A DNA stretch of 64,000 nucleotides. It comes from a virus. Under the pieces are notes generated by a model that saw only the letters and a program-made list of their open reading frames with translations, did no database searches and was not told the DNA's origin. Position 1 is the first letter of the stretch; the number at the start of each line of letters is the position of its first letter. The position numbers and the translations under genes were made by a program. The stretch lies in UHGV virus genome UHGV-0212009. One strand, given 5' to 3'. Of this stretch, positions 1 to 64,000 are shown in pieces.

Positions 1-9
1 ATTGGCGAT

Positions 10-537
10 ATGTTTCAGAGTTTAAGACCTAATAGTCAGATTTTTATTTTACACAAGGACGGTCGTCCTGTCCTTGAAACGGGTTCGGTTGTAAGTGTAT
101 CTATGCCGATGCCGAAATACCAGGTACCGCCGCTTTTTGGGCAACCACAGGAGATGGTTGTGGATTTGGTGGTAAAGGTAAACAATCAGGACATTACATA
201 TCAGAAGTTGCCTGCATCGGCAGATATTGCGGACTTTAGTCCAAATAATATTGTGATAGCGGACAGCCGCGAGGCGATGAATGCAGAAGTGCTGAGTCTC
301 AAGAATCGGAGTATTGAGACCATTAATAGTGTGGAGTACCACAAAGATGTTGTAAGCGGCTGCGATGTTATCCTTGCAGGGCTTAATCCCGAGTTTGCCG
401 AAAGACGACAGCAACAGGCGGAAATAGACGACCTTAAGGCCCAGATGGCAGAATTGGTGCAAATGAACAAAGACTTAATGGTTCGGCTTGACTCTGAAAC
501 ATCCGCCGTTAAAACAGGAGGAAAAAACAATGGTTAA
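10..537 (+). CDS. Conserved phage hypothetical protein with C-terminal coiled coil
   Basis: 175-aa ORF overlapping the next gene; resembles a family I recall from Bacteroidota phages. Confidence 0.8.
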   Translation: MFQSLRPNSQIFILHKDGRPVLETGSVVSVSMPMPKYQVPPLFGQPQEMVVDLVVKVNNQDITYQKLPASADIADFSPNNIVIADSREAMNAEVLSLKNRSIETINSVEYHKDVVSGCDVILAGLNPEFAERRQQQAEIDDLKAQMAELVQMNKDLMVRLDSETSAVKTGGKNNG

Positions 538-793
538 ATATTGGAATATACGAGAAGAGCACGGCGATCGTGAACGCGAGGAAGATATGAGCGAAGACTA
601 TGAGTGCGGATACGAGGATGGATATGAAGACGGCTACGAGGATGCAACGCAGGAGATGCGCAATCGAGACGAAGATGAACGTCCACATCGTAGGTCCATG
701 AAAAGAGGACGCTCCAATTCTTTTGTGGAAGGCGAAGACAGAGGCATGCTTGAAGAACGGAAGCATCGCAGTTCCATGAGACATTATAAGTAG
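530..793 (+). CDS. Charged low-complexity hypothetical protein (GYED repeats)
   Basis: ATG at 530 after A-rich leader; YECGYEDGYEDGYEDA. Confidence 0.75.
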   Translation: MVKYWNIREEHGDREREEDMSEDYECGYEDGYEDGYEDATQEMRNRDEDERPHRRSMKRGRSNSFVEGEDRGMLEERKHRSSMRHYK

Positions 794-796
794 CCT

Positions 797-1219
797 ATGG
801 AAAGGAAGAGACTTGATATGAGCGAAAGAATGCCTTACGGAATGGAGGAGTATCTCAGCGCGTATGGCTGGCACTTCAATAAGAAGCTGTGTGAATGGGC
901 AGTATCCAAAATGCGGAGAAGAGACAGGAACACGGGGGATGAAGAATCAATCCGGATGTTATCAAAAGAAGACCTGGATACGGTCTTCCGCAGATATGGC
1001 ATTGAACCGTCGGACTTCATAGCTTATGATGCTGTATATGTATATCACATGGCAATGTCGGATTATTTTGGCAATTCTTTGATTGATGAGCGGCATCTGG
1101 TTCTCTTCGTGAAAGACTATCTTGGAGATATAGATGGTTATAAAGAGGTTGCTATGACGCGGTTTTATGCTGATTGTATTGGCCGCGGCGAAATGCCGGA
1201 TTGGGAAGATTGTCTTTAA
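797..1219 (+). CDS. Conserved phage hypothetical protein
   Basis: 140-aa ORF, YGWHFNKKLCEWAVSKM motif, in operon with upstream genes. Confidence 0.8.
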   Translation: MERKRLDMSERMPYGMEEYLSAYGWHFNKKLCEWAVSKMRRRDRNTGDEESIRMLSKEDLDTVFRRYGIEPSDFIAYDAVYVYHMAMSDYFGNSLIDERHLVLFVKDYLGDIDGYKEVAMTRFYADCIGRGEMPDWEDCL

Positions 1220-1222
1220 GAA

Positions 1223-1264
1223 GTAAAAATAGACCGACCAATTAAGAGTTATCTCTCATTTTTG
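1223..1264 (+). promoter_or_regulatory. Putative late promoter copy 1
   Basis: GTAAAAATAGACCG, 20 nt, CATTTTTG. Confidence 0.7.
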
Positions 1265-1293
1265 CGTGCAGAGTGAATGATATTTCGTTATTG

Positions 1294-1337
1294 CCGGACG
1301 AGGCGTGTTAAGCATTCCTCGCCCGGTTTTATTTTTT
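1294..1337 (+). terminator. Terminator-like hairpin in leader
   Basis: CCGGACGAGG...CCTCGCCCGG followed by T-rich tract. Confidence 0.5.
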
Positions 1338-1343
1338 GATTAT

Positions 1344-1769
1344 ATGGATATTGTATTAAACATATCAAATCTTACTGGCGACATCGGAGCCAAATACCTT
1401 CAAGAGATGGGTGACGCAGATCCGATACCGCCGAAAGGAACATTAATACAGAGCCTAAATGAAGCCAACGCACGCCTTACGGCTATTCTTGGTAGGTTTG
1501 TAGAATTGACTTATCAGGAATATGCCGATGATTCTCTTGCTGTTGGCGATTGTTATGTTTATAAGCTGCTGCTCTCGTCTCGGAGGGCATCTGGAAAAAT
1601 ACAAGCTATTACAGATTTGATGCACTCGTATCTTGTCAATGCCGTGTTGTCTAAGATATATGCCATATCCGGGCACACAGAAGTCGCAGAAATGCACGAG
1701 AAGATGTCTGTTTCAGACGCAGGGACTATAACTCAAATGCTTCATAGCAAAATACCACCGATGTTATGA
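1344..1769 (+). CDS. Hypothetical protein, possible head-tail adaptor
   Basis: ATG 1344; helical protein, LMHSYLVNAVL similar to next gene; under late motif. Confidence 0.6.
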   Translation: MDIVLNISNLTGDIGAKYLQEMGDADPIPPKGTLIQSLNEANARLTAILGRFVELTYQEYADDSLAVGDCYVYKLLLSSRRASGKIQAITDLMHSYLVNAVLSKIYAISGHTEVAEMHEKMSVSDAGTITQMLHSKIPPML

Positions 1770-2302
1770 TTGAATATATCAATAAAGAGCCGCGAACCAA
1801 ACAGCGCAAGATAACCATACATAAGTCCCAGGTGCTTTATGATATGGATGCAATGACATATAAGCTCTCTGAGGTCGCCATCGATGGAGATTCCGGAGAT
1901 AAGCTTTCCACGGACACGGAAGACCGGCTTGACGGAACTATCGTAAGTCAGTTCATAGAATCTCGCGAGGCTCTGTTACGCAAGCGTCTTGCGTTTTGTC
2001 TTGTTCCTGAAGAAATCCTTGAAGTGGATAATATGGGGTCGCTTGATGCGGATTATGTGTTCAATTTCATACTCCCTCAATCGTTCAATGATGGGGATCT
2101 GCGCCCTGCGATGAAGTTTATGCATGACTACATCGTCCGTGGGGCTCTTGCGGATTGGTACACATCTCTGGGGACCAACTATGGAATTGCATTTGCCCAG
2201 CAAGCGGAGACGGACGAAAACATGTTGTTAGATATTTTTAGGGCTCCAGGGTTTGTGAGACATCCTGGATTGATTGCTCAGAAATCATATAAAATCAGAT
2301 AG
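1766..2302 (+). CDS. Hypothetical protein, possible head-tail adaptor
   Basis: 178 aa; FMHDYIVRGALADWY; ATGA overlap with previous gene. Confidence 0.6.
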   Translation: MIEYINKEPRTKQRKITIHKSQVLYDMDAMTYKLSEVAIDGDSGDKLSTDTEDRLDGTIVSQFIESREALLRKRLAFCLVPEEILEVDNMGSLDADYVFNFILPQSFNDGDLRPAMKFMHDYIVRGALADWYTSLGTNYGIAFAQQAETDENMLLDIFRAPGFVRHPGLIAQKSYKIR

Positions 2303-2304
2303 AT

Positions 2305-2619
2305 ATGCCAAAAGGATTCAAAGCAGGAGGGAGGAAAGCCGGTGATGGTAACAAGAAGACTGGTGGCCGCAAGGAAGGCACTCCTAATAAAATTACTAAA
2401 AAGGCCAAGGAAGTTATTGTGTGTATAGTTGATAATAACGCAGAGAAAGCACAAAAGATGCTTGATCTCATTGTGGAACCTAAAGACTGGTTGCAGATCT
2501 ATATCAAACTCTGTGAGTTTGTCATTCCTAAGCAGGCGGCAGTTACGATGTCTGCCAGTGCGGGAACGGCGGATTTGCGAACCGAATTGCAAATTTTAGC
2601 GGAGACAGAAGAACAATAA
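2305..2619 (+). CDS. Probable terminase small subunit
   Basis: Basic N-terminus with GGRKEGTPNK motif typical of TerS-like proteins. Confidence 0.55.
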   Translation: MPKGFKAGGRKAGDGNKKTGGRKEGTPNKITKKAKEVIVCIVDNNAEKAQKMLDLIVEPKDWLQIYIKLCEFVIPKQAAVTMSASAGTADLRTELQILAETEEQ

Positions 2620-2661
2620 TCTAAAAACTCAATTTTTCTTATTTGTAGTTATTAATTGTGG

Positions 2662-2696
2662 AACAAGGGACGCTGTGAAGCATCCCTTGTTTTTTT
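2662..2696 (+). terminator. Intrinsic terminator between convergent genes
   Basis: AACAAGGGA...TCCCTTGTT plus T-run. Confidence 0.8.
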
Positions 2697-3969
2697 ATAG
2701 GTCCGGAATCAGGTTTACTGCTTCCTCTTTTTTCTTATCGACGATCTTGGCGTAGATTTGTGTTACGGCTATGTTTTTATGACCAAGTAATTTGCTGACC
2801 GTGTAGAGATCCGCTCCGTATTCAAGAGTTAAGGTTGCGAATGTATGTCTGGCAACGTGAAATGATACATTCTTGTGTATTCCGGCATCTGATGCCCACT
2901 TATGGATGTTCTCATCTACGTAACATAAGTCGCGCGCTTCGAATATAAGACTATCCGGAGACGCATCGCCTCTATCGGGCAACCATCTTTTAGCGTTTGC
3001 AGATATTGGCACCACTACTAGTCTTCCGGTCTTCTTCATAATCATTTCTGCTCGTCCATTGTCTATCATGCTCCATGTGACACGACGGACATCAGACCAG
3101 CGCAGTCCGGTAAAGCAGGCGAACATAAACATCATTTTATCAATTTCGTTTTTGCATGGCGTATCCGATAGTCTGCGCAGCTCGTCAAGCGATAGGTGCG
3201 CACGCTGAGTCTCCGGCAACTTGGGTCTTTCTGATGTGCGCATTTTGGCGATAGGGTTCATAGGTATGATCTCCTGGCGGACCGCCTCATTCAAGAACAA
3301 TCCAATGTGTGCGAAATATCGGTATATTGTGTATTTCGATAATTTGGCACGTCTCTTCGGGGTGCGCCGTCTTTGCATTGCATAGATGATCGTGCTCTTG
3401 GAAATCTTTAATTCTTTTGCAATCTCTTGATTGGTTTTTGTCTTCCGCAGCTCCGTAATGCGTTCAAGCGTTTCTTTAGAGAGAGTCTTCTTGTATGAGA
3501 AATGATATTTAAGGTTTCTTTCCTTGGCGGACTCGAATTCTCCCAGAAAATCCACGAAGTCTTTAAGCATGCTCGCAGTTATATCGATGATCTTCATTTC
3601 TGTTCCTGCGAACTCCACCCATAGCCCTAAAGAGCGGCTCATGGCAGCACAATAAGAACTGCTCATTCTTTTTTTGTAATCCTGGATTACGGAGTCTCCG
3701 AATTCGAGCATTGTCACCTTCTTGCGGAATGGAGAGACGAATCCGGCCGAATTGCTTTGCAGTTCGATAAGCCTTTTCGCAAGAATGGTTTCGGCTGCTC
3801 GCATTGCGTTTTTGTTTGCAGCTTTAACGGCAGGGGACGTCCCCGGATTCAGATAGATCCGTAGCGTCTCATACTGTCTCACTCCGTCCTGATAATAGTC
3901 CAGATAGAGAGAGTATCCTCCGTTCTTGAGTTTCTTCTTTCGAAGCGTAATTGGACCCTTATTATTCAT
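2695..3969 (-). CDS. int: Tyrosine integrase
   Basis: Arm-binding N-terminus (SLYLDYY), catalytic R (TGLRWSD), K (KKTG), HxxR (FHVARHTFAT), LLGH, Y (TQIYA); start likely ATG 3969. Confidence 0.95.
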   Translation of the reverse strand: MNNKGPITLRKKKLKNGGYSLYLDYYQDGVRQYETLRIYLNPGTSPAVKAANKNAMRAAETILAKRLIELQSNSAGFVSPFRKKVTMLEFGDSVIQDYKKRMSSSYCAAMSRSLGLWVEFAGTEMKIIDITASMLKDFVDFLGEFESAKERNLKYHFSYKKTLSKETLERITELRKTKTNQEIAKELKISKSTIIYAMQRRRTPKRRAKLSKYTIYRYFAHIGLFLNEAVRQEIIPMNPIAKMRTSERPKLPETQRAHLSLDELRRLSDTPCKNEIDKMMFMFACFTGLRWSDVRRVTWSMIDNGRAEMIMKKTGRLVVVPISANAKRWLPDRGDASPDSLIFEARDLCYVDENIHKWASDAGIHKNVSFHVARHTFATLTLEYGADLYTVSKLLGHKNIAVTQIYAKIVDKKKEEAVNLIPDL

Positions 3970-3977
3970 GGCTTTCC

Positions 3978-4219
3978 CGAGTAACAAACGAGCAACAAAT
4001 ATAATAAAAAATGGGGAGAATATAGTGGTCTAAAGTAGAATAAAAAACGATAACGCAAGGCCGTAAATGCTTGATATGTAATAAAAAACCTAAAATCATA
4101 TGCATATTTAATATAAAATCCATTGAATTTTTCAGAAAATAATATCTATTACCTAACTTATTTATAATTAAATTGTTGCGCTTGTTTTGCCGTGTTACGA
4201 GTAACAACTGAGCAACAAA
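3978..4219. other. Putative attP with arm-type repeats
   Basis: CGAGTAACAAnnGAGCAACAAA at 3978-3999 and 4198-4219 flanking an AT-rich non-coding ~200 bp next to int. Confidence 0.7.
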
Positions 4220-4223
4220 AGAG

Positions 4224-4328
4224 CGGGCATTAAAATAGATTGTACCTTTCTTATGGCATCAATCTGTGGGCAAAATTGGTTGGACGCAGACTGCTCGAAA
4301 GGTATCAGTAAAACTGTTTTAATGCCCG
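4224..4328 (-). terminator. Long hairpin at 3' end of the leftward immunity operon
   Basis: CGGGCATTAAAATAG/CTGTTTTAATGCCCG and TACCTTTC/GAAAGGTA arms; U-rich tail on minus strand. Confidence 0.55.
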
Positions 4329-4334
4329 GTTGAA

Positions 4335-4838
4335 TCATACGTCCACTTTTACGTTTGTGTTGCTTATTCCCGTATTGACGGACTTCTCCACAATCCGGTC
4401 ATACTTGTCCACGAGGTTGTAGTATTCTTCTCTGCTACGGTCCAATTTCTCTTGTAGCCGGTCGCACTTCTTCTGCAATTCTTTGTTCTGTTGAGCATCA
4501 CTCTGGTGCAGATGCTTTGCGGAGATCAATTCTTCTCGTAGGCTAAATATAATACTACTGTAGTTATCTCGCAGTTTATCTATGGCTTTGGTGAGTTCGA
4601 TGTTTGCCTGAATGAGAAAGGTGTTATTAGCAAGTGCCGTATCGCGCGATCGTGTCATGGCATTGAGTTGGGTGTCGCACAGAGTGGATAGAGAGGCAGC
4701 AGCTTCCGAAAGTTTGGTGACCATTAAATTGGTATCATTGATGCGATCTTCCGAAGCCTGGAGCATTTCAAGGAAGACTGGCTCTACAACTTTGTGCAGG
4801 GCTTCTTCGTAGATGATTCTAGTGTCTTCTTCATCCAT
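4335..4838 (-). CDS. Coiled-coil hypothetical protein
   Basis: ATG 4838 (MDEEDTR) directly after upstream stop; heptad pattern. Confidence 0.7.
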   Translation of the reverse strand: MDEEDTRIIYEEALHKVVEPVFLEMLQASEDRINDTNLMVTKLSEAAASLSTLCDTQLNAMTRSRDTALANNTFLIQANIELTKAIDKLRDNYSSIIFSLREELISAKHLHQSDAQQNKELQKKCDRLQEKLDRSREEYYNLVDKYDRIVEKSVNTGISNTNVKVDV

Positions 4839-4839
4839 A

Positions 4840-5202
4840 TTATCGACGCGGCTTAAACTTTTCCCAAAGGACCTCACCGATGCATATAGGAAGTCCTACT
4901 ATAAACACTAACAGTATGCTTGCGGTCATGGACTTCGGGTCTTGTCCGAACAAGTATCCTGCCGGCATAGCGAAACATCCAGCCATGGTGCAGCATAGCC
5001 ATGGATAAGTAAGATAGAATTTCTTGGCGATTTTCCCGTGGAGAATGCCAAGTGTAGCAGCAAAAAGGAAGCCAGACAATACAAAGAATGCGTTCTGTGT
5101 GTCAAGACCTAAAATGGCCGGCGAGAAGTATTCCCAAATGAGTGGCACCACCGTTATGAAAAAGACAATAACGGAACTGTACTCTCTTTCATTTGCATTC
5201 AT
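4840..5202 (-). CDS. Membrane protein (about 4 TM), possible superinfection exclusion
   Basis: Four hydrophobic segments; co-oriented with repressors. Confidence 0.65.
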   Translation of the reverse strand: MNANEREYSSVIVFFITVVPLIWEYFSPAILGLDTQNAFFVLSGFLFAATLGILHGKIAKKFYLTYPWLCCTMAGCFAMPAGYLFGQDPKSMTASILLVFIVGLPICIGEVLWEKFKPRR

Positions 5203-5204
5203 AA

Positions 5205-5576
5205 TTATTTATTTAAGAGTTTTTGAATGATTGTCCAATAGCGGTCTCGTTCTCTTTCGAGTTCTGAGATGCGGTCCTGTAAGGCAGCCAAGTGTTCCTC
5301 CAAAGCAATGCGGCTACCGATATTAATGGAAGCTTTGCTGTGAGATGAAGCATTGGCGGAGATGCTCGTATTATTACTGTCTCTGGTCAGTGCGGTCATG
5401 TCCCAGCCTTGGTCGTTCTTCATAAGCTTGTCGTACTTATCTTTTGGCATGTCGCACTTGCCGCGCTCTATGGCGCATATAAACTGTCTCCCCACACCCA
5501 GATACTCTCCGAGCTGTGTCTGGGTGATGTTGTTGTCTTTCCTGAACAACTTTAATCTTAAATTCCAGGGTTCCAT
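5205..5576 (-). CDS. XRE-family HTH repressor paralogue 1
   Basis: LKLFRKDNNITQTQLGEYLGVGRQFICAIERG; GWDMTAL; coiled-coil tail. Confidence 0.9.
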   Translation of the reverse strand: MEPWNLRLKLFRKDNNITQTQLGEYLGVGRQFICAIERGKCDMPKDKYDKLMKNDQGWDMTALTRDSNNTSISANASSHSKASINIGSRIALEEHLAALQDRISELERERDRYWTIIQKLLNK

Positions 5577-5920
5577 TTTGACATAAGTTTTTGAATTATT
5601 TCCCAGTACTGCGCGCTGCGCTTCTTTTCCTCCTCAAGCAAGGTATTCAGGCGCTCAATCTCTTTTCGCATGTTATCGGCTTCAGTAGAGCCAATGCTTA
5701 CAGATGCGGAGCTGTGGTTGCTTGCATTGGCAGTAACATTGCCTATAAGCATGGAAGTATCCCAGCCGTTAGGGTTGTTTAAAAGTTTTGTCAACTTATC
5801 GGGCGGCAATTTTGCCGTTCCTCCCTCTATTCTTGAGATAAAACTTTTACCTATATCCAAATAATCACCGAGTTCGCTCTGTGTAAGGTTGTTATCGAAT
5901 CTAAATTTTTTTAAGTCCAT
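5558..5920 (-). CDS. XRE-family HTH repressor paralogue 2
   Basis: LKKFRFDNNLTQSELGDYLDIGKSFISRIEGG; GWDTSML. Confidence 0.9.
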   Translation of the reverse strand: MDLKKFRFDNNLTQSELGDYLDIGKSFISRIEGGTAKLPPDKLTKLLNNPNGWDTSMLIGNVTANASNHSSASVSIGSTEADNMRKEIERLNTLLEEEKKRSAQYWEIIQKLMSKWNPGI

Positions 5921-5949
5921 AATATTTAATCAACATTAAACCTTAACCG

Positions 5950-5980
5950 TTGGAAGTTTCATCAACTTTGTTTACCTTTG
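5950..5980 (+). promoter_or_regulatory. Divergent promoter of repressor 2 with spacer palindrome
   Basis: TTG-N20-TACCTTTG; AAGTT-N5-AACTT. Confidence 0.65.
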
Positions 5981-6032
5981 TGGTCGTTGACACGTTGTCA
6001 AAACAAATCAAACGGTTATGAATACACAAGTT

Positions 6033-6392
6033 TTATCGCGCGAGCAGTTTCTGAATCATCTCCCAGTACTGGGCGGAGCGCGTTTTCTCTTCTTCGAGCA
6101 GGGCTTTCAGGCGCTCGATTTCTTTCCGCATGTTGTCCACCTCGGCAGAACCAATGCTCACAGATGCCGAACTATGGTTGTTGGCATTAGCGGTAACATT
6201 GCCCATAAGCATAGATGTATCCCATCCATTGGGGTTACTGATAAGCCTAGCGAGATGCATGTATGGGAGCTTCCTGTCTCCATGTTCAATCTGAGAGAGA
6301 AAAGACTTCTGCACGCCTCCTCCAAGATAATCAGCGACTTGTTGTTGTGTTAAATGGTTCGCTGTTCTAAAAGCCTTTAGTTGATTCTCCAT
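6033..6392 (-). CDS. XRE-family HTH repressor paralogue 3
   Basis: LKAFRTANHLTQQQVADYLGGGVQKSFLSQIEHG; GWDTSML. Confidence 0.9.
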   Translation of the reverse strand: MENQLKAFRTANHLTQQQVADYLGGGVQKSFLSQIEHGDRKLPYMHLARLISNPNGWDTSMLMGNVTANANNHSSASVSIGSAEVDNMRKEIERLKALLEEEKTRSAQYWEMIQKLLAR

Positions 6393-6420
6393 ATACCTTA
6401 AAATTTATTTAGCAAAAGTG

Positions 6421-6451
6421 TTGCAAATGTTTAGCAGTTTGCATAACTTTG
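6421..6451 (+). promoter_or_regulatory. Divergent promoter of repressor 3 with palindrome
   Basis: TTG-N20-TAACTTTG; TGCAAA-N10-TTTGCA. Confidence 0.7.
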
Positions 6452-6454
6452 CAG

Positions 6455-6781
6455 TCAGTGACACCAACGTTCAAGCATGGCAATGTATTTATCACATCTT
6501 TCGCGTTCCGTTTTCAGTTGCTCTCGTAGTAACTCGATTTCTCTTTGCAGGGCTTTAATGTCCGCGGGGGTAGCCGGCTCGTCGGCTTCGGTAACGTCCC
6601 CTGTGAGCATGGATGTGTCCCAGCCACGGTCATTACTAAGTAACTTATTCAGTTTATCGTCTGGTAACTTATTATCCCCACGTTCTACTTTCGTGATGAA
6701 TGGCGCGGATACACCGAGGAACGCGGCGACATTCATTTGTGTTAAGCCGTTTACTTTCCTAAATGTTTTCAAATCAACCAT
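6455..6781 (-). CDS. XRE-family HTH repressor paralogue 4 (probable primary cI-like)
   Basis: LKTFRKVNGLTQMNVAAFLGVSAPFITKVERG; divergent from cro-like gene; start ATG 6781. Confidence 0.9.
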   Translation of the reverse strand: MVDLKTFRKVNGLTQMNVAAFLGVSAPFITKVERGDNKLPDDKLNKLLSNDRGWDTSMLTGDVTEADEPATPADIKALQREIELLREQLKTERERCDKYIAMLERWCH

Positions 6782-6828
6782 ATGCACATGTGAATTAAAT
6801 AAGGTTGCCAAAAATAAGTTAATAACTG

Positions 6829-6859
6829 TTGCAAATGTAAGTAAAAATAACTTACTTTG
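6829..6859 (+). promoter_or_regulatory. Early lytic promoter with operator-like palindrome
   Basis: TTG-N20-TTACTTTG; GTAAGT-N7-ACTTAC at 6837-6855. Confidence 0.7.
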
Positions 6860-6910
6860 CATCAGTGTTCAATCGCTTTTGTGTACGATGACACATTTTA
6901 TTATTGACTA

Positions 6911-6940
6911 CAAATATAAAATAAAAATATGGTAAACCAA
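6911..6940 (-). promoter_or_regulatory. Lysogenic (repressor) promoter, facing the lytic promoter
   Basis: Minus strand TTG-N19-TATATTTG. Confidence 0.65.
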
Positions 6941-7180
6941 ACAACAGATGCTATTAACAGTATGACTTTCGCGGACTTATACAAGACGTTAAGCAAGTCA
7001 CAACGCCTGTCTTTGCGCTTGCGCATCGTAAATCTGACACATTGCAGCGAGGCTTCCATACGAAGCTGGACTATTCATCGTAGAAATCCTGGTTCTGTCT
7101 ATCGCATGTACATCGTCAAGGCTCTTGCCAGTATGGGCATCAAGACAAACGAGGAGGCATTATTCCCTAATGATAATTAA
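6929..7180 (+). CDS. Cro-like regulator
   Basis: 83 aa, HTH-like CSEASIRSWTIHRRNP; first gene of rightward operon. Confidence 0.65.
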   Translation: MVNQTTDAINSMTFADLYKTLSKSQRLSLRLRIVNLTHCSEASIRSWTIHRRNPGSVYRMYIVKALASMGIKTNEEALFPNDN

Positions 7181-7182
7181 TC

Positions 7183-7440
7183 ATGGAAGAAAACACTATC
7201 GCTCAGAGGCTCGATGAGCTAAAGACGCTGACACTGCTTGGCGTGAAGGATATGCTTACGGTAGATGACGTATCGCTCCTTACCGGATTCAAGAAGACCT
7301 ACATCCGGAAAATGGCAGAGGAGGGAACACTCCCTTACTACAAGCCATTTGGACGCAAGCTCTTTTTCAAAAAGGATGAAATTAACAAACTGCTCCAAGG
7401 CGGCAGAGTCCCGTCCGTCGCAGAGCTTCTAAAAATCTAA
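7183..7440 (+). CDS. xis: Excisionase-like HTH protein
   Basis: MLTVDDVSLLTGFKKTYIRKMAEEGTLPYYKPFGRKLFF. Confidence 0.85.
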   Translation: MEENTIAQRLDELKTLTLLGVKDMLTVDDVSLLTGFKKTYIRKMAEEGTLPYYKPFGRKLFFKKDEINKLLQGGRVPSVAELLKI

Positions 7441-7446
7441 CAACAC

Positions 7447-7749
7447 ATGGATATGGGAAAAATGGAAAAAACCCTTATGGAGAAATTGCCCAGGTATATG
7501 TGGCTTTTCTTGATGTTCATTACAGCAATGGGCGTAATCTTCGCTGGCGCCTATTGGCATCTCTTTACAATGCTCATTTGCGGCATTATGTATCTCACTC
7601 TCACTATCGAAGAAAAGGATGCGGCTCAGGCGGCAGAGGAGGAAACTCTTCGGAAAGCAGAAGACGTGCTGAAAGATTTGAAAAAATCAGATGCTGACAA
7701 GAATGATAATGAGCAAAGAAAATCAACAGAGAGCGATAGCCGATCTTAA
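7447..7749 (+). CDS. Two-TM membrane protein
   Basis: Two hydrophobic helices then charged tail. Confidence 0.7.
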   Translation: MDMGKMEKTLMEKLPRYMWLFLMFITAMGVIFAGAYWHLFTMLICGIMYLTLTIEEKDAAQAAEEETLRKAEDVLKDLKKSDADKNDNEQRKSTESDSRS

Positions 7750-7794
7750 AGCTTGGCTACTCTCCAAGAGAGAACCCGAAACGGTAGAATCAGT

Positions 7795-7962
7795 ATGGGA
7801 AAATACTTTAAAAGGCCGCTCCTTGACGGCTACGAGACTGAAGAAGAGTACTACGCAGCAATAGAGGCCATGGAGGACGCGGAGTCCCTTTACGAGGATT
7901 CTTATAGGGAAAGTGAAATCATTAAACAACTTGAAAGCGATGAACAATCTGGATTGGTATAA
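7795..7962 (+). CDS. Small acidic protein
   Basis: MGKYFKRPLLDGYETEEEYYAAIEAMEDAESLYED. Confidence 0.55.
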   Translation: MGKYFKRPLLDGYETEEEYYAAIEAMEDAESLYEDSYRESEIIKQLESDEQSGLV

Positions 7963-8653
7963 CAGTTTCGCTTCTGTGCCCGAGAACGCGAAGAAACCCA
8001 TTACAGCGGGGAAGCTTAAGGGAAAGACGGACATCAATCCTATGTGGCGAATCAGAACCCTTACAGAGACTTTTGGGCCGTGTGGTTTTGGCTGGACGAC
8101 AAGGATTGTTGAGCACTGGGTGGAACAAGACGGCAATGAATCAGCCGCATGGGTGAGAATTGAGCTTCGTGTAAAGTTTGAAGACAAATGGTCAGAGCCT
8201 ATCGAGGGTATCGGCGGCTCGAAGCAGTTTGGCAAAGGAATGGGCGACGGGATTAACGACGAAGCGTTCAAAATGGCGGAAACAGATGCCATATCTGTGG
8301 CTTGTAAAAAACTCGGTATAGGAGCCGATGTGTACTGGCAAGCAAATGAAACCAAGTATAATCAGCCTGCTAATGACGATTATGCAGGTCGGAACACGAC
8401 ACGGACGCGGACAAAGTCACAGCCGCAGCCGGAAAAACAATGCCTGGTAAAGGAGATGTTGGACGGTGGGGCTTTGCAGCCGCTAGAGGATTGGCTGGTG
8501 GCTCAATACGACAACCAAAAGGCGGATATTCCGCAGGAAGCCATACAGGCATTACATGACCAGTATCTATGGGATACGGAGGACACTTTCAAATCTCTGG
8601 TGCTGGCCGCTCAGAAGAAAGCATTTGTGCAGGACCTTAATACAAAACAATAA
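7940..8653 (+). CDS. Single-strand annealing recombinase, Rad52/Sak-like
   Basis: INPMWRIRTLTETFGPCGFGW and EAFKMAETDAISVACKKLGIGADVY motifs; next to SSB. Confidence 0.8.
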   Translation: MNNLDWYNSFASVPENAKKPITAGKLKGKTDINPMWRIRTLTETFGPCGFGWTTRIVEHWVEQDGNESAAWVRIELRVKFEDKWSEPIEGIGGSKQFGKGMGDGINDEAFKMAETDAISVACKKLGIGADVYWQANETKYNQPANDDYAGRNTTRTRTKSQPQPEKQCLVKEMLDGGALQPLEDWLVAQYDNQKADIPQEAIQALHDQYLWDTEDTFKSLVLAAQKKAFVQDLNTKQ

Positions 8654-8659
8654 TTGAAT

Positions 8660-9283
8660 ATGGAAAGTTTTTATCAGATTGCCGGACGTGCCGGCGAAAT
8701 CAGTGAGCGCATTGACGCTCTGAATGCGCAACTTGACGCAATGTACGAGGAGAACGAGGGAGAAATTACTGAGGACACAGAAGCAATGGAGGAAGCCAAG
8801 GACGAACTTGAGGACCTCAAGAAAGAGTGCCTGGCGACTATCGTGGACAATTCTGACGCGTACGCAGAGATTGCTCTTGACAAGATGTCTCAAAAGAAAG
8901 TTCTTGAAGCCGAGCTCAAAGCGGTCAAAGAGGAACAGAAGAAGGTCATTGACCGGATCCAGGCAAGGATTAATCGAGTGGATCGCTCCATTGACTTCTG
9001 GAAGCAAAATTTTGACGAGGCTATGCGTTTGGCCGACATGACTCGAATAGGAGGCGCCAGGACCGATAAGAAGCATTCTGTGTACTACACCACCACCACG
9101 AGCGTAGAAGCGGACGAGGAACGGCTTATAGAGCCTTTTGAGGACATTATCAATGCGTATCGCGCATCTGTCCCGAATTACCTCATTCTTGACGTCAGAA
9201 TCAATAAGACTGAGCTCAAACGGCAGGAGAAGATGCCTGAGGGAGCGGCGTTAATCAACAAGAGAAATATCAACATTAAATAA
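8660..9283 (+). CDS. Siphovirus Gp157-like coiled-coil protein
   Basis: Acidic coiled coil, C-terminal INKTELK...PEGAALI...NINIK. Confidence 0.65.
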   Translation: MESFYQIAGRAGEISERIDALNAQLDAMYEENEGEITEDTEAMEEAKDELEDLKKECLATIVDNSDAYAEIALDKMSQKKVLEAELKAVKEEQKKVIDRIQARINRVDRSIDFWKQNFDEAMRLADMTRIGGARTDKKHSVYYTTTTSVEADEERLIEPFEDIINAYRASVPNYLILDVRINKTELKRQEKMPEGAALINKRNINIK

Positions 9284-9292
9284 CAAATTACT

Positions 9293-9898
9293 ATGGCATA
9301 TCTTAATAAAGTTGCACTTATCGGCAATCTTGGTCGTGAACCGGAAGTCAGAGTCATGCAGGACGGGAACAAATTTGCGTCTGTATCGTTAGCGACCACC
9401 AAGAAATTTACAGATCGCAACAATCAAGCAAGGGAGCAGACCACATGGCATAACCTTGTCTTCAGCGGCAATATTGTAGATGTTTTGCAGTTCTGCCATT
9501 CAGGTGACATGATTTATGTTGACGGCGAGTATGTCAGCAGGCAATATACCAACAAAGACAACGTGCAGGTGACTGTCTTTGAGGTGAGGGTTCAGAATCT
9601 GCAAATGCTTTTCTCGAGGCCACAGCGCACAGCTCCGCAGCCAACAATGCAGCCAGCTCCACAGCCCTATTTGCAGGCCGCTCAACAGTTACAGGCACAG
9701 CCAATGCCACAGTCAATGCCACAGCCAATGCCTCAGCCTATCTATATACCTCAGCGTCCGGCTCCACAGCCGACTCCACAGCCGGCAGCGTTTCCGACAA
9801 CGCACACGGAGTATGTCCATCAGTTAAGGGGCAATATTGCAGCCGTGGCCGCTCAGCAGCAGAATAATTCTGATAATTCTGATGATCTGCCGTTTTAA
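9293..9898 (+). CDS. ssb: Single-stranded DNA-binding protein
   Basis: LNKVALIGNLGREPEVR, TTWH, C-terminal DDLPF; long Q/P linker. Confidence 0.95.
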   Translation: MAYLNKVALIGNLGREPEVRVMQDGNKFASVSLATTKKFTDRNNQAREQTTWHNLVFSGNIVDVLQFCHSGDMIYVDGEYVSRQYTNKDNVQVTVFEVRVQNLQMLFSRPQRTAPQPTMQPAPQPYLQAAQQLQAQPMPQSMPQPMPQPIYIPQRPAPQPTPQPAAFPTTHTEYVHQLRGNIAAVAAQQQNNSDNSDDLPF

Positions 9899-10329
9899 TG
9901 AAGATTAATCTAGTCAATACCGCGTCAGGTTTCTTCATCCCGGAGACGGACGAAGATTATAGAAATAAGCTTCACCTCAAGGTTGGAGAAACCTACTGCG
10001 CGGAGTTTAGACTGGTTCGTAATGCCGACTTTCATCGGAAGTATTTCAAGATGATTGCCGTGGCATGGGAACTCATCCCGGAGACTTTACAGTCTTATTT
10101 CCGAAATTCCGAAGGCTTGCGCAAATACGCAGAGGTTGCCGCAGGGTACTGCGAACCGTTCTTTTCTCCGACCCGGGGAGAATGGTTGGAAGCCCCGAAA
10201 AGCATCGCATTTGACAAGCTTGGGCAGGCGGAGTTCGAGGACCTGTACGTTAACGTACGAACCATTCTGGACGCTATAGTGACCAGATATGTATCACAAG
10301 AAGAGTTTATGAGATTATTGCAATTTTAG
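9898..10329 (+). CDS. DUF1367-like phage protein
   Basis: RNADFHRKYF and PKSIAFDKL...EFEDLY motifs. Confidence 0.7.
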   Translation: MKINLVNTASGFFIPETDEDYRNKLHLKVGETYCAEFRLVRNADFHRKYFKMIAVAWELIPETLQSYFRNSEGLRKYAEVAAGYCEPFFSPTRGEWLEAPKSIAFDKLGQAEFEDLYVNVRTILDAIVTRYVSQEEFMRLLQF

Positions 10330-10334
10330 GGCTT

Positions 10335-11249
10335 ATGGCAACATACATGAAAGAAACCAGCTATATCATTATTCAGGGGTGGATGCGTACCCGGCTGAGA
10401 TTGACAGGAAATGACCTCATCTGTTTCGCGCTGATTTATGGATTTTCGCAGGACGGTGAAAGCGTCTTTACCGGCTCACTGAAGTATATTCAGGAGGCCA
10501 TTGGCGTGGCTACGCGGCAGTCAGTATTAAACATCCTTGCAAGGCTGGAAGCAAAGGGGCTTATTGTCAGGAATACGGACATATTCAATGGAGTTAAAAT
10601 AACTTCTTACAAGGCTTATTCCGAACCGCAAAACGAGGATGCTCAAAATTTAGACACCCAGTCTAAAAATTATGAGGAGGTAGTCCAAAATTTAGACGGG
10701 GGTAGTCTAAATTTTAGACATAATAATCTAAATAATAATCTAGATAATATAAAAGAAAGAACCCCTAAAGGGGTTCCAAAGAAAAGCCAAAATTTGCAGG
10801 AGAGAATTGAAATTGAAAAAGAGAATTTCCGCAAGGAGTTAGAGCCTTTCAGAGGCAGGTACACCGATGACATGCTGGAGAACTTTATCGGATATTGGTG
10901 CGAACCGTACAGGAACCCTATTGGCAATAAGCTCCTACGGTGGCAAGGCGAAAAAACGTGGGACTTGTCAAGGCGGCTGGTTACCTGGGCGAGAGTGGAG
11001 GCCGAAAGACGACAGAGACAAAGACCGCAGATAAGCAGTCCTCGTCCACTGCCGACCATTGCCGACTGTAAATTCTTGCAAGAAGATGGAGATTCTGCAA
11101 GTTTGCCGCCAATAGATCCAAATTCAGACTACGCCTATATGGTCAAAAAGCGACAAAATACGAAAGCCGCCCTGGAGCGATCCAAAAATTTGGCAAGCGG
11201 GAATAATAGTGACGGCTTAACGATTTTGACGCATGATAACAACAGGTGA
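10335..11249 (+). CDS. Replication initiator (winged HTH)
   Basis: N-terminal HTH, internal iterons, C-terminal FIGYWCE...TWDLSRRLVTW. Confidence 0.8.
   Translation: MATYMKETSYIIIQGWMRTRLRLTGNDLICFALIYGFSQDGESVFTGSLKYIQEAIGVATRQSVLNILARLEAKGLIVRNTDIFNGVKITSYKAYSEPQNEDAQNLDTQSKNYEEVVQNLDGGSLNFRHNNLNNNLDNIKERTPKGVPKKSQNLQERIEIEKENFRKELEPFRGRYTDDMLENFIGYWCEPYRNPIGNKLLRWQGEKTWDLSRRLVTWARVEAERRQRQRPQISSPRPLPTIADCKFLQEDGDSASLPPIDPNSDYAYMVKKRQNTKAALERSKNLASGNNSDGLTILTHDNNR
10641..10752. repeat. Iterons / probable origin
   Basis: Four GTC(T/C)AAAATTTAGAC-like palindromic units at 10641, 10661, 10683 and 10705, then AT-rich TAATAATCTA repeats. Confidence 0.75.
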
Positions 11250-11982
11250 AATCGTATCGGCACTTAATGGCAGAATATTATCGTCCATGTCTCCTCAAGA
11301 GCGGAGAGCAACACTTGATCAGATTGCACGAAGTACGCTGGCGTTGTCCGGCTATACCATTGCTGACGGTCTAGAAGATTTGGCGACACCTATTGCGGGG
11401 TTTCTTCGTAACAGAGTTTTTGAGAGGTATCCGAATCTCCGGGATAAAGAAATCGAGCTCGCTCTTCAAGCCGGTGTTATGGGTGAATGGACGAAAACGC
11501 GGATGCCGACAGCCGCAAATGTAGGCGTCTGGATAGAAGCTTATATGAAATGCGATACACATCGTGATGCTTTGAGACAGGTTGCGGCGCGAGCTGGACG
11601 TTGCAAGGTGCAAGTTGGTGAACAGATACCCGAGAATATTAAAACTGAAATGAATGAGAAAGCGCGGCGCGAATCCACTCTTCAGGCGTGGGAAGACTTC
11701 AAAAGCCTTGGACGGTTGGACATCTTTTTGGATGGTTATGCAGCGATGATCTATGACTACCTCGTGAATTGCGGGATTATGAATCCGAGCCGTGAGACTA
11801 TCGAAAAGGCGTTTAAAGCATCAAGAACGAGAGCTGCCAGGAACAGGGGAGACATTTTCGCAAGGGTTGGCAGGTCCGAAGACACGGGGCACCGAGGGGA
11901 CTGGGAGACCAAACGTGAAGTATTGGCGATGTTTTTCAGGCATCTTCGTGAAAGTGGCAAAGAATTGCGGATAACTGTTTGA
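11233..11982 (+). CDS. Hypothetical replication-associated protein
   Basis: 249-aa ORF coupled to initiator. Confidence 0.65.
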   Translation: MITTGEIVSALNGRILSSMSPQERRATLDQIARSTLALSGYTIADGLEDLATPIAGFLRNRVFERYPNLRDKEIELALQAGVMGEWTKTRMPTAANVGVWIEAYMKCDTHRDALRQVAARAGRCKVQVGEQIPENIKTEMNEKARRESTLQAWEDFKSLGRLDIFLDGYAAMIYDYLVNCGIMNPSRETIEKAFKASRTRAARNRGDIFARVGRSEDTGHRGDWETKREVLAMFFRHLRESGKELRITV

Positions 11983-12037
11983 ATAGAACAATAGTTAAAA
12001 CATTACAGGAGATAGACATGAACAAGTATATATAACA

Positions 12038-12319
12038 ATGCCGCTTGCTGAATATGAAGCGATGAAAGCGCAAATAGAGGAACTCTCGCGGCGTAACGGG
12101 ACATATCTTCCAAACATTGACGAAATCGTTTTTATGCCACACAGGCTGTATGGCTACCTGATGAGACAGGGAATAGTCAATGTTGCGGATCTTGAGACAA
12201 CAAGGCTTAAAGACTGGATGTCCTTACCTGGATTCGGGAAGAAGGCTTTTTGGGAGCTTAAGAAGCTTATGGAGATGTATGGGTTGAAATTCAAAGAAGA
12301 TGAAGCGGATCAAGTGTAA
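12038..12319 (+). CDS. RNA polymerase alpha C-terminal domain-like protein
   Basis: IDEI..PHRLYGYLMRQGIVNVADL....LKDWMSLPGFGKKAFWELKKLM matches the alpha-CTD pattern. Confidence 0.8.
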   Translation: MPLAEYEAMKAQIEELSRRNGTYLPNIDEIVFMPHRLYGYLMRQGIVNVADLETTRLKDWMSLPGFGKKAFWELKKLMEMYGLKFKEDEADQV

Positions 12320-12448
12320 GTGGATTTTTCTTGACAAATGGTGTATGCGGAAGACTACGCTTTTGGGCGCCGGGTGCAGTGTAAAGTGTGATTCGAGCTG
12401 TCCGGACAGGCTTAAGCAGGCACATAAATGCAGAGATAATTCAAAGAT

Positions 12449-13048
12449 ATGAAAACAAAAGATATGAAGACAAAAGAGCAGATTTTGAAATGGCTGAACG
12501 AGCAGCCGTGGAAATGTGAATTTTACGAGGAGACATTTATTAATCGTCTGGGCGCGGTGGTTTCTTATAATGAGGATTTCATTATTGACGCGTTCTGCTG
12601 GACTTCCACAAAATCGGGGGCAACCGTCTGGGCAAAGCGCAACACGGATTTTCGCAGTTGGTATGATGCTAACGATAGACCGATGTCGTGGGAGGAGTAC
12701 TGCGAGCAAAATCCAATTAAGGAGGGGGCGTACTATCTTGACGGGATTTGTCGGCTTCAACAGGCAGGCCCGCGTAATAAAAATGAGATTACTGATATCA
12801 ATGTAATGTCAAAAGACCTTTGCGAAGCGTTTCTTGCGTATATGAAACTTATTCAGCTTCGCAATGCTTGGGTGAAAGACTGCGACAAAACAGGCTGCTG
12901 TTTCAGGATATTGACCGAAAAGGATAGTATAGTGCATAAAACGTGTATATTTTGCACGAGAGGACTTTCATTTCCAACGACCGCTATGGCGGATGAATTT
13001 GTGGAGACTTTCAATGACCTTTTAGAGGTTGCAAAACCGTTGATATAG
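12449..13048 (+). CDS. Hypothetical protein (paralogue of 19073-19657)
   Basis: MKTKEQILKWL...AFLAYMKLIQLRNAW...TFNDLLEVAKPL. Confidence 0.8.
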   Translation: MKTKDMKTKEQILKWLNEQPWKCEFYEETFINRLGAVVSYNEDFIIDAFCWTSTKSGATVWAKRNTDFRSWYDANDRPMSWEEYCEQNPIKEGAYYLDGICRLQQAGPRNKNEITDINVMSKDLCEAFLAYMKLIQLRNAWVKDCDKTGCCFRILTEKDSIVHKTCIFCTRGLSFPTTAMADEFVETFNDLLEVAKPLI

Positions 13049-13055
13049 TATAAAA

Positions 13056-13646
13056 ATGAAGATTGAAATTCCTAATGGCTACAAGGCCGAATGGGTGAAC
13101 GGCATTCTGACGCTGGTTCCAAACGAGAAAGAAGACCTCCGCCCTGTGACGGAGAGAGTGAAGACTTTTATAGACGCTTGCGCTGAGCTTGGCGAGGACC
13201 ATCCTTTATGTGTCCAATCTCGTGAGATTTACGATAATTTCCTTTTTGAGGGGGGCGATGCCGTTGCAGATATTGTCGCATACCTGAAACTTCGCATCAT
13301 TACAGCAGCTTTGAACGAGGGTTGGATCCCAGGGCAGTTTAATAAGGAACTTAGGTATTATCCTCGATTTGAGTTATACGACGAAAATGGCTGGGAGACC
13401 TTAACTGAAGATATAAGACGTGAGCGAGGTCTTCTCTTGAGCGGTGATGAGATTCATGGTGTTGTCGTGAACGCCGTCTGCGATTACATGAGATTCTCCC
13501 CTCCGTGTTCGTTTGCGTACGCAAGCGCTCACCTTTGCTTTAAGAGCGGTGAACTTGCAGTATATGCCGGCAAGCAGTTCGCATCCTTATGGCTTGACTT
13601 ATACTACCACCCGAACACCAAATGCGAACCTTATAGCAACGAATAA
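13056..13646 (+). CDS. Hypothetical protein (paralogue of 19833-20396)
   Basis: LRIITAALNEGW...LCFKSGELAVYAGKQF. Confidence 0.8.
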   Translation: MKIEIPNGYKAEWVNGILTLVPNEKEDLRPVTERVKTFIDACAELGEDHPLCVQSREIYDNFLFEGGDAVADIVAYLKLRIITAALNEGWIPGQFNKELRYYPRFELYDENGWETLTEDIRRERGLLLSGDEIHGVVVNAVCDYMRFSPPCSFAYASAHLCFKSGELAVYAGKQFASLWLDLYYHPNTKCEPYSNE

Positions 13647-13699
13647 TTATTCAGTGATAATACTAGGGCTAACACAGATGTAATTCAAAGTTGTAGGTT

Positions 13700-14590
13700 A
13701 TGATGAATATTCGAGTGTTTACGGCTTTCTCCGGATATGACTCTCAATGCATGGCATTGCAGAGAGTCGCCGAGTGTCATCCTGATTTTCGCTTCGATCT
13801 GGTAGGCTGGAGCGAGATTGATCCGAATGCCATTAAGGCACATAATGCAGCCTTTCCGCAATGGGCGGAGCGTAATTTCGGAGACATCACAAAAATAGAC
13901 TGGGACACAGTTCCGGACTTTGATTTGTTTACGTATTCAAGTCCGTGTCAAGACTTCAGTCTTGCCGGAGTTCAGAGAGGAGGGGAAGAAGGAAGCGGAA
14001 CGCGTAGCTCTCTTTTATGGGAATGTCGCAAAGCCATTCTCGCAAAACGCCCGAAGTATATGATCTTTGAAAATGTGGCTAATCTCGTAAGCGAGAAATT
14101 TATCCACACGTTTCGAGCGTGGGAACAAGAACTAGCATCATATGGTTATTCGAATTATTGCAAATGCCTCAATGCGAAGAATTACGGAGTGCCGCAGAAT
14201 CGCAATCGAGTCTTTCTTATCTCATTCCTTACAGGTCAGATATTTAACTTTCCGAAGCCTATCAAATTGGAGAAGCGGCTGAAGGATGTTCTCGAAACGG
14301 AAGTCTCGGAACGCTACTATCTTCCGGATGAAGTTGTTGCCCGGATGTTGGATAATGCTTCCGGACTATTATCCCCACCAGAAGCAGGTATGCCGAAGAT
14401 CCTTATTGAAAGTGAAGACGAATTTAAGAACATAGGGGGCAGACGGATAGGTCCATTAAACGTATATCAGGGCGGAGTATGTCGGACGATAAAAGCTCAA
14501 TATGGGAAGAACTCGCTTAACAACTTTACAAGGGCAGACAATTTCGGCGCAACGGCGGTCATTGAGATGGATTTAGATGATGGAAACTGA
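13700..14590 (+). CDS. DNA cytosine-5 methyltransferase, N-terminal part (motifs I-VIII)
   Basis: FSGYDSQ, SPCQDFS, ENV, PQNRNRVF. Confidence 0.9.
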   Translation: MMNIRVFTAFSGYDSQCMALQRVAECHPDFRFDLVGWSEIDPNAIKAHNAAFPQWAERNFGDITKIDWDTVPDFDLFTYSSPCQDFSLAGVQRGGEEGSGTRSSLLWECRKAILAKRPKYMIFENVANLVSEKFIHTFRAWEQELASYGYSNYCKCLNAKNYGVPQNRNRVFLISFLTGQIFNFPKPIKLEKRLKDVLETEVSERYYLPDEVVARMLDNASGLLSPPEAGMPKILIESEDEFKNIGGRRIGPLNVYQGGVCRTIKAQYGKNSLNNFTRADNFGATAVIEMDLDDGN

Positions 14591-15158
14591 TATAACAATT
14601 TGCATAAACTCGAAGGTTAACGGTAAGCAGCCGTCACTTGAGCATCGTATCTATTCAATAGAGGGCGTCGCTCCGGCGCTCACAACTGGCTTTCATTATT
14701 TAATAAGCATATATGAAGAATGCGTGGCAGAAGCATGGAAAAACTCAGAATTAGGGAAGCATCGAGCAAAGGATATGCGGAAGTCCGAATCGGCGGAGTG
14801 TTCGATGCTTCTTATCCCTAAAAGCAAAACAAGAAGAGGAAGAGTACAGGAAGGCGGAGAAGTTGCTCCGACGCTGACTACAAAGAACAATAATAGATTA
14901 TTAAGATACGAAGGACTTGACAAAGATATGAGATTAAGAATAAGGAGACTTACCGAAAGAGAATCGTTTAGGCTTATGGGAGTACGAGACTCCGACATAG
15001 ATAAGATTCAAGCATACGAAGATCCAGGAGTGAAGAAAAGCAAGATTTCTTCTACGGCACAATATGCTCTTGCCGGAAATTCTATTGTTGTGGATGTGCT
15101 GGCAGCAATCATGGAAAACATGTTCTATCCAGTTGTTGACTCCAATCTCCTTTTTTAA
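14577..15158 (+). CDS. DNA cytosine-5 methyltransferase, C-terminal part (TRD, motifs IX-X)
   Basis: RRLTERESFRLMG, YALAGNSIVV. Confidence 0.85.
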   Translation: MMETDITICINSKVNGKQPSLEHRIYSIEGVAPALTTGFHYLISIYEECVAEAWKNSELGKHRAKDMRKSESAECSMLLIPKSKTRRGRVQEGGEVAPTLTTKNNNRLLRYEGLDKDMRLRIRRLTERESFRLMGVRDSDIDKIQAYEDPGVKKSKISSTAQYALAGNSIVVDVLAAIMENMFYPVVDSNLLF

Positions 15159-15168
15159 AAATTAGGTT

Positions 15169-15792
15169 ATGACAAACACAGAGTTAATAGAGCCGTATTT
15201 CAAATCAATAGGTTTGAAGTTTATAGCCGGGAATAAGGATTCCATAGAGCCGGTTGCCGTATTTGTCTTACAGGATTACATCTACCAGGTGTTTAATAGG
15301 GACATTAAGAACATTCCTTTGAAGTTTCAAGCGAAGAAGATGCAGACTGATTGGCATAAGGCTAATGTGCAGCAGTTTACCAAGTTCTTTAATAGGCTTG
15401 ATGAGGAACGTAGGGACCGGATAATAAGCCTCATGGATGATTTTGAGACCTCTCTGCATAACGATATAGAGATGATGCGATTGAAGGTGCTTGATTGCTT
15501 GCCTGTCGAGGACGAAGATGTCCAGAAGGCAGTGGCGTCTTTGCAGCTGTGCAATATCCTTGCACAAATATCGCAGATGCACTGGGAGGGAATAGTCAAG
15601 GGAAGTCGTTTTTTGTCCGTGAAGCAGCACTATAACGACGCTGTAAGGCGATACTCATGCATGTTATCTGCCGGTCTCTTCGGTGGCGCTGGAGGTAAGG
15701 AAATCAATCATAAGGCCGAAAATGAGCTTCTTGGGTTTATTCGGAATTTTGAAAATAAGTTTGTGAAATGGATGACAGAAAAAAGTTGTTGA
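15169..15792 (+). CDS. Hypothetical protein
   Basis: 207-aa ORF in operon. Confidence 0.75.
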   Translation: MTNTELIEPYFKSIGLKFIAGNKDSIEPVAVFVLQDYIYQVFNRDIKNIPLKFQAKKMQTDWHKANVQQFTKFFNRLDEERRDRIISLMDDFETSLHNDIEMMRLKVLDCLPVEDEDVQKAVASLQLCNILAQISQMHWEGIVKGSRFLSVKQHYNDAVRRYSCMLSAGLFGGAGGKEINHKAENELLGFIRNFENKFVKWMTEKSC

Positions 15793-15819
15793 TTTTCTTG
15801 TAGAAAGTAACTAACTTTG
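15789..15819 (+). promoter_or_regulatory. Promoter upstream of ncRNA array
   Basis: TTG-N20-TAACTTTG. Confidence 0.7.
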
Positions 15820-15938
15820 CGTGTGTTCTTTCTATAACATTTATTGGTTTGTTTTTATGCGGTGACGCAGCCTGAACGGCATCTGTTGGAATTGTTAGCA
15901 GCCGGAGAGGGCTTCCTGGAGACAACCAGGAGTAAAAA

Positions 15939-15999
15939 GAGCGGAGTGGCACAGATGGCTACTGCTTTAGTTCGCGGGTTCGAGTCCCGCCTCCGCTCC
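15939..15999 (+). ncRNA. tRNA-like element 1 (no anticodon arm)
   Basis: GAGCGGAG/CTCCGCTC stem, D-like arm, 7-nt linker, T arm GCGGG-TTCGAGT-CCCGC. Confidence 0.7.
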
Positions 16000-16111
16000 G
16001 GTCTCGCGCGGTGACGCGATGCAACGGTGGCAGTAACTTTTATTTAGGTGATAGTGCTTGTTTCAGACTACCGGATAGCATTCCTGAGAGATAACTCAGG
16101 GCGAGACGACA

Positions 16112-16184
16112 CAGTGGTAATGGTTGACTGTCTTTTTGTTGATTTTTTCGGGCAGCTCGGGGTTCGATTCCCCGGCCACTACAA
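16112..16184 (+). ncRNA. tRNA-like element 2
   Basis: AGTGGT/GCCACT stem, CTGTC/GGCAG stem with U-rich loop, T arm CGGGG-TTCGATT-CCCCG. Confidence 0.65.
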
Positions 16185-16206
16185 CGACGCTGCGATAGCG
16201 TCTGGA

Positions 16207-16273
16207 GAGCCTGAAAGGCGGCGCCTTAGCCACGACTGTTATTTCCCGGGTTCGACTCCCGGCAGGCTTGCAA
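16207..16273 (+). ncRNA. tRNA-like element 3
   Basis: GAGCCTG/CAGGCTT stem, T arm CCGGG-TTCGACT-CCCGG. Confidence 0.7.
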
Positions 16274-16304
16274 GATTAGATATAGACGCTGCGATAGTGT
16301 CACA

Positions 16305-16386
16305 GGCGGGAATGGACCCTTTTTGGAGAGGATCAGTGTCACATGTTATTGGTTTTTTAGCGGTTCGATTCCGCTACCCGCCCCAA
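16305..16386 (+). ncRNA. tRNA-like element 4
   Basis: GGCGGG/CCCGCC stem, T arm TAGCGG-TTCGATT-CCGCTA, U-rich middle. Confidence 0.7.
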
Positions 16387-16454
16387 AACGCAGAGATGCG
16401 GCATCCGGACAAAGTAGTCCTGAATATATGGTTTAAATTTTTATGTCCGGCACA

Positions 16455-16550
16455 TGACGAGGTATGCTTACGAGGATACGCTATTGACTTTGGGGGCGGT
16501 TTGCTTCATAGCGGATAATCCTTTCCGGTTGGATCCTGGACTCGTCGCAA
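16455..16550 (+). ncRNA. tRNA-like element 5 (degenerate T loop)
   Basis: TGACGAG/CTCGTCG stem, long internal AGGAT-CGCTAT/ATAGCG-ATCCT arm, TCCGG-TTGGATC-CTGGA. Confidence 0.55.
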
Positions 16551-16569
16551 AATCAAAACAATAAATATT

Positions 16570-16998
16570 ATGGATAAGTGTAAAAAAGAAGGGACAATAA
16601 GAAATCTATTGTATGATATTAATTCATGTATAGATAAGATTGTTATGGCAAGGATTGAGGGGAATGTCTCGGCTGAGGCTAAAGCATTGATTCGCACGAA
16701 AGCGCGTATAGTTGAAACACTAGAAGATTTAATGGTCACATGCGATCCGTTAGATGTGATCCAAAAAACTTCCAAAGACGAAGAGTCTATTCCTTCTGAT
16801 GTTAAAGAACAAGCGACAGAGGCAGCGATACTAACGGCTTGCTCTGAATTCAAGAGATTCTGTGATACGATGATAGACTGTAGTGCAAACTCAGACAAAT
16901 CGGTTCCTGAAGTTTTTAAACATAAGAAATATTGGTTTGAATCTTTTGAACGCGAGTTAAGAAATAAATTACAGGCACATCAGCCTATGCAAGGATAA
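16570..16998 (+). CDS. Hypothetical protein
   Basis: 142-aa ORF with A-rich leader. Confidence 0.65.
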   Translation: MDKCKKEGTIRNLLYDINSCIDKIVMARIEGNVSAEAKALIRTKARIVETLEDLMVTCDPLDVIQKTSKDEESIPSDVKEQATEAAILTACSEFKRFCDTMIDCSANSDKSVPEVFKHKKYWFESFERELRNKLQAHQPMQG

Positions 16999-17034
16999 AC
17001 ACATACCAAATACTACAAAAGAAACAAATGGCAT

Positions 17035-17148
17035 AGAGGGGCAACAGACCTGCCACCTGCGGATTTACCACACTTGCTCTGCTGACAGGCCCGGTAAAGG
17101 TGGTGTAGGGTGACAGATAAGGGGGATGACGATTCCTGCCCCTCTTTT
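17035..17148 (+). ncRNA. Possible structured intergenic RNA
   Basis: AGAGGGGCA/TGCCCCTCT closing stem with inner GCCACC/GGTGGT and TTTACC/GGTAAA. Confidence 0.4.
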
Positions 17149-17277
17149 CAAAAGATATGTTAACCAAAAAGAGCAAACTAAATAAACTGCCAGTCCAAGA
17201 TTTGAGGGCGATTGCTCACTTCTTCAAGACTATCAAGAACTCTCTTAAGATGGATAGGCTACTGGAGGAACAAAATA

Positions 17278-17643
17278 ATGACTACAAAAGAAATAAAAGA
17301 CTTTGAAAGCCTGCTGAAGAGCAAAGGCTACGCGTATTATAATCAATGCCTTTCTTCAAACGAAAATTATGTCTATGGCAAATCATTCGACATCACTTAT
17401 GATGAGGATGGTGATAGGAATATAGGATATCAAGTTCTGTTCCGATTTTGGGATTGGAGAAAGTTTGGAAAAAAAGGATTATACGAATTTAGTCTTGATG
17501 TTGCCGTCTTGGTGTCTCAAGAACATAGGACTGACCTTGTACTTGGGCAAGAAGAGTACGATATTGAGAAGATAGAGCAGATTGCAGAGGGTTTCTATGA
17601 GTTCTGCAAGAAGTATATTCCGGGATGTGCTAAAGCAAAATAA
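17278..17643 (+). CDS. Hypothetical protein
   Basis: ATG 17278 (MTTKEIK). Confidence 0.7.
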   Translation: MTTKEIKDFESLLKSKGYAYYNQCLSSNENYVYGKSFDITYDEDGDRNIGYQVLFRFWDWRKFGKKGLYEFSLDVAVLVSQEHRTDLVLGQEEYDIEKIEQIAEGFYEFCKKYIPGCAKAK

Positions 17644-17717
17644 GCCTAAAAATTTCGCTTATTCATGCAAGTCATTGTAGTTAATTGATTATCTGTGAAT
17701 TATAAGTGTAAATTAAT

Positions 17718-17891
17718 ATGAAAATACCATTCAAGTACAAAGATGTTCAAAATAGAGCATCAAAAAAATACCAGGGTGTTTGGAAAAGATATGCCTTCCA
17801 AGCAGGAGTTTTGTGGGCAGTAGGACAGATATTCAAAGATAAAAACCAAGAGGATATCTTCAAAGAAATGGAGATGTTCGAGAATGAATAG
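17718..17891 (+). CDS. Small hypothetical protein (57 aa)
   Basis: MKIPFKYKDVQ...AFQAGVLWA; read by eye, below ORF-track cutoff. Confidence 0.55.
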   Translation: MKIPFKYKDVQNRASKKYQGVWKRYAFQAGVLWAVGQIFKDKNQEDIFKEMEMFENE

Positions 17892-17894
17892 TAA

Positions 17895-18059
17895 ATGATG
17901 CAAAGTATATCTGACATAGAGAACGATGTTCTGCGCTTGCGTCTGAAAGACATCAAGAGCGCATTCCACCAAGCAGAATTGGCAGGAGGAGAAAAGGAAA
18001 ACAACTTCTGCATCCCGATAGATTTATTTAATGAACTCAAAGAAAGTATATATGAATAG
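17895..18059 (+). CDS. Small hypothetical protein
   Basis: MMQSISDIENDVLRLRLKDIK; fills gap in operon. Confidence 0.5.
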   Translation: MMQSISDIENDVLRLRLKDIKSAFHQAELAGGEKENNFCIPIDLFNELKESIYE

Positions 18060-18240
18060 ATTTCACAAACTATTATGCAAGCACTGCATAGCCAACATTG
18101 ATGGCGTGTGTCATCGCTATGTAGAACCTTTGCCTGTATGTTATTGTCGACACGCAGAGATTTACAAAAAGAAGTATGAAGTTATTTTTACTTTTGGCAT
18201 AAACGACAAATTAAAATCAGTAAAAATAGTATGGAAGTAA
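18052..18240 (+). CDS. Small Cys-rich protein
   Basis: CKHC...C...CYC. Confidence 0.5.
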   Translation: MNRFHKLLCKHCIANIDGVCHRYVEPLPVCYCRHAEIYKKKYEVIFTFGINDKLKSVKIVWK

Positions 18241-18728
18241 GAATTAAAAAATTATGTAAAAATGCGGTCATTCCGTCTTATGCTCATACATCAGATGCAG
18301 GTATGGACTTGACTGCAACATCTATGAAAATAGATGAAGACGGCAATGTGGTGTATGGCACAGGCATAGCAGTAGAAATACCCACAGGCTATGTTGGTCT
18401 TGTGTTCCCCAGAAGTTCTAATTCCAAAAAGACACTATGGCTGACAAATTCAGTCGGTGTTATAGATTCGGGATATAGGGGTGAAATTACATTCAAGTTC
18501 CGTCCAAGTATTGCAATAGTACCAAATTTTTGGGCAAAGATTAAACTGCGCTTGTCAGGGCTTAAGGCTGCAAATGTGGTGCAGTATGCGTCACCAAAGA
18601 TGTACAAAATCGGTGATAGAATAGGTCAGATCATTATTCTTCCATACCCGTCTATTGAATTTATAGAATCTGATTTTCTGTACCCGTCTGATAGAGGAGA
18701 ATGTGGAAATGGCTCTACAGGAAAATAA
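18231..18728 (+). CDS. dut: Trimeric dUTPase
   Basis: AGMDL, PRSS, GVIDSGYRGEI, RIGQ, RG..GNGSTG. Confidence 0.95.
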   Translation: MEVRIKKLCKNAVIPSYAHTSDAGMDLTATSMKIDEDGNVVYGTGIAVEIPTGYVGLVFPRSSNSKKTLWLTNSVGVIDSGYRGEITFKFRPSIAIVPNFWAKIKLRLSGLKAANVVQYASPKMYKIGDRIGQIIILPYPSIEFIESDFLYPSDRGECGNGSTGK

Positions 18729-18890
18729 TAAAAAAGTGCGGGAATCCAAATCTTTTTGGAACTGCAAGAATGGCTTTTTTGCAGGTGGTTGTCGCTGCCG
18801 TGTGTTAGGTGGCGACAATATCTGCCTGCTTGAATTGAATGAAGATGATATATGTCCGTATTTTGAAAAAGACAATTAAAATTTATAATT

Positions 18891-19067
18891 ATGGCATGGA
18901 TAGCAAGAGATAAAGACGAGCGTCTTTATATTTACAAGGAGTTACCAGAACGAGTAAGCAATGAGTGGTTGACCGATTTTGAAATGATAGAACTGCCGGC
19001 GAATGCAGATGAAAAACTCATTGGAAAGCATATTGATTGGACTGATGAACCTGTAAAGATAGAATAA
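18891..19067 (+). CDS. Small phage protein (58 aa)
   Basis: MAWIARDKDERLYIY...WTDEPVKIE. Confidence 0.7.
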   Translation: MAWIARDKDERLYIYKELPERVSNEWLTDFEMIELPANADEKLIGKHIDWTDEPVKIE

Positions 19068-19072
19068 GAGTT

Positions 19073-19657
19073 ATGAAAACAAAAGAACAGATTTTAAAGT
19101 GGCTTGACAAGCAGCCTTGGAATGGCGAATTTTATAAGGAGGTAGTTCTGGGTAACAGCAACTATGGACTTGAATATAACAGAGCATTCATCTCCACTGC
19201 ATTTGATTGGAAATCTACAAAGTCGGGCGGAGCTGTCTGGTCAGAACGTGATAATGAGTTCCGCGATTGGTATAATTCTAATGGCAAGCCGATGTCGTGG
19301 AAGGAATACTGCGATCAAAATCCTATTAGTATAGGCGAGTTCTATATTGACGATGATTGTTCAATTCAGTATGTAATGACACCTCCGTTGGTAGAATACA
19401 GAAGCGCAAATATGATGCCCAAAAAACTCTGCAAAGCGTTTATCGCTTATATGAAACTTATCCATTTGCGAAATGCGTGGGTGAAAGACTACGATGCTTC
19501 GGATTGCACTGTTAAGATAGTCGCGAAAGACAACGATATCTTCAAAGATTCCTATATGCAATTTATGAATGGTCTTTCCTTCCCTACGCATGAAATGACA
19601 TCCGAATTTATGCACACTTTCAATGACCTTTTGGAGGTCGCAAAACCGCTATTGTGA
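19073..19657 (+). CDS. Hypothetical protein (paralogue of 12449-13048)
   Basis: End-to-end similarity. Confidence 0.8.
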   Translation: MKTKEQILKWLDKQPWNGEFYKEVVLGNSNYGLEYNRAFISTAFDWKSTKSGGAVWSERDNEFRDWYNSNGKPMSWKEYCDQNPISIGEFYIDDDCSIQYVMTPPLVEYRSANMMPKKLCKAFIAYMKLIHLRNAWVKDYDASDCTVKIVAKDNDIFKDSYMQFMNGLSFPTHEMTSEFMHTFNDLLEVAKPLL

Positions 19658-19658
19658 T

Positions 19659-19826
19659 ATGGAAATTGATTGGGAACAACGCAGATATGAGGTTGCAAAA
19701 GAAATGTTTGCTGCAATGCTTGCTAATTCTAGACTTTCACCTATAATTTTCGGGCTTCATATGGATGAGCGTGCAAGAATGGCCTTTGAGTATGCAGACG
19801 TATTTATTGAAGAATTAAAGAAATAA
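19659..19826 (+). CDS. Small phage protein
   Basis: IDWEQRRYEVAKEM...ADVFIEELKK. Confidence 0.7.
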   Translation: MEIDWEQRRYEVAKEMFAAMLANSRLSPIIFGLHMDERARMAFEYADVFIEELKK

Positions 19827-19832
19827 TATACA

Positions 19833-20396
19833 ATGGAAATAAATATTGAAAATGTAAAAGCCGCTTACAAGGTGGCTGATGACGCAGGCAGGAAGATGTT
19901 ACATGCGCTCTTCCCGGATTTGGGAAAGATTATACCGGCAATAGAGAGTATAAAAAGTGAGCGGAATGCTATTGCTAAGTTGGGAAAAGATAATGTATTT
20001 GTAAAGGCTTATAATGTTTGTAGAAACAGTAAACTTGTCGAATCAGATCCAAATTTTCTTGCTTTCTTGTTGCTTAGAATTATCTGTGCTGCCCTCAACG
20101 AAGGTTGGGTTTCAACACCATATGACAAGGGATATTCGCCAGTGTTTCATTTCGTTTCTGAATCTGAGATACATGACATGGAGAGAGGCAAGAAGTCTTC
20201 AATTAATGGAGGTGAGCTGTTTTTTCTTTCACGGGACTTTGATACTAAAAATTATTGGGCTGTTTACTGTTCGAGAGCCTTGTGTTTATCGCCAAGTTGT
20301 TTATCTCTGAAGACACCTGAATTGGCCAGATATTGCGGAAAGCAGTTCATAGACATCTGGATGGATTATTTGCTGCCGATTAAAAAGGATGATTAA
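19833..20396 (+). CDS. Hypothetical protein (paralogue of 13056-13646)
   Basis: LRIICAALNEGW...LSLKTPELARYCGKQF. Confidence 0.8.
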   Translation: MEINIENVKAAYKVADDAGRKMLHALFPDLGKIIPAIESIKSERNAIAKLGKDNVFVKAYNVCRNSKLVESDPNFLAFLLLRIICAALNEGWVSTPYDKGYSPVFHFVSESEIHDMERGKKSSINGGELFFLSRDFDTKNYWAVYCSRALCLSPSCLSLKTPELARYCGKQFIDIWMDYLLPIKKDD

Positions 20397-20776
20397 TGTA
20401 TAGCAAGGAGACTGAATTACAAATACGATGTGTTACCTTCTTAACCTATCGTTACAGTCATCTCGTATGGAATCATTCGCCTAATGAGGGGAAGCGCAGC
20501 GATAGACAAGGGGCCGTGCTTAAGCGAATGGGGATGCAGCCTGGTTATCCAGATCTTGACATTATACATGGGGCGCGCACTCTTCATGTAGAGTTCAAGA
20601 CGAAGACCGGGCGGCAGTCTCCGGCCCAGAAACTAATGCAGTCTCGTTTAGAGGAGCAAGGACGGAAATATGTAGTAATACGAACCTATGAAGACTTTGT
20701 GGCGTTCTGTCATCAGGAGTTTGGAGAAGAACGGGACACAGACGCGGAACAACTGCGGAGAATTCTTGGAATGTAG
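20396..20776 (+). CDS. VRR-NUC domain nuclease
   Basis: HSPNEG, GMQPGYPDL, VEFKTKTGRQSPAQ. Confidence 0.9.
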   Translation: MYSKETELQIRCVTFLTYRYSHLVWNHSPNEGKRSDRQGAVLKRMGMQPGYPDLDIIHGARTLHVEFKTKTGRQSPAQKLMQSRLEEQGRKYVVIRTYEDFVAFCHQEFGEERDTDAEQLRRILGM

Positions 20777-20777
20777 T

Positions 20778-20818
20778 GTAAAAATAGACCGCTGTTAGTT
20801 GGCGTGATGCCTATTTTG
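20778..20818 (+). promoter_or_regulatory. Putative late promoter copy 2
   Basis: GTAAAAATAGACCG-N19-CTATTTTG, 4 nt before ATG. Confidence 0.75.
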
Positions 20819-20822
20819 CAGC

Positions 20823-23786
20823 ATGATTAAAAGGTTGCAACTTAGGGGAATATCTCATGCTCCATCGGATAGAATGACATCTGATGGCGGAGTGGCGGAA
20901 TCGCTTAATGCGTACCTGCAAGATAACGAGACAGCGCCGGCAATCGCACCGCGAGATGTGGCCGGCCTGCAAGGCTTACCTATCAGCGGTGATTCTTTGC
21001 GTGCAATTTACATACACCGGATTAACGGTAAGAACCTGTTTATTTATGCACAGCGCATCGGCAATAGAGATAAGATTCTTGCTTACCCTGGTGCTCTTGA
21101 TGTTTATGATCCAGGAGAAGGAAGCGGAGAGTACATAAAGGAGGATTCTATAGCCGCAATTGGTAATACTCTTGTATTCTCAATGACCACACATTCGTGT
21201 TATGCTGTCTGGCGAGGAAGCGCTTACGAGTATCTTGGAGAGAACCTTCCTGTGCCGCAAATAGAGGTGGTGCCAATATGTTATTTGGGAACAGGAGCGC
21301 AGTTGTTTTCGAATGTTCCGATATATGCATCTGATTCTGCTCCGACAGAAGATTTGTATAAGGCGGATTCGGCCGCGTGGACTAAACAGTTAGACCTTTC
21401 CGTAGATGAAAGGTCTGATGAATATAAGACTATAATAAATGCTTTCTGGAGTGGAATGCAGGAATCTATTCTTGGTTCCAAGTATTTTCGACATCCTGTA
21501 TATGTCAGATTTGCGCTTAAGCTTAATGACAATTCTTATGTGCGTCATACTGTACCCATACTCATCGGTGGAGGTGTAAAGCGTTGTTTTGAATCTACAA
21601 TGCGATATACTGTAGATACATCGACAAGCCAGGGGGTGAAAAAGTATTCCACCGTCATAAACATTCAAGGAGGAAAGGCTTATCGAATTAAGGCGCGTCT
21701 CAATAATGCTGATGTGCTCGCAAAATGGAAAGATGTGATACAGTCTGTTGAAATGTTTGTCAGCGAGCCGTTAATATATCCAGATCTTAACGCCCATGTA
21801 GTACAGGTTGGTGATACGAATACGACCACATCAGGGAGACAAACGGTATCATCCATGTCAATAACGTTTCAAGATAAGCAGGATTCAACAGAAGAAACAC
21901 AATCGATAGAGTCAATGCTTTTGAACGGTTCGCGTTTGTTCTATAAGGCGAAGTCGTATTCTGTCGATAACTTATCAGAGATAGCCGAAGGGACTGAAAT
22001 AGACAACAGCAAGGATTTGTCGTATACTGAACGTTTGTATACTCAGGACAATCTGTCAGATGACTATCGAACCAATAACGATTATGTCGCAGAACGTAGT
22101 AAGGTAATTAATCGCAGACTGCTGTCGATGGGAATGACGGAGCACTTTGGCCGAGGAATGCAATATGCATATAATCTCGTGCCGGTGACAGAAGATTATT
22201 TGTCGTATCAATTCTGCTACGAGATTAAAGATACTGATGGTTCGGTGCATTATGTCCACTCCCGGGACACACTCCAGACTCCAGTGCTTTCCGGAAAAGC
22301 GTTTGGATCCAGAGATGAGGATATGACATTTAGTTCTGATATATGTCAGCTCTTGTTCTATCCTGATACTCGTTGTGTTGCGGTGTGGGTAAAGCATGTT
22401 AACGGTGTTATTCGTCTTCCGATGCGCGCACATCCGTACATCAGCATGGCCTATTGGTTGGGTGATATATCAAAGACCCTCCGAGAACTCACATATTCGG
22501 ATAGTCTTACATTGCCTGACGAAGATAGGATTGGAACGTCATACAAGTTCAACTATTTGTTCCAGACGTCTGCTAATAACCCATTTTATTATCCTCTCTC
22601 TGGCAGGATTCGTTTTTCTTCGGCCCTCATGGAAGTGGCTTCCATAACGACAGCTCTCTCGGAAGGGCAGTTCGGACAATTCGACCTATACGCCTTTACG
22701 GATACCGGAATCTTTGTCTTGTCTCCAAATAGCCAAGGTGAATATCTTAATTTGGTCTCATTGTCGCGTGATGTGTGTTTGTCTGCACACTCGGTGGCAT
22801 GTCTTGACCGTGCCATTGTGTTCATCACAGATAAAGGCGTTATGATTATGGACGGTTCTCAGATAAACTGTATATCAGAGAATATGATAGGTCGTATTAG
22901 TGCTGTGGATCCGTTGATTTCAGAAACTGTTACTCGTATAACAGGAGAGGCAGCGTATGCTGATGCTCTTAATGATACGATGCCGTTTATGGACTTCATG
23001 TCCGGAGCTCGCATTGCGTATGACTACACCGGTTCGCGCTTGATATTCTTCCGTACTGATTGTTCTTATGAGTATGTCTATATGATGCGCACGGCGACAT
23101 GGCATAAATATGTGATGCCGCTACAACTTGAAAGCCAATCAGCAGTGGATGTGCGGGTACTGAATAGCTTCCCAGACTGCTATACATTCGTGGCGGAGGT
23201 GAACCGGCTGCATTTGTATGACTGGTCCACCGTGCTTGACGCGACCGATAATTCCGAACTCATGACAAGCATTACGATAACGCGTCCATTTGACCTTGGA
23301 GAACCGGATGTTCTTAAGAGCATATCCTGTATACGTATTAGGGGAGACTATGAAAAACGGAAGCCGGTTCCCATTAGGTATCTGAAGTGTTTATCTGCAC
23401 CAGAAGCACACAACGACATAAAGACGGTTCTGGGACAGTTCGGTTTGTTTGTAACAGATGAGCAGATTACTAATTTGGTTTCGGGCGTTGATATGGAAGT
23501 GGCTGCGCTTTCTGTTCCGGATGCGGATTATATGCTGATGATGTTGAACGGGCTCAAGAATAGCAGCTTCGCGTATCGTTATCTTCCAGGAGATACGACA
23601 ATACCGTCTGTACAATATATGCTTCTTGGCTCTCAGGACGGACGTCATTTTGCCGTGCTTGATTCTTTGCGTGGGAAGTCGTGGAAGATATTCAGAATCG
23701 CCATCGTTTCAAGGCTCACAGACACAGAACGAATATCCTGGATTGATGTGGACTACGAAACGAGGGAAACGACGCGACTCAGGTAG
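20823..23786 (+). CDS. Virion structural protein, probable tail tube/stabilisation-type protein
   Basis: 987 aa, beta-rich; ALSEGQFGQFDLYAFTDTGI; precedes ejection-type genes. Confidence 0.6.
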   Translation: MIKRLQLRGISHAPSDRMTSDGGVAESLNAYLQDNETAPAIAPRDVAGLQGLPISGDSLRAIYIHRINGKNLFIYAQRIGNRDKILAYPGALDVYDPGEGSGEYIKEDSIAAIGNTLVFSMTTHSCYAVWRGSAYEYLGENLPVPQIEVVPICYLGTGAQLFSNVPIYASDSAPTEDLYKADSAAWTKQLDLSVDERSDEYKTIINAFWSGMQESILGSKYFRHPVYVRFALKLNDNSYVRHTVPILIGGGVKRCFESTMRYTVDTSTSQGVKKYSTVINIQGGKAYRIKARLNNADVLAKWKDVIQSVEMFVSEPLIYPDLNAHVVQVGDTNTTTSGRQTVSSMSITFQDKQDSTEETQSIESMLLNGSRLFYKAKSYSVDNLSEIAEGTEIDNSKDLSYTERLYTQDNLSDDYRTNNDYVAERSKVINRRLLSMGMTEHFGRGMQYAYNLVPVTEDYLSYQFCYEIKDTDGSVHYVHSRDTLQTPVLSGKAFGSRDEDMTFSSDICQLLFYPDTRCVAVWVKHVNGVIRLPMRAHPYISMAYWLGDISKTLRELTYSDSLTLPDEDRIGTSYKFNYLFQTSANNPFYYPLSGRIRFSSALMEVASITTALSEGQFGQFDLYAFTDTGIFVLSPNSQGEYLNLVSLSRDVCLSAHSVACLDRAIVFITDKGVMIMDGSQINCISENMIGRISAVDPLISETVTRITGEAAYADALNDTMPFMDFMSGARIAYDYTGSRLIFFRTDCSYEYVYMMRTATWHKYVMPLQLESQSAVDVRVLNSFPDCYTFVAEVNRLHLYDWSTVLDATDNSELMTSITITRPFDLGEPDVLKSISCIRIRGDYEKRKPVPIRYLKCLSAPEAHNDIKTVLGQFGLFVTDEQITNLVSGVDMEVAALSVPDADYMLMMLNGLKNSSFAYRYLPGDTTIPSVQYMLLGSQDGRHFAVLDSLRGKSWKIFRIAIVSRLTDTERISWIDVDYETRETTRLR

Positions 23787-23848
23787 GCTACATTTACCGA
23801 CAATACACTATTGTAACTATCTAAAATAGAATGATTTAGATAGTTAAT

Positions 23849-23890
23849 GTAAAATTAGACCGCTTGTTGTAAGTTTGCTGACGACCTTTG
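23849..23890 (+). promoter_or_regulatory. Putative late promoter copy 3
   Basis: GTAAAATTAGACCG-N20-GACCTTTG. Confidence 0.7.
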
Positions 23891-23916
23891 GTGGAGTACT
23901 TTTAATATATGCATAT

Positions 23917-24447
23917 ATGAATCCATTAATAGGCATCGGAGCCGGAGCGGCCACGTCGCTAGCGTCTTCAATCATTGGAGCAATCAGCTCCGCTAAAGCG
24001 AACAAGCGTGCGAATAATCTGATAAACACGCAGCGCCAAGAGAACAGAGATTGGTATAATAACAGAATATCTCAGGATTATACGAAGCGACCTGACAACC
24101 AAGCCATCTTGAAAAAACAGAAAGAGATGCTTGACGCGTATTACAACAGGGCGCAAGCAGAGCAGGCTGTATCTGGGGGAACCGATGAAGCGGTAGCCAT
24201 GCAGAAAGCGGCTGCAAATGCAAGTCTTGCCGACACCATGACTAATATGGCGGCTCAATCTTCTTCGTATAAAGATGCCATAGAGCAGCAGTATCGTGCT
24301 CAGGATGCAGCGCTTAATCAGCAGCAGGTAGGAATACAGCAGAACAAAGCCGCGCAGACCGCTGCCGCAGCTGCACAAGGCGTATCTGCCGGATTGAATC
24401 TCTTTGGATCCGCAATGGGAATGGGCGTAGAAAAAAAAGACTCATAG
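23917..24447 (+). CDS. Probable DNA-ejection/internal virion protein
   Basis: Gly/Ala hydrophobic N-terminus, Ala/Gln-rich helical body. Confidence 0.65.
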   Translation: MNPLIGIGAGAATSLASSIIGAISSAKANKRANNLINTQRQENRDWYNNRISQDYTKRPDNQAILKKQKEMLDAYYNRAQAEQAVSGGTDEAVAMQKAAANASLADTMTNMAAQSSSYKDAIEQQYRAQDAALNQQQVGIQQNKAAQTAAAAAQGVSAGLNLFGSAMGMGVEKKDS

Positions 24448-24450
24448 AGC

Positions 24451-25638
24451 ATGGGAAATCCTATAGAAGACGCTAAGAAACTGCAAGGGCAGTCGAAAGC
24501 GGCCTACGACGCGTATTCAGATGCCGCCAAAGGCGCAACCGAAAATTTCGTCAATCAACAGAACGCCGCAACGGCGGAAATAAAGACGGCCCTTGATAAT
24601 TCTATTGCTGCTCAAGAAACCGCCGATAAAAACTATTCTGATATAGTCAATGGGTGGGTTTCTGCCGCTGAAACGCGCGCTAAAGACCAAGAGAAGATTA
24701 ATCAGCAGCAGCAAGCAAGAGATAAGAATCTTCTCATGTGGGGAGGGATTGCCGATGCTGCCGCGGCTTTAGTTAATCTCATTGGCACCACGAAAGGCGC
24801 CGTTAACCAGCAGAGACAGTCTCCACAAAATGCCTGGTCGCAGAGAGTGGATGCGCTCAGACGTGAACGTGAGCAGAAGCTGGAGAATTACCGTAATCAG
24901 CTAAAGTCAATGCAGGAAACGGCAGCATCAAAAGATTATACAATCGCAACAAACGCGGCCAAACGCGAACTCGACAAGGCTGTTACTCTCGCATCTCGAA
25001 GCGATGCCGCCTCACAGGCACAATACCAGGGCGACCTGGCCGCAGCCAAGGCCGGACTTGAGGGAACGCAGGCGGAAATCAATACCGGGCTTAAAATCGC
25101 GTCTATGGAGCAGAGTGAACGAGATAGTAATCGCCGGTTCTCCAAAGACGCCGCCGCTAAGGATGCTGAAGAAAATCTCAAGTATAAAGAATTTCTTGCC
25201 AAGTGGCGCATCAAAGGATATGATCCGGAGACCGACAAGTACCGTAATCCGCAGACGGGTGAATTTGACCTTAACGCCCCGTCGGGAGCTGATAAGACTA
25301 ATATTAGCAAGGCCTTGTATGGCATTCGTGACAGAATTGCACGCAAGGCTGGTTTGAATGGCTTTGATGGGTATCTGTCTCTTGATAAGAAGGCCCGAAA
25401 GAAGTTTGTTAAGGATAATCCGGAAGCGGACAAACTGCTGCAATTATTGCGCAATCCTAACGGACTGACAAAACAGGACCTCGAAAACATGAATGTATCA
25501 CAGATGTTTGTAGATGCATCCTTGGAAGCAGGCGGCATAACGGATGAGGAATGGACTATTGGTATTGGTGCTAATACTGATGAACAACAGACCGGGACTA
25601 ATCGTTTCCGCAATAAATATTTAACAGGCTCAGAATAA
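24451..25638 (+). CDS. Probable internal virion protein
   Basis: 395 aa, Ala/Gln-rich coiled coil. Confidence 0.6.
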   Translation: MGNPIEDAKKLQGQSKAAYDAYSDAAKGATENFVNQQNAATAEIKTALDNSIAAQETADKNYSDIVNGWVSAAETRAKDQEKINQQQQARDKNLLMWGGIADAAAALVNLIGTTKGAVNQQRQSPQNAWSQRVDALRREREQKLENYRNQLKSMQETAASKDYTIATNAAKRELDKAVTLASRSDAASQAQYQGDLAAAKAGLEGTQAEINTGLKIASMEQSERDSNRRFSKDAAAKDAEENLKYKEFLAKWRIKGYDPETDKYRNPQTGEFDLNAPSGADKTNISKALYGIRDRIARKAGLNGFDGYLSLDKKARKKFVKDNPEADKLLQLLRNPNGLTKQDLENMNVSQMFVDASLEAGGITDEEWTIGIGANTDEQQTGTNRFRNKYLTGSE

Positions 25639-25641
25639 ACT

Positions 25642-28600
25642 ATGGAGACATACAATAAGAAATACAAGATTGTCGCTCCTGATGGATACGTCGAGGAGTG
25701 GTCGCAAGCGGATTTTGAAAAAGGCGGAGCAGCGCTTATGTCTGATAATCCGGACGTCAAAGTATATAGTCAAGAATCATACGACCCGACGCAGCAGTAC
25801 GGAACGAATGTAGCGTATGGCATCGAGGACGAAGACGGGTATTTTGAATCATGGACTGCTGATGAATGGAGTAAAGGCAAAGATGCATTGCTTAAGGACC
25901 ACCCAAACCTCAAAATATATGTGCTTGGTGATGCCTCTCAGGACTATCATCGTCAAAAAGCAGAAGAACAGCGCCAGGCCATTACTGATTTTGATGCAGC
26001 GAATAAGGACTTTATTCGCGCACATGAGCTTGATTCGCTCATAATGAGTGAAGGCGGTGCAGTTAGTGCAGATTATGACGCTAACGATAAAAAATATAAT
26101 GATCTTCTTGCGGAGCGAGAGCAACTCGTATCGAACTATGCGACCAACCCAGCAAACAGGCAGGATTGGAGTGTAAGTGCCCAGTATGCAGACCAGATTG
26201 CATCCAATTATGAATCTAAACTCAAAGGCATGCGTGATGCTACGCGTTTCAGCAACGCTGCGACATCTATGTACTCTGGCAATATTCGTGAGAATAACGA
26301 CTATGTGTTGTACGAACAGGCGCGTAAACTTGCAAAGGACGCAGCGAAAGCTTATGCAGCACCTTCTTATGGTGAGCACACCGGCTTTGGTGGTTATGTC
26401 AAGGATATGGGCACAGGAGCTGGCAAAGTGTTTAGCGATGTTGACTTCTGGAGTCGTGGCTTATCTGCTATTGACCGAGATAAAAATGTGCGTAAGATTG
26501 TCAACTCGCTGTCTGAAAAAGGTATAAATGTTTTGGAGGCTACGGAAAAAGAGTTGTACGACAATCTTTCTCCGGCACAGATAGCTCTTATATCATCATT
26601 CTTGTTGGATGCTCAGGCACAATATGAGCGCTCGCTTGATACTGCTCGTGGATACAATGCCGGTGTCACGTTTGCGGAGTCCATAGGATATATGGCCGAG
26701 TTCCTTGCTACGGGCGGAATCGCGCGTGCTGTTGGCTCTGCCGGAAAGGCCGCATCGTCCGGGTTCGGCAAGCTGCTCGCAAATGAGCTCTCCAAAGGCA
26801 GCGAAGCGGCAATTAAGAGCAAAGTGTCACGGGGCCTAATTAACACCTTTACCAAGGGCGGCACAAAGTCTTTGAGCAAAAATGCAAAGGCGGCTACAAA
26901 TATAGCAAGCAAGGCAGCCGGAAAGGCATATTCTTATGGCATAAGACCAGCAGAAAGCGCTATATGGCACACAGCTCTGCAACCGTCCACATATAGAACC
27001 ATATCCGAGAATCTTACACAAATTAATGATAACGGTGATTTGGTAAAAGCCGGCTCCGCTATCTGGGGTGGAGTTCTCGACCAACTAATTGAAAACTGGT
27101 CCGAATCTATGGGTGGAGCCGTAGAGGACATTCTCGGACTGCCGCTCAAGGGCGTTGGCGCTGCTGGCGAGAAGATACTTGGCAAGACAACCCTTGGTCA
27201 GTGGGGGAAGTGGTTAGCAGATTCAGCGAGCGCCAAAGTACTGCACGAGGCAGGATTCAACGGTCTTATAGGTGAAATGGGAGAAGAGTGGCTTGGTAAT
27301 GCGGCTCGTGTTGGCCTTGACCTTATGACAAAGGATGAATTTAAGGACTTTGCCAGCTTCGAGTCTCAAGTGGATATGGCCGCATCTTTCGCGCCTATGA
27401 CCCTTTTTGGCCTTGGAACGTCATCATATGCAGCAGCCAAGCAAGATAAAAACTATAGAAAGCTTGCAAAAGACATGAGAGGCGTGCTTAATCGAGCCGG
27501 CTGGAGTGAGGAAGATGTAGCCGACGTGATGGATGTCAAGCACACAAAAGAGGAGATAGCTCGGACTCTTGCTCCAGTACTGCAAAGCATTGTCAGAAAT
27601 TCCCAAGACGGGAAAGTGGCACAAGAGGATTATATAACTACGCTTAAGTTCGCCCAGGCAGCAGCAATACAAGAAGTGCTTTCTTCCGCTCAGACAATAG
27701 AGCAGGAACGCGCTCGAAAAGAAATGCAAGAAGAAATCGCGCAGAACCTTGGAGCCGTGCCGCAAGAATTTAAGAATGAGGACGGGACTACTGTAATATA
27801 TCCTACCGACAATAGAGGAAACTTCTCATATACGCAGGTTGAGCAAACCCCTTCCGGTAATTACGGTGTAAATGTAGTAACGACCGCTAAGGATGCTAAA
27901 GGAGAGTATTTCGTCATTCCGGATGATGATTCGGATACAATGCTGCTCAAAAACCGTAACGATGCTAATGCGACACCTCGCTTTATAAGTCGCCAAGAGT
28001 TTCAAGAGCAAGTTGATGCCGGCTTAATGACAACGGAGACATCAACTCTTGACAATTATCTGGATGCAAGGATTGAAGAAAAACGCGAAATACAGCGCAA
28101 GGACGCCGAGAACGCGCAACTTGAAGACAAGTATCAGCAGGTAGCACAGAAGATGCAAGTCGGTTCTAAAATCAACGCCGGCACCGAGGATGCCCCTATG
28201 GAGGGCGTTGTGCTTGCCGTGGATAGAGGTGGCGTAACTGTTGATTTCGGACAGCCAGTGCTGTTGAATGGACGCAATATGCAAATCCACAAATTGTCAT
28301 TAGAGCAAGCAGGTAATTTTGTTGGTATTGATGCGCGGATAGAAAGCGAGCAGCGCTCAGTGGAAGAACAAGTGGAACAAGACGAGATTAATTCCGCCAA
28401 AGTAAAGGCTTACAATCAGTCACTTGCCGGTGAGCAGTTTACCGTTGACGGACATCTGTATACATATGTTCGCATGTTTGAAATGCCACAATTGGATGAG
28501 GATGGAATCGAAATAGCTCATATAGTGGCTACTGATGAGCAGGGACGAGATGTTGAAATGGACATTCCTTTGGAAGACATCAAAACGAGAGAGACAGATG

Positions 28601-31600
28601 CGGCCGTTAAAAACAACGAGCAGGTAGAGGAGGTAAAGGACGATAATGTGCTGCGTGACATCCATGGAAATCCTATCCCAATGCGTGTTAATGAAAAAAC
28701 GCAGCAGGAGGAGGTAGATAAACGTACCTTCAAGAATAAAGATCCTGAGGCATATTATGCCTGGAACGACGCTCAAAGAGGTGGCAATACTGAGGACTCC
28801 ATGCAGGCTATAACGGCTGATATTGCATCAGAAACGGCCCAATTGACCGCGTTACAGAAGCAGCTGACCGTAGAGACGGACCCTGATATGCGAGACGAGT
28901 TGCACGAGAGTGTCAATAAAACACAGAATCGAATCAATCTTCTTGAAGGCATATATCATAAATACGATGCTGAGAACAATTTCCAAGATGAACAACTAGA
29001 TTTTGCAAGACGCATTTATGACGTACAAAGCAAACTAATCAATGCCAAGACACAGGAACAAGTAGATGCGCTTATCAAGATTAAGGCGGACTTATTCCGC
29101 CAATATCAGCTCGCCACAGTGGATTCGGCAGAAAATGTAATGTTGGCCAAGAGAGCTGTTGAATTGCAGCAGGTGATTAATTCCGTTGCGGATGTCCCTG
29201 TGCAAGTAGTGTTTGAGAGTAATATAGAAGCCGTTATGCGTACAGATGGCGCATCCGAGGCAAGTATAAATCGCGTATTAAGCAAAGTGGCCGAACTGAG
29301 AAGTGCCCGTATTACATCGGGCAAAGACCTGGTTATGACCGGTTTGTATAATGAAGGCAAAGTTTATATCTTTGCTGAAGGTAATACTGATGCTTCTTCG
29401 GCTCTTTTGACCTACTATCACGAGAGGCAGCATATGCGTACTGCCGAGGATCCGGAAGCAATGAATAAGGTCCTTGTTCTTGCCAGAAATGAGCGAGACA
29501 ACCTCATACAGGTACTTAGCCTCTTGACTGATAATATCGCTCCGTATCAGGGCGCCAATAATCAGGAATTGGCGGACGAAATTGTTGCCTCCGCAATGGA
29601 AAAAGCATGCACGGACGAGAAATACGAACAAACACTGCGGAGCCGTGGTTTAAGTGAAGAATTAATCAATATAATTAAAACAGAATATGCAAAACAACGA
29701 AGAATTACAGACAGTGACGCTGTTCGACAGGAAGACTGGAATGCGAATGTCCGTACAAGTGACACCGGAAACGGCCAACAAGATGGCGCAGTTGAGCAAG
29801 GAGCATCCGGAAATGGACAGTTGGGCACTGCACAGCTTAGCACTGACACAGGAATAAGCGAAGAGGAGCCTCAGGTAGACACAACTCCACGTGATTTCCG
29901 TGGTAATCCACTTCCGCTCGAAGCAGACGGGACTACTGTTGATCAAAAGACCCTTTGGGAGAACGACCCGGAAGCCTGGGCTCGATGGAATGACGACATT
30001 AACAATGATGCCGGCGCAGACTCTATTGCATACATTAATGCAGTAATAGAGAAACTGAATAAAGCCATAAAGACCAACGAAAAGGCCTACGCTAAGGCTA
30101 CAGACTTCGATAAGCGAGACACGCTCAAAGGGCAGATTAAGGAAGAAAAGCAAAGACTGGACGAACTTCAGGCTATTCTTCGTGCATATCGTCAGAAGCA
30201 AAGCGAAGAGGCTAGCGCTAAAATGCAAGCCGACGCTGTGCGCGCAAGGGAAGCACGTAAAGCAAAGGCGGAGGAACTTGCGAAGTATAACACGGAATCG
30301 CTACAAGACGTCAAGAGAAAGTGGGAAGATGCTCCGAAGGATACCGGTGATGTGGATTCAATTGTTCTTGCTAACGGTGAGCGTATTGAGGGACATTATG
30401 TTCTCACGGAAGCATTTGCGCCTACTCCGTCACATGATCCTGTAGCCGGATACTCAATGACCAAAGGTTTCCCGGTTGATGAAAACGGCAATACTGTCAA
30501 CGACCGCGATTATCAGCATGACAAAGAAGCGCAGAGATTGGTCGAGCAGAAGGCATCATCATTTGACCAGCGGGCCCTTCAGACACCTGTAGTAGTAAGC
30601 AGCGACGGTGTTGTTCTATCAGGCAACGATAGGACAATGGCATCACAAATAGCAGCTCGACAAGGGACTGATAATAATTATAATACTTACCTTGCATCCC
30701 ATCCTCAGCGATTCGGATTTACGGCGGATCAAATTTCTAACTATAGCAATCCGCGTGTAGTATTTGTTCCCGACGCGCCAATGCCTTATACGGCAGCTAC
30801 GTTTGCCAAGTTCAATGCAGAGGAAAAAAAGACACAATCCAAGACCGAGAGCGCCGTCAAGGCAGGAAAGACAATCTCTCCGGAAGCAGTTGAGCATATT
30901 GCAATGATTGTCAACGAGCATGAATCAATCGCTGAGACCTATTCCGACAAAAATGCTGTAGCCGCTATACTCAGAATCCTTATTGATTCTGGTGTTGTTC
31001 AGGAGTCAGAGATTAGCCGCCTTATGGACGGAGATTCGCTATCTGGTACGGGAGAAGACCTTGTGGAAAGCGTTATCCTCGGTGCCGTGATGCGAGAGGA
31101 CGCGCTTAGGTGCGCAATGGGCGACAAGATGATAAGGCGGAGCGTAATGTCTGCTCTCACCCAGCTTCTCAAGAACAACACATACGGAGAGTATTCGCTT
31201 TCTGGAGAGTTCTCCGACGCGGTTGTGCTCTTGTATCAGGCCAAACGCAGCGGACTTGTCGAACCGGGAGAGAGTGTAGCAAACTTCATGAATCAGCCGG
31301 TTCTTGATGGATTCGGAGAGAATCCGCTTGCGGAGGTCACCGTGCAGATGCTTGCGAACACAATCAACGGAACGAAGGTCAATGGACTGAAAAATGTTCT
31401 ATCTTTATATAACGCAAGGGCGGAAATGGCAGCATCGGGACAGGCGGATTTGTTCCTTGGTTCCGTTGAGGCTAAAGAGCAAATTATCAGAGAAATACTC
31501 AATGAATATGGATACAACACAGAAACCTTCACAGCAGCCGCAGCAGAGCAGCGACCAGGACAACAATCCGAACAGCAATCAAAGCAAGGAAGTTCAGAAG

Positions 31601-34600
31601 AACAAGCTCCTGATGCTGTTTCAGGCGATGCAGGAAGCGGAGCAGAAGAAATAAACCAAGTTCGGGCGATTGAGGAACAACGAAAAGTTGTAGACACCGA
31701 GCCAACCGAAGCGCAGAAAGAAGCGGGTAATTATCGCATGGGCCACGTGCGAATAGATGGATTGGATATTACCATAGAGAACCCGCGGGGCAGCATACGT
31801 AAAGGTACAGATGCAGACGGTCATGAGTGGCAAACCGAAATGCATAATGACTATGGGTACATCCGCGGCACCAAGGCTGTGGATGACGACCATATTGATG
31901 TGTTCCTGTCAGACAACCCTACTCGGGGCAAAGTGTATGTTATCGACCAAGTGGATCCGAAGACCGGAGAGTTTGACGAGTCCAAGGTTATGTATGGCTT
32001 TGATTCGGAACAGGACGCAAGGGAAGCTTATCTGTCCAATTATGAAGATGACTGGCAAGGCCTTGGTAAAATCACCGAGGTTAGCAAAGAAGAGTTCAAG
32101 AAGTGGATTGATTCGTCCACACGGAAAACCAAGCCATTCAGCGAGTACAAGAGCGTAAAGCCTGAAAGTTTAGAGTCTCCAAAGACAGGTGCATTTGGAA
32201 CTATATACACCCAGTTCAAAGGCAAGCCACAAGAAGCTATTGCTTTCCTCCTCGAAAAGAAAGAGGGTGAAGCTGTGGGGGCATTGCACCATAAAGACAT
32301 TGGCGACATTGATTTGGTATGGGGAAAAGAAGGAACCGCCAAAAGCGACGGCTTTGGTCTTGCCAAACTCGCGAAATATCATCCAGAAGTTCTTGGTAAC
32401 CTGCAAGAGATACTTGATGCTATGGTTGTTGTCGATCGCACAGACAATCGTGTGCAACTGGAAAGCGAAACACACCAAGCATCAGTACGTCTAACATGGG
32501 ATAGTGAGAAAAAGAATTGGTTGCTTACTGCCTTTGAAAAGAAAAACAGTGTCTCCGACAATACGACAGACACTGTAGGAACCGCTGAAAGCGGCAAGCG
32601 GAATGACACAGCTACTCCGCAAAACACTGTTTCTGACGGCAAATTTACACAATCTTCTGAAGCAAAGCAAGAAAACGGAGAATTATCTGACTTCGCGACC
32701 GAAATATTTAACGACACACTCTCTGGTATTCCAGAGGAAGTAAGGGCACGTGTGACTGTCCGTGAAAGCAGCACGGGGGATGAAGTCGAAGAGAACTTCA
32801 TACAGTCCTATGACCTCGATGGCAAGCCGTCCGGAATCAGCAGGGTGGAACTAATCGATGCCAAGATAGACGAAAACCCGACAAGGTTTGTCATAGACGG
32901 TTCCGATGTTGACGCACCGAAGCCGGAACAAGAGCGGTGGCAGCGACTTGCCGATGAATATAAACAACTGAATCCTGAAGTAATAATCATTGACTGGGAG
33001 GAATCTGGCATCAGTTTTAGAACTTTCAGGGAGGCTTTGGATTTCCTTTCTTGGGCGGAATCATTCGACAAAGAGAATGATGCGGTTTCTTCTCAATCCT
33101 CTTATAAAAAAAATGAGCCTTTGAATAAAGCAGAAGATTCTCGTTTCCGCATAGTGGAGTCGACAGACGAGGAAATTCTTTCGGATTCGAATCAAAAAGA
33201 TTCAGAATACTTTGCTGCTATAGAACGTGGAGACATGGAAGAAGCGCAGCGTATAGTGAATGAATTTGCGCAGAAAGCAGGTTATACGACTATTTCTGAT
33301 TACCAAGGGACATCTGCATTTAATGGTGCAGCACCCTATGGCAACCCTTACTTCCTCACCAAGGAAGAACGTAAGGATGCCTGGGATAATGATGAGTTTG
33401 AAGGAGACCAGACATTAGGCGATTATATAGAACGGGGTATCGATGCGAATAACCTCGATTTCGTAGCCTTGGACCCTCGTAATTATCGTGCCGCCAACTC
33501 TATGCGCAAGGAGGCTATTGACAACGTGCGTAATGCCATCCAGAAGAGGAGCAAAACTATAACTATGTTTCGCAGTGTTCCTTCCGAAATAAAAGAGGGT
33601 TCGTTTAGAAATGGCGACTGGGTGACTCCAAGCCGTGCTTATGCGGTAGATAATGCCAAAATTCACGGTTGGGGGGATAACTATAATATCATTAAACAAA
33701 CGGTATCTGTAGACGAAATATGGTGGGATGGTAATGATATTGCTGAATGGGGCTATGGTCGTGAAGAAGATTATGTGAAAGACACAGACTTTGCCTATAA
33801 AAATACAAAAAATAATCGTAAGCTGCTTGATGTTATTACTCGTGATGATAAGGGGAATATAATTCCGCCGTCCAGAAGATTCGACTCGGGCAATGCGGAT
33901 GAAAGATACCAGATTTCTGGCAGGAAAGCCATCGACAAAAGTTCAGAAGAATCCAGAATCGCATACGAGGCTGTGAAGGAGCAACTAGATAGGATAGGAA
34001 TCCCTGTGGAATTGCTGTCGGATCAGGCGATGAGAGAAATGGCTATAAACGCAAATGCACTCGAAACCGTCTCCTCTCAAGATGAGTATCAACAAACCGT
34101 CGTTTCAAGTGCATCTGGAGCAAAGGTAATAAATAATTTGGATAATCTGGCTAAATCTCTTGAAAATGAGCCCAAAACTAAGGAGAAGACATTTTTGGGG
34201 GCATTAGCAAAAGCTCTTGATGCAAAGAAACACGGGAGCAATAGCCAGTATGCAACATTCGAAGCAAAGAATGGTACGGTTGTTACTATCAGACTTGCGA
34301 ACCACAATGTCGCTACTTCAACCTTTGATAACCATGGGGAGAATGATGGTATTAGTATAGTGGTTAGTGCTAGAAAGAATAATGGAATAATAAATGATGG
34401 CAAGGCTCATGTGACTGAATTCTATTACGATGCTATCAAACTTCGAAAAGCAGAGGGTAAACCGCTTGTAGATATAGTCAAATCTGTCAAGCAGTCTCTC
34501 TATAGTGGGGAATACAAGGACACCACTGGGCTTGCACAGCGCGAAGAGGTCAACGCCAAAGATGTGCCGGAATTTATGACCGTCTATCATGGCAGCGGTG

Positions 34601-37600
34601 CCAAGTTCGACAAATTCGACCACTCCCATATGGGTGAGGGTGAAGGAGTCCAGGCATATGGCTGGGGAACATACGTCACCGAGGTCGAAGGAATCGGTCG
34701 GACATACGCAAAGGCTATGGCCGCCAAAAACGACGGAGCTCTGCCGAAACGCAATCTTTACACCGTAGAAATTCCGGAGGATATAAATTCAGCTCTATCC
34801 AAGGATGAGATTTTGAAGGGGCTCGATAGTCTTGGCAAAGAATTATTTTCAGGATACGGCTTGAATGATGTGCAAATCAATGCTGTGTTCGGGACAACGC
34901 GAGAGTGGTATAAGTACGGATACACTGCAACAAGTGGCTTCTTTCCTCTAAAAGAAGCATTTAAGACCTATGGAATCGATGCAGAAACTATAGACAAGAG
35001 AATTCATGACGAGGCAATGGAAGACCGGCAAAAAAATCCAGCGGGATATGGATTTTACTTGAATTGGGCAGGTAGAATAGACATGTGGATTGAGAAGTTG
35101 GGTATCAGTGAGGATGAGTATGAACGCTATGACATGGCGACCGGCAGGGATGCATATCGTTATCTTGAGAGTAAACTAGGGGGCGCAAAAGAAGCCTCTG
35201 ATTATTTGTCAGATCACGGCTATGTTGGAATATCCTATCCAGCGCAGTACAGGTCCGGTGGGCGTTCTGATGGAGCCAGGAACTACGTCATCTTCAATGA
35301 GAATAACGCGAAGATAGTAGACCGCATCGAATTTCTGCGTGAGCCTGACGGAACAGTGTATGGCGCGACGGTGGGAGGAAAGATTTATCTCAATCGAGAG
35401 CGTCTGAATCCGAACACTCCAATCCACGAATACACCCACTTGTGGTTCTCCGCATTGAAAGACGCAAACCCTGAACTTTACAAAAGAGGCGTTGAGCTGA
35501 TGAAGCAGCTGCCTATATGGGAGGAAGTCAGGACTGACCCGAATTATGCGAACCTTTCTGGAGACGATGCGATAGCGAGCGAATGTCTTTCCCGCCTCGT
35601 CGGTGACAAGGGAGCGGATGTCCTTACAAAAATGGCTAAGGACGCGAATGTCAGGGGCGACATCATTGGTACGGCAAACAGAATTTCACTCATCGAAAAA
35701 TTCAAGGACTGGCTGAAGAAGTTCTGGACTTGGGTAAGGGATTCATTTACCCCATGGACTAAAGAAGAGGCTGCAAGGGTGTCAGTGGACGACATCCAGA
35801 ACATGGTGCTTTCTGACTTGGCAAAGGGTGTAAATCCTTTGGCCAACGCTCGGGAGGAATCAGAAATGAAGAAGACGAACGATAAGTACAATGATGACGA
35901 TTTTGAATATCTCATTAAGCGCAATCCTGGATCATTCGATGCTCCGGAAAACGGTATACGGTTCCGTATAGTTACCGAACCAAAACTAATTGAACAGCTA
36001 AACTTGGAGCCTACGGTAAAGGTATTCAGGGCAATGCAGATTGTTGATGGGGAACTCTTTCCTCCAATGTCGATTACAGTTAACGGTAAAAAACGCGAAC
36101 CATCAAAGATTGGACAATGGGAGCAGAGCGAAGAAAATCCGGAACTTGCTGACGAGGACGGATATTTCAAACTGAATAAGGGTAAAAACGACAATGGGAA
36201 GAATAAATCTCTGAAGGCAAAATATAACCCTTATTTCCACACATCATTGTTTCCTCTGAATGACCAGTTCAGCGAGGCGCAAACTCGTAGCAACATTGTT
36301 ATTGTTGAAGGCCGCGTACCAAAGAGTGAATTAACATCCGGCTATCGTGCTGAAAAGGCGAAGAATTCCGTTGGTAAGATGACTTGGCATTCCGGGCCTA
36401 TTGCAGGTATTCTTGGACAATATGAAGGCAAAGAACGTGAAGTTATCCTCTCTCGTTGGTTCAAGCCAGAAAGAATCGTTCCATACGACCAAATTGCTGA
36501 CCTTTCTGTCCAGATGTTCAAGGGGACCTCTCTTGAAAAGAATCCTCTTCCGTCGAATGTATTCCATCCCGATCTTCGAAATGAACTTGAGAAACGCGGC
36601 GTATCATTTGTGGAAACCAATAATCGGGGGCAGCTTCTTGATGATGCGGAAGGCCGGACTTGGTCCTCTCTTTACGGAAAGGAGGCTGCTGGCAAGAAAG
36701 CAAGAGTTGAGGCTAAAGAGCAGGATGTTGTAGACATATTCTACGACGAAGAGATGGAATTAGCTAATAAAATATTCAATAAGGAGCTGCAACAACAGAT
36801 TGATGGTAAGCTACCAAGCGACCATATATATAGAATGGGACAACCAGGAAGAATATTGCTGTCAACTGGTGTGCCAGATTTGCCTATACAAATGAACGCT
36901 TCAAGGCTTAAAACAAAAGCTACATCATATGGGCATGACTTTGAATTGAGTGAAATAAAGGATTTGGTAAAAGCATTGCAGACACCTTTGGCAGTATTCG
37001 CGTACGGTGATAAGTCAAAAGCACAGAATATAATTGTCCCATTGCAGAAAGACGGAAAGAATTTCATAGTCGGTTTGTCGCTCAACCCGACAGTTGGAGG
37101 AAGAAGCCTTGAAATCAACAGTATAAGGAATGTGTTCCCAAAAAACAACTATGAATGGTTGAATTGGATAAGCCAAGGCAAGACGTTGTATTTGAACAAA
37201 GAAAAAGTTCAAACCCTCATAAACCAACAGCGAACGATTCTCGCTGACGTGGAATATCTGGATTTGAACTCTGTTGCGAATATAGTAAAAAGCTTTGAGA
37301 ACCCAAGCGGTAATGAGAAAAATATTAAGGCTGCTGGCAAGAAGGTTGTCAAGACTCTTGCTGGTGTCCATAATATTACAGAAGAAAAACTTCGTAAGGC
37401 CCTAAAGTTAGGAGGCTTTGCCAATCCGAGTCTCGCCGTCATTGATACGGAGAAGAGCAACCATGAGAATTTCGGAGAGATTTCGCTGATAGCTCCGTCG
37501 GCTCTTGTTAACAAGGAGAGCGGCCGTACAGCTGGTACGTGGACTACTGATGCCTATACTCAGCGTTATCCTTCCGTGGAACGTCAGATGAGCGACAAAG

Positions 37601-40600
37601 GATATGAGGAGTTCTCTAAGTGGGTGGACGGTCTTGACTTTACAGACAGCGAAAAGGCTGAGATAAAGCGTCAGACAACGGATGCCCTTGAGGACAACCG
37701 TGAACCTGCCTGGGAGCTGATGTATCTGAAGGAAAAGGGTATTGACATCAAGGCGTATAGTTCTGACGTGAGCTATGGTTGGGAACCTGTTGCCGAGACT
37801 TATGGGAGTGTGGATGATGTGCTGAAAGCTATGGAGGGTGACGCAGAATTGGACGAGAAGATTCGGAACCTTGTCAAGGTAGAGATTGCTTCTCCATTGT
37901 TGAGCACAATCAGAAACACGATACGTCTTCAGATTTATGAAGAGACAGGCAAAGTGCCAAGTTCTTTCAATCTTGCTGTAACAAAAAGAGTACATGAGAT
38001 ATTTGACAAAGAGTATGCACCGAAGCTCTTTGACGAGAACGGTCAGGTAAAGTCGGAAGATGTCCGTAAGGTCGTTGGGGAAATGCTGGCAAAGTATAAT
38101 GACACTAAGCGTTTCAACTTCCAGAAGGCTAAGGCAAGGGCAAGTACTTATGTGCATAACAATGGAATGTATACAGACTATCTGAGATGGCAGGAAGAGA
38201 AACTTGAAGATTACGGCACAAAGGGCAGGATATTCCGTGGATACAATAGCGACGGTACTCGACGTTATTCTCCAGAGACTCTTGAGAACGTATCAAAGGC
38301 TATGTCGGAAAACGCTGAGGGCGAGACGAATGGCAGTGAGTATACCTCATTCGGTAGTTTCATCGCTAAGTTGGCTCCTCATGTAGACAGTACTGAGGAG
38401 ATGCGTAGCAGGAAGGACAAGTTGTCATCAGCAGACGATGAGAAGAAGGAATTCTACGACAAGTGGGAGGATACCTATTATGCTCTTGCCAAGGAGCTTT
38501 ACGATGATGTCTACTATGGCGAGAAGCGACTTCATGAGATCGTTTTGCAGCAAGACCCAAAGAGATACGCCAAGAAGGAATACGGCATCACGCTGAGTGC
38601 ATCCTTCATGAAGAATCTGGAGGCCCTAAAGAAGGCTATACGTGAAGACTTGAAGAGTCCGTACTTTGAGACCAAGTTTGAGCGTCCTGTGGGTTTGAAC
38701 GAGTTTGCGGCTGCTGTTGTGCCAGATGATTTGGGTGCTGACGTGAGGAAAATGTTGGACGAATCCGGCATTGCCTTGTATGAATATGACCCTGCCAAGG
38801 AGGGTGACCGCAGTAGGGCATTCAATGAGGCTCTTGAGGGTAATGATAAGATTCGCTTCCGTATCGTCGGTGGTAATAGCGGATATGTGGGGTACTCAAT
38901 GAGCAAGAGAGCGGCAGAGGCAAAGGAGGAAGGTCGTTTCCCTAAAACACAGTTCGTAAAGGAATATGGTGTGCCGGCTGCGCATCTTGATGCTCTCGTA
39001 GCTGCTGGCATTATTAGCAATGATGAGTGGCACCATACATCTAAATTTGGCAATAAAACTCCTTTCTATGGCTGGGTAGAGGATAGCTTCCTGCAAGCCT
39101 ATAATGACAATAAGGCCGCTATAGAAGAGATCATCGAACAGTATAATGGGACAGATCCTCTTTCTTTTACGGAAAGGCGGAAACTTACGGAAAAGATTGC
39201 GGCCATTATAGAAAGTTCAGAGAGCGTCGTATCAGCAAGAGAGCCGGCGGAGGCACTAATCGCTCAACGCGAAGCCGAGAAGGCCCACAGGCGCGATGTG
39301 ATGTCTGAAATGGCCAACAGCGATGGAAAAATCAAAAAGTCTGGTAATGAATATTGGTACAATGCAGATAATCAAGTTTCATTACACATGCACGATAATG
39401 GCCGGATTATAGATCTTGAATTCCCAATTGGCACGAAGACGCAATCTCAAAGGGATGAGTTATATAAGGCTGCCCAAGAGGAGTTCCGCGAAGCTTATGA
39501 GCGCGCAGAAAAGATCCTCCAGGATAAGGAGAACGAAAACTTCGAAGAACCAAAGCAGACACCCGATGTGGAATCTTCCGAAAGTCGTTTCAGGGCTGTT
39601 AAGTCATACGACGGATTACAGTCGTTTGGGCAAGACAAGCTGTTTGACATCATGCACAAGACTTTTGCGGATCTCCCGGAAAGCACGCGAGCCAAGATTA
39701 CAAAACTTGCCCCTGCTCATGGGTACAAGTTCCATGAAGCGACGGCTGATTACTTTGCATCCCTGGCGACCAAAAAAGACTTGTCCGAGGAGGAAAAGAT
39801 GGATGTTATGGTGGTACGCGATAACATAAAAGCCGCATTGGATATTGACTGTTTGTCGTGTAGTGAGACTCTTTGGGCTCTTTATAATACGGTTAATAAA
39901 AACTCTAAAGACATTCTTTCAATCGCACGTAGGACTCTTGTGGCGGATAAACTTGGCTTTATGCCGGAGGACAGAAGCAAACGAGATGATGTCAAAGATG
40001 GCGTACGTTTCTCAATCCGAGAGAACTCTCATGATGCATCTGCCGCGGAGATTTACAACAAGGCAACGTCTTATTGGTATAATCGTCTCCGAGAGAGTTA
40101 TGTCGATATGAATGAGTCCGTAAACGACCTTGTGGCCGCTATTGAATCGACTACCAAGCAGCCGGCACAGGCGTTTGAGGATGTTAGGCTTGCCATTAAT
40201 CGTCAGTCTTCCAAGGGTCTTAATCAGATGACAAAGTTCATGTCTGACTATTTGGAGCCAATGTGGGGCGCTGTCGGCAAAGTGATGGAAACTACAGGAA
40301 TGACCTACGATGAAGTCGTGCGTTATGTGATGCTCAAGCATGCGGTAGAGCGTAACGATGTATTTGCTCGTAGAGATGCACGGCGGTTCTATGAGAGGAA
40401 GTGTGATTCCATTATCAGCAAACTGAAGGACGAGAAAAAGCAGAAAGAGAATATGCGGAAGAGAGCAATGGCTAATGCCGAAATATCTATCGCATATGCG
40501 CTTGATCAGGAAATCCAAAACATTGATAAGCGAATTGATTCTGCTTTGAAAGCTCTTGACCGCCAGCTTGTGAAGGTTGATAATGGGACTTCGACCAAGT

Positions 40601-43263
40601 ATAAAGAACTCCGCGAGCAGGATTATGGCGGATTGACTTCTATGTATTCGAAGTATCCTGGGCTTGGTGCGCGTTCTGATTATGCAACTGATGAAGAGTA
40701 TAATAAGGCTGCGAGAAAGATAAGAGTGCCTATGTATGATAATGTATCAGACATGGAGAATGCTGCCAGAAGCGAAGTCAACGCCTTTGAAAAGCGCACT
40801 TCCGGAGATGAGTTTAATGAGCTGTGGCGCAGAATCAATGCCGCTACGAAAAAAACTCTTGAAAGCCAGTACGATAATAACATAATATCGAGGGAGCAAT
40901 ACAAGGCTGCACGAGACCAATTCAAGTATTATGTCCCATTGAGGGGATTCAAGGATACGGAAGCCGAAGATATATGGACATATATGGATGTTAGTCTTTC
41001 TGGTAGTTTTGCCCCTGCTCTCAAGAACGCTAAGGGGCGCAAGAGCGAGGCGGAAAATCCATTCAATTGGATTGGCACAATGGCTTCATCTGCCATTGCT
41101 CAGAACGTCAAGAACGAAGCAAAGCTTGCACTTTATTATTTCATTGCAAATCGCCCTAATCAGGACTTGGTAACGATTGGTAAGGTGTGGTATCAGTATG
41201 ATGCAGCAGCAACGGCAGCGCACGCAGCAGCAAATCCGGGTGACACAAAGAAGATATTCACACCGGTTTACCCTCCTGTCACAACCGGGCTTGACAGTAA
41301 TGCGGCCAAGGACGCATACGATACGTGGGAAGCGGATATGAGAGCCAAAGCTGCTGCTGGAGAAGCTTATCAGAGAACCAATAAACTCAACGTACAGGAT
41401 GATGTGGCGTTTATCAGTGATAAGCAGATACCACAACATGTGATTAAACTCAAAGTACGCGGCGAAGAAGTGAACCTGTACATCAACGGCGATCCAAGGG
41501 CAGCACAAGCTATCAATGGAATGCTGAACGTAGAGACCAACAGCGGATACCAGAAAGTGTTCGGGCCTATTCTTCGTTGGATGTCAGCCGTAAACACCAG
41601 TTACAACCCTGAGTTCTGGATTTCAAACTTGCAGCGAGATTTCTTGTTCGCATTAATGTCTTCCTCGATTACAGGAGAAGGAGCGAACAATCTGCTTAAG
41701 GGATTTGTTAATCCGAAGAAGATTATGCAGATGATGCGTGATTACGAAGCTGGAAAACTTGGCAATAGCAGAGAAGAAAATTATTACCGCGAATTTGCTG
41801 AGGGAGGAGGTATCACCGGCTTTACTGTTATTGTCGGCAATGAAGTCTGGGAGAAGAAAATTCAGGAATACTTAAATCCGTCCGATTTTGCTAAGATTTC
41901 AAAGTCTATCAAGTTCGACAAGTTCCTTAAATTCTTTAACGATCTTGGCGAAGCAGTTGAGCAGATGTCCAGATTTGCAGCATTCATTGGTGCCAGAGAG
42001 ACGGGAAAGAGTATAGAGGAAGCCGTGGCCGCATCAAAGGAGATTACGGTTAATTTCAATAGAAAAGGCTCCGGCAAGGCTGTTGACTGGGCGGATTTGG
42101 ATAAGCTTACTACTGCCGATGGTGCGAAACTTAATAAGGCGCAGAAGCTTGCCGTATTTACCGCTTCATTCATTCCTGCTTATGGAAGACGCTTTATAAT
42201 GTTCTTCAATGCGGCTGTACAGGGAGCAAATGCTATGTATAAGCTATGGAAAAAAGACCATCGCAAGACGCTCGCCTGGGCATCAGGATATTTTGCGATA
42301 GGCGTATTGCAGGCCGTCTTACATGCTCTCGCGGATGACGATGATGATTATCTTGATATTCCGGACTACACCAGACGAAGCAACCTTCTTCTTGGAGGTG
42401 GCGGTATTTATTTCAAGTGGGCATTGCCACAGGAAATGAGACCATTCTATGCGTGGGGGGATATTTTTGTTAATCAAGTTATGGGCAGGGAGCCTAATAA
42501 GAACATGCTGCTTGAGATGGCGAATTCTGCTGCTGACATATTACCGTTGGGGCCGGGAGGCGTCTTGCCGTCCGTTATACAGCCTTCATGGGACCTGTAC
42601 ACGAATAAAGACTTTACCGGAAGTCGGATTTACAATGACAACAAGTACCGCTCCGATGCAGAGCGTGAAGCACGGCCGAACTATAAGGATCCGCGTCCTC
42701 AGACGAATAAACTCTTCATCGATATATCACAGGTTCTTAATGCGCTGAGCGGAGGTGACGAGTATAGTGCCGGAGCTGTGAATGTTCACCCTGAATCGAT
42801 GCAGCACGTCGTTGAATCCCTTGGTGGTGGTTTACTTACAACCATGAATAAGACGGAAGAAACCGTAGCGGGGGCTCTGGGGGCCATTATTGGTGAGGAT
42901 ATGATAGACCAGGACCTTTCTGTGCGGCGGTTCCCGTTCCTTAATCGCGTCCTGATGGTCAATGATGAGCGTACTCGCAATTCTCATGTATCGGATTTGT
43001 ATTATTACTACAAAGATATGTCCGACGTGGTGGAGGATAAGATGCGTAGGATGAAAAAGGAGATGAATTATGATGCTCTTGAAAAACTGCAAAACAGTCC
43101 CGAATACGAGGTTTATCAAATCGTCAAAAGCTATAAGAAGATGATGCAGCGATATGACGATGATTTGAAAGCCGAAGAGGATCGTAATGAGCGCAAGAAT
43201 ATAATGCAAGAACAAGACGAGTTGCGAAAGGAGATGATTAATGAAATATCTCAAACGCGATAA
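25642..43263 (+). CDS. Giant polyvalent protein (5873 aa)
   Basis: By eye: two HExxH zincin motifs (29419, 35425), DdrB/ParB-like (~30370-30850), inorganic pyrophosphatase-like (~31700-32160), PBECR-like (~32190-32545), ART-like YHGS (~34580), MuF-C-like (~36760-37200), LPD38-like C-terminus. Confidence 0.9.
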   Translation: METYNKKYKIVAPDGYVEEWSQADFEKGGAALMSDNPDVKVYSQESYDPTQQYGTNVAYGIEDEDGYFESWTADEWSKGKDALLKDHPNLKIYVLGDASQDYHRQKAEEQRQAITDFDAANKDFIRAHELDSLIMSEGGAVSADYDANDKKYNDLLAEREQLVSNYATNPANRQDWSVSAQYADQIASNYESKLKGMRDATRFSNAATSMYSGNIRENNDYVLYEQARKLAKDAAKAYAAPSYGEHTGFGGYVKDMGTGAGKVFSDVDFWSRGLSAIDRDKNVRKIVNSLSEKGINVLEATEKELYDNLSPAQIALISSFLLDAQAQYERSLDTARGYNAGVTFAESIGYMAEFLATGGIARAVGSAGKAASSGFGKLLANELSKGSEAAIKSKVSRGLINTFTKGGTKSLSKNAKAATNIASKAAGKAYSYGIRPAESAIWHTALQPSTYRTISENLTQINDNGDLVKAGSAIWGGVLDQLIENWSESMGGAVEDILGLPLKGVGAAGEKILGKTTLGQWGKWLADSASAKVLHEAGFNGLIGEMGEEWLGNAARVGLDLMTKDEFKDFASFESQVDMAASFAPMTLFGLGTSSYAAAKQDKNYRKLAKDMRGVLNRAGWSEEDVADVMDVKHTKEEIARTLAPVLQSIVRNSQDGKVAQEDYITTLKFAQAAAIQEVLSSAQTIEQERARKEMQEEIAQNLGAVPQEFKNEDGTTVIYPTDNRGNFSYTQVEQTPSGNYGVNVVTTAKDAKGEYFVIPDDDSDTMLLKNRNDANATPRFISRQEFQEQVDAGLMTTETSTLDNYLDARIEEKREIQRKDAENAQLEDKYQQVAQKMQVGSKINAGTEDAPMEGVVLAVDRGGVTVDFGQPVLLNGRNMQIHKLSLEQAGNFVGIDARIESEQRSVEEQVEQDEINSAKVKAYNQSLAGEQFTVDGHLYTYVRMFEMPQLDEDGIEIAHIVATDEQGRDVEMDIPLEDIKTRETDAAVKNNEQVEEVKDDNVLRDIHGNPIPMRVNEKTQQEEVDKRTFKNKDPEAYYAWNDAQRGGNTEDSMQAITADIASETAQLTALQKQLTVETDPDMRDELHESVNKTQNRINLLEGIYHKYDAENNFQDEQLDFARRIYDVQSKLINAKTQEQVDALIKIKADLFRQYQLATVDSAENVMLAKRAVELQQVINSVADVPVQVVFESNIEAVMRTDGASEASINRVLSKVAELRSARITSGKDLVMTGLYNEGKVYIFAEGNTDASSALLTYYHERQHMRTAEDPEAMNKVLVLARNERDNLIQVLSLLTDNIAPYQGANNQELADEIVASAMEKACTDEKYEQTLRSRGLSEELINIIKTEYAKQRRITDSDAVRQEDWNANVRTSDTGNGQQDGAVEQGASGNGQLGTAQLSTDTGISEEEPQVDTTPRDFRGNPLPLEADGTTVDQKTLWENDPEAWARWNDDINNDAGADSIAYINAVIEKLNKAIKTNEKAYAKATDFDKRDTLKGQIKEEKQRLDELQAILRAYRQKQSEEASAKMQADAVRAREARKAKAEELAKYNTESLQDVKRKWEDAPKDTGDVDSIVLANGERIEGHYVLTEAFAPTPSHDPVAGYSMTKGFPVDENGNTVNDRDYQHDKEAQRLVEQKASSFDQRALQTPVVVSSDGVVLSGNDRTMASQIAARQGTDNNYNTYLASHPQRFGFTADQISNYSNPRVVFVPDAPMPYTAATFAKFNAEEKKTQSKTESAVKAGKTISPEAVEHIAMIVNEHESIAETYSDKNAVAAILRILIDSGVVQESEISRLMDGDSLSGTGEDLVESVILGAVMREDALRCAMGDKMIRRSVMSALTQLLKNNTYGEYSLSGEFSDAVVLLYQAKRSGLVEPGESVANFMNQPVLDGFGENPLAEVTVQMLANTINGTKVNGLKNVLSLYNARAEMAASGQADLFLGSVEAKEQIIREILNEYGYNTETFTAAAAEQRPGQQSEQQSKQGSSEEQAPDAVSGDAGSGAEEINQVRAIEEQRKVVDTEPTEAQKEAGNYRMGHVRIDGLDITIENPRGSIRKGTDADGHEWQTEMHNDYGYIRGTKAVDDDHIDVFLSDNPTRGKVYVIDQVDPKTGEFDESKVMYGFDSEQDAREAYLSNYEDDWQGLGKITEVSKEEFKKWIDSSTRKTKPFSEYKSVKPESLESPKTGAFGTIYTQFKGKPQEAIAFLLEKKEGEAVGALHHKDIGDIDLVWGKEGTAKSDGFGLAKLAKYHPEVLGNLQEILDAMVVVDRTDNRVQLESETHQASVRLTWDSEKKNWLLTAFEKKNSVSDNTTDTVGTAESGKRNDTATPQNTVSDGKFTQSSEAKQENGELSDFATEIFNDTLSGIPEEVRARVTVRESSTGDEVEENFIQSYDLDGKPSGISRVELIDAKIDENPTRFVIDGSDVDAPKPEQERWQRLADEYKQLNPEVIIIDWEESGISFRTFREALDFLSWAESFDKENDAVSSQSSYKKNEPLNKAEDSRFRIVESTDEEILSDSNQKDSEYFAAIERGDMEEAQRIVNEFAQKAGYTTISDYQGTSAFNGAAPYGNPYFLTKEERKDAWDNDEFEGDQTLGDYIERGIDANNLDFVALDPRNYRAANSMRKEAIDNVRNAIQKRSKTITMFRSVPSEIKEGSFRNGDWVTPSRAYAVDNAKIHGWGDNYNIIKQTVSVDEIWWDGNDIAEWGYGREEDYVKDTDFAYKNTKNNRKLLDVITRDDKGNIIPPSRRFDSGNADERYQISGRKAIDKSSEESRIAYEAVKEQLDRIGIPVELLSDQAMREMAINANALETVSSQDEYQQTVVSSASGAKVINNLDNLAKSLENEPKTKEKTFLGALAKALDAKKHGSNSQYATFEAKNGTVVTIRLANHNVATSTFDNHGENDGISIVVSARKNNGIINDGKAHVTEFYYDAIKLRKAEGKPLVDIVKSVKQSLYSGEYKDTTGLAQREEVNAKDVPEFMTVYHGSGAKFDKFDHSHMGEGEGVQAYGWGTYVTEVEGIGRTYAKAMAAKNDGALPKRNLYTVEIPEDINSALSKDEILKGLDSLGKELFSGYGLNDVQINAVFGTTREWYKYGYTATSGFFPLKEAFKTYGIDAETIDKRIHDEAMEDRQKNPAGYGFYLNWAGRIDMWIEKLGISEDEYERYDMATGRDAYRYLESKLGGAKEASDYLSDHGYVGISYPAQYRSGGRSDGARNYVIFNENNAKIVDRIEFLREPDGTVYGATVGGKIYLNRERLNPNTPIHEYTHLWFSALKDANPELYKRGVELMKQLPIWEEVRTDPNYANLSGDDAIASECLSRLVGDKGADVLTKMAKDANVRGDIIGTANRISLIEKFKDWLKKFWTWVRDSFTPWTKEEAARVSVDDIQNMVLSDLAKGVNPLANAREESEMKKTNDKYNDDDFEYLIKRNPGSFDAPENGIRFRIVTEPKLIEQLNLEPTVKVFRAMQIVDGELFPPMSITVNGKKREPSKIGQWEQSEENPELADEDGYFKLNKGKNDNGKNKSLKAKYNPYFHTSLFPLNDQFSEAQTRSNIVIVEGRVPKSELTSGYRAEKAKNSVGKMTWHSGPIAGILGQYEGKEREVILSRWFKPERIVPYDQIADLSVQMFKGTSLEKNPLPSNVFHPDLRNELEKRGVSFVETNNRGQLLDDAEGRTWSSLYGKEAAGKKARVEAKEQDVVDIFYDEEMELANKIFNKELQQQIDGKLPSDHIYRMGQPGRILLSTGVPDLPIQMNASRLKTKATSYGHDFELSEIKDLVKALQTPLAVFAYGDKSKAQNIIVPLQKDGKNFIVGLSLNPTVGGRSLEINSIRNVFPKNNYEWLNWISQGKTLYLNKEKVQTLINQQRTILADVEYLDLNSVANIVKSFENPSGNEKNIKAAGKKVVKTLAGVHNITEEKLRKALKLGGFANPSLAVIDTEKSNHENFGEISLIAPSALVNKESGRTAGTWTTDAYTQRYPSVERQMSDKGYEEFSKWVDGLDFTDSEKAEIKRQTTDALEDNREPAWELMYLKEKGIDIKAYSSDVSYGWEPVAETYGSVDDVLKAMEGDAELDEKIRNLVKVEIASPLLSTIRNTIRLQIYEETGKVPSSFNLAVTKRVHEIFDKEYAPKLFDENGQVKSEDVRKVVGEMLAKYNDTKRFNFQKAKARASTYVHNNGMYTDYLRWQEEKLEDYGTKGRIFRGYNSDGTRRYSPETLENVSKAMSENAEGETNGSEYTSFGSFIAKLAPHVDSTEEMRSRKDKLSSADDEKKEFYDKWEDTYYALAKELYDDVYYGEKRLHEIVLQQDPKRYAKKEYGITLSASFMKNLEALKKAIREDLKSPYFETKFERPVGLNEFAAAVVPDDLGADVRKMLDESGIALYEYDPAKEGDRSRAFNEALEGNDKIRFRIVGGNSGYVGYSMSKRAAEAKEEGRFPKTQFVKEYGVPAAHLDALVAAGIISNDEWHHTSKFGNKTPFYGWVEDSFLQAYNDNKAAIEEIIEQYNGTDPLSFTERRKLTEKIAAIIESSESVVSAREPAEALIAQREAEKAHRRDVMSEMANSDGKIKKSGNEYWYNADNQVSLHMHDNGRIIDLEFPIGTKTQSQRDELYKAAQEEFREAYERAEKILQDKENENFEEPKQTPDVESSESRFRAVKSYDGLQSFGQDKLFDIMHKTFADLPESTRAKITKLAPAHGYKFHEATADYFASLATKKDLSEEEKMDVMVVRDNIKAALDIDCLSCSETLWALYNTVNKNSKDILSIARRTLVADKLGFMPEDRSKRDDVKDGVRFSIRENSHDASAAEIYNKATSYWYNRLRESYVDMNESVNDLVAAIESTTKQPAQAFEDVRLAINRQSSKGLNQMTKFMSDYLEPMWGAVGKVMETTGMTYDEVVRYVMLKHAVERNDVFARRDARRFYERKCDSIISKLKDEKKQKENMRKRAMANAEISIAYALDQEIQNIDKRIDSALKALDRQLVKVDNGTSTKYKELREQDYGGLTSMYSKYPGLGARSDYATDEEYNKAARKIRVPMYDNVSDMENAARSEVNAFEKRTSGDEFNELWRRINAATKKTLESQYDNNIISREQYKAARDQFKYYVPLRGFKDTEAEDIWTYMDVSLSGSFAPALKNAKGRKSEAENPFNWIGTMASSAIAQNVKNEAKLALYYFIANRPNQDLVTIGKVWYQYDAAATAAHAAANPGDTKKIFTPVYPPVTTGLDSNAAKDAYDTWEADMRAKAAAGEAYQRTNKLNVQDDVAFISDKQIPQHVIKLKVRGEEVNLYINGDPRAAQAINGMLNVETNSGYQKVFGPILRWMSAVNTSYNPEFWISNLQRDFLFALMSSSITGEGANNLLKGFVNPKKIMQMMRDYEAGKLGNSREENYYREFAEGGGITGFTVIVGNEVWEKKIQEYLNPSDFAKISKSIKFDKFLKFFNDLGEAVEQMSRFAAFIGARETGKSIEEAVAASKEITVNFNRKGSGKAVDWADLDKLTTADGAKLNKAQKLAVFTASFIPAYGRRFIMFFNAAVQGANAMYKLWKKDHRKTLAWASGYFAIGVLQAVLHALADDDDDYLDIPDYTRRSNLLLGGGGIYFKWALPQEMRPFYAWGDIFVNQVMGREPNKNMLLEMANSAADILPLGPGGVLPSVIQPSWDLYTNKDFTGSRIYNDNKYRSDAEREARPNYKDPRPQTNKLFIDISQVLNALSGGDEYSAGAVNVHPESMQHVVESLGGGLLTTMNKTEETVAGALGAIIGEDMIDQDLSVRRFPFLNRVLMVNDERTRNSHVSDLYYYYKDMSDVVEDKMRRMKKEMNYDALEKLQNSPEYEVYQIVKSYKKMMQRYDDDLKAEEDRNERKNIMQEQDELRKEMINEISQTR
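29687..29857 (+). CDS. Candidate overprinted 56-aa ORF (+1 frame)
   Basis: AT-rich leader AATATAATTAAAACAGAAT-ATG; MQNNEELQTVTLFDRKTGMRMSVQVTPETANKMAQLSKEHPEMDSWALHSLALTQE. Confidence 0.5.
   Translation: MQNNEELQTVTLFDRKTGMRMSVQVTPETANKMAQLSKEHPEMDSWALHSLALTQE
31508..31654 (+). CDS. Candidate overprinted 48-aa ORF (+1 frame)
   Basis: MDTTQKPSQQ...KNKLLMLFQAMQEAEQKK spanning a linker of the giant protein. Confidence 0.4.
   Translation: MDTTQKPSQQPQQSSDQDNNPNSNQSKEVQKNKLLMLFQAMQEAEQKK
32537..32670 (-). ncRNA. Candidate antisense sRNA A with promoter and terminator
   Basis: TTG-N20-TAAATTTG (32670-32640), internal hairpins, ACAGTGTCT/AGACACTGT stem and U-run. Confidence 0.65.
34047..34128 (-). 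ncRNA. Candidate antisense sRNA B
   Basis: TACCTTTG (34128-34121), 13-bp closing stem 34055-67/34102-14; weak -33 and weak U tail. Confidence 0.5.
37198..37306 (-). ncRNA. Candidate antisense sRNA C with promoter and terminator
   Basis: TTG-N19-TATATTCG, AGTTCAAA/TTTGAACT closing stem, inner CAGCGA/TCGCTG, U-run. Confidence 0.6.
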
Positions 43264-43275
43264 CTGACCAAAAAT

Positions 43276-43305
43276 TTCCCGGCTTGTAGTCGGGGAGTTT
43301 TTTTT
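43276..43305 (+). terminator. Intrinsic terminator
   Basis: TCCCGGC/GTCGGGG stem plus T8. Confidence 0.85.
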
Positions 43306-43401
43306 ATACGTACGGACAATCCGCATTGTCTGTAAATTCTCAGTACGCCTTTCCCGATATTCGCAAGTCTGAGTTGCGGAAGTGAATCTTAATGTTATAA
43401 T

Positions 43402-43443
43402 GTAAAAATAGACCGCTCGCTGCAAATGTCTCTTTTACTTTTG
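43402..43443 (+). promoter_or_regulatory. Putative late promoter copy 4
   Basis: GTAAAAATAGACCG-N20-TACTTTTG, 5 nt before ATG. Confidence 0.8.
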
Positions 43444-43448
43444 TTTCC

Positions 43449-43910
43449 ATGGAGATAAAGGTTAAAAGAGCTTGGAAGGAAGCGACATACACAGTCGGTA
43501 AGTTCTTTATCGACAACATTCGTTTTGGCGATAGTATGGAAGATGCTGACAGGAACCTGTCGGCCGATATGCCGTTATCTGAAATCAAGTCTTGTAAAGT
43601 ATATGGGGAGACAGCTATTCCTAAAGGACGGTATGAAGTTAAAATGACGTTCAGTGCGAAGTTTGCTAAACGTTCCTGGGCGGTACCCGAAAAGGGAATG
43701 GTCCCAGAAATATGTAACGTACCAGGCTTTAGTGGTGTCCGCATACATCCTCTTAACTGCGCTGCTGATTCTCTTGGGTGTATTGGTGTTGGACGCAATG
43801 ACCGCAAGGGCTGGATCTCCCAATCTCAGGCTTATTACAGACAATTAGTTGAAAACCATATTCTTCCTGCTATCAAGCAAGGAGAAAAGATTTATATAAC
43901 GATTGAATGA
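43449..43910 (+). CDS. DUF5675-like putative endolysin
   Basis: KVYGETAIPKGRY, VPGFSGVRIH..N...DSLGCI.VG; heads lysis cassette. Confidence 0.75.
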   Translation: MEIKVKRAWKEATYTVGKFFIDNIRFGDSMEDADRNLSADMPLSEIKSCKVYGETAIPKGRYEVKMTFSAKFAKRSWAVPEKGMVPEICNVPGFSGVRIHPLNCAADSLGCIGVGRNDRKGWISQSQAYYRQLVENHILPAIKQGEKIYITIE

Positions 43911-44311
43911 TGGAAGCTTCTGAAATAGTCAAACTTGTAACAGGTCTCTTCACGACTGGCGGATTGTTCTATTTGTTGGTGGATAAATTCTTTGGGCTCG
44001 GAGAAAGTCGAGCTAATATCAAACGCCAAGAGGTAGAGAATAAAAAAGAGACGATTGAATACGGCATTAGTATGGTGTCTATCTATAACGAGATAGATAA
44101 GATTGTCGAAAGCAAGACAATGCCAATCCAGATGAAGTTGGATGAGGCTCTTGACCGGATTGACCAATTGGAATCCAAATACTGCTGTTATAGGGAAGAC
44201 TGTCCAGATAGAATCTTACGGAGCGCTGATTGCGAGCGAATGGAGATTCTGGGCAAAATGGTTAATAGAAAGCTGATTTGCGGACATAAAGATAAGGAAG
44301 ACAATGGGTAA
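43907..44311 (+). CDS. Holin/antiholin-like protein (1 TM plus coiled coil)
   Basis: N-terminal TM; lysis context. Confidence 0.55.
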   Translation: MMEASEIVKLVTGLFTTGGLFYLLVDKFFGLGESRANIKRQEVENKKETIEYGISMVSIYNEIDKIVESKTMPIQMKLDEALDRIDQLESKYCCYREDCPDRILRSADCERMEILGKMVNRKLICGHKDKEDNG

Positions 44312-44693
44312 ACTAAAGCAGCTCTTTGAGTCCTCTTACGGCAATAATATAGTGGTAAAGGGCATAAAGTACATACCGATATTGAGCACAATACTGCTGA
44401 CCGTACATGTCGGCTTTTTACTGCTTGGAATAGAAGAAATATACACCGAATGGCTATCTGTTCTTTTGCTCGTTTTGCTCATGGTGCTTCTGTCCGTACG
44501 ATTCAACTTCTGTGTGCTTCATAAGTTACTGATTCTCTACATGACAATAATGACATGTTGTGTATGTGTTCAACGTTTGGATGGATTTGGAGATGCATTG
44601 AATTCGTTTCGGATAGTTCTTTTTGCCATAGGGGCGGCTCTGTCCGGAATCGCAATATATAAAATCAACGAAGATGGGTGTGGTGAACAATGA
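44304..44693 (+). CDS. Four-TM membrane protein, possible holin
   Basis: Hydrophobic segments; lysis context. Confidence 0.55.
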   Translation: MGKLKQLFESSYGNNIVVKGIKYIPILSTILLTVHVGFLLLGIEEIYTEWLSVLLLVLLMVLLSVRFNFCVLHKLLILYMTIMTCCVCVQRLDGFGDALNSFRIVLFAIGAALSGIAIYKINEDGCGEQ

Positions 44694-44952
44694 CATATTA
44701 GGAAATGATCTTATAGTGATTGGGAAACGGATAAAGGCAGGCAAATGCGAATTAACGCAAGAGCAGGCAGATGAGATATTTTCTAATGTCCAGAAAGCCA
44801 TGTTTATCCCGATAAGCAAAGAAAGTGCATGTTCCCTCCTAGGTATCAGCAGGAGTACGTTTGATGCCAAGGTCGCTGCCGGATTGCTGCCAGAAGGTAT
44901 TCACAGACGAGGATTTAAGGAAAAGATATGGAACAAAAACGACCTTATATAA
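44674..44952 (+). CDS. Small HTH protein
   Basis: SKESACSLLGISRSTFDAKVAAGLLPEG. Confidence 0.7.
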   Translation: MGVVNNDILGNDLIVIGKRIKAGKCELTQEQADEIFSNVQKAMFIPISKESACSLLGISRSTFDAKVAAGLLPEGIHRRGFKEKIWNKNDLI

Positions 44953-45383
44953 TGTTTTTCGCTATGCTGTTGTTAGCGGGATGTTCATCAATGCGTCACT
45001 ATACCTCGCAGGAAAGTCAGCGCGATACGGTGATAACAGAACGTATTGTTCATGATACAGCATTCGTAGAAATACCTCTAGAGCGAGAGATTACGGTAGT
45101 TCATGATAGCAGCTCGCATCTTGAGAATCGTTTTGCCAAAAGCGATGCTTGCATTGATTCTCTGGGTAGGCTTCATCATTCTCTCGAAACTATACCACAA
45201 AAGATGCCAATCCCTGTTGTAACTACAGTTACGGATACGAAAATCATTTCCGGGGTGACCAGAACGATAGAGATCCCTGTGAGGCAAGAACCTAAATGGT
45301 GGCAAAAAGTGCTTATGTATCTCGGAGCTCTGAGTGTTCTTTATGTAATTATCAAGATGTCGATATTAATAAAAAGAATGTAG
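44928..45383 (+). CDS. Lipoprotein with C-terminal TM, unimolecular spanin-like
   Basis: Lipobox LAGC, beta-rich middle, C-terminal hydrophobic helix. Confidence 0.7.
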   Translation: MEQKRPYIMFFAMLLLAGCSSMRHYTSQESQRDTVITERIVHDTAFVEIPLEREITVVHDSSSHLENRFAKSDACIDSLGRLHHSLETIPQKMPIPVVTTVTDTKIISGVTRTIEIPVRQEPKWWQKVLMYLGALSVLYVIIKMSILIKRM

Positions 45384-45385
45384 AT

Positions 45386-45907
45386 ATGCAGAATTTCCCA
45401 AAAGGTAATGACCTTATTGTCAGATGGTCAATATTATATCCTGACGGATCGGTATTTCCGGTCTCCAATTATAGTTATGAGTTGAGTTATTCCACCGGAC
45501 GCGGTGTTAGTGTCGTGAGCGATTCGTCCATAAGCGTTAATGCTAATATTATCACGTGGCGATTCTCTGGGGCAGAACAGGCGTTCTTTGGCAAGTATTC
45601 ACTTACTCTTAAACTATATCTTGACGGTAAACTTATCGCAACCGTCTCAAAGAACAACGCCTTTGAGCTCACAAGGGTTTCCAGCTTTGGGCTGAGCGAC
45701 CTGAATATTACTTCCTATTGCGATGCTATCTCTGTACAGGATGTAATTACTCAGGCCACGAAGGCTCTAGATACAGCTCTCAGCACCAAAAAACAGTTGG
45801 AGGTGCTTTTACCAAACGGATGCGTGAGGTTGCAGTCTCCTAATGGTACGGCGTACCTCCTTTCCGTGGATGATTCCGGGAATGTGAAAGCAACGCCAAT
45901 CAAATAA
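45386..45907 (+). CDS. Virion protein sharing an N-terminal domain with 55063-57138
   Basis: GNDLIVRWSILYPDGSVFP vs GNNILIRWRLRYSDDSIFP. Confidence 0.65.
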   Translation: MQNFPKGNDLIVRWSILYPDGSVFPVSNYSYELSYSTGRGVSVVSDSSISVNANIITWRFSGAEQAFFGKYSLTLKLYLDGKLIATVSKNNAFELTRVSSFGLSDLNITSYCDAISVQDVITQATKALDTALSTKKQLEVLLPNGCVRLQSPNGTAYLLSVDDSGNVKATPIK

Positions 45908-45911
45908 TAGC

Positions 45912-47894
45912 ATGGAGAACAAATTAATTAAAAAGCGCATAGGCGGTAAAGAACTGGACTCGGTTCAACGCCGAAAGGATATGCTTGGTGACACCAAGAG
46001 GGATATACGCCTTCTTGAAAGAGCTCGTAATGCCTGGAATAATATGACAGACTTCCGCGAGCAAAGAGCCCGTGCTATGCGGTTTGTTTATGGCGACCAA
46101 TGGGGAGATTATATTACCGTAAAGGTTAACGGAGAAAAACGCACCATGACGATGCGTGAATATCTCAGCATGGAGGGGCACATACCGCAGCAAACCAACC
46201 AACTTAAGACCGATGTTAATACAATTGTAGGAGTGCTCATCAAGGAGCAGAACGAGCCTGTTTGTAATACCGTTGATAGGGAAGAGCAGCAATACGGAGA
46301 ATTGATTACTCTCGGCCTTCAGGCGAACAACAATAAGAATCGCATCAATATGATATATAGGCTCTGTGCTAAAGACCTTATTATAGGCGGTCTTGGCGTT
46401 ATGCATGAGCACTATGGTTATCGGGAAGGTGATCGTCGAAGAGAGGATTCGTGGTCGAAATACATAGACCCTAACTACGTCATAATGGAAACAACACTCC
46501 GAGATCCACGATTATGGGATATGACGATGATTGGCTGTTGGTATAGAATGTCTTTCGACATGGTTGTTGCTCAATTCGCGGGGCACAATGGCATTACCTA
46601 TAAGAAGTTGAATGATATTTATATGGGGGCCGGCTCTCCGCTTAATGATGGTGATTACATCGAACTAACAGACGCCAATGACCTTAAGAATCTTGAATTC
46701 ATGCATCCGGTTCGTCTGGATGAGTGCTGCGTTGCTGAAATATGGACTCAGGAGACCAAAAAGCGTATTCGAGTCCACGACTATAATGAGGGCACAGAAG
46801 AGTTTTTTGATGCGGATGATAGCGAAATGATTGCTGAAATCGAACAAATCAATGCCGCACGAAAGAAACTTGGCCAGCAACAGGGATTAAAAGATGAGGA
46901 GATCCCGTATATAGAGATTGAATCCTTTGTGGATGTCTTCTGGAAATTGCACATGCTCGCCCCGGACGGAACGGTACTTTGGGAGGAAGAGTCGCCTTAT
47001 CCGGATAGAAGTCATCCTTTCTCCGTCATGATGACGCCTTTCCTGGACGGGCGCATTTGTGGATATATTACCGACGAAATCGACCATCAATTTGCGATAA
47101 ACCGGGCTGTGGTTTTACAGGATTGGATTGTGCGCAACCAGATAAAAGGATTTACAATGATTCCGAAACAACTTGTTCCGGACGGTATGACTAATGAGGA
47201 ATTTGTGGAGAATTCACTTCATTTAGGTAACTTCTTCTTCTATGACGCAGAGAAAGCACGTGGCTTGAAACCGGAAGTCTTTCATTCTGGTGCAATCAGC
47301 TATGATGCAAGTAACTATATAAAGACTCTCAAGCAATTGATGGAATCTTCAACCGCCATATCAGGCAGCATTCAAGGTAAGACTCCATACGCAGGAACGT
47401 CCGCAGCCTTGTATGCTCAACAGACTGCCAATTCATCTACACCTATAGCTTCTCTGCTATCTGATATTCGTCAGTTTCTGGAAGATTCAGCGATGAAGAA
47501 AGCCAAAAACATAGCGGCTTTTTATGATACGCACAGATGGGAACTTATTGCGGGTTCTGTGGACGGGATATTCGACAATGCCAATCTGAACCTCAATAAT
47601 ATAGCAGACCTTGAATTTGACATCATAATAAGAGAAAGCAACGAAACACCGGTATATAGAGCTATCGCAAATGATACTCTGCTCGGTTTCTTCAATGCCG
47701 GCGCTATCGATCTGCCAACACTTCTTGAATGCGGCACGTTCCCATTCGGGGATCGTCTTCTTCAGAAGATACAAGCACGACAGGCGGAGATGCAGTCTGC
47801 GCAAGAGGGAGAAATGGGTGCCGCTGCTCAAAGTGCTGCGGCGCAAATGCAAAATCCTGTCCAGACAGAAGGCTTCGGCGTTCCTGTCGGATAG
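45912..47894 (+). CDS. Portal protein
   Basis: 660 aa, RFVYGDQW, P22-like layout, Q-rich tail; adjacent to terminase. Confidence 0.8.
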   Translation: MENKLIKKRIGGKELDSVQRRKDMLGDTKRDIRLLERARNAWNNMTDFREQRARAMRFVYGDQWGDYITVKVNGEKRTMTMREYLSMEGHIPQQTNQLKTDVNTIVGVLIKEQNEPVCNTVDREEQQYGELITLGLQANNNKNRINMIYRLCAKDLIIGGLGVMHEHYGYREGDRRREDSWSKYIDPNYVIMETTLRDPRLWDMTMIGCWYRMSFDMVVAQFAGHNGITYKKLNDIYMGAGSPLNDGDYIELTDANDLKNLEFMHPVRLDECCVAEIWTQETKKRIRVHDYNEGTEEFFDADDSEMIAEIEQINAARKKLGQQQGLKDEEIPYIEIESFVDVFWKLHMLAPDGTVLWEEESPYPDRSHPFSVMMTPFLDGRICGYITDEIDHQFAINRAVVLQDWIVRNQIKGFTMIPKQLVPDGMTNEEFVENSLHLGNFFFYDAEKARGLKPEVFHSGAISYDASNYIKTLKQLMESSTAISGSIQGKTPYAGTSAALYAQQTANSSTPIASLLSDIRQFLEDSAMKKAKNIAAFYDTHRWELIAGSVDGIFDNANLNLNNIADLEFDIIIRESNETPVYRAIANDTLLGFFNAGAIDLPTLLECGTFPFGDRLLQKIQARQAEMQSAQEGEMGAAAQSAAAQMQNPVQTEGFGVPVG

Positions 47895-47925
47895 GCTTCT
47901 TTACTAATACTCTCAGTTATTACTT

Positions 47926-47962
47926 GCGGACCCAACGATGTGAATCGGAGAGTCCGCTTTTT
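47926..47962 (+). terminator. Intrinsic terminator
   Basis: GCGGAC/GTCCGC plus T5. Confidence 0.65.
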
Positions 47963-47970
47963 ATGTGCAG

Positions 47971-48327
47971 TTAAATTAACTTTGCGTTTGTCAGAAGTTC
48001 TCTCACGAACGCAAGCTTACGTATCATGATGTCTCGACTCTGTAATGGGTTTTTCCCGGTTTTTGATTTTGTATGATACCAGCATTGATTGATAAGGCTG
48101 CTCACCGGAAGGCTCCTTGACGGGACGTGATACTTGTGCCGGAGTTCCAGGAATTGGGCCGTATTGATGCACATCAGCCTTTTGGGATTGGAAGGATCCG
48201 TAATTACATAGTACATGTCCGGATGCTCGTTGTAGCGGTCTTCTGCCACACGGACTGCCTGGTTGTAGATTTTTTTTGCGTACGCAGTCACACAAAGTGC
48301 TGCAAGTTTCTTGAATGGATTGTTCAT
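47971..48327 (-). CDS. Hypothetical protein
   Basis: ATG 48327 (MNNPFKK) after terL stop. Confidence 0.7.
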   Translation of the reverse strand: MNNPFKKLAALCVTAYAKKIYNQAVRVAEDRYNEHPDMYYVITDPSNPKRLMCINTAQFLELRHKYHVPSRSLPVSSLINQCWYHTKSKTGKNPLQSRDIMIRKLAFVRELLTNAKLI

Positions 48328-48340
48328 AATATCGAAAAAA

Positions 48341-50425
48341 TTAAAAGTTTGCCATGGTATTATTCTCGCCGGTTGTTGATTTTGTATGCTTTTGTTCGAC
48401 CCATTGAGGAAGTGGCATCTCTTTGAAGCATACCCACAGGCCAATACATGTCGCCATGAGTTCGTCATCATGTTTTTTAGGAGGTGCTGTAAACTTGTTG
48501 TGGTCTTCAATATACATTGCAAACTCGTCAAGACAGTTTGAGCATGGTTCCTCCCATGCTTGTTCGGAAATCGCCCATCTCGCAAGGTCAATGATTTTCG
48601 GTTTTGTGTCCGGTCCTGTATGAAAGCCCCACCGCTGAGGTGCGCCTTCTATTATTTTGTCCGGCGGTGTCTCTCGGCAATATAAATTACCGTACAGTTC
48701 TCCCGCCACATCCAGGAGATATTGAGACCCGTCCCCTCCAGGATCTCTGTTCTTGTCAGACATTTCGTATGTGTTGGATTCTATTACAAGAAGCGCATGG
48801 TTATACCATTCTGCGAGTCTCATAGCGTCGTATGCAAGCTGATACCGTTGACAGTGATAATGCATTTCCGCGACAACGTTTGGCTTTCCATTGAAGTCCG
48901 GCATCATCATGATTCTGTCTATGACACGCACGGAATGAAAATCCGAGGTAGGATTAGGGCCTCCAATATCCACGCAGACGAGGTAACGGTTACTTATAGG
49001 CGTTCGGTCAGGGAATTCCCATATTTTCAAGTCTCCGTTAGATTGTTCGATAAATTTGATTTCCTGCAAAACGGCTTTGTCTTTACGGTCGTTGCTTATA
49101 AGCCGTCCAATCTTTATCGGTTCTTTACAGAATTTGCGCATAGCTTCTACCTGATAGACGTCAAAGACGTGTGTTCCTGCGGCCACAAATGCTTCCACAT
49201 CATTGGATGGGGCTTCGTTAAGCATTTGTCCCCTGGTTGAGAAGTCTTTCTCTTTGTAGCGGTACCAATTAATCCCTTCAAGGGTTGCCCCGCTTTCCCA
49301 TAGGTACCAGTAGTATTTTCCCGGTTGCTTCCACTGTCCATCCGGAGTATCATTGTTTTTATTCTTGATTAGCCATTCCGCGAATTTCTTAACGTCTTTA
49401 ATTTCCAATGTGTCATGGGCAATGAGTTGCCAACCGATGAAAACGGCCTTGGAGTTGGATTGGCCTTTTTTTGCGGCGACATATTCATCGTGGAAGTAGT
49501 CATCAGAACTTTTGGCCGTAGATTCCTTTACCTGCATAGCAAGAGGAACTTTGAGAATACCTCCGGATATATCAGCAATCAAGTCAGACGATCTCTTTTG
49601 TGGCGTATCTGGCCAGACTCCGAGTTCGGAGTAATGAACACCAGCAATATCTTTCGCACGCAAAGAATCAGGATTCTCGGCTGAGCCAACATGAATTTCC
49701 GCGTCGAAGACATTCTTGCCGGTGTCATCTTTAATTACATATGAATTGCCCGTTTTTCCAGCAGGTGCGAAATGTATGGACGAGTTCTCCGGTAGTCCCA
49801 AGTCCCAAGCCGGGTAGTCTTCCACTGCCTTACGAAGCATCTTAACTATGGTCTCCGCTGCCGTGTTCAAGTGCGCTGCCACAGAAAAGGAGTGAAATGG
49901 GTCCCACTTAAAGAGTATCCACGTCTGGTAGAAAATACAAAATGTGCTTCCGCCCCACTGTCGAGCCTTGACTATAATGATGTCTATTGGGACGCCCGCA
50001 AGACGCATTTCTTCACAGATCATAAACACAACAAGCTGCGCCTTGTTGAGTTTGAATCTTATACGTCCTCCTTGCTTGGCCTTTATCTTGATTGTGAAGT
50101 ATGACCAGCACAGGAAGTCATGTTTGTGCCTTATTCTTCGCAGCTCCAGTTCCACTGCATGTGGCGTGTTTATTCGGGCATCATTTGGATAGTCTTTCAG
50201 GAATTGTTCTATGGATCCGGACGCAATAACGGCTTTAACGAACTTATTCCCGAACATTGTTTTAGGCACGTATTGATGTGGTATAGCGAAGTCCGGTATA
50301 TACAGTTCTTCCCTATCTCCAGGAGCGCCAAAACCCGTTATCGGATTATAATCCGCGCGGAGAGATACCCACCTCTTTTCGTTCTCTTCAAGAATGCTAT
50401 TTATAAGTTGCTCGTCTATAGTCAT
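48341..50425 (-). CDS. terL: Terminase large subunit
   Basis: KARQWGGST Walker A-like, VHYSE Walker B-like, VDIGG and HDDELMA nuclease motifs. Confidence 0.9.
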   Translation of the reverse strand: MTIDEQLINSILEENEKRWVSLRADYNPITGFGAPGDREELYIPDFAIPHQYVPKTMFGNKFVKAVIASGSIEQFLKDYPNDARINTPHAVELELRRIRHKHDFLCWSYFTIKIKAKQGGRIRFKLNKAQLVVFMICEEMRLAGVPIDIIIVKARQWGGSTFCIFYQTWILFKWDPFHSFSVAAHLNTAAETIVKMLRKAVEDYPAWDLGLPENSSIHFAPAGKTGNSYVIKDDTGKNVFDAEIHVGSAENPDSLRAKDIAGVHYSELGVWPDTPQKRSSDLIADISGGILKVPLAMQVKESTAKSSDDYFHDEYVAAKKGQSNSKAVFIGWQLIAHDTLEIKDVKKFAEWLIKNKNNDTPDGQWKQPGKYYWYLWESGATLEGINWYRYKEKDFSTRGQMLNEAPSNDVEAFVAAGTHVFDVYQVEAMRKFCKEPIKIGRLISNDRKDKAVLQEIKFIEQSNGDLKIWEFPDRTPISNRYLVCVDIGGPNPTSDFHSVRVIDRIMMMPDFNGKPNVVAEMHYHCQRYQLAYDAMRLAEWYNHALLVIESNTYEMSDKNRDPGGDGSQYLLDVAGELYGNLYCRETPPDKIIEGAPQRWGFHTGPDTKPKIIDLARWAISEQAWEEPCSNCLDEFAMYIEDHNKFTAPPKKHDDELMATCIGLWVCFKEMPLPQWVEQKHTKSTTGENNTMANF

Positions 50426-50897
50426 TTTCGAGAGATTTTATTTTGCGTTTCGTCATAGATACAATAACGCCTATTATGAATGCTGTTATATGTGTTATGG
50501 CGGATACCTGAGGGAACACAAGCATAAACAATGTGATACCGAAAAATAACCTGGTCTCTTTTGCGTGCCACCATGAAGACGACCATGCAGGTGTTCGCAT
50601 GCCTATGATGGCGAACAGCATATTGGATACTCCAATTATCGGACGAAAGGCGACCATATATGAAAATGTGGCAATAATGTATGCGATTAGGATTTCCGCA
50701 ATCATGGTCTTGTTATTTCTTGTTATGGTCTTTTTGAATAGATACCAAACAGAAAGACAGTTTGCTGCCAGATGGAATATGTTGGCATGAAAGAAGTGAT
50801 AGGTTGCCGATGTTAGAAAGCTTTTCCCAGAAAGATACTCCGGTCTTTCGAGGAAGATAAACACTATCGATAAAACGGCTATGATAATATATCTCAT
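50397..50897 (-). CDS. Rhomboid-like intramembrane serine protease
   Basis: HFFHANIFHLAAN, IGVSN (GxS), late TM His (THITAF); multi-TM. Confidence 0.75.
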   Translation of the reverse strand: MRYIIIAVLSIVFIFLERPEYLSGKSFLTSATYHFFHANIFHLAANCLSVWYLFKKTITRNNKTMIAEILIAYIIATFSYMVAFRPIIGVSNMLFAIIGMRTPAWSSSWWHAKETRLFFGITLFMLVFPQVSAITHITAFIIGVIVSMTKRKIKSLENDYRRATYK

Positions 50898-50899
50898 AT

Positions 50900-51316
50900 T
50901 TAAAGTTTGTCTGTTAATTCTTTGATTCTGCGCTTGCGCTCACGTAATATTGCTTTCATTGCGCTGTCGTGACATATGAAAAACATTGATGCGGGGCGAT
51001 CCACAAGTAATTCACAGATTCTTTCGCGTGATAGCTTGCAAGACGGATTATCTTTCAGAAACTTACAATAGCTTTTGTAGAGGGTGTGAATTTTCCTTTC
51101 ATTGAGGGAGAACATCTTATCTGGCTTTCTGCCGCTTTCTATCAGGGAAATATAATTGACAAGGGCCTTTGAGGATACATAGAATTTGGATGCCGGTTGA
51201 GAACGTACCCAATCAACCGCTTCATGCATATTGCTAAAGTGGTGCTCTCTTATTCCTCTGATGTACAAAGAATATAATTCTTTGTCTCTTTCTCTGCGAA
51301 GTTCTGTGTCGCGCAT
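50900..51316 (-). CDS. Basic hypothetical protein, candidate late-gene regulator
   Basis: Two-fold internal repeat (QPASKFYVS / RPASMFFIC); divergent from capsid operon. Confidence 0.6.
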   Translation of the reverse strand: MRDTELRRERDKELYSLYIRGIREHHFSNMHEAVDWVRSQPASKFYVSSKALVNYISLIESGRKPDKMFSLNERKIHTLYKSYCKFLKDNPSCKLSRERICELLVDRPASMFFICHDSAMKAILRERKRRIKELTDKL

Positions 51317-51367
51317 TTCTGCGGTCAGGGTGTTGATTATTATAAGTTTAGGGGCGGTTTCTTATTG

Positions 51368-51398
51368 CAAAGATATAAATAAAACATTTCACATACAA
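51368..51398 (-). promoter_or_regulatory. Housekeeping-type promoter for inverted terL operon
   Basis: Minus strand TTG-N20-TATCTTTG. Confidence 0.65.
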
Positions 51399-51405
51399 TG
51401 TAATA

Positions 51406-51447
51406 GTAAAAATAGACCGTGCCATGACAGTAGCAATGATATATTTG
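51406..51447 (+). promoter_or_regulatory. Putative late promoter copy 5
   Basis: GTAAAAATAGACCG-N20-TATATTTG. Confidence 0.8.
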
Positions 51448-51468
51448 GCGCGTTACAAAATATTTGCA

Positions 51469-52230
51469 ATGGAAGAAGAAGTAATGAATGTTCCCGAAAC
51501 CAACCACGATAAGATCGTCGGAAGGATGAAATCGAAATTCCCGGATCGGGATTTTGATGGCGAAAACGGACAGACAAGTCTTGAACAGAGTATTATAGAG
51601 GCGCTTGAAGCTTCCGATTCGGAGGCTGCCGATTATGGCCGGCTAAAAGAGGATACCGACAGGCTTGCCCAATTGTTTAATACTTCTCCCCGCGCTGCCG
51701 AGTTCTTGTCCGTTCTTGCCGAGACCAGGGACCCCGCTGAAGCAATATATAAAGCGTACGGACGAGAAGCATATGAAGCCTTTGCGGAAGGTAGCGCTTC
51801 TGAATTGATTACTGCTTTGGAGGCGGAAGATGCAAAACGTATTGCCGACGATGAGCAGTTTGAGAAAGAGAAGGAAGCTAATCTCAAAAAGTCATTCGAA
51901 ACTCTTGATGCGTGGGGCAACTCTAAGAACCTGACCGAGGAGCAGAAGGTAGAAGTTTTCATGAAATTCTACAATATCCTTGGAGACGCACTGCTCGGGA
52001 TTTACAACGAAGACCTGTTTGAAATGGGTTGGAAAGCTGCCCATTATGACGAAGACGTGGAAACTGCTCGTCATGAAGGGGAGGTAACAGGACGAAACGA
52101 AAAAATCAAGGAAAAAGCCCGTAGGCGTAGAGAGACCGATGTTATGCCACCGTCGTTAAGTGGTCAGGGTGTTCGTGTTCCCGAAAGAACGCCTGATGTA
52201 AAGGACGACCCTTGGATGCTCGGAGTGTAA
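51469..52230 (+). CDS. Probable capsid scaffolding protein
   Basis: Acidic helical protein immediately before capsid gene. Confidence 0.65.
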   Translation: MEEEVMNVPETNHDKIVGRMKSKFPDRDFDGENGQTSLEQSIIEALEASDSEAADYGRLKEDTDRLAQLFNTSPRAAEFLSVLAETRDPAEAIYKAYGREAYEAFAEGSASELITALEAEDAKRIADDEQFEKEKEANLKKSFETLDAWGNSKNLTEEQKVEVFMKFYNILGDALLGIYNEDLFEMGWKAAHYDEDVETARHEGEVTGRNEKIKEKARRRRETDVMPPSLSGQGVRVPERTPDVKDDPWMLGV

Positions 52231-52254
52231 ACATTTGAAATTACTACATATACT

Positions 52255-53895
52255 ATGAATCTTAAGTCAATTTCACGTCATAAGGTCAGCATCCTGTCAA
52301 TGCTCCTTATGATTGCCGCAACGGTACTAGGTGCTGGTAGCGGCTTTGCAATGGCAGTGGATGTTGCCGGTACCGAATCAGAAGGTCAGGTAACTCCGGA
52401 TGTGCAGACAGAGGAAACTCTTCGTGCTGCTGCACAGACAGACACTCAGGGGCTTGATACTCAGTTCCAGGGGAAGAGCACAACCGCTACAGACCTACGA
52501 GACGCAGGTATTGAGGCGGAAGATATTGACCCCAACGTGGCGAAGTTTCGTCCGTTCCGGTTCCCGATAGAGTGGTATATCGCTAATAAATGTAAGCAGG
52601 TAAAGAGCGCTTCTTACGAGCATCTTCATTTCCGTTCTGGTGCTACCGTTCTCGAAGATACTTTGAATTCGGAACTGGCTATCGGGAAGGCTTCTATTAC
52701 TGTTGCTTGCAGTAAATTCGCCAATTCCGGAGCTGCTCTCACCGAGTGTTCAGAGGTTTTTGTGGCCGATGTGGATGGTTATGGTCCCGACGGAGTTACC
52801 GTTGACGGAGATCTTGCCCTTTATGTCATTTCTAATGATGATGAGAATATCAAACTTGTCGCTATTAACCCGAAAGGTAGCGGCAATATCACCATCCCGT
52901 CCGGTTCCAAGTTCGTTGTAGCTGCGACGGCTTGTTCTGAGTCTCAGATGCTTGTTCCGCCGGAGTCTTACTTGCCGGAATCTGATACGCTTTATCTTCA
53001 GAAGAAAATATCCTCTGTCATTATTACCGATGAGTGGAAAGAACAGGCAAAGAAGGTGAATTTTATCACCAAGGATGTGCTCCACAATGGTCTCTATAAC
53101 TTCAAGAGAAAATGTGCCCGCACACACTGGCTTGGGCGTCAGGGCCGTATTGATGTTAAGGTCAAAGAGCTCAATGGCAATAGAGAGGCTACATACTTTG
53201 AGCGTGGTATTCTGCGCCAGATTCCTATGGTCTACACCTATAATGGACAGTCATTCAAGTATGATGACTTTATGGGTATGACAAGGCTCCAGTTTGCCAA
53301 GAACTCAGAGAACAACTATGCGGTCGCATTCTGTGGTATCAATGCTCTTGAGCGTATTATGAAGATGGCATACGAGGCTCAGGTAAAGAACGGCAGCATC
53401 AAGTTCGAAGATGTAGAAGTTATGGGTATCAATGTCCATAAGTGGAAAGATGCTCTCGGAACTCTTGAGTTTGTCCATGATCCGACCCTGGACGATATTG
53501 GATATGAAGATTATATCGCCATTATCGATATTGAGAACGCTGTTCGTTACTACAAGCGTAACGAGAAACAGGCAGTCCAGGACATGAAGAAGACCGGCGA
53601 GGCTCGTGAGGCCGAACGTACCACTATCTCGATGATAGACTGTATCGGTCTTAAGGGTTATAATGCCGTTCTTGTAGTGCCTGCCGATAGGCTCTCGAAG
53701 GCTCTCCAGCTTGGCGGAGTGAGCTCCATCGTGGAGACCGTTCCTGCCGGCACATCTTCTACCGACAGTCTTGACAAGAACAAGATGTACTATCTTGGTT
53801 TTGCTGTCGGAACATTTAAAGCCGGCACTATCATCAAGTACGACACCGCTACTTCTAAGTGGGCTGAGTTTGACGGTGAACTTACCGCAGCTTAG
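52255..53895 (+). CDS. Probable major capsid protein
   Basis: 546 aa, follows scaffold, followed by terminator; hydrophobic N-terminal extension. Confidence 0.75.
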   Translation: MNLKSISRHKVSILSMLLMIAATVLGAGSGFAMAVDVAGTESEGQVTPDVQTEETLRAAAQTDTQGLDTQFQGKSTTATDLRDAGIEAEDIDPNVAKFRPFRFPIEWYIANKCKQVKSASYEHLHFRSGATVLEDTLNSELAIGKASITVACSKFANSGAALTECSEVFVADVDGYGPDGVTVDGDLALYVISNDDENIKLVAINPKGSGNITIPSGSKFVVAATACSESQMLVPPESYLPESDTLYLQKKISSVIITDEWKEQAKKVNFITKDVLHNGLYNFKRKCARTHWLGRQGRIDVKVKELNGNREATYFERGILRQIPMVYTYNGQSFKYDDFMGMTRLQFAKNSENNYAVAFCGINALERIMKMAYEAQVKNGSIKFEDVEVMGINVHKWKDALGTLEFVHDPTLDDIGYEDYIAIIDIENAVRYYKRNEKQAVQDMKKTGEAREAERTTISMIDCIGLKGYNAVLVVPADRLSKALQLGGVSSIVETVPAGTSSTDSLDKNKMYYLGFAVGTFKAGTIIKYDTATSKWAEFDGELTAA

Positions 53896-53913
53896 CTTCT
53901 GTTAACATGGTAT

Positions 53914-53949
53914 TAAGGGAGGTGGGGCGCGTCCTCCCTCCCTTATTTT
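53914..53949 (+). terminator. Intrinsic terminator
   Basis: TAAGGGAGG/CCTCCCTTA plus T-run. Confidence 0.75.
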
Positions 53950-53969
53950 CGTTTCAAAAAATTGTTTTT

Positions 53970-54398
53970 ATGATAAGAAAAGTGTATTCATATCCGGGTA
54001 TTGCTGCCGGAGATGTTCAAATTAGGGTAGGCAAAGCTCTTATTAAAGTTCCGTTTGCCAATGGTTATCTTGACAAGAAAATGTCCCGTCCTGCCGTGTA
54101 TTCGACAGGCGATCCTGTCATGCAGGCTATTATCGAATCGTCCGATTTGTTCGGCCGTAGAATCTTTCTCCAGAACACATATGGAAGTGAAAACCGGGAA
54201 CCGACCCCTGTAGAAGCGCCAACAAATGGAGCTATTGACGATGCGTCCGTATATCCTGAAGTGACTAATTGGGAAGAAGCAGTCAAAGTGCTGAAAGCTA
54301 TTCCAGGTGTTAAAGTCACAAGTCTGCGCACTCCAGACTCCGCAAAGAAGGTTGCTGAGTCTCACGGTGTCGTCTTCCCTAATTATAATTTTGAATAG
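53970..54398 (+). CDS. Hypothetical virion-associated protein
   Basis: ATG 53970. Confidence 0.7.
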   Translation: MIRKVYSYPGIAAGDVQIRVGKALIKVPFANGYLDKKMSRPAVYSTGDPVMQAIIESSDLFGRRIFLQNTYGSENREPTPVEAPTNGAIDDASVYPEVTNWEEAVKVLKAIPGVKVTSLRTPDSAKKVAESHGVVFPNYNFE

Positions 54399-54400
54399 TC

Positions 54401-55066
54401 ATGTATGATCTTTCTGTAGAAAAGGCCAAGGAGATTGTTCGTAAAAACCTTGATGAAATAGGGCTGAACGAATCCATTATGGCATCATTGAATGACAGTG
54501 ATTCTGAAAACCTTGACGCGATAATCACGAGAACCTTATCGGAAGCGATTAATACGGTTCATCGCAATGCGGATGTGTCTTTATTGGACGGTGTTCTCCT
54601 TGAGGGCACCGAGATAGAAGATGTCTCAATAAACGATGCTGTCTTGTCCTTTTCTACGAAGAAAGAGATTCTTCGTCTTGTTGCGTTTAAGGCATCAGAT
54701 TCGGAATATGTTATATCTGGACTTGTTTCGGAAAGCTCTGCCGTGGGACGCATGCAGCATAATCCATACACAAGGGGGACTTATGACAATCCTCGACTTG
54801 TGATGCTACAAGGACGCAAAGATGGCAAACAGACATTTAACTACTATTCTTTGCGTCTCAACTATAAAGACCCGAAAGAGGCCATTGAAAGATTTGAATA
54901 TATCCCCATTTATCGCAGTAATGAGACCTCGTATAATGTGGCGACTAATTTCGTTGAGCAGGTGAACGACTGTCTAACGGGTATGGTACTGGCGATTTAT
55001 GGTCAATCAGAAAAGGCAAGTTATTTCATGTCGAAAGCAGGACTTGCAAATACAACTGGCGCATGA
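54401..55066 (+). CDS. Probable head-tail connector
   Basis: 221 aa; position after capsid genes. Confidence 0.5.
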   Translation: MYDLSVEKAKEIVRKNLDEIGLNESIMASLNDSDSENLDAIITRTLSEAINTVHRNADVSLLDGVLLEGTEIEDVSINDAVLSFSTKKEILRLVAFKASDSEYVISGLVSESSAVGRMQHNPYTRGTYDNPRLVMLQGRKDGKQTFNYYSLRLNYKDPKEAIERFEYIPIYRSNETSYNVATNFVEQVNDCLTGMVLAIYGQSEKASYFMSKAGLANTTGA

Positions 55067-57138
55067 ACACATATCCTTTAGGTAATAATATACTCATACG
55101 TTGGCGTCTCCGTTATTCGGATGATTCCATATTCCCGTTATCCCTGTACGATTATGAACTTGGATACAGGAGCAATCGAGGTGCAAAGATGATTGCGGAT
55201 TCCTCGGTGGCTGTCCTTGATGGCGATTCGCTTACGTGGACATTCCGAGCAGAAGAGCAAATAACAGGAACATACACACTTTACCTAAAGATTATACTCT
55301 CCGGCAGCAGGATTATAGAGCTGCAATATGATAACGCGTTTGCGTTGTCTCCGCTTGCTGAATATGTGAACGGTGGTCAAGAAGTAAATATCACTTCTAT
55401 TTGTGATGGGATAGATCTTAAATCGGCCGTTTTGCAAGCTCGCAAGGCTATGGATATTGCCCTGGAGTCCAAAGTAAAGGCGTCGGACGTCCAGTTTGAG
55501 CGAGCTCTTGAGTATGGTATAGATATAGGCACTATAACCATTAACGGAATCAGTAAGAAAATATATTCACCGGATTACGTAGAATGGGGCAAAATACTCA
55601 ATCGTCCGGAATTATATACCAAATCTAAGATAGATGAGCTTTTATCGTCTATAACAACGCTTATTCCGAATACGGCCACTTCGGATAATATGTTGGCGGA
55701 TAAAGCATGGGTGAATAGCCGTATCAGTTATAGTATTGCCTCAAATACGGCAACGTTCAAGGGTACGTATGGTTCTGTCGAAGACTTGCCGAAAGAAGGG
55801 AATGTTACCAACGATTATGCATACGTCACAATTACGGATGCTTCAGGAACTACAACATATAACCGCTACAAATATACAGGAACTGAATGGGCTTTTGAAT
55901 ATGCCGTCAGCAACATAACATTTGATAGTGAGCAATGGGCAGCTATTAATTCCGGTATCACAAAAGAGCTTGTGGCTAAGATAGGTTCTGGGGTTTCAAG
56001 CAATTCCTACATTGGAACGACAAAAACACAGCCAGAACCACAGCCGCAGGCATTGACCGGTATTTTGTCGCTTGCATTGTCAGCAGATAAGTCTGGTACG
56101 TTGGAATATGATTTAGTAAAGGAAGCATGGCATCTATCTGATAATTTTATTGTTGATGGTATTCTTGCTGCGGGTGCTGCTGGATACAGTGGTGGCGGAA
56201 GTGGTTTCATTCAACTTGAATGGACGGATATTCAGAAACTGACAGAAAGCAAGGATGGTTATCTTGCTTCTGCATATGCTGTTAAGGAAGCATATAAAGA
56301 CTTACTTGCACAACAGACAAATATTCCTGCCTGGGCATTAAAGACCGAACCAGAACTATACATTGGGAAGACGAAAGTACAGCAGTCTTCTGCAATACAG
56401 GAACTACGCGGCATTTCCGCATATCATCTTGATGGCACTACAGGCACACTCACTTATGTAGATAACTATTGGAATCTATCAGATAATTTCGTTGTCAATG
56501 GTTTCCTTGCTGCCGGTTCCTCATTAAACAATGGAGGAGCAGGCTATACACAAGCAGAATGGTCATATATTCAAAAGATGCGGTCTTCTGAAGACGGTTG
56601 TCTTGCATCTGCGTATGCCATCAAAGAGGCTTATGATACAATCCTGAAGACGCATGTCGGAAAGACACAAGGTACTCTCTTCATTGGAGACAAGTCCTTT
56701 AATGGAGAGACAGATGTAACCATTACAACAACGGATCTTGGTATTCCTACTTGGGCAACGGATGAGCATCTTGCATTTTCATCATTACCGGAACTCTATA
56801 TCGGAAAGACGAAAGTGCAGCAAGCAGCAAAAGCACAAAGCATTACAGGAATACAATCGATTCTGCTCGAAAATGCTTTAGGTGCATTGCTGTATGACAA
56901 CAATGCTTGGTCTCTTGACGATAATCTTATTGTCAATGGTTTCCTTGCTGCCGGTTCCTCATTAAACAATGGAGGAGCAGGCTACATACAAGCGGATTTA
57001 GAAGATATCAAGAAGATGACGAAGCGCGAGGAGGGTGTCGTAGCTGATGCGTATGCAATGCACGAGATGTATGACGAAGTAAAATCCTCGGCATTGAGCA
57101 CTGCTCAAATAGAAGGAATAATAAATTTAATTCTTTAA
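55063..57138 (+). CDS. Tail fibre-like protein with three internal repeats
   Basis: Repeats YIGKTKVQ...LSDN.IVNG.LAAG...LASAYAVKE. Confidence 0.7.
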   Translation: MNTYPLGNNILIRWRLRYSDDSIFPLSLYDYELGYRSNRGAKMIADSSVAVLDGDSLTWTFRAEEQITGTYTLYLKIILSGSRIIELQYDNAFALSPLAEYVNGGQEVNITSICDGIDLKSAVLQARKAMDIALESKVKASDVQFERALEYGIDIGTITINGISKKIYSPDYVEWGKILNRPELYTKSKIDELLSSITTLIPNTATSDNMLADKAWVNSRISYSIASNTATFKGTYGSVEDLPKEGNVTNDYAYVTITDASGTTTYNRYKYTGTEWAFEYAVSNITFDSEQWAAINSGITKELVAKIGSGVSSNSYIGTTKTQPEPQPQALTGILSLALSADKSGTLEYDLVKEAWHLSDNFIVDGILAAGAAGYSGGGSGFIQLEWTDIQKLTESKDGYLASAYAVKEAYKDLLAQQTNIPAWALKTEPELYIGKTKVQQSSAIQELRGISAYHLDGTTGTLTYVDNYWNLSDNFVVNGFLAAGSSLNNGGAGYTQAEWSYIQKMRSSEDGCLASAYAIKEAYDTILKTHVGKTQGTLFIGDKSFNGETDVTITTTDLGIPTWATDEHLAFSSLPELYIGKTKVQQAAKAQSITGIQSILLENALGALLYDNNAWSLDDNLIVNGFLAAGSSLNNGGAGYIQADLEDIKKMTKREEGVVADAYAMHEMYDEVKSSALSTAQIEGIINLIL

Positions 57139-57141
57139 AAG

Positions 57142-58269
57142 ATGGCAATATCAAACAACACTTATTTGGATTATGATGGCTTAAAAGTATATACTCAGGC
57201 ACTGCTTGGGAAGTTTGCTTTGTCATCCAAAACTCCTGAACTTGACTCTAATGGTATTATTAAAAGTCAATATCTTCCAAGTTATGTGGATGATGTTGTC
57301 GAATATGCCAATCGTGCTGCGTTCCCTTCCGTGGGTGAAAAGAGTAAGCTCTATCTTGCGCAGGATACCGGTGACATCTATCGTTGGACAGGAACACAGT
57401 ATGTAAATATGCTCTCCGCTGACGGTATTGCAGCGCAGGCCGCAAAAGTGACGAATGCACTGACTTTCGGCAGTAAGACTTATGACGGTTCTTTGGCACA
57501 GACTATTACCAAAGCGGACCTTGGTCTTGGAAATGTAGAGAATGTGGCCATCTCCACTTGGAAAGGTTCTACAAATATCACCACTCTTGGTGTAATCACC
57601 ACTGGTACTTGGCACGGCACTAAAATAGCAAATGAGTATTTGGCTAATTCAAGTATCACCATAGGAACGACACAGTTCAATCTTGGAGATGCGAAGACTG
57701 CTATCGAAGGACTTACATCACTTCTTTTCTCCGGTGCTTCCGGTGCTCTTACATACAATAAAACCGACAAGTATTACAGTCTTGCTGATAATCTTGTTGT
57801 TAATGGTATTCTTGCTTCTGGAACATCTGGTACTGGCGGGGCAGACGGTTATTCACAAGTAGAATGGGCGGACATACAAAAGATGACTGGGAGTATTTCC
57901 GGTTCATTGGCGTCTGCTTATGCTGTTAAGGAATCCTATTCAGCACTTAATACCGTAGTATCTAAAAAGGCAGATAAAATCACTCTTGATGCGGTCACCA
58001 CAAGAGTAACCTCGTTGGAGAATAAATATACGGCAGTAACGACTGATATAGCAAATCTGACGGTGCAAAATGCTACGACTACGGTACTTGGTCTTATAAA
58101 GATATACAATAAGCGTACTGCAAATATCACTGCAAGCTCGGCAGGAACTAACGGTCTTAATTGTGGTGTTGAGCTTGGAGCTGATAATAAGGCATTTGTC
58201 AACGTGCCAATTGAAGGTCTTACCAATACGCAGATAAACGAAATTATAACAGAGGTATTCGGAGCATGA
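57142..58269 (+). CDS. Tail fibre-like protein
   Basis: LPSYVDDVVEY, LGLGNVEN, one copy of the same repeat. Confidence 0.7.
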   Translation: MAISNNTYLDYDGLKVYTQALLGKFALSSKTPELDSNGIIKSQYLPSYVDDVVEYANRAAFPSVGEKSKLYLAQDTGDIYRWTGTQYVNMLSADGIAAQAAKVTNALTFGSKTYDGSLAQTITKADLGLGNVENVAISTWKGSTNITTLGVITTGTWHGTKIANEYLANSSITIGTTQFNLGDAKTAIEGLTSLLFSGASGALTYNKTDKYYSLADNLVVNGILASGTSGTGGADGYSQVEWADIQKMTGSISGSLASAYAVKESYSALNTVVSKKADKITLDAVTTRVTSLENKYTAVTTDIANLTVQNATTTVLGLIKIYNKRTANITASSAGTNGLNCGVELGADNKAFVNVPIEGLTNTQINEIITEVFGA

Positions 58270-60818
58270 TGAACGTAACTGATTATACAAACATTAAGAC
58301 GTTGCTTATTAAATTCAAGGAAAAGAGTGATGTCTTATATGCAAAGGCCGCAGCTCTTTCTAATTATGCGACAATAGAATGGGTTGGTACACAAATACCA
58401 TCTGTGGGAAATGGTACTGTAACTATAAAGCAGAATGGGACTTCAAAGGGTTCGTTCTCCATGAATCAAAGCGGGGGAGCAACCATAAATCTCACAGATA
58501 CTACATATAGTAGTCTTTCGGCAGTATCTGGGGGCACGGATAAGTCTCTCGTTACCACCGGGGAGAAGTACACCTGGAACAACAAGTGGGACTACAATGC
58601 TACCACTATTGCAGGTGTTAAAGTTAATAATGCCGTTGCTGCTGATAAAGCTCCGTGGAGTGGTATAACAGGCAAACCGACAACACTTAAAGGATACGGT
58701 ATAACGGATGCAAGCCGTATTTTCAGATATACTATACCGGCAAGCGGTAATAAGGGTGTTCGGATAACCTTTACCTCTGGAGAGCCTGTCAAAATAACTG
58801 TGAGTGGTGCAAATCAAGGCGCACAGCTTGTACTTATCGGCACTGGTTATGGCGAAGGTGGTTTTGTCCGTAATAATTTTACGGAAGTTGTACAAGGTAC
58901 TTATTATACTTGGTGCCTGGCAGATGAAACCCGTTCCGTTGAGATTTTCTCTATAAGACCTGAGCCAGATATGGTTACGGTCGAAAGTCCATCACCTGTA
59001 ACCTTCACTGCTATATCAGCATTGTCACAGCCTGCGGTAAACCGTCATCTGCTGACTTCTGAGAACTATTCTTACTATGCTCTTCCACTTACAGGAGGTA
59101 CAATAACAGGAAGTATTAAGATGGAGGGTATAAGTGAGGAGACCCCGCTTATCTATAACTACGGACGTTCAGTTGGTACAGCGAGTGGATGGGCGCGAAA
59201 CATCATTGAAGGTCGTGTGGATAATAAAAATGGTTTCCACGTTTCCGTTTTTGGAAGTTATACCCCGAAAGCTGAAAATAACAAAATTCAGTATGCCTAT
59301 CTCGGATTCGCTGAATATAACGGTTTGAACTTACGTATCTCAGACACATCTCTCACTTGGGGGAATGATGCTATCTATCATGCGGGGAACTTCATTGACG
59401 GGGTGAACTACATATCTCCAAAGACAACACTCAAAGGCTATGGAATTGAGGACTGGGTATTGAAAAATACCGCTAATTCACCGGATACTTTCCAGACTGC
59501 TGGTATTTATCGAGTGTCAGATGTTGGCACTACCGGCAATGGATATGAATTCCGTTACGGGCACGTCCTCGTGCTTCGTGGTGGTACGGGTTCTGACACT
59601 ATCGCTCAGATTGCTGCGCCTTACTTTGGTTCGAACTTGTATTTTCGCTCGGGAACAATCTCTAATTTTACAGACGCAGCCCATCCTTGGCGGACTATAT
59701 TTAATTCTGGCAACTGCAACTTGCCAACTGTACCTTGGACTTGTTCAAGTCTTACTGCAACAAACGATGTTACGGCAAAGGCAGGATTATATGGGCAATA
59801 CTTAGAGTTCACGAGCATAGGTTCCTCCGCAGGTCACGGTGGATTCATTGATTTTCATTTCAATGGTAACACGGCTGATTATACTTCAAGAATCATAGAA
59901 GACGCAAGCGGTCAAATAACAATAAAAGCAGGTGTGCTAAACATCGGTACATCAGCAAAAGGCTTTTTATACATGCTGCGCCCATCAGTCAATTATATTT
60001 GGGCAAACAAAGCAGGAGGCGAGATTTGCATTGGCACTGCCGATGGAGGAGAAACTTCTGAGTTAAATTCTGGTATTAACATCATCGGCAAAAGGGTTTA
60101 TATCGGAGGAACAGTGACTGGCAGCGATGCTCTGAATGTTGCAGGAGATGTTAAAGCTACCGGATGGTGTAAAGCAACCAATGGGCTTCTTATTGAAGAA
60201 TCTGAAGTATATTACACTCATCATTCTCAGTTTGGAGAAATTGATATAGTGAAAGGTAATGAATTTATTTGGGGAAGTAAAGCCGACACTCTCTATTTTA
60301 ACTATAGAGCTTCTGCTAACGGAACGACCACAGTAGCTCATTATATTTGGAATGCAGGCTCTCCAACGACTTATGCAACTCATACAATGGGCACATTAAC
60401 TGTCTTAGGAGCGATAACTGCTACTACCACGATATATGCAAAAACCGGTATCTACACTGACGGCTATATATCCGCCAAACAAGCATCTACATCGTCCGAT
60501 AGAAGACTTAAAACAGATTTTAGAAGCATAGACAACGCTCTTAAATATGTTCTGAACACTCATTACACACGATTTCGGTGGAAAGATGACAACAAAGAGT
60601 CCATTGGTATCATCGCACAGGAAGAACAGAATAGGGAATATGGATTCCTTGTGCAGAACAATGAAAAGATAGGACATCTTACCTACGATTATGCTGCTTC
60701 TACGGCACTTCTTGGAGCTGCAATACAGGAAGAAGATAGCAAGGTAGAGAAACTCAAGAAACGTGTCGCGGAACTTGAAAAGGAATTATCTAATCTAAAA
60801 AGGAAATGGCAACACTGA
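58266..60818 (+). CDS. Tail fibre/receptor-binding protein with C-terminal S74-type chaperone
   Basis: KPTTLKGYGITD repeats, LPLTGGTITG, SSDRRLKTD, GIIAQE, coiled-coil end. Confidence 0.85.
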   Translation: MMNVTDYTNIKTLLIKFKEKSDVLYAKAAALSNYATIEWVGTQIPSVGNGTVTIKQNGTSKGSFSMNQSGGATINLTDTTYSSLSAVSGGTDKSLVTTGEKYTWNNKWDYNATTIAGVKVNNAVAADKAPWSGITGKPTTLKGYGITDASRIFRYTIPASGNKGVRITFTSGEPVKITVSGANQGAQLVLIGTGYGEGGFVRNNFTEVVQGTYYTWCLADETRSVEIFSIRPEPDMVTVESPSPVTFTAISALSQPAVNRHLLTSENYSYYALPLTGGTITGSIKMEGISEETPLIYNYGRSVGTASGWARNIIEGRVDNKNGFHVSVFGSYTPKAENNKIQYAYLGFAEYNGLNLRISDTSLTWGNDAIYHAGNFIDGVNYISPKTTLKGYGIEDWVLKNTANSPDTFQTAGIYRVSDVGTTGNGYEFRYGHVLVLRGGTGSDTIAQIAAPYFGSNLYFRSGTISNFTDAAHPWRTIFNSGNCNLPTVPWTCSSLTATNDVTAKAGLYGQYLEFTSIGSSAGHGGFIDFHFNGNTADYTSRIIEDASGQITIKAGVLNIGTSAKGFLYMLRPSVNYIWANKAGGEICIGTADGGETSELNSGINIIGKRVYIGGTVTGSDALNVAGDVKATGWCKATNGLLIEESEVYYTHHSQFGEIDIVKGNEFIWGSKADTLYFNYRASANGTTTVAHYIWNAGSPTTYATHTMGTLTVLGAITATTTIYAKTGIYTDGYISAKQASTSSDRRLKTDFRSIDNALKYVLNTHYTRFRWKDDNKESIGIIAQEEQNREYGFLVQNNEKIGHLTYDYAASTALLGAAIQEEDSKVEKLKKRVAELEKELSNLKRKWQH

Positions 60819-61972
60819 CAAGAGACGACATAGAAGTCAAGGCTGACGGAACAGGAACACTGCAAACTTATCTGGGCAGCACATCCGGTGATGTTAAAAC
60901 GCTGTGTACTTTGCCTTCAATCAATAAGTGGAGCAGGAACAAACCGATAGAGTACAATACTTATGAACTCTTAACTCCACAACAGAGAAAAGAGGGACAG
61001 AAGTACGCATCCGGATATGTGTGGGGAGTTAAGATACGAGGAAATGCCCGATTGGAGACTATCCATGACTTCACATTTGATTACGACAAACCTACAACAT
61101 ATTTCCGGCTCATGGACTTTATCGGCTATGACAAAAACGCTACGGCTGATGTAAGCGGATTGGAATTGTCAGAGAAGATATACAAAGACCTCCCTGGGTA
61201 TCAGTATCGTGTTAATATCTACATTGATAATAATAACACTACTGGCGTAAGCGTGAAAAATGCTTTGAAAGATGCTCTTGCAATGTCTGGTGCAGAGGAT
61301 TCAGTGGCATTTAAGAACATCTATCCTGTTCTTGTTCTGGACGGCAAGGCTTGTGCAATGCGGAACACATCTGAGCATAAGGTTACGCCAATTTACTATA
61401 ACAACGCATGGCAAATATCCTTTGAAGCAAATGTCCAGACCGTTCTTGAATCATACGCCAAGGGGACTGCTGTCCGTATGACGGTTGGGCTTGTGGCTCA
61501 CACTGCGGACGGAAGTGCTTCTGGTATAGATGTAAGCGGTAATTGGTTTGACCTGTTTGGAATGGTATATTCTGACCCGGTATTTCCTACACCAAACTTG
61601 CTTTGCATCAACAAGACGGTTGAACAGTATTATAATGACCTTGGTTGTACTATTACCTCCCTCGCAGGCGACCCTACCCATTTGGCATTTATCTTCAAAT
61701 TCGATAATGAGCCTGGCACAGCCGTAGAGATGGTGTTTACAGCTGATATGAATGGTGTTCCATCATCAGTGAATTATGTGCACGAGGAAGGTGTTCTAAA
61801 ATTGACTCCACGAGTTACTTGGAAGTCATTGGGATATTTCGGCTCTCCAAAAGTGGGGACCAAGATAACAATCAGTTCCGCAACGGTGAAATTTAGACGG
61901 CAAGGGGAGACACAGTACACCCATGGAACGGGTTTATCAAATTATGTTGTTACCATAGTAAGTTCAGTGTAA
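60806..61972 (+). CDS. Tail-associated protein
   Basis: INKWSRNKP...FRLMDFIGYDKNA; related to 62288-63505. Confidence 0.65.
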   Translation: MATLTRDDIEVKADGTGTLQTYLGSTSGDVKTLCTLPSINKWSRNKPIEYNTYELLTPQQRKEGQKYASGYVWGVKIRGNARLETIHDFTFDYDKPTTYFRLMDFIGYDKNATADVSGLELSEKIYKDLPGYQYRVNIYIDNNNTTGVSVKNALKDALAMSGAEDSVAFKNIYPVLVLDGKACAMRNTSEHKVTPIYYNNAWQISFEANVQTVLESYAKGTAVRMTVGLVAHTADGSASGIDVSGNWFDLFGMVYSDPVFPTPNLLCINKTVEQYYNDLGCTITSLAGDPTHLAFIFKFDNEPGTAVEMVFTADMNGVPSSVNYVHEEGVLKLTPRVTWKSLGYFGSPKVGTKITISSATVKFRRQGETQYTHGTGLSNYVVTIVSSV

Positions 61973-62028
61973 TTTTCTAAAGTAAACCTTAACATTAATA
62001 AACATAAATCATTAAATTTGTAGTAGTT

Positions 62029-62295
62029 ATGATTAAATTCACAAACAAGACTTTCAAGGAGACTGTAGCAGTCTCGGAAGGTGATGTTACCATGAACGGA
62101 GTTATCGAATACAGTGCTGCCGGACTGCGTTCTGCAAACCTATCTTCTATCTATGCAGGTGGCAGTTGTGGAAGTGCTTCCATAGATTCTGACGGAAACG
62201 TACAGTTGTATGGTTTCAAGATAGAGGACATAGAAGCGGCAAGCAGCGCAGTTGCTGGTTGGATGACCGAAATAAAGACGCATATCAATGGCTAA
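62029..62295 (+). CDS. Small hypothetical protein
   Basis: 88-aa ORF with AT-rich leader. Confidence 0.7.
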   Translation: MIKFTNKTFKETVAVSEGDVTMNGVIEYSAAGLRSANLSSIYAGGSCGSASIDSDGNVQLYGFKIEDIEAASSAVAGWMTEIKTHING

Positions 62296-63505
62296 CTATA
62301 AACAGGAAACCTATGCTGCCTTTATCAGCAAGTTGCGGTCTGACTTCAAGTGTTCATATACGGACATTGGTCAGATATACGAGAAAGGCATCATAGCAAA
62401 AGCCGCGAAGTATAAACCGATAAGAGTCAAGGGTGTTAGAATCACTGATGCCCAGAGGGCAGCTCTTAATTACGGCTTCGCGGAGATTCCTTATATAGAC
62501 GAGACAACAGCCACGGAGCATCATGTGTGGGAGTATCAGAGACCGCGCGGTAAAGAGTACAATGAATACTATCGCAGAGAAGATGTGTTGAAGTCTGACG
62601 GAACATGGGGATATGACAAGAATGCAGTATCCCCGATACAGTTTGACGTTCCGACATTCAACAACACTATTGATTCATTCTGCTTTTGGTATTTCAATTC
62701 ATCCGGACAAACGGGATACAATCCTGAGACATGTGTCACGCTGCAAGACTGTATCGGTTCGTATTACGCAACTAACAGATACCCGTCAGTCTTAATTTCC
62801 AATGGTGTTACGGCAGTATTGGTATCTTCTGGAATGAACATCAAGAGTGTCGTAGAAGAGCATCAGGGTATCTGTGTTCTTCAGTTCAGTCAGGAACTTA
62901 TTGACCTCTTGCAGACAGTTGATTTCCGCAGTAAGGAATTATACTTCGTCGCCTGTCTGTCAAGGCTTGAAAGCGGCTTTCAGCGCACCAATCTGTCACA
63001 GTATGACAGTCGTTCCTTGGAGTTCGAGAACGGTAGCAGTATCGTCAAGAAGCGCATGACCTATGTGGATTCTATACAGGGACTGAGCGGAAGTGTGACA
63101 TCAGTTGCTCTTACATACGTCGGAACGGTGCAGGGCACGGGTTCTATCGGTGGTACATGGCGTAAATACAAACTGGGCGACATCAGCGCGAAACTCATTA
63201 CGCCAAGCACATGGAACAGAACGTCTGTCAATCTAAAAGCCTACTATACTTGTGAGGTTGGATTCGTCAACAACAAGGCTGATGTACCTGCTGATACTAT
63301 CAAGTTTGACGGCTCTATGGCTATTACGGGCAAGGGAACAGTAAAGACTGAAATAGTTGTTACTGCTGAGTCTCAGAAAGACTTTTTCTTGTTCATACCA
63401 ACTGCGGTACCGACAAGTACATCTGTAACGGTTCACCTATATGCATATCGTATCGGAGAACCGGATGTAGTATTATCATCAAGAACAATAACTTTAACAC
63501 AATAG
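62288..63505 (+). CDS. Tail-associated protein
   Basis: IAKAAKYKP...YRRED...GYDKNA. Confidence 0.65.
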   Translation: MANYKQETYAAFISKLRSDFKCSYTDIGQIYEKGIIAKAAKYKPIRVKGVRITDAQRAALNYGFAEIPYIDETTATEHHVWEYQRPRGKEYNEYYRREDVLKSDGTWGYDKNAVSPIQFDVPTFNNTIDSFCFWYFNSSGQTGYNPETCVTLQDCIGSYYATNRYPSVLISNGVTAVLVSSGMNIKSVVEEHQGICVLQFSQELIDLLQTVDFRSKELYFVACLSRLESGFQRTNLSQYDSRSLEFENGSSIVKKRMTYVDSIQGLSGSVTSVALTYVGTVQGTGSIGGTWRKYKLGDISAKLITPSTWNRTSVNLKAYYTCEVGFVNNKADVPADTIKFDGSMAITGKGTVKTEIVVTAESQKDFFLFIPTAVPTSTSVTVHLYAYRIGEPDVVLSSRTITLTQ

Positions 63506-63508
63506 AAT

Positions 63509-63718
63509 ATGAACGAAGCAAATGCAAAGAGGTGCAAAGAAGGACTGGTAGCTCTTCTTGCCGTTATCTGGATAATGGTGGCTATTGCCTGCTCAATGGT
63601 CATTCTGAATCATCTGGGAGTTGAATACATCGGCCCGGCACTTTTCAACATCGGATTCCACGGATTTGGAATTTGGTATTTCATTAAACATTCATTCAAA
63701 CAAATCAGACAATCATGA
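63509..63718 (+). CDS. Small two-TM membrane protein
   Basis: Two hydrophobic helices. Confidence 0.6.
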   Translation: MNEANAKRCKEGLVALLAVIWIMVAIACSMVILNHLGVEYIGPALFNIGFHGFGIWYFIKHSFKQIRQS

Positions 63719-64000
63719 CAAATCAAGAAGTAAGAGTACTATTGTTTTCAGGGGTGCTTGATGCAACTGCATTGACACTGCCTGCCAAGTCAGCATACAA
63801 ACTGTATAAGTTCCAGAAGTCTCTGAGAAAAGCCATTGAGACGATTCAAGAGAGCGAAAAAGAACTGGCAGTAAAAGCCGGCATTGACGACACTTCTGCT
63901 TTTGATACGAGAATGGAGGAACTACGCAAGATAGAAACTCCAACCGAAGCAGAGGAGAAAGAGATTGCAGAGATGAATCAGAAACTCAGCACCTTTAATG
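63715..64000 (+). CDS. Hypothetical protein, truncated by window end
   Basis: MTNQEVRVLL... open to window edge; ATGA overlap. Confidence 0.65.
   Translation, partial: MTNQEVRVLLFSGVLDATALTLPAKSAYKLYKFQKSLRKAIETIQESEKELAVKAGIDDTSAFDTRMEELRKIETPTEAEEKEIAEMNQKLSTFN

Follow-up and report, generated by a model that had tools for sequence, protein, structure and literature searches.

An array of five tRNA-like units lacking an anticodon arm in a predicted temperate phage

What use might a phage make of the ends of tRNAs in the absence of the tRNAs themselves? The window analyzed here, the whole 64,000-nt stretch of the viral genome UHGV-0212009, contains no true tRNA gene and no tmRNA according to ARAGORN, and a search of both strands for 5-bp T stems with 7-nt T loops returned five matches only, at 15974, 16158, 16246, 16359 and 16524. 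All five T-arm/acceptor modules of the window fall within 15940-16550, between open reading frames (ORFs) at 15169-15792 and 16570-16998. When the 736-nt region was shuffled with its dinucleotides preserved (n = 5,000), 4,969 shuffles held no T arm, 31 held one and none held more, and the rest of the window outside these 736 nt holds none. Every T arm is closed by an acceptor-like stem of 6-8 bp, which bears out the array of five units proposed in a preliminary description of the locus.

The units depart from canonical tRNAs. The acceptor and a T arm with the T-loop consensus are present, with a G at position 56 in unit 5 and six of seven acceptor pairs in units 2 and 4; the anticodon arm with its 7-nt loop is missing, judging both from the empty ARAGORN output and from the alignment of unit 1, which lacks the arm. 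Pseudo or undetermined calls had been expected from tRNA finders: ARAGORN makes no call at all, and in sensitive mode the Rfam tRNA model matches unit 1 alone (33.7 bits), while a fast scan of the whole window against Rfam at gathering thresholds returned no match. The motif GGTTCGAnTCC is seen in four units, as described, unit 5 being the exception with TTGGATC. The letters after the unit are CGG for unit 1 and CAA for units 2-5; the claim of four CAA ends stands with a proviso, namely that in units 2 and 5 a discriminator precedes CAA on a 6-bp count of the acceptor and not on a 7-bp count (first pair C-A or U-G), which makes the C of CAA the discriminator. The acceptor sequences differ among all five units, and no anticodon remnant is found in any of them, their T arms being intact.

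All elements described below lie on the plus strand. Unit 1 (15939-15998) consists of a 7-bp acceptor extended by a G-1:C73 pair, which we take to be the mark of histidine in tRNA, a D arm, a short linker where the anticodon arm would be, a T arm and the trailer CGG. Its D/anticodon region had been described as deleted; the Rfam tRNA alignment retains the D arm, and the anticodon arm alone is missing. Unit 2 in its short form (16112-16184) has an acceptor, a stemless AATGG, a hairpin with a pyrimidine loop, a T arm and CAA. An alternative 5' acceptor strand at 16026 had been taken as its start, but the short form is slightly more stable (-51.9 versus -50.3 kcal/mol), is the one picked by an outside covariance search (model R1, built from the frames of 12 other phages) and leaves the alternative strand free for pairing inside a neighboring spacer RNA. 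On these predictions, unit 2 most likely starts at 16112/16113. Unit 3 (16207-16273) is made of a 7-bp acceptor, AAAGG, a 32-nt middle, a T arm and G-CAA; unit 4 (16305-16386) of a 6-bp acceptor, AATGG, an exchangeable middle, a T arm and C-CAA; and unit 5 (16455-16550), near the right end of the cassette, of an acceptor, a 62-nt folded middle, a T arm with G56, and CAA. Units 2 and 4 each have one mismatch when the acceptor is drawn with 7 bp.

The AATGG, AAAGG and AATGG of units 2, 3 and 4 stand beside the 5' acceptor strand, and this AAWGG is, judging by its letters, a stemless remnant of the D loop. The idea that unrelated inserts had replaced the D/anticodon region holds for the middles, which vary, and fails for AAWGG, still present in units 2-4. 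Unit 5 has ATGC where units 2-4 have AWGG (16462-16470; T loop at 16529-16535), and it alone among 341 modules compared has G at T-loop position 56; the other module without C56 is the tRNA-Ile of phage T5, with U56 and GA in the D loop. This single case suggests that the elbow pair G19-C56 has been swapped in unit 5.

Fold z-scores of single units are modest (-0.74 to -2.52). At equilibrium, the whole 732 nt favor long-range pairing between units: the acceptor of unit 3 is well populated (0.90-0.97), and those of unit 2 (0.17-0.19), unit 1 (at most 0.12) and units 4 and 5 (0.0) are not. Since only the unit 3 acceptor is well populated in this fold, a model in which all five units form needs co-transcriptional folding or stepwise cutting. 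Positions 16491-16499 in the middle of unit 5 are a perfect 9-nt complement of the 3' end of unit 4 (16378-16383) plus an added CCA, a match noticed post hoc that may be due to chance; for the other unit ends, complements within the cassette reach 4-5 nt at most.

The preliminary description did not include two features: the gain or loss of whole modules, and folded RNAs in the spacers that separate units. Spacer RNA X1 (15858-15931), before unit 1, comprises a GNRA hairpin (GTGA loop), a helix P1, a purine internal loop, a helix P2 and an AGAYAA hairpin; its fold z-score is -2.75, and changes in relatives at 15869, 15871 and 15873, read by hand, preserve pairing. Spacer RNA X2 (16007-16100), before unit 2, repeats the hairpin-P1-loop-P2-AGAYAA architecture with a variable apical part: positions 16071-16131 are identical in the relative from metagenome run X10 and 16071-16117 in that from run X6, and 16040-16070 varies. 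The common fold, including a 4-bp P1 and a variable tip, marks spacer RNAs X1 and X2 as paralogues at the level of predicted structure, a relationship drawn from pair lists by coordinate because MAFFT misaligned the pair. The AGAYAA hairpin occurs twice in the window, a count reached by none of 100 shuffles, and in none of 197 other loci.

A small hairpin stands ahead of each unit: GCGGTGACGC twice, a GACGC stem twice (h2 at 16186-16202 and its copy h3 at 16285-16301, identified as a repeat family and by folding) and a GAGA-loop hairpin once (h4, which together with a long irregular hairpin spans 16389-16450 in the fold and pair list). The h2 pattern matches 16 loci in IMG/VR, and no T-arm array is present at any of these matches. 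Ribozyme and riboswitch readings were rejected, as 14000-19000 has no such Rfam match at E <= 10.

Upstream of the array lies a promoter motif of the Bacteroidota sigma-ABfr type (15789-15819), with TTG at -33 and TAACTTTG at -7, and a predicted start near 15826. The consensus used is that given in the text of PMC7366714 available to us. TTG-N20-TAACTTTG occurs at 12 sites in the window, this one included, and several TAnnTTTG promoter motifs are intergenic. The -7 box is retained in the relative from run X5 though the letters after the box differ. A sigma-70 scan did not list a promoter here; the consensus promoter first described is a motif of Bacteroidota type. At the other end, no terminator is predicted after unit 5, and an ORF (16570-16998) begins 20 nt past it, whose protein has no match among phage records. 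Similarity to the relatives stops at the CAA of unit 5, at 16552 in the X10 contig and at 16557 in the X5 contig, with unrelated sequence beyond. Two candidate features of the cassette were discarded: a 26-nt inverted repeat closing it, which is not conserved in relatives, and a gene at ORF 16048-16518, inside which relatives show many 1-2 nt indels.

Close relatives of the cassette were recovered as pieces on contigs from eight wastewater metagenome runs (depth 2-4, differences read by hand), each variant resting on one contig. In run X10, the T stem of unit 2 is altered on both sides at three of five pairs around an identical loop, and the hairpin before this T stem is re-paired by a further double change, while a G-U pair in it has become A-U; the loop of the unit 2 hairpin is pyrimidine-rich both there and in the window. 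Seven other one-sided changes, in h0, P1, P2 and unit 5, also preserve pairing. One change goes the other way, and a second may. C16247A, seen in runs X1 and X2 (probably a single data set deposited twice), disrupts one pair in the T stem of unit 3; G16310A may do the same in the acceptor of unit 4, its partner lying near a contig end, and two differences near the ends of that contig are unlisted. In run X3, unit 3 has no listed substitution and the middle of unit 4 has 20, along with four deletions. Whole modules vary as well. The X10 contig starts with the leader fused to 16008, and in the X6 contig 15868 is fused to 16071 via 56 other letters; in both, module 1 is absent between direct GCGGTGACGC repeats, and the leader adjoins module 2. 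A contig from run X5 that matches units 1 and 2 over 18-21 nt resembles a normal tRNA-Trp and was excluded.

Farther afield the cassette is patchy. A more distant phage at a metagenome locus has the same upstream gene (69%) and lacks the cassette at the same site. Relatives of the flanking proteins were found in no IMG/VR or GTDB contig and at one metagenome locus, without the cassette. The T-loop motif occurs in none of 13 portal-related records (1 of the 13 complete), the junction patterns have no match in viral and genome collections, and the cassette has none in plasmids. Model R1 found nothing in five related phage records, in a search that had no positive control, and the first 50 kb of the 65-kb Bacteroides phage BKO1-TP3 contain no array. 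The compensations in relatives, the loss of modules and this patchy presence indicate that the cassette is selected, modular and accessory, and not a decaying tRNA cluster. Comparison of the contigs shows, at the level of their letters, an acceptor/T-arm shape under selection, middles that are exchanged and whole modules that are gained or lost. Two earlier proposals gain support here: that the units are selected structures and not decayed tRNAs, from the compensatory changes in a relative, and that they carry variable payloads, from the replaced middle of unit 4.

The phage itself encodes an integrase, HTH genes, an SSB, a methyltransferase, a P22-like portal, a 5,873-aa polyvalent protein and a terminase, and is a temperate phage by its integrase and HTH genes. 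Its host is probably a member of the Bacteroidota: the portal is 32-34% identical to the portals of three Bacteroides phages and 63% identical to a protein of a Prevotella MAG. The polyvalent protein (25642-43263) has ddrB-ParB, InPase, PBECR1, MuF_C, PBECR5 and LPD38 domains, of which PBECR1 and PBECR5 are predicted RNase-fold domains. A C5 cytosine methyltransferase (13700-15158) is divided between two neighboring ORFs, both of which match PF00145 in part. Downstream of the cassette, the intergenic region 16999-17211 contains a long irregular hairpin, a GGTGACAG motif and a G/C hairpin ahead of a T run; it has no Rfam match and is possibly a further RNA element or a terminator.

How could such a cassette work? 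The reading that we favor, and hold to be somewhat likelier right than wrong, is that host tRNA-maturation enzymes cut it into stable small RNAs whose exchangeable parts bind host proteins. The whole cassette would be transcribed from its own Bacteroidota promoter. RNase P would cut 5' of each acceptor, as the geometry of the units suggests, and a 3' nuclease would trim at or after the discriminator, followed by addition of CCA, as geometry and the CAA trailer suggest. The modeled units fit a substrate of RNase P and the CCA enzyme. These cuts would release five tRNA-capped RNAs together with spacer RNAs X1 and X2 and the h4 hairpin, and would also give the downstream message a free 5' end. 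Modules are gained or lost at the repeated leader hairpins, as the contigs of close relatives show. The tRNA shape would direct processing and shield the RNAs from nucleases; the work itself would be done by the variable middles and spacers, as ligands or decoys for proteins and not as antisense RNAs.

The CAA trailer agrees with processing by the host tRNA pathway, as far as trailers in comparable phages can indicate. On four comparable phage contigs, units with a canonical anticodon arm end more often in CAA (17/40) than in any other trailer, CCA accounting for 7/40; CAA is thus a usual trailer of tRNA genes that do not encode CCA in phages of this sort. Among the other units of these contigs, which include some true tRNAs missed by the rule, 28 of 52 end in CAA. 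The target first suggested for the units, anticodon nucleases, is poorly supported: an anticodon loop is absent from the units and, in the part of PMC11555353 available to us, a phage tRNA no longer gave rescue once its stem-loops or its anticodon had been changed, requirements that such decoys would fit poorly.

In place of the inserts, the frames themselves may do the work. Five acceptor ends and elbows could soak up enzymes that attack tRNA 3' ends or acceptor stems, the middles being filler; candidate attackers are the CapRel/toxSAS pyrophosphokinases, the MenT nucleotidyltransferases and acceptor-cutting nucleases. We regard this as doubtful while giving it more weight than the remaining alternatives. 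It accounts well for the acceptor/T half being the conserved and compensated part, for the freely varying middles and for the five different acceptors, the presumed His-like G-1:C73 of unit 1 among them, and an accessory cassette is what counter-defence elements often are. Filler, however, would need neither the independent folds that spacer RNAs X1 and X2 keep nor their duplicated hairpin, and a family with a fixed leucine-like frame (below) combines a constant acceptor with long, diverse inserts.

Less likely still, the frames would be cis-acting punctuation or stability elements of the downstream early message, or the 730 nt would act as one uncut RNA. The short distance of 20 nt to the next ORF without an intervening predicted terminator, the preference of the equilibrium fold for pairing between units and the perfect 9-nt complement in the unit 5 middle of the CCA-tailed end of unit 4 all lean this way. 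Punctuation would nevertheless make five tandem frames with no gene between them unnecessary, and neither version sits well with relatives that vary in the downstream sequence, do not conserve the 26-nt terminal inverted repeat and can lack module 1.

P1 C4 and P4 CI are antisense RNAs matured by RNase P, and the units could likewise pair phage or host messages through their loops. The temperate setting, with integrase and HTH genes, and the pyrimidine-rich loop that unit 2 keeps in the window and run X10 speak for such a role, which we nonetheless find improbable, slightly more so than the preceding reading: none of the eight middle and spacer segments has an above-chance match in the rest of the window (the best is 13 nt, a length reached by 14 of 60 shuffles) or in the 58 start-codon regions tested, and no C4 is found by Rfam. 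Antisense targets within the window were rejected on this ground, the segment matches being at chance level. A cluster of captured tRNA genes in decay, or a neutral array of repeats, would explain the tRNA score of unit 1, the imperfect acceptors, the one T-stem-breaking change and the patchy distribution; it is the least probable reading and, going by the variants, already largely refuted by four double-sided compensations in the X10 relative, by T arms intact in five of five units without anticodon remnant and by the lack of any true tRNA gene in the window.

The closest parallels to the processed, tRNA-capped RNAs that we favor come from T4 and T5. Species 1 RNA of T4 (rnaC, NC_000866.4 70908-71046) has, as here, an acceptor-like stem and a canonical T arm around a long folded insert; like the units of the window, it shows GG soon after the 5' acceptor strand without a D stem and a genomic end A-CAA. 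It is a single 139-nt RNA of a lytic phage, encoded at the end of a true tRNA cluster, whereas the window has five frames, no true tRNA and a temperate setting, as well as gain and loss of modules. RNA1 and RNA2 of T5 (NC_005859.1), annotated there as 'tRNA-like stable RNA with unknown functions', have an acceptor, a D arm and a T arm around a long insert replacing the anticodon arm. They retain the D arm, which only unit 1 does in the window, and they lie among true tRNA genes and measure 125-144 nt, in contrast to 60-94 nt here. When the folds are compared, the defining feature of this type, an acceptor and T arm that enclose an insert other than an anticodon arm, is present in the window, and the neighborhood of a true tRNA cluster is absent, the 64 kb having no tRNA gene. 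Homology was not detected: blastn against 50,697 phage records gave only pieces of 22-31 nt, none of them in T4 or T5. By analogy, the cassette would work like rnaC, RNA1 and RNA2 but is no sequence homologue of them. In the parts of PMC3014915 and PMC9697503 that we could consult, the roles of the T4/T5 stable RNAs, rnaC included, are unassigned.

Other RNAs share some of these parts. YrlA of M. smegmatis shows that an anticodon-less module can undergo tRNA-type processing, according to the accessible portion of PMC4201824. The window differs from YrlA Y RNAs in having no YrlA Rfam match and no GNCGAA Ro60-binding motif, and no Ro60/TROVE family member is found among the 52 phage proteins scanned. 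The tRNA-like domain of tmRNA has an acceptor, a stemless D loop, a helix for the anticodon arm and a T arm. Units 2-4 look alike in this respect, but the window has no tmRNA call, tag peptide, Rfam tmRNA match or G3-U70 acceptor pair. In engineered tRNA scaffolds and polycistronic tRNA-gRNA arrays, tRNA ends provide cut sites and a stabilizing frame for an insert; the array of the window differs in being natural and in its minimal frames. By the sequence features tested, the cassette is not a tRNA, tmRNA, YrlA or C4 RNA. Our literature search, which reached few older or subscription papers and no supplements, found no publication on such cassettes.

Carried further, the favored reading would make this a natural polycistronic tRNA-scaffold cassette, in which minimal frames act as cut-and-protect parts and modules are shuffled by recombination at repeated hairpins, delivering changing RNA decoys against Bacteroidota defence proteins, acceptor-end attackers included. 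We offer this extension tentatively and would not expect all of it to hold. If true, the phage would possess a counter-defence cassette made of RNA only and resembling a CRISPR array, and the stable RNAs of T4 and T5 would be explained as well. Decades after they became known, rnaC, RNA1 and RNA2 still have no assigned function, and they lie hidden in groups of true tRNA genes. In the window, RNAs of this kind occur by themselves in a cassette of 730 nt that has a promoter motif of its own and natural variants, which have or lack a module or carry exchanged middles. The compact cassette can be expressed whole in laboratory Bacteroides, so that the question of function is directly testable.

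Anticodon-less frames extend beyond this phage. The pattern of a D arm, a short linker and a T arm yielded 23 IMG/VR loci; 12 were aligned, leaving out two tRNA-Cys, two duplicates, two GC-rich loci of other build and five without a closing acceptor. All seven acceptor pairs show double changes in this alignment, and 98.9% of its cells pair, a value inflated by choosing the rows by eye. Model R1, made from these frames, places units 1, 3, 2 and 4 as the top four of its ten hits in the window (43.4, 18.4, 15.6 and 12.3 bits), with unit 5 undetected up to E = 5. A second pattern gave 137 loci from 4 of the 64 parts of IMG/VR, from which about 2,100 stretches are estimated; on this estimate for one frame pattern the class is large. 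tRNA annotation misses or miscalls such frames.

The loci of this second pattern hold a family (L055-L191 and L192-L195) with a fixed leucine-like frame, 162 distinct units from 185 matches, and middles of 22-159 nt; some of the 162 may be true tRNAs. Its inserts are diverse, 83 of them falling into 73 clusters of at most two members. The units often lie beside true tRNA clusters, many are given spurious identities by ARAGORN, and a small GGAAAGAC-type hairpin is found within 60 nt upstream in 9 of 162. This AGTCAGG family has a fixed acceptor, a Leu-type D arm and a purine (mostly A) discriminator, whereas the acceptors of the window all differ: the two have their architecture in common, and not their sequence.

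Three further kinds of locus were noticed. In three phages, at L027, L032 and L038 (about 1330-1490), a conserved non-coding segment of about 150 nt that starts with TAGCCC and has no Rfam match lies directly 5' of an anticodon-less frame. In L029 (about 1230-1560), from a GC-rich phage, several T-arm mini-units are tightly packed behind a true tRNA-Asp. L020 (about 1490-1770) has a tRNA-like unit with a short hairpin for an anticodon arm, back to back with a tRNA-Met, and a partial tmRNA match nearby.

Follow-up and report, generated by a model that had tools for sequence, protein, structure and literature searches.

The window, a 64,000-nucleotide stretch of the virus genome UHGV-0212009, carries one giant gene (Table 1). 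Seven Pfam families were identified in its 5,873-aa product: ddrB-ParB, InPase, PBECR1, ART-like, MuF_C, PBECR5 and LPD38. Judged from its sequence, the protein is a plain member of the polyvalent proteins sensu Iyer 2017 (PMC5512222), with which it shares the PBECR/MuF-C/LPD-type domain set. A T7 gp14-like gene lies two genes upstream and a P22-like portal gene downstream. This gene order, combined with Iyer 2017, suggests that the giant protein is likely an internal virion or ejection protein.

Table 1. Positions of the giant gene, its domains and the three minus-strand units in the window.
Feature	Position	Strand	Details
Polyvalent protein gene, 5,873 aa	25642-43263	+	Uninterrupted ORF; likely internal virion/ejection protein
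PBECR1 predicted RNase domain	32188-32550	+	Pfam core 32281-32550 (aa 2214-2303); His65 and Thr114 of the domain
Unit A predicted RNA	32536-32636	-	14-bp closing stem (3 G-U), 32634-32542; two conserved-loop hairpins flanking a variable hairpin; U-tail
Unit A promoter motif	32640-32670	-	TTG 32670-32668; 20-nt spacer; box TAAATTTG 32647-32640
Unit B predicted RNA	34047-34117	-	16-bp closing stem (2 G-U), 34117-34052; variable interior
Unit B -7 box TACCTTTG	34128-34121	-	Overlaps first IRLANH-domain residues (AKV); -33 element degenerate here
Unnamed alpha/beta 'IRLANH' domain	34120-34563	+	Invariant Ser42, Tyr44, Arg58, His62 and Glu100
MuF_C predicted RNase domain	36736-37212	+	Pfam core 36919-37212 (aa 3760-3857)
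Unit C predicted RNA	37197-37273	-	Rod; 13-bp closing stem (2 G-U), 37272-37204; apical CAGCGA/UCGCUG hairpin; U-tail TTCTTTG
Unit C promoter motif	37277-37306	-	TTG 37306-37304; 19-nt spacer; box TATATTCG 37284-37277
PBECR5 domain	37348-37761	+	No associated unit; negative case within the gene

Three minus-strand units, A, B and C, are located inside this ORF where the initial annotation had placed them, 6.9-11.6 kb from the start codon. They share a layout, consisting of a Bacteroidota -33/-7 promoter motif, a self-closing RNA of 66-93 nt and a U-tail. The U-rich tail that had been ascribed to each unit is present in A and C; in B it is weakly U-rich here and a T run in most homologues. The box of unit C is a variant of a sequence that is mostly TAYCTTTG in homologues. 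In the unit A RNA, the loop of the first hairpin carries a conserved AGCnGUGYC and that of the last a conserved GUCYGUC, and the interiors of both the A and B RNAs vary among homologues. Pfam confirms the proposed order of PBECR1 before A and MuF_C before C.

The RNase activity of these two families is predicted (PMC5512222, section 19). The domains next to A and C each show a profile match, a His within the N-terminal helix as well as a C-terminal Thr/Ser. In PBECR1, His65 is kept in 75/76 homologues and Thr/Ser114 in 76/76; in MuF_C, His67 is invariant in 9/9 sequences. These retained catalytic residues suggest that both domains function as BECR RNases. A comparison of the PBECR1 profile with the PDB returned chance-level matches only. 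All three neighbouring domains had been called putative nucleases; Pfam bears this out for PBECR1 and MuF_C as predicted RNases, and the label is unsupported for IRLANH because no Pfam family matches it. Nor did IRLANH give a sequence match in the PDB or a match in the Atlas. Its structural model has a pLDDT of 91 (the single-sequence model is poor), and Foldseek against solved folds gave no match at E<=0.001, with weak restriction-endonuclease-like rows only. The best VIA match has a Z score of 4.7 and an rmsd of 4.0 over 100 aligned residues, and no BECR protein is among the matches listed. Going by sequence and model, IRLANH does not appear to be one of the BECR families.

As a null for the units, the giant gene was subjected to 300 synonymous-codon shuffles and the minus strand scanned for a TAnnTTYG box plus stem. 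Boxes alone are not enriched (13 on the minus strand versus a shuffle mean of 14.3, n=300). Boxes followed by a stem are: the three real units score 15, 12.5 and 12, zero, one, two and three units scoring at least 9 occurred in 238, 56, 6 and 0 of the 300 shuffles, and the top shuffle score reached 12 or more in 2/300. The set of three thus exceeds chance, and the initial concern that such units might arise as often in shuffled codons is not borne out. Folding z-scores of A, B and C, with boundaries set after the units had been seen, are -3.5, -3.5 and -6.4 on the minus strand and -2.9, -2.0 and -4.4 on the plus strand.

The synonymous-site constraint and covariation suggested as a check are both present in the PBECR1 unit. 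In the unit A family, compensatory changes occur at 18/18 base pairs, and 89% of cells are paired versus 60% when shuffled and 38-53% when slid. Synonymous sites are frozen, with third-base conservation of 0.81 versus 0.37 at four-fold sites. Covarying pairs and nucleotide-level constraint together mark this family as a structured RNA, and its two loop motifs are conserved from Bacteroidota to Pseudomonas phage Itty13. Alignment-based folding of B is weak (6 pairs, -0.36 kcal/mol), and that of C recovers the apical hairpin only. Rfam returned six chance-level matches in 25000-44000 (E 1.9-4.7) and no match at E<=1 in 20 related loci.

Units were called in the fetched loci by a Bacteroidota box and a stem score of at least 7.5. 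Counting sequences rather than independent events, a unit follows MuF_C in 24/25 homologous copies, precedes IRLANH in 40/43 and follows PBECR1 in 64/117 (box in 78/117), the last set including non-Bacteroidota hosts and shorter stems. None was found beside InPase (0/61 and 0/57 homologous copies), ART (0/13 and 0/31), ddrB-ParB (0/9 and 0/6) or PBECR5 (0/17 and 0/24). As had been anticipated, -7 box and stems are conserved in homologues and each module travels with its own unit, A with PBECR1, C with MuF_C and B with IRLANH, while the neighbours change. Similar units also flank PBECR2, PBECR3, LPD3 and LPD13, and in four loci (L055, L415, L418 and L419) they lie wholly past the stop codon, in non-coding DNA. 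Orphan RNAs exist as well: PBECR1 is absent from 10 of the 34 viral loci positive for the RNA model. In locus L306, three different RNAs stand in tandem behind one MuF_C. The loci examined also include Pasteurella phage Pmp11 (MuF_C), L416 (PBECR2) and H. pylori phage 1961P.

Matches in genome samples are few (2/301, then 1, 4, 3 and 2 of 251; the samples appear to be Bacteroidota). Among 151 genomes of one family, the RNA model matched twice, both times in a polyvalent-gene context, and a free-standing chromosomal copy of the RNA was not found in the genomes searched. The MuF_C query had no match in phage or plasmid collections and the PBECR3 query none in plasmids.

The promoter motif of the PBECR1 units switches with host phylum: the TAnnTTTG box is found in 37/41 Bacteroidota-titled loci versus 0/28 others, 20 of the 28 carrying sigma70 boxes. 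A -33 TTG, for which units were not selected, stands at a spacer of 18-22 in 70/73 PBECR1, 21/24 MuF_C and 21/40 IRLANH units. That the units are genuine RNA genes under selection, each linked to its domain, is supported by covariation and constraint on synonymous sites, by promoter motifs that match the host, by the lack of units next to non-RNase domains and by the existence of orphans. A pattern of protein linker motifs, or of DNA hairpins marking recombination joints, with no RNA made, would agree with the location of the units at shuffling boundaries. We consider it very improbable, given that the G-U pairs of the stems function on the minus strand only, that the promoter motif changes with host phylum and has two correctly spaced elements, and that the units have frozen synonymous sites and persist in non-coding DNA.

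We think it probable, though by no means assured, that each unit encodes an RNA antitoxin specific to its domain family, which binds a BECR RNase delivered by the virion, a type III-like arrangement overprinted on the toxin's own gene. The cassette lies on the linker beside its domain, and its predicted 70-100-nt RNA would attach to the adjacent putative RNase and inhibit it, with the conserved loops contacting the protein. The toxin is predicted to be packaged in the virion and then injected; with such an antidote, a phage could deliver it while sparing cells that contain its own DNA. The RNA would be transcribed by means of the host's housekeeping sigma factor and would not depend on late-gene transcription. 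Lysogens and producing cells would therefore contain it, as would cells that phage DNA has just entered. An RNA gene on the linker would make toxin and antidote one in-frame shufflable cassette; overprinting would be favoured since a polyprotein ORF offers no place for a protein immunity gene. Orphan and tandem RNAs may confer immunity to the RNases of related phages. The initial annotation had the RNA restrain the toxin in the producing cell, which is too narrow: promoters of housekeeping type and arrays of orphans suggest that lysogens or freshly infected cells would be immune as well. Several observations speak against an antitoxin. IRLANH, which has no BECR match, carries a unit, and PBECR5, called a nuclease, has no unit. 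PBECR1 loci without a clear promoter despite retained catalytic residues number 4/41 in Bacteroidota and 8/28 in others. The box has decayed in the L345 and L405 orphans, and orphans could be recombination relics.

Alternatively, the RNA could be an activating cofactor or guide, which also fits a unit beside the IRLANH domain with its lack of a BECR match. Domain and RNA would then form a working ribonucleoprotein, such as an RNA-dependent nuclease or RNA-binding effector, the infected cell producing the RNA early so that the injected domain is armed. The strict pairing of one family with one RNA and the conserved single-stranded loops agree with this, and the variable interiors of A and B could carry specificity. 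However, these variable parts are base-paired hairpins, the best trans-pairing target within the window is 11 nt, at chance level, and orphans and non-cognate RNA arrays suit immunity better; we regard such a role as unlikely. We find it more doubtful that the RNA serves the domain as substrate, or acts as a decoy against host defence such as a tRNA-like bait, being linked to the domain through a common role in counter-defence rather than as its inhibitor. The folds are multi-armed, closed at their ends and about tRNA-sized, and YGUC occurs in both conserved A loops, presumably recalling the Asp anticodon loop, but a tRNA consensus is not apparent, B and C are rod-shaped, and Rfam gave no match.

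Type I toxin-antitoxin systems have a small RNA gene on the strand opposite the toxin gene, the two often converging at the toxin gene's 3' end. The units resemble these in their cis-encoded overlap and perfect complementarity to the giant mRNA, and a similar action, pairing that leads to cleavage or termination and silences leaky toxin expression, can be envisaged. However, the toxin here would be no small peptide but an enzyme domain folded within a 5,873-aa protein, and the geometry cannot block initiation: A and C would pair kilobases away from the start codon and downstream of the stretch that encodes the toxin, B faces away from its domain, and some units lie past the stop codon. An RNA with perfect cis complementarity has no need of conserved loops, whereas AGCnGUGYC and GUCYGUC are preserved across phyla. 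We consider this mode improbable; although located antisense, the RNAs most likely work otherwise than by mRNA pairing.

The proposed RNA antitoxins would resemble type III systems (ToxIN, CptIN and TenpIN, and more broadly AbiF/RCd22 and AvcID), which also combine a predicted RNase with a dedicated structured ncRNA on a mobile element. The prophage-encoded AbiF/RCd22, whose RNA is described as acting in trans by binding the protein, provides a precedent for a prophage RNase neutralised by ncRNA (PMC12373285). The differences are that the toxin would be a BECR-type domain within a virion polyprotein, with Pfam assigning PBECR1 and MuF_C rather than ToxN, CptN or TenpN, and that the RNA is a single-copy unit on the opposite strand, in or just after the ORF, with its own promoter motif, rather than a co-transcribed upstream array of tandem pseudoknot repeats, and has no credible Rfam match. 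The MuF polymorphic toxins described by Jamet 2017 (PMC5576092) are likewise head-associated toxin domains of temperate phages that need self-protection, but there a small ORF downstream is held to provide immunity (for 89.4% of the 191 toxin genes), unlike the overprinted RNA gene here. Iyer 2017 names no RNA partner ('noncoding' and 'antisense' have 0 occurrences) and leaves self-protection open (PMC5512222). Our literature search, with subscription papers and preprint supplements outside it, found no paper on RNAs beside PBECR/MuF-C domains. The anatomy would be without precedent in the literature and Rfam searched, even if later filed as a new branch of type III; curators may class it so if direct neutralisation is confirmed.

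We know of no explanation to date of how a phage makes the predicted PBECR RNases safely, and an RNA antidote would be a direct, testable answer. Up to 26% of polyvalent proteins contain PBECR domains (PMC5512222). Several new RNA families may be represented here, which intergenic screens would miss because they are hidden within coding sequence. The unit could also serve as a marker: a domain that bears one (LPD3, LPD13, IRLANH) probably acts as a toxin or an RNA-binding effector. With cognate pairs of RNA and protein, such domains could become clonable and new RNA-controlled nucleases be obtained; the pairs could also represent a further level of phage-phage exclusion among gut Bacteroidota. 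More tentatively, these cassettes may belong to a widespread and so far unrecognised class of phage poison-antidote systems, in which injected RNases of at least six families (PBECR1-3, MuF_C, LPD3 and LPD13) and a new fold would have private overprinted RNA antidotes. Synthesis of the antidote would depend on the incoming phage DNA lasting long enough for the host's housekeeping polymerase to transcribe it; a cell whose restriction or CRISPR system removes that DNA would be poisoned. The orphan RNAs of lysogens would form an immunity repertoire against rival phages.

The window is from a phage or prophage (table below), and its giant product is a polyvalent protein as defined in passages of Iyer et al. 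2017 (PMC5512222). Two genes, the T7 gp14-like one and another of 395 aa, lie directly 5' of the giant gene (23875-25638), the order of podovirus ejection proteins. The initial annotation described three minus-strand units of common layout inside the giant reading frame, and we found them laid out that way. The box alone is at chance level (13 on the minus strand of the giant gene vs a mean of 14.3 in synonymous-codon shuffles). The box with an end-closing stem is above chance: the stems score 15, 12.5 and 12, and three units scoring at least 9 arose in 0 of 300 such shuffles. Each stem contains 2-3 G-U pairs, functional as pairs on the minus strand only. Unit C has a variant box, TATATTCG, and the U-tail of unit B is weak in the window copy.

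Features of the window and their positions
Feature	Position	Strand	Remarks
Integrase	2695-3987		
Intergenic TAnnTTTG boxes	15756-15812	+	no long ORF immediately after
T7 gp14-like gene	23875-24447		
Giant ORF, 5,873 aa	25642-43263	+	ddrB-ParB, InPase, PBECR1, ART (weak match), MuF_C, PBECR5, LPD38
Unit A RNA	32536-32636	-	
Unit B RNA	34047-34117	-	
IRLANH domain	34120-34563		no match to any family or solved structure
Unit C RNA	37197-37273	-	
Four more conserved giant-protein domains	32701-33120, 33142-33900, 35902-36720, 38842-39399		no Pfam match, no RNA unit
P22-like portal	45912-47894		
Intergenic TAnnTTTG box	47977	+	no long ORF immediately after

Viral homologues with about 30% to 99% identity keep the units while the flanking domains change, and the placement of the units is constant: A after PBECR1, C after MuF_C and B before IRLANH. 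Counted over distinct domain copies in the fetched loci, a unit follows MuF_C in 24/25, precedes IRLANH in 40/43 and follows PBECR1 in 64/117 (Bacteroidota-type units only). In the same loci, two counts per domain gave no units at InPase (0/61, 0/57), ART (0/13, 0/31), ddrB-ParB (0/9, 0/6), FRSVP (0/17, 0/23) or PBECR5 (0/17, 0/24). The metallopeptidase has a unit upstream in 4/34 copies, and these four likely belong to the adjoining RNase domain. In Bacteroides phage BF1-TP2, whose giant protein carries only InPase, ART, PBECR5 and LPD38, there are four boxes, none of them with a stem scoring >7. Across all loci, stems scoring at least 9 occur at 104/261 antisense vs 9/128 sense boxes, a ratio biased by the selection of loci around A, B and C. 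A, B or C account for 92 of the 104, and another two are A units that had escaped recognition because of frame breaks. Pfam analysis of eight of the remaining ten assigned LPD3 and PBECR2 to two each (one of the PBECR2 matches below cut-off) and LPD13 and PBECR3 to one each; the last two have no family, and one of them is likely due to chance.

In Burkholderia phage phiE131 (L424), a portal-fused PBECR3 also has an antisense unit of sigma70 type; the pairing of unit and domain is therefore not confined to giant proteins. The PBECR1 frame of Pseudomonas phage Itty13 (NC_070969.1, 7733-9301) is opposite in strand to two annotated hypothetical genes; the record therefore looks mis-annotated. In Sinorhizobium phage PBC5, PBECR1 lies beyond the annotated end of a DarB-like gene.

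Judged by its sequence, the unit box behaves as a promoter. PMC7641319 describes TAnnTTTG as the -7 box used by Bacteroides and Flavobacterium; the motif is also present in several intergenic gaps of the window. The one at 47977 points toward a 694-aa gene of opposite orientation and may start another small RNA. PBECR1 was collected from 79 loci, two of them too short, with host group assigned by record title. The box is found antisense, 75-150 nt past PBECR1, in 37/41 Bacteroidota-titled loci (controls: 0/41 sense, 1/39 upstream) and in 0/28 clearly non-Bacteroidota loci, 20 of which have a sigma70-type promoter instead (controls: 0/28, 2/26). Eight loci with Bacteroidota-like phage sequence under titles such as Oscillibacter, Treponema or 'bacterium' were kept apart as ambiguous; seven have the Bacteroidota box, which would make 7/36 if scored as non-Bacteroidota. 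Named phages fit this pattern: their PBECR1 boxes are TACAAT (Bordetella BPP-1), TATATT (PBC5 and Itty13) and TGCTATAAT (a Campylobacter phage); in phiE131, TTGAAA then TACTAT follow PBECR3. A TTG element, not part of the selection rule, lies 18-22 nt upstream of the box in 70/73 PBECR1, 21/24 MuF_C and 21/40 IRLANH units (3, 0, 0 and 6, 0, 8 in two control windows).

Comparative sequence data indicate that the unit is selected as RNA. We aligned 37 of 56 non-redundant A sequences with the window, leaving out 19 that were near-identical to it, very divergent or of uncertain start. The covariation and synonymous-site constraint proposed as checks in the initial annotation were both observed for unit A. 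Changes on both sides occur at all 18 consensus pairs; 89% of alignment cells are paired vs 60% shuffled and 38-53% slid, figures that ignore relatedness. The loops AGCnGUGYC and GUCYGUC are conserved over a range that extends from Bacteroidota to phages of Pseudomonas. A codon alignment of 76 sequences gives the most frequent third base a mean frequency of 0.81 in the linker (6 four-fold sites) vs 0.37 in the domain (27 sites). B and C give weak consensus folds from plain alignment, and each homologue has its own closing stem with differing letters. In four loci (L055, L415, L418, L419) the unit is 3' of the stop codon, so protein constraint cannot account for it. The PBECR3-linked RNAs of L418, L419 and phiE131 have a CGTTTYGSACGT-like motif in common.

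The proposal that each unit lies beside a putative nuclease holds for PBECR1, which keeps its predicted catalytic residues (His65 in 75/76 sequences, Thr/Ser114 in 76/76), the pattern of active BECR RNases in the relevant passages of Iyer et al. (PMC5512222). It gains no support for IRLANH, which matches no family or solved fold. IRLANH has a confident model (pLDDT 91) with invariant Arg58, His62 and Glu100, and is a candidate effector solely because it carries a unit. It often sits as an insertion between two halves of a metallopeptidase region.

The RNA is family-specific and structured, has its own promoter motif, is tied to predicted RNases and is missing at harmless neighbours. We therefore somewhat favor an antitoxin role, in which the RNA would be made from its own housekeeping-type promoter motif and would bind and restrain the predicted RNase domain. 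An antisense RNA could instead pair with the mRNA, but position argues against this: A and C sit behind the toxin-coding part, B is directed away from its own domain, and pairing in cis does not require conserved loops. A cofactor role for the RNA is a less likely alternative. For an antitoxin, overprinting would answer a design problem, since an immunity ORF cannot sit within a polyprotein. The MuF toxins treated in parts of PMC5576092 are partnered by an immunity ORF, whereas here a predicted RNA gene is overprinted on the putative toxin gene.

Some RNAs occur apart from a domain. A viral search by the A-loop pattern gave 96 loci, 34 matching the RNA model: PBECR1 is 20-32 nt away in 21, another two combine the domain with an additional unit, PBECR1 is absent from ten (eight distinct) and one is cut short. 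The perfect box is retained in several orphans (L323, L381, L371) and lost in L345. In Prevotella disiens (L306:1093-1520; G003:C168), one MuF_C is followed by three tandem promoter-RNA units; the two extra ones differ in sequence, are non-cognate and have only short domain tails before them. Orphan immunity arrays are known in polymorphic toxin systems. The orphan and tandem RNAs resemble these, and the Prevotella array is possibly an orphan RNA immunity array, although such copies could also be recombination debris. Two PBECR1-type RNAs are in tandem at L391:672-865 and L403:182-372, and at L307 the RNA is doubled after MuF_C.

The units have no match in Rfam, and our literature search found no report of RNAs paired with these domains. 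Iyer 2017 (PMC5512222) lacks the words 'noncoding' and 'antisense'; the available portions of a 2026 BECR preprint (10.64898/2026.08.28.747851) lack 'sRNA' and 'noncoding RNA', and those of a 2026 ncRNA-mapping preprint (10.64898/2026.10.21.760802), whose supplements could list intergenic copies, lack 'antitoxin', 'BECR' and 'MuF'. The units differ in layout from canonical type III (ToxIN-type) and type I toxin-antitoxin systems; the nearest working analogue is AbiF/RCd22, as outlined in PMC12373285. We rate the anatomy of the units as categorically new and their mechanism as probably type III-like. The simplest test cases are L418 and L419, stand-alone PBECR3 genes (open frames of 145 and 192 aa) whose stop codon is followed by a non-coding unit in convergent orientation.

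Follow-up and report, generated by a model that had tools for sequence, protein, structure and literature searches.

The stretch of DNA analysed here (the window; 64,000 nucleotides of the virus genome UHGV-0212009) is a temperate phage region with integrase, terminase, portal, and tail fibre genes, and the phage that it belongs to is temperate, gut-type, and Bacteroidota-type. Its plus strand holds an open reading frame of 17.6 kb (25642–43263) that encodes 5,873 amino acids and is flanked by the portal gene and an internal-virion-protein-like gene, the latter recognised by a weak match (E 9e-4). Pfam domain matches within the product comprise ParB, InPase, PBECR1, MuF_C, PBECR5, and LPD38. 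By the definition of Iyer et al., this giant protein counts as polyvalent, and it is probably packaged in the virion and injected. According to that study, which predicts RNase activity for them, PBECR domains reach a share of up to 26% among polyvalent proteins (PMC5512222). Its section 19 names no immunity partner for PBECR domains, and the terms antisense, small RNA, and noncoding have zero occurrences in its main text (PMC5512222).

The PBECR1 domain (PF18809) of the giant protein spans residues 2214–2303 (32281–32550, plus strand) and was matched with an E-value of 6e-9 and 36.7 bits, against a Pfam cut-off of 27.6. This match gives a name to the PBECR-like RNase that a first-pass annotation of the same DNA had placed beside a putative small RNA. 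Its key residues are the histidine of a KYHPE motif, which lies in a helix, and the C-terminal threonine of WLLT; both are conserved, and a loose pattern for the catalytic histidine matched 147 of 152 domains when it was set against retention of the RNA described below. The structure model of the domain (pLDDT 89) has no Foldseek match at E <= 0.001, and its fold neighbours, BECR toxins led by BrnT (Z 5.7), CdiA NC101 (Z 5.2), and colicin D (Z 4.7), are all weak, so that the RNase activity of this domain is a prediction. A search for PBECR1 in plasmids found no match.

All elements of the candidate RNA, called RNA A here, lie on the minus strand and wholly within the giant open reading frame. 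RNA A is predicted to be around 100 nt long (32537–32636), with ends inferred from a promoter and a U tract (32546–32537), and it is oriented towards PBECR1 so that its 3' end lies over the last codons of the domain. Read from 32636 to 32537, it folds at -37.0 kcal/mol with a z-score of -4.3 (1 of 200 shuffled sequences folded equally well), and the z-score weakens to -2.3 once the promoter is added. A closing stem, P1, pairs 32623–32634 with 32553–32542 just ahead of the U tract, and it encloses the hairpin P2 (GCGGAG/TTCCGC; 32598–32620), the variable and optional hairpin P3 (CCGCT/AGCGG; 32581–32595, pair span 32594–32582), and the hairpin P4 (32554–32580). P2 and P4 each end in a loop of 13 bases, L2 (32615–32603; NNAGCNGUGUCAY) and L4 (32573–32561; RUGUCYGUCSUNN). 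The multi-branched fold and the 2 hairpins P2 and P3 had been proposed in the first-pass annotation, and both hairpins are indeed present on the minus strand, while the fold itself is borne out by its z-score and by covariation of P1, P2, and P4. The opposite, plus-strand reading of the unit was rejected since its fold is weaker and comes without a terminator-like site. The sequence is a single unit in which only the 5-base GUGUC recurs. An Rfam search returned nothing real in the window, in a 5-kb region (E up to 5, where chance matches appear at E about 1), or in 10 loci, and ARAGORN found 0 tRNAs in the unit.

The promoter of RNA A consists of a TTG at the -33 position (32668–32670, minus strand) and, 20 bases from it, the -7 element TAAATTTG (32640–32647, minus strand). 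Together they match TAnnTTTG with an upstream TTG, which we take to be the Bacteroidota promoter consensus, so that the consensus-matching promoter of the earlier reading holds up, both in the window and across homologues. Only 5 sites combining TTG with a TAAATTTG-type box exist on the minus strand of the 64 kb, that of RNA A among them. Outside the sigma-70 set discussed next, 74 of 86 motif-bearing units had TAnnTTTG at a distance of 32–41 bases from the loop motif, and 72 of the 74 homologues with a -7 box also had a TTG in the expected zone. Six loci from bins named outside Bacteroidota (L071, L076, L091, L092, L107, and L112) have Bacteroidota-type promoters on their units, and these are probably mis-binned phage contigs. 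Units from other hosts have TAnnnT at the matching place in 28 of 31 cases, compared with 13.8% of random windows, and these sigma-70-type units often have a TTGACA-like element too. The promoter type thus appears, from these sequences, to follow the host from Bacteroidota type to sigma-70 type. A promoter retuned to the host would be hard to explain unless a transcript were made, and RNA A is therefore likely to be transcribed.

To place RNA A among its relatives, homologues were collected in scans that yielded 57 viral loci, 16 more viral loci, 8 annotated phages, 79 genome loci (from the best 80 of 139), and 80 metagenome loci (the best 80 of 375). Together they gave 250 domain matches, 152 of them non-redundant, from which we kept 56 units that were less than 86% alike and bore the loop motif; 54 were aligned, and L170 and L102 were left out for their long 3' insertions. 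Over the 54 homologues, the 28 named base pairs were paired in 87.4% of cells, compared with 64.0 +/- 0.8% after shuffling and 38–48% after sliding the strands, and 26 of the 28 pairs showed two-sided compensatory changes. These changes affected all 7 counted pairs of P1 (83% of cells paired), all 5 pairs of P2 (99.6% paired), and all 7 stem pairs of P4. P3 was paired in 55.6% of cells, and 19 of 52 homologues had no room for it. RNAalifold predicted P1, P2, and P4 without guidance.

What the first-pass annotation had missed, and what is new here, is a contact between the loops L2 and L4. L2 pairs through its first 3 bases with the last 3 of L4, and through its last 3 bases with the first 3 of L4; these 6 pairs were formed in 98.5% of cells, a value reached by 0 of 500 shuffles and far from the 20–53% of slid controls. 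On a FastTree tree of the domains with 52 rows (L074, L234, L052, and L054 were left out because the loop finder had misplaced L4), positions L2-2 and L4-12 undergo 13 changes each, with only 14 joint changes, and positions L2-12 and L4-2 change 3 and 3 times, with 3 joint changes, compared with 16–28 joint changes required by control column pairs. The contact could be made within one molecule or between molecules, as the covariation is compatible with either.

The same alignment bears on the idea that the RNA is a conformational switch. As had been noted, the 3' segment ACACTGTTT (32552–32544) can pair either with the 5' segment AAACAGTGT (32632–32624) or locally, and both folds are possible in the window sequence, at -37.0 and -32.7 kcal/mol, respectively. 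We nevertheless abandoned the switch as a family trait because the local hairpin, 4.3 kcal/mol weaker than the P1 fold here, can form in only 27 of 52 homologues, and P1 shows compensatory changes in 7 of 7 pairs.

Since the loop motif had been used to select the units, its conservation is circular in that set, and we therefore chose tails by amino acid sequence for a codon test. Among 81 tails with the peptide DTA, aspartate was encoded by GAC in 81 and alanine by GCT in 81, and the aspartate of TDT-like motifs was GAC in 74 of 74; within the domains themselves, the control frequencies were 260 of 662 for GAC (39%) and 207 of 691 for GCT (30%). These tails are related and not independent events, and by record titles they come from several phyla. 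The loop motif lies in frame nearly everywhere, but L103 and L137 have it in a different frame. A conserved peptide as the explanation was rejected on these two grounds, the fixed silent sites and the differing frames. L106 (3349–3450) has a frameshift and a stop codon within its RNA unit, and both loops and the stems are intact there. For 28 of the 56 units, the mean fold z-score was -3.0 for the RNA and -2.3 for its sense strand, compared with -0.8 for sequence within the domain and 0.0 for sequence past the promoter.

Comparison with 16 close relatives showed that likeness stops at 32643–32690, i.e., at the promoter, whose -7 element also marks where the exchangeable cassette ends on its downstream side; PBECR1 domain, RNA, and promoter travel together as one cassette. 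Such a border, together with the nearly constant reading frame of the unit, would also be expected if there were no functional transcript and the unit acted at the DNA level, as a cruciform or a recombination site through which domains are shuffled, or if it came along with a conserved peptide linker; contigs of relatives from 8 runs showed no start, end, or strand of a transcript. We consider this explanation very improbable: it accounts neither for the host-matched promoter swap nor for the single fixed strand with its many G-U pairs, and the fixed silent sites, the frame changes, and the loop-loop covariation likewise stand against it.

A model of the RNA, R1, matched 55 of 55 close viral loci and gave 80 strong matches in 100 further loci, every one of them on the minus strand. 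Directly behind PBECR1 lay 78 of these matches, tandem domains included (in L123 and L074, each of the tandem PBECR1 domains bears its own RNA copy), and 2 lay behind PBECR3-like and PBECR2 domains. In these latter cases (L087:2124–2216 and L108:553–646, minus strand), the RNA scaffold carries altered loops, and a loop-loop pair that is fixed as A-U elsewhere is G-C in L087. R1 had no further match across the rest of the window and none beyond the seed in 150 sampled Bacteroidia genomes. The RNA is also present, with sigma-70-type promoters, in 2 cultured phages, the temperate Bordetella phage BPP-1 (bbp10; L058:2849–2943, minus strand) and Pseudomonas phage Itty13 (L060:1855–1949, minus strand), which makes its function directly testable. 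In the Itty13 record, the genes annotated over the unit run on the other strand from the PBECR1 match, pointing to a mis-annotation.

RNA A is accompanied by 2 further units within the giant gene. Unit B (34050–34128, minus strand) combines the box TACCTTTG with a P1-closed RNA (z-score -3.1) on the N-terminal side of domain B (34150–34551, plus strand), an unnamed conserved domain with an R-x-x-x-H core. Both the box and a varying closing stem were present in 8 of 8 distinct homologues, and the unit points away from the coding sequence of domain B. For domain B itself, Pfam, atlas, and Foldseek searches (E <= 0.001; model pLDDT 63) gave no match, and a profile comparison with PBECR1 was negative. 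Unit C (37200–37284, minus strand) directly follows the MuF_C domain (36919–37212, plus strand of the gene) and consists of the promoter-like TATATTCG and a long hairpin RNA (z-score -6.2); in 15 of 18 distinct homologues its box lies 72–81 bases past MuF_C, with varying stems. The folds of units A, B, and C differ from one another, one fold per kind of domain. A rule of one unit per domain is not universal since the gene's PBECR5 match lacks an RNA unit of its own. Elsewhere in 34 giant open reading frames, antisense -7 boxes were mildly above expectation (63 compared with 45 after codon shuffling), and 8 of 62 such boxes had a z-score <= -2.5, with peptides that resemble unit B or C. Two single giant genes have antisense boxes at domain ends, at 657, 1644, 4023, 5736, and 6294 in L097 and at 746, 1865, 3212, and 3395 in L074, several of them with very strong folds (z-scores down to -7.7). 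Within the window, a fourth, weak candidate with an imperfect box lies at 29365 (minus strand), where the N-terminal part of the giant protein is encoded (z-score -3.0 over 60 bases); it may be a chance finding among 39 sites tested.

PBECR1 also occurs outside giant proteins. At two solo PBECR1 genes (L145:1980–2580 and L146:1283–1800), a convergent promoter lies beyond the stop codon together with a folded RNA, and the convergent RNA meets the 3' end of the gene at a terminator hairpin; no obvious immunity open reading frame was seen at these 2 loci. L063:1501–1990, a solo or C-terminal PBECR1 gene, likewise has a convergent promoter and a folded RNA beyond its stop, and the folded RNAs at all 3 loci differ from model R1. 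PBECR1 was further found in 51 of 60 sampled genomes of one Helicobacter-type genus, with up to 15 matches each (L298–L327). R1 gave 0 matches on 30 loci of this genus, and distant clades of PBECR1 have other loop sequences. Behind the Helicobacter-genus domains, the tails often bear an extended -10-like box in antisense, along with a three-stem fold (P1-P2-P4) whose loops are different; in an uncontrolled count, 13 of 28 tails reached a z-score <= -2. In H. pylori, the RNAs HPnc2240 and HPnc2250 are listed as antisense to HP0488, and HPnc5970 and HPnc6000 as antisense to HP1116, in the table of a review that cites Sharma 2010 for them (PMC8322730). Both HP0488 and HP1116 carry the annotation DUF3519 in a further source (PMC10593804), HP1116 is named together with jhp1044 in a phage annotation that lies under a PBECR1 match, and jhp1044 proteins have four PBECR domains in the account of Iyer et al. 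(PMC5512222). As a lead, the H. pylori antisense RNAs of HP0488 and HP1116 might be related to the RNA A family, a candidate link that runs through the gene and not through the position of the RNA.

One alternative, conceivable above all for the solo genes, is a cis-antisense role of the type I kind, in which the RNA would pair with the mRNA of the giant gene or its transcription would collide with the convergent one. Leaky transcripts of the toxic domain would then be cut or stalled in the lysogen, and the fold would provide stability and a kissing-loop start. RNA A is perfectly complementary to the giant-gene mRNA by its position, its promoter is of a constitutive type, and it ends in a U tract; the convergent RNAs of L145 and L146 meet the 3' end of their genes in a convergent, type I-like layout, and the H. 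pylori RNAs of such genes are catalogued as antisense RNAs in the list cited above (PMC8322730). We nonetheless regard this explanation as rather unlikely. The complementarity of a cis-antisense RNA is automatic, and neither the constraint on the loops nor their contact would be expected because of this. It leaves unexplained the invariant loop bases at silent sites, an L2-L4 contact that occupies both loops while both RNA ends are locked in P1, the fact that each domain has its own RNA with a fold specific to it, and the location of unit B outside its domain. Moreover, an antisense RNA would be powerless against protein that has already been made or injected.

Our preferred interpretation, which the pattern of conservation makes somewhat probable, is that the minus-strand RNA is a conserved antitoxin RNA that binds and blocks the predicted RNase PBECR1. 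Fixed loop sequences, the loop-loop contact, and domain-specific folds indirectly favour protein binding over mRNA pairing, as the first-pass annotation had also proposed, since a docking ligand needs a fixed sequence, a tertiary contact, and one-per-domain specificity, and cis-antisense action needs none of these. Docking and antisense pairing could also act together. From a housekeeping promoter, the RNA would be made both in lysogens and shortly after the phage DNA has entered, independently of the late gene, and its fold would be a compact junction, three-way or four-way, in which the 2 GUGUC-bearing loops touch. These touching loops might form the docking face for the active site of the RNase, possibly as a substrate or tRNA-elbow decoy. 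In this way, the RNA may protect the cell during synthesis of the giant protein, shut down the injected domain after entry of the phage DNA, and shield lysogens from kin phages, a timing scheme that we infer. It would be an RNA antidote hidden within the gene of its toxin: placed antisense in a linker, it would allow toxin and immunity to be swapped within one reading frame, which has no place for the gene of an immunity protein.

Every point in favour of protein binding applies equally if the RNA served the domain as a cofactor or scaffold and not as an inhibitor, be it as part of a packaged and injected ribonucleoprotein, in head-organising rings, or as an effector, e.g., a decoy against host RNA-sensing defence. 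The loop-loop covariation fits intermolecular pairs equally well, and the pRNA of phi29 is known to form rings through loop-loop pairs. RNA binding has moreover been suggested for inactive MuF-C by Iyer et al. in section 19 (PMC5512222), and unit C follows MuF_C. We judge such a role improbable: a housekeeping promoter uncoupled from the late genes suits protection more than assembly, and solo genes outside giant proteins have such RNAs too. A role as guide RNA was rejected, as the lone variable arm, P3, is short, self-paired, and often absent.

If RNA A is an antitoxin, then a cognate RNA would explain how such RNases can be made and shuffled without death of the host, and with it PBECR domains could be cloned and their substrates might be guessed. 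More broadly, we tentatively entertain, without thinking it probable as a whole, that polyvalent proteins hold hidden RNA genes, with one antisense, tertiary-folded partner under a host-tuned promoter for each PBECR or MuF-C module. In them, virion-injected RNases would have their missing immunity factors; the HP0488 and HP1116 RNAs of H. pylori would belong to these, and the RNA of PBECR1 would be a tRNA-elbow-shaped decoy or a ring-forming ligand. If true, this would be the first case in which immunity to delivered polymorphic toxins rests on RNA, and something categorically new; it would extend RNA antitoxins past ToxN and AbiF to virion-delivered effectors, and would let the RNAs reveal the natural targets of PBECR nucleases. 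Structured RNAs that lie antisense in coding linkers would escape intergenic screens.

On the sequence evidence, RNA A represents a real, undescribed family of structured RNAs without an Rfam match; our literature search found no description of it, with subscription journals and the supplements of preprints (bioRxiv) outside its scope. Among known systems, the families ToxIN, AbiQ, CptIN, and TenpIN are listed as type III toxin-antitoxin systems (PMC5086642). As far as the sources used here describe these systems, they share with RNA A the link of an endoribonuclease, here a predicted one, to a small RNA with a pseudoknot-type contact that is conserved with the toxin clade. Unlike their antitoxins, however, RNA A lacks tandem repeats; it is encoded downstream on the opposite strand and has a promoter of its own instead of lying upstream in one operon with a terminator in between; and it is a junction with a loop-loop contact instead of an H-type pseudoknot. 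The toxin differs as well, being a BECR-fold domain in a giant virion protein for which Pfam gives PBECR1 and no ToxN homologue. The earlier description as type III-like is thus apt for the pseudoknotted RNA and not for the repeats, the upstream operon, or a toxin of the ToxN/CptN/TenpN family: RNA A would work in the manner of a type III antitoxin, yet these three defining features are absent and it is not a member.

The AbiF/RCd22 system of a C. difficile prophage, in which a structured RNA neutralises an RNase-type toxin by binding it directly (PMC12373285), is a precedent outside ToxN for the role proposed here. There, however, the toxin is an Abi_2/AbiD/F protein related to Cas13, and RCd22 is described as lying upstream on the same strand with two repeated motifs and attenuation in cis (PMC12373285). 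Type I systems such as yonT/SR6, in the descriptions available to us, are similar in having an antisense, convergent RNA of around 100 nt with its own promoter, and the solo PBECR1 genes show the same arrangement. A convergent RNA that meets the 3' end of the toxin gene is the layout of known type I loci, as in txpA/RatA with its convergent antitoxin RNA. Unlike in type I systems, there is no small-peptide toxin, RNA A lies in the middle of a 17.6-kb gene, and the loop sequence and tertiary contact of its family are conserved across phyla; a small stand-alone toxin open reading frame is absent for RNA A and was seen only in the solo relatives L145 and L146.

In tRNAs, the D and T loops touch to form the elbow, and the molecules have a CCA end as well as T- and D-loop motifs. 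RNA A has four arms, and its second and fourth loops touch as in this elbow, so that of the tRNA mimicry proposed earlier the topology stands, and the topology alone: ARAGORN and Rfam searches came back empty, and RNA A is without a CCA end or a T- or D-loop motif, has loops of 13 bases, and treats its third arm as optional. The giant protein is an ordinary member of the PBECR-bearing polyvalent proteins as the main text of Iyer et al. 2017 presents them (PMC5512222), and it also invites comparison with another class of phage toxins. MuF polymorphic toxins carry phage head-associated toxin domains whose immunity comes from a downstream protein gene. Here, too, a head-associated toxin domain would need a cognate immunity factor, and the candidate for it is an RNA inside the gene.
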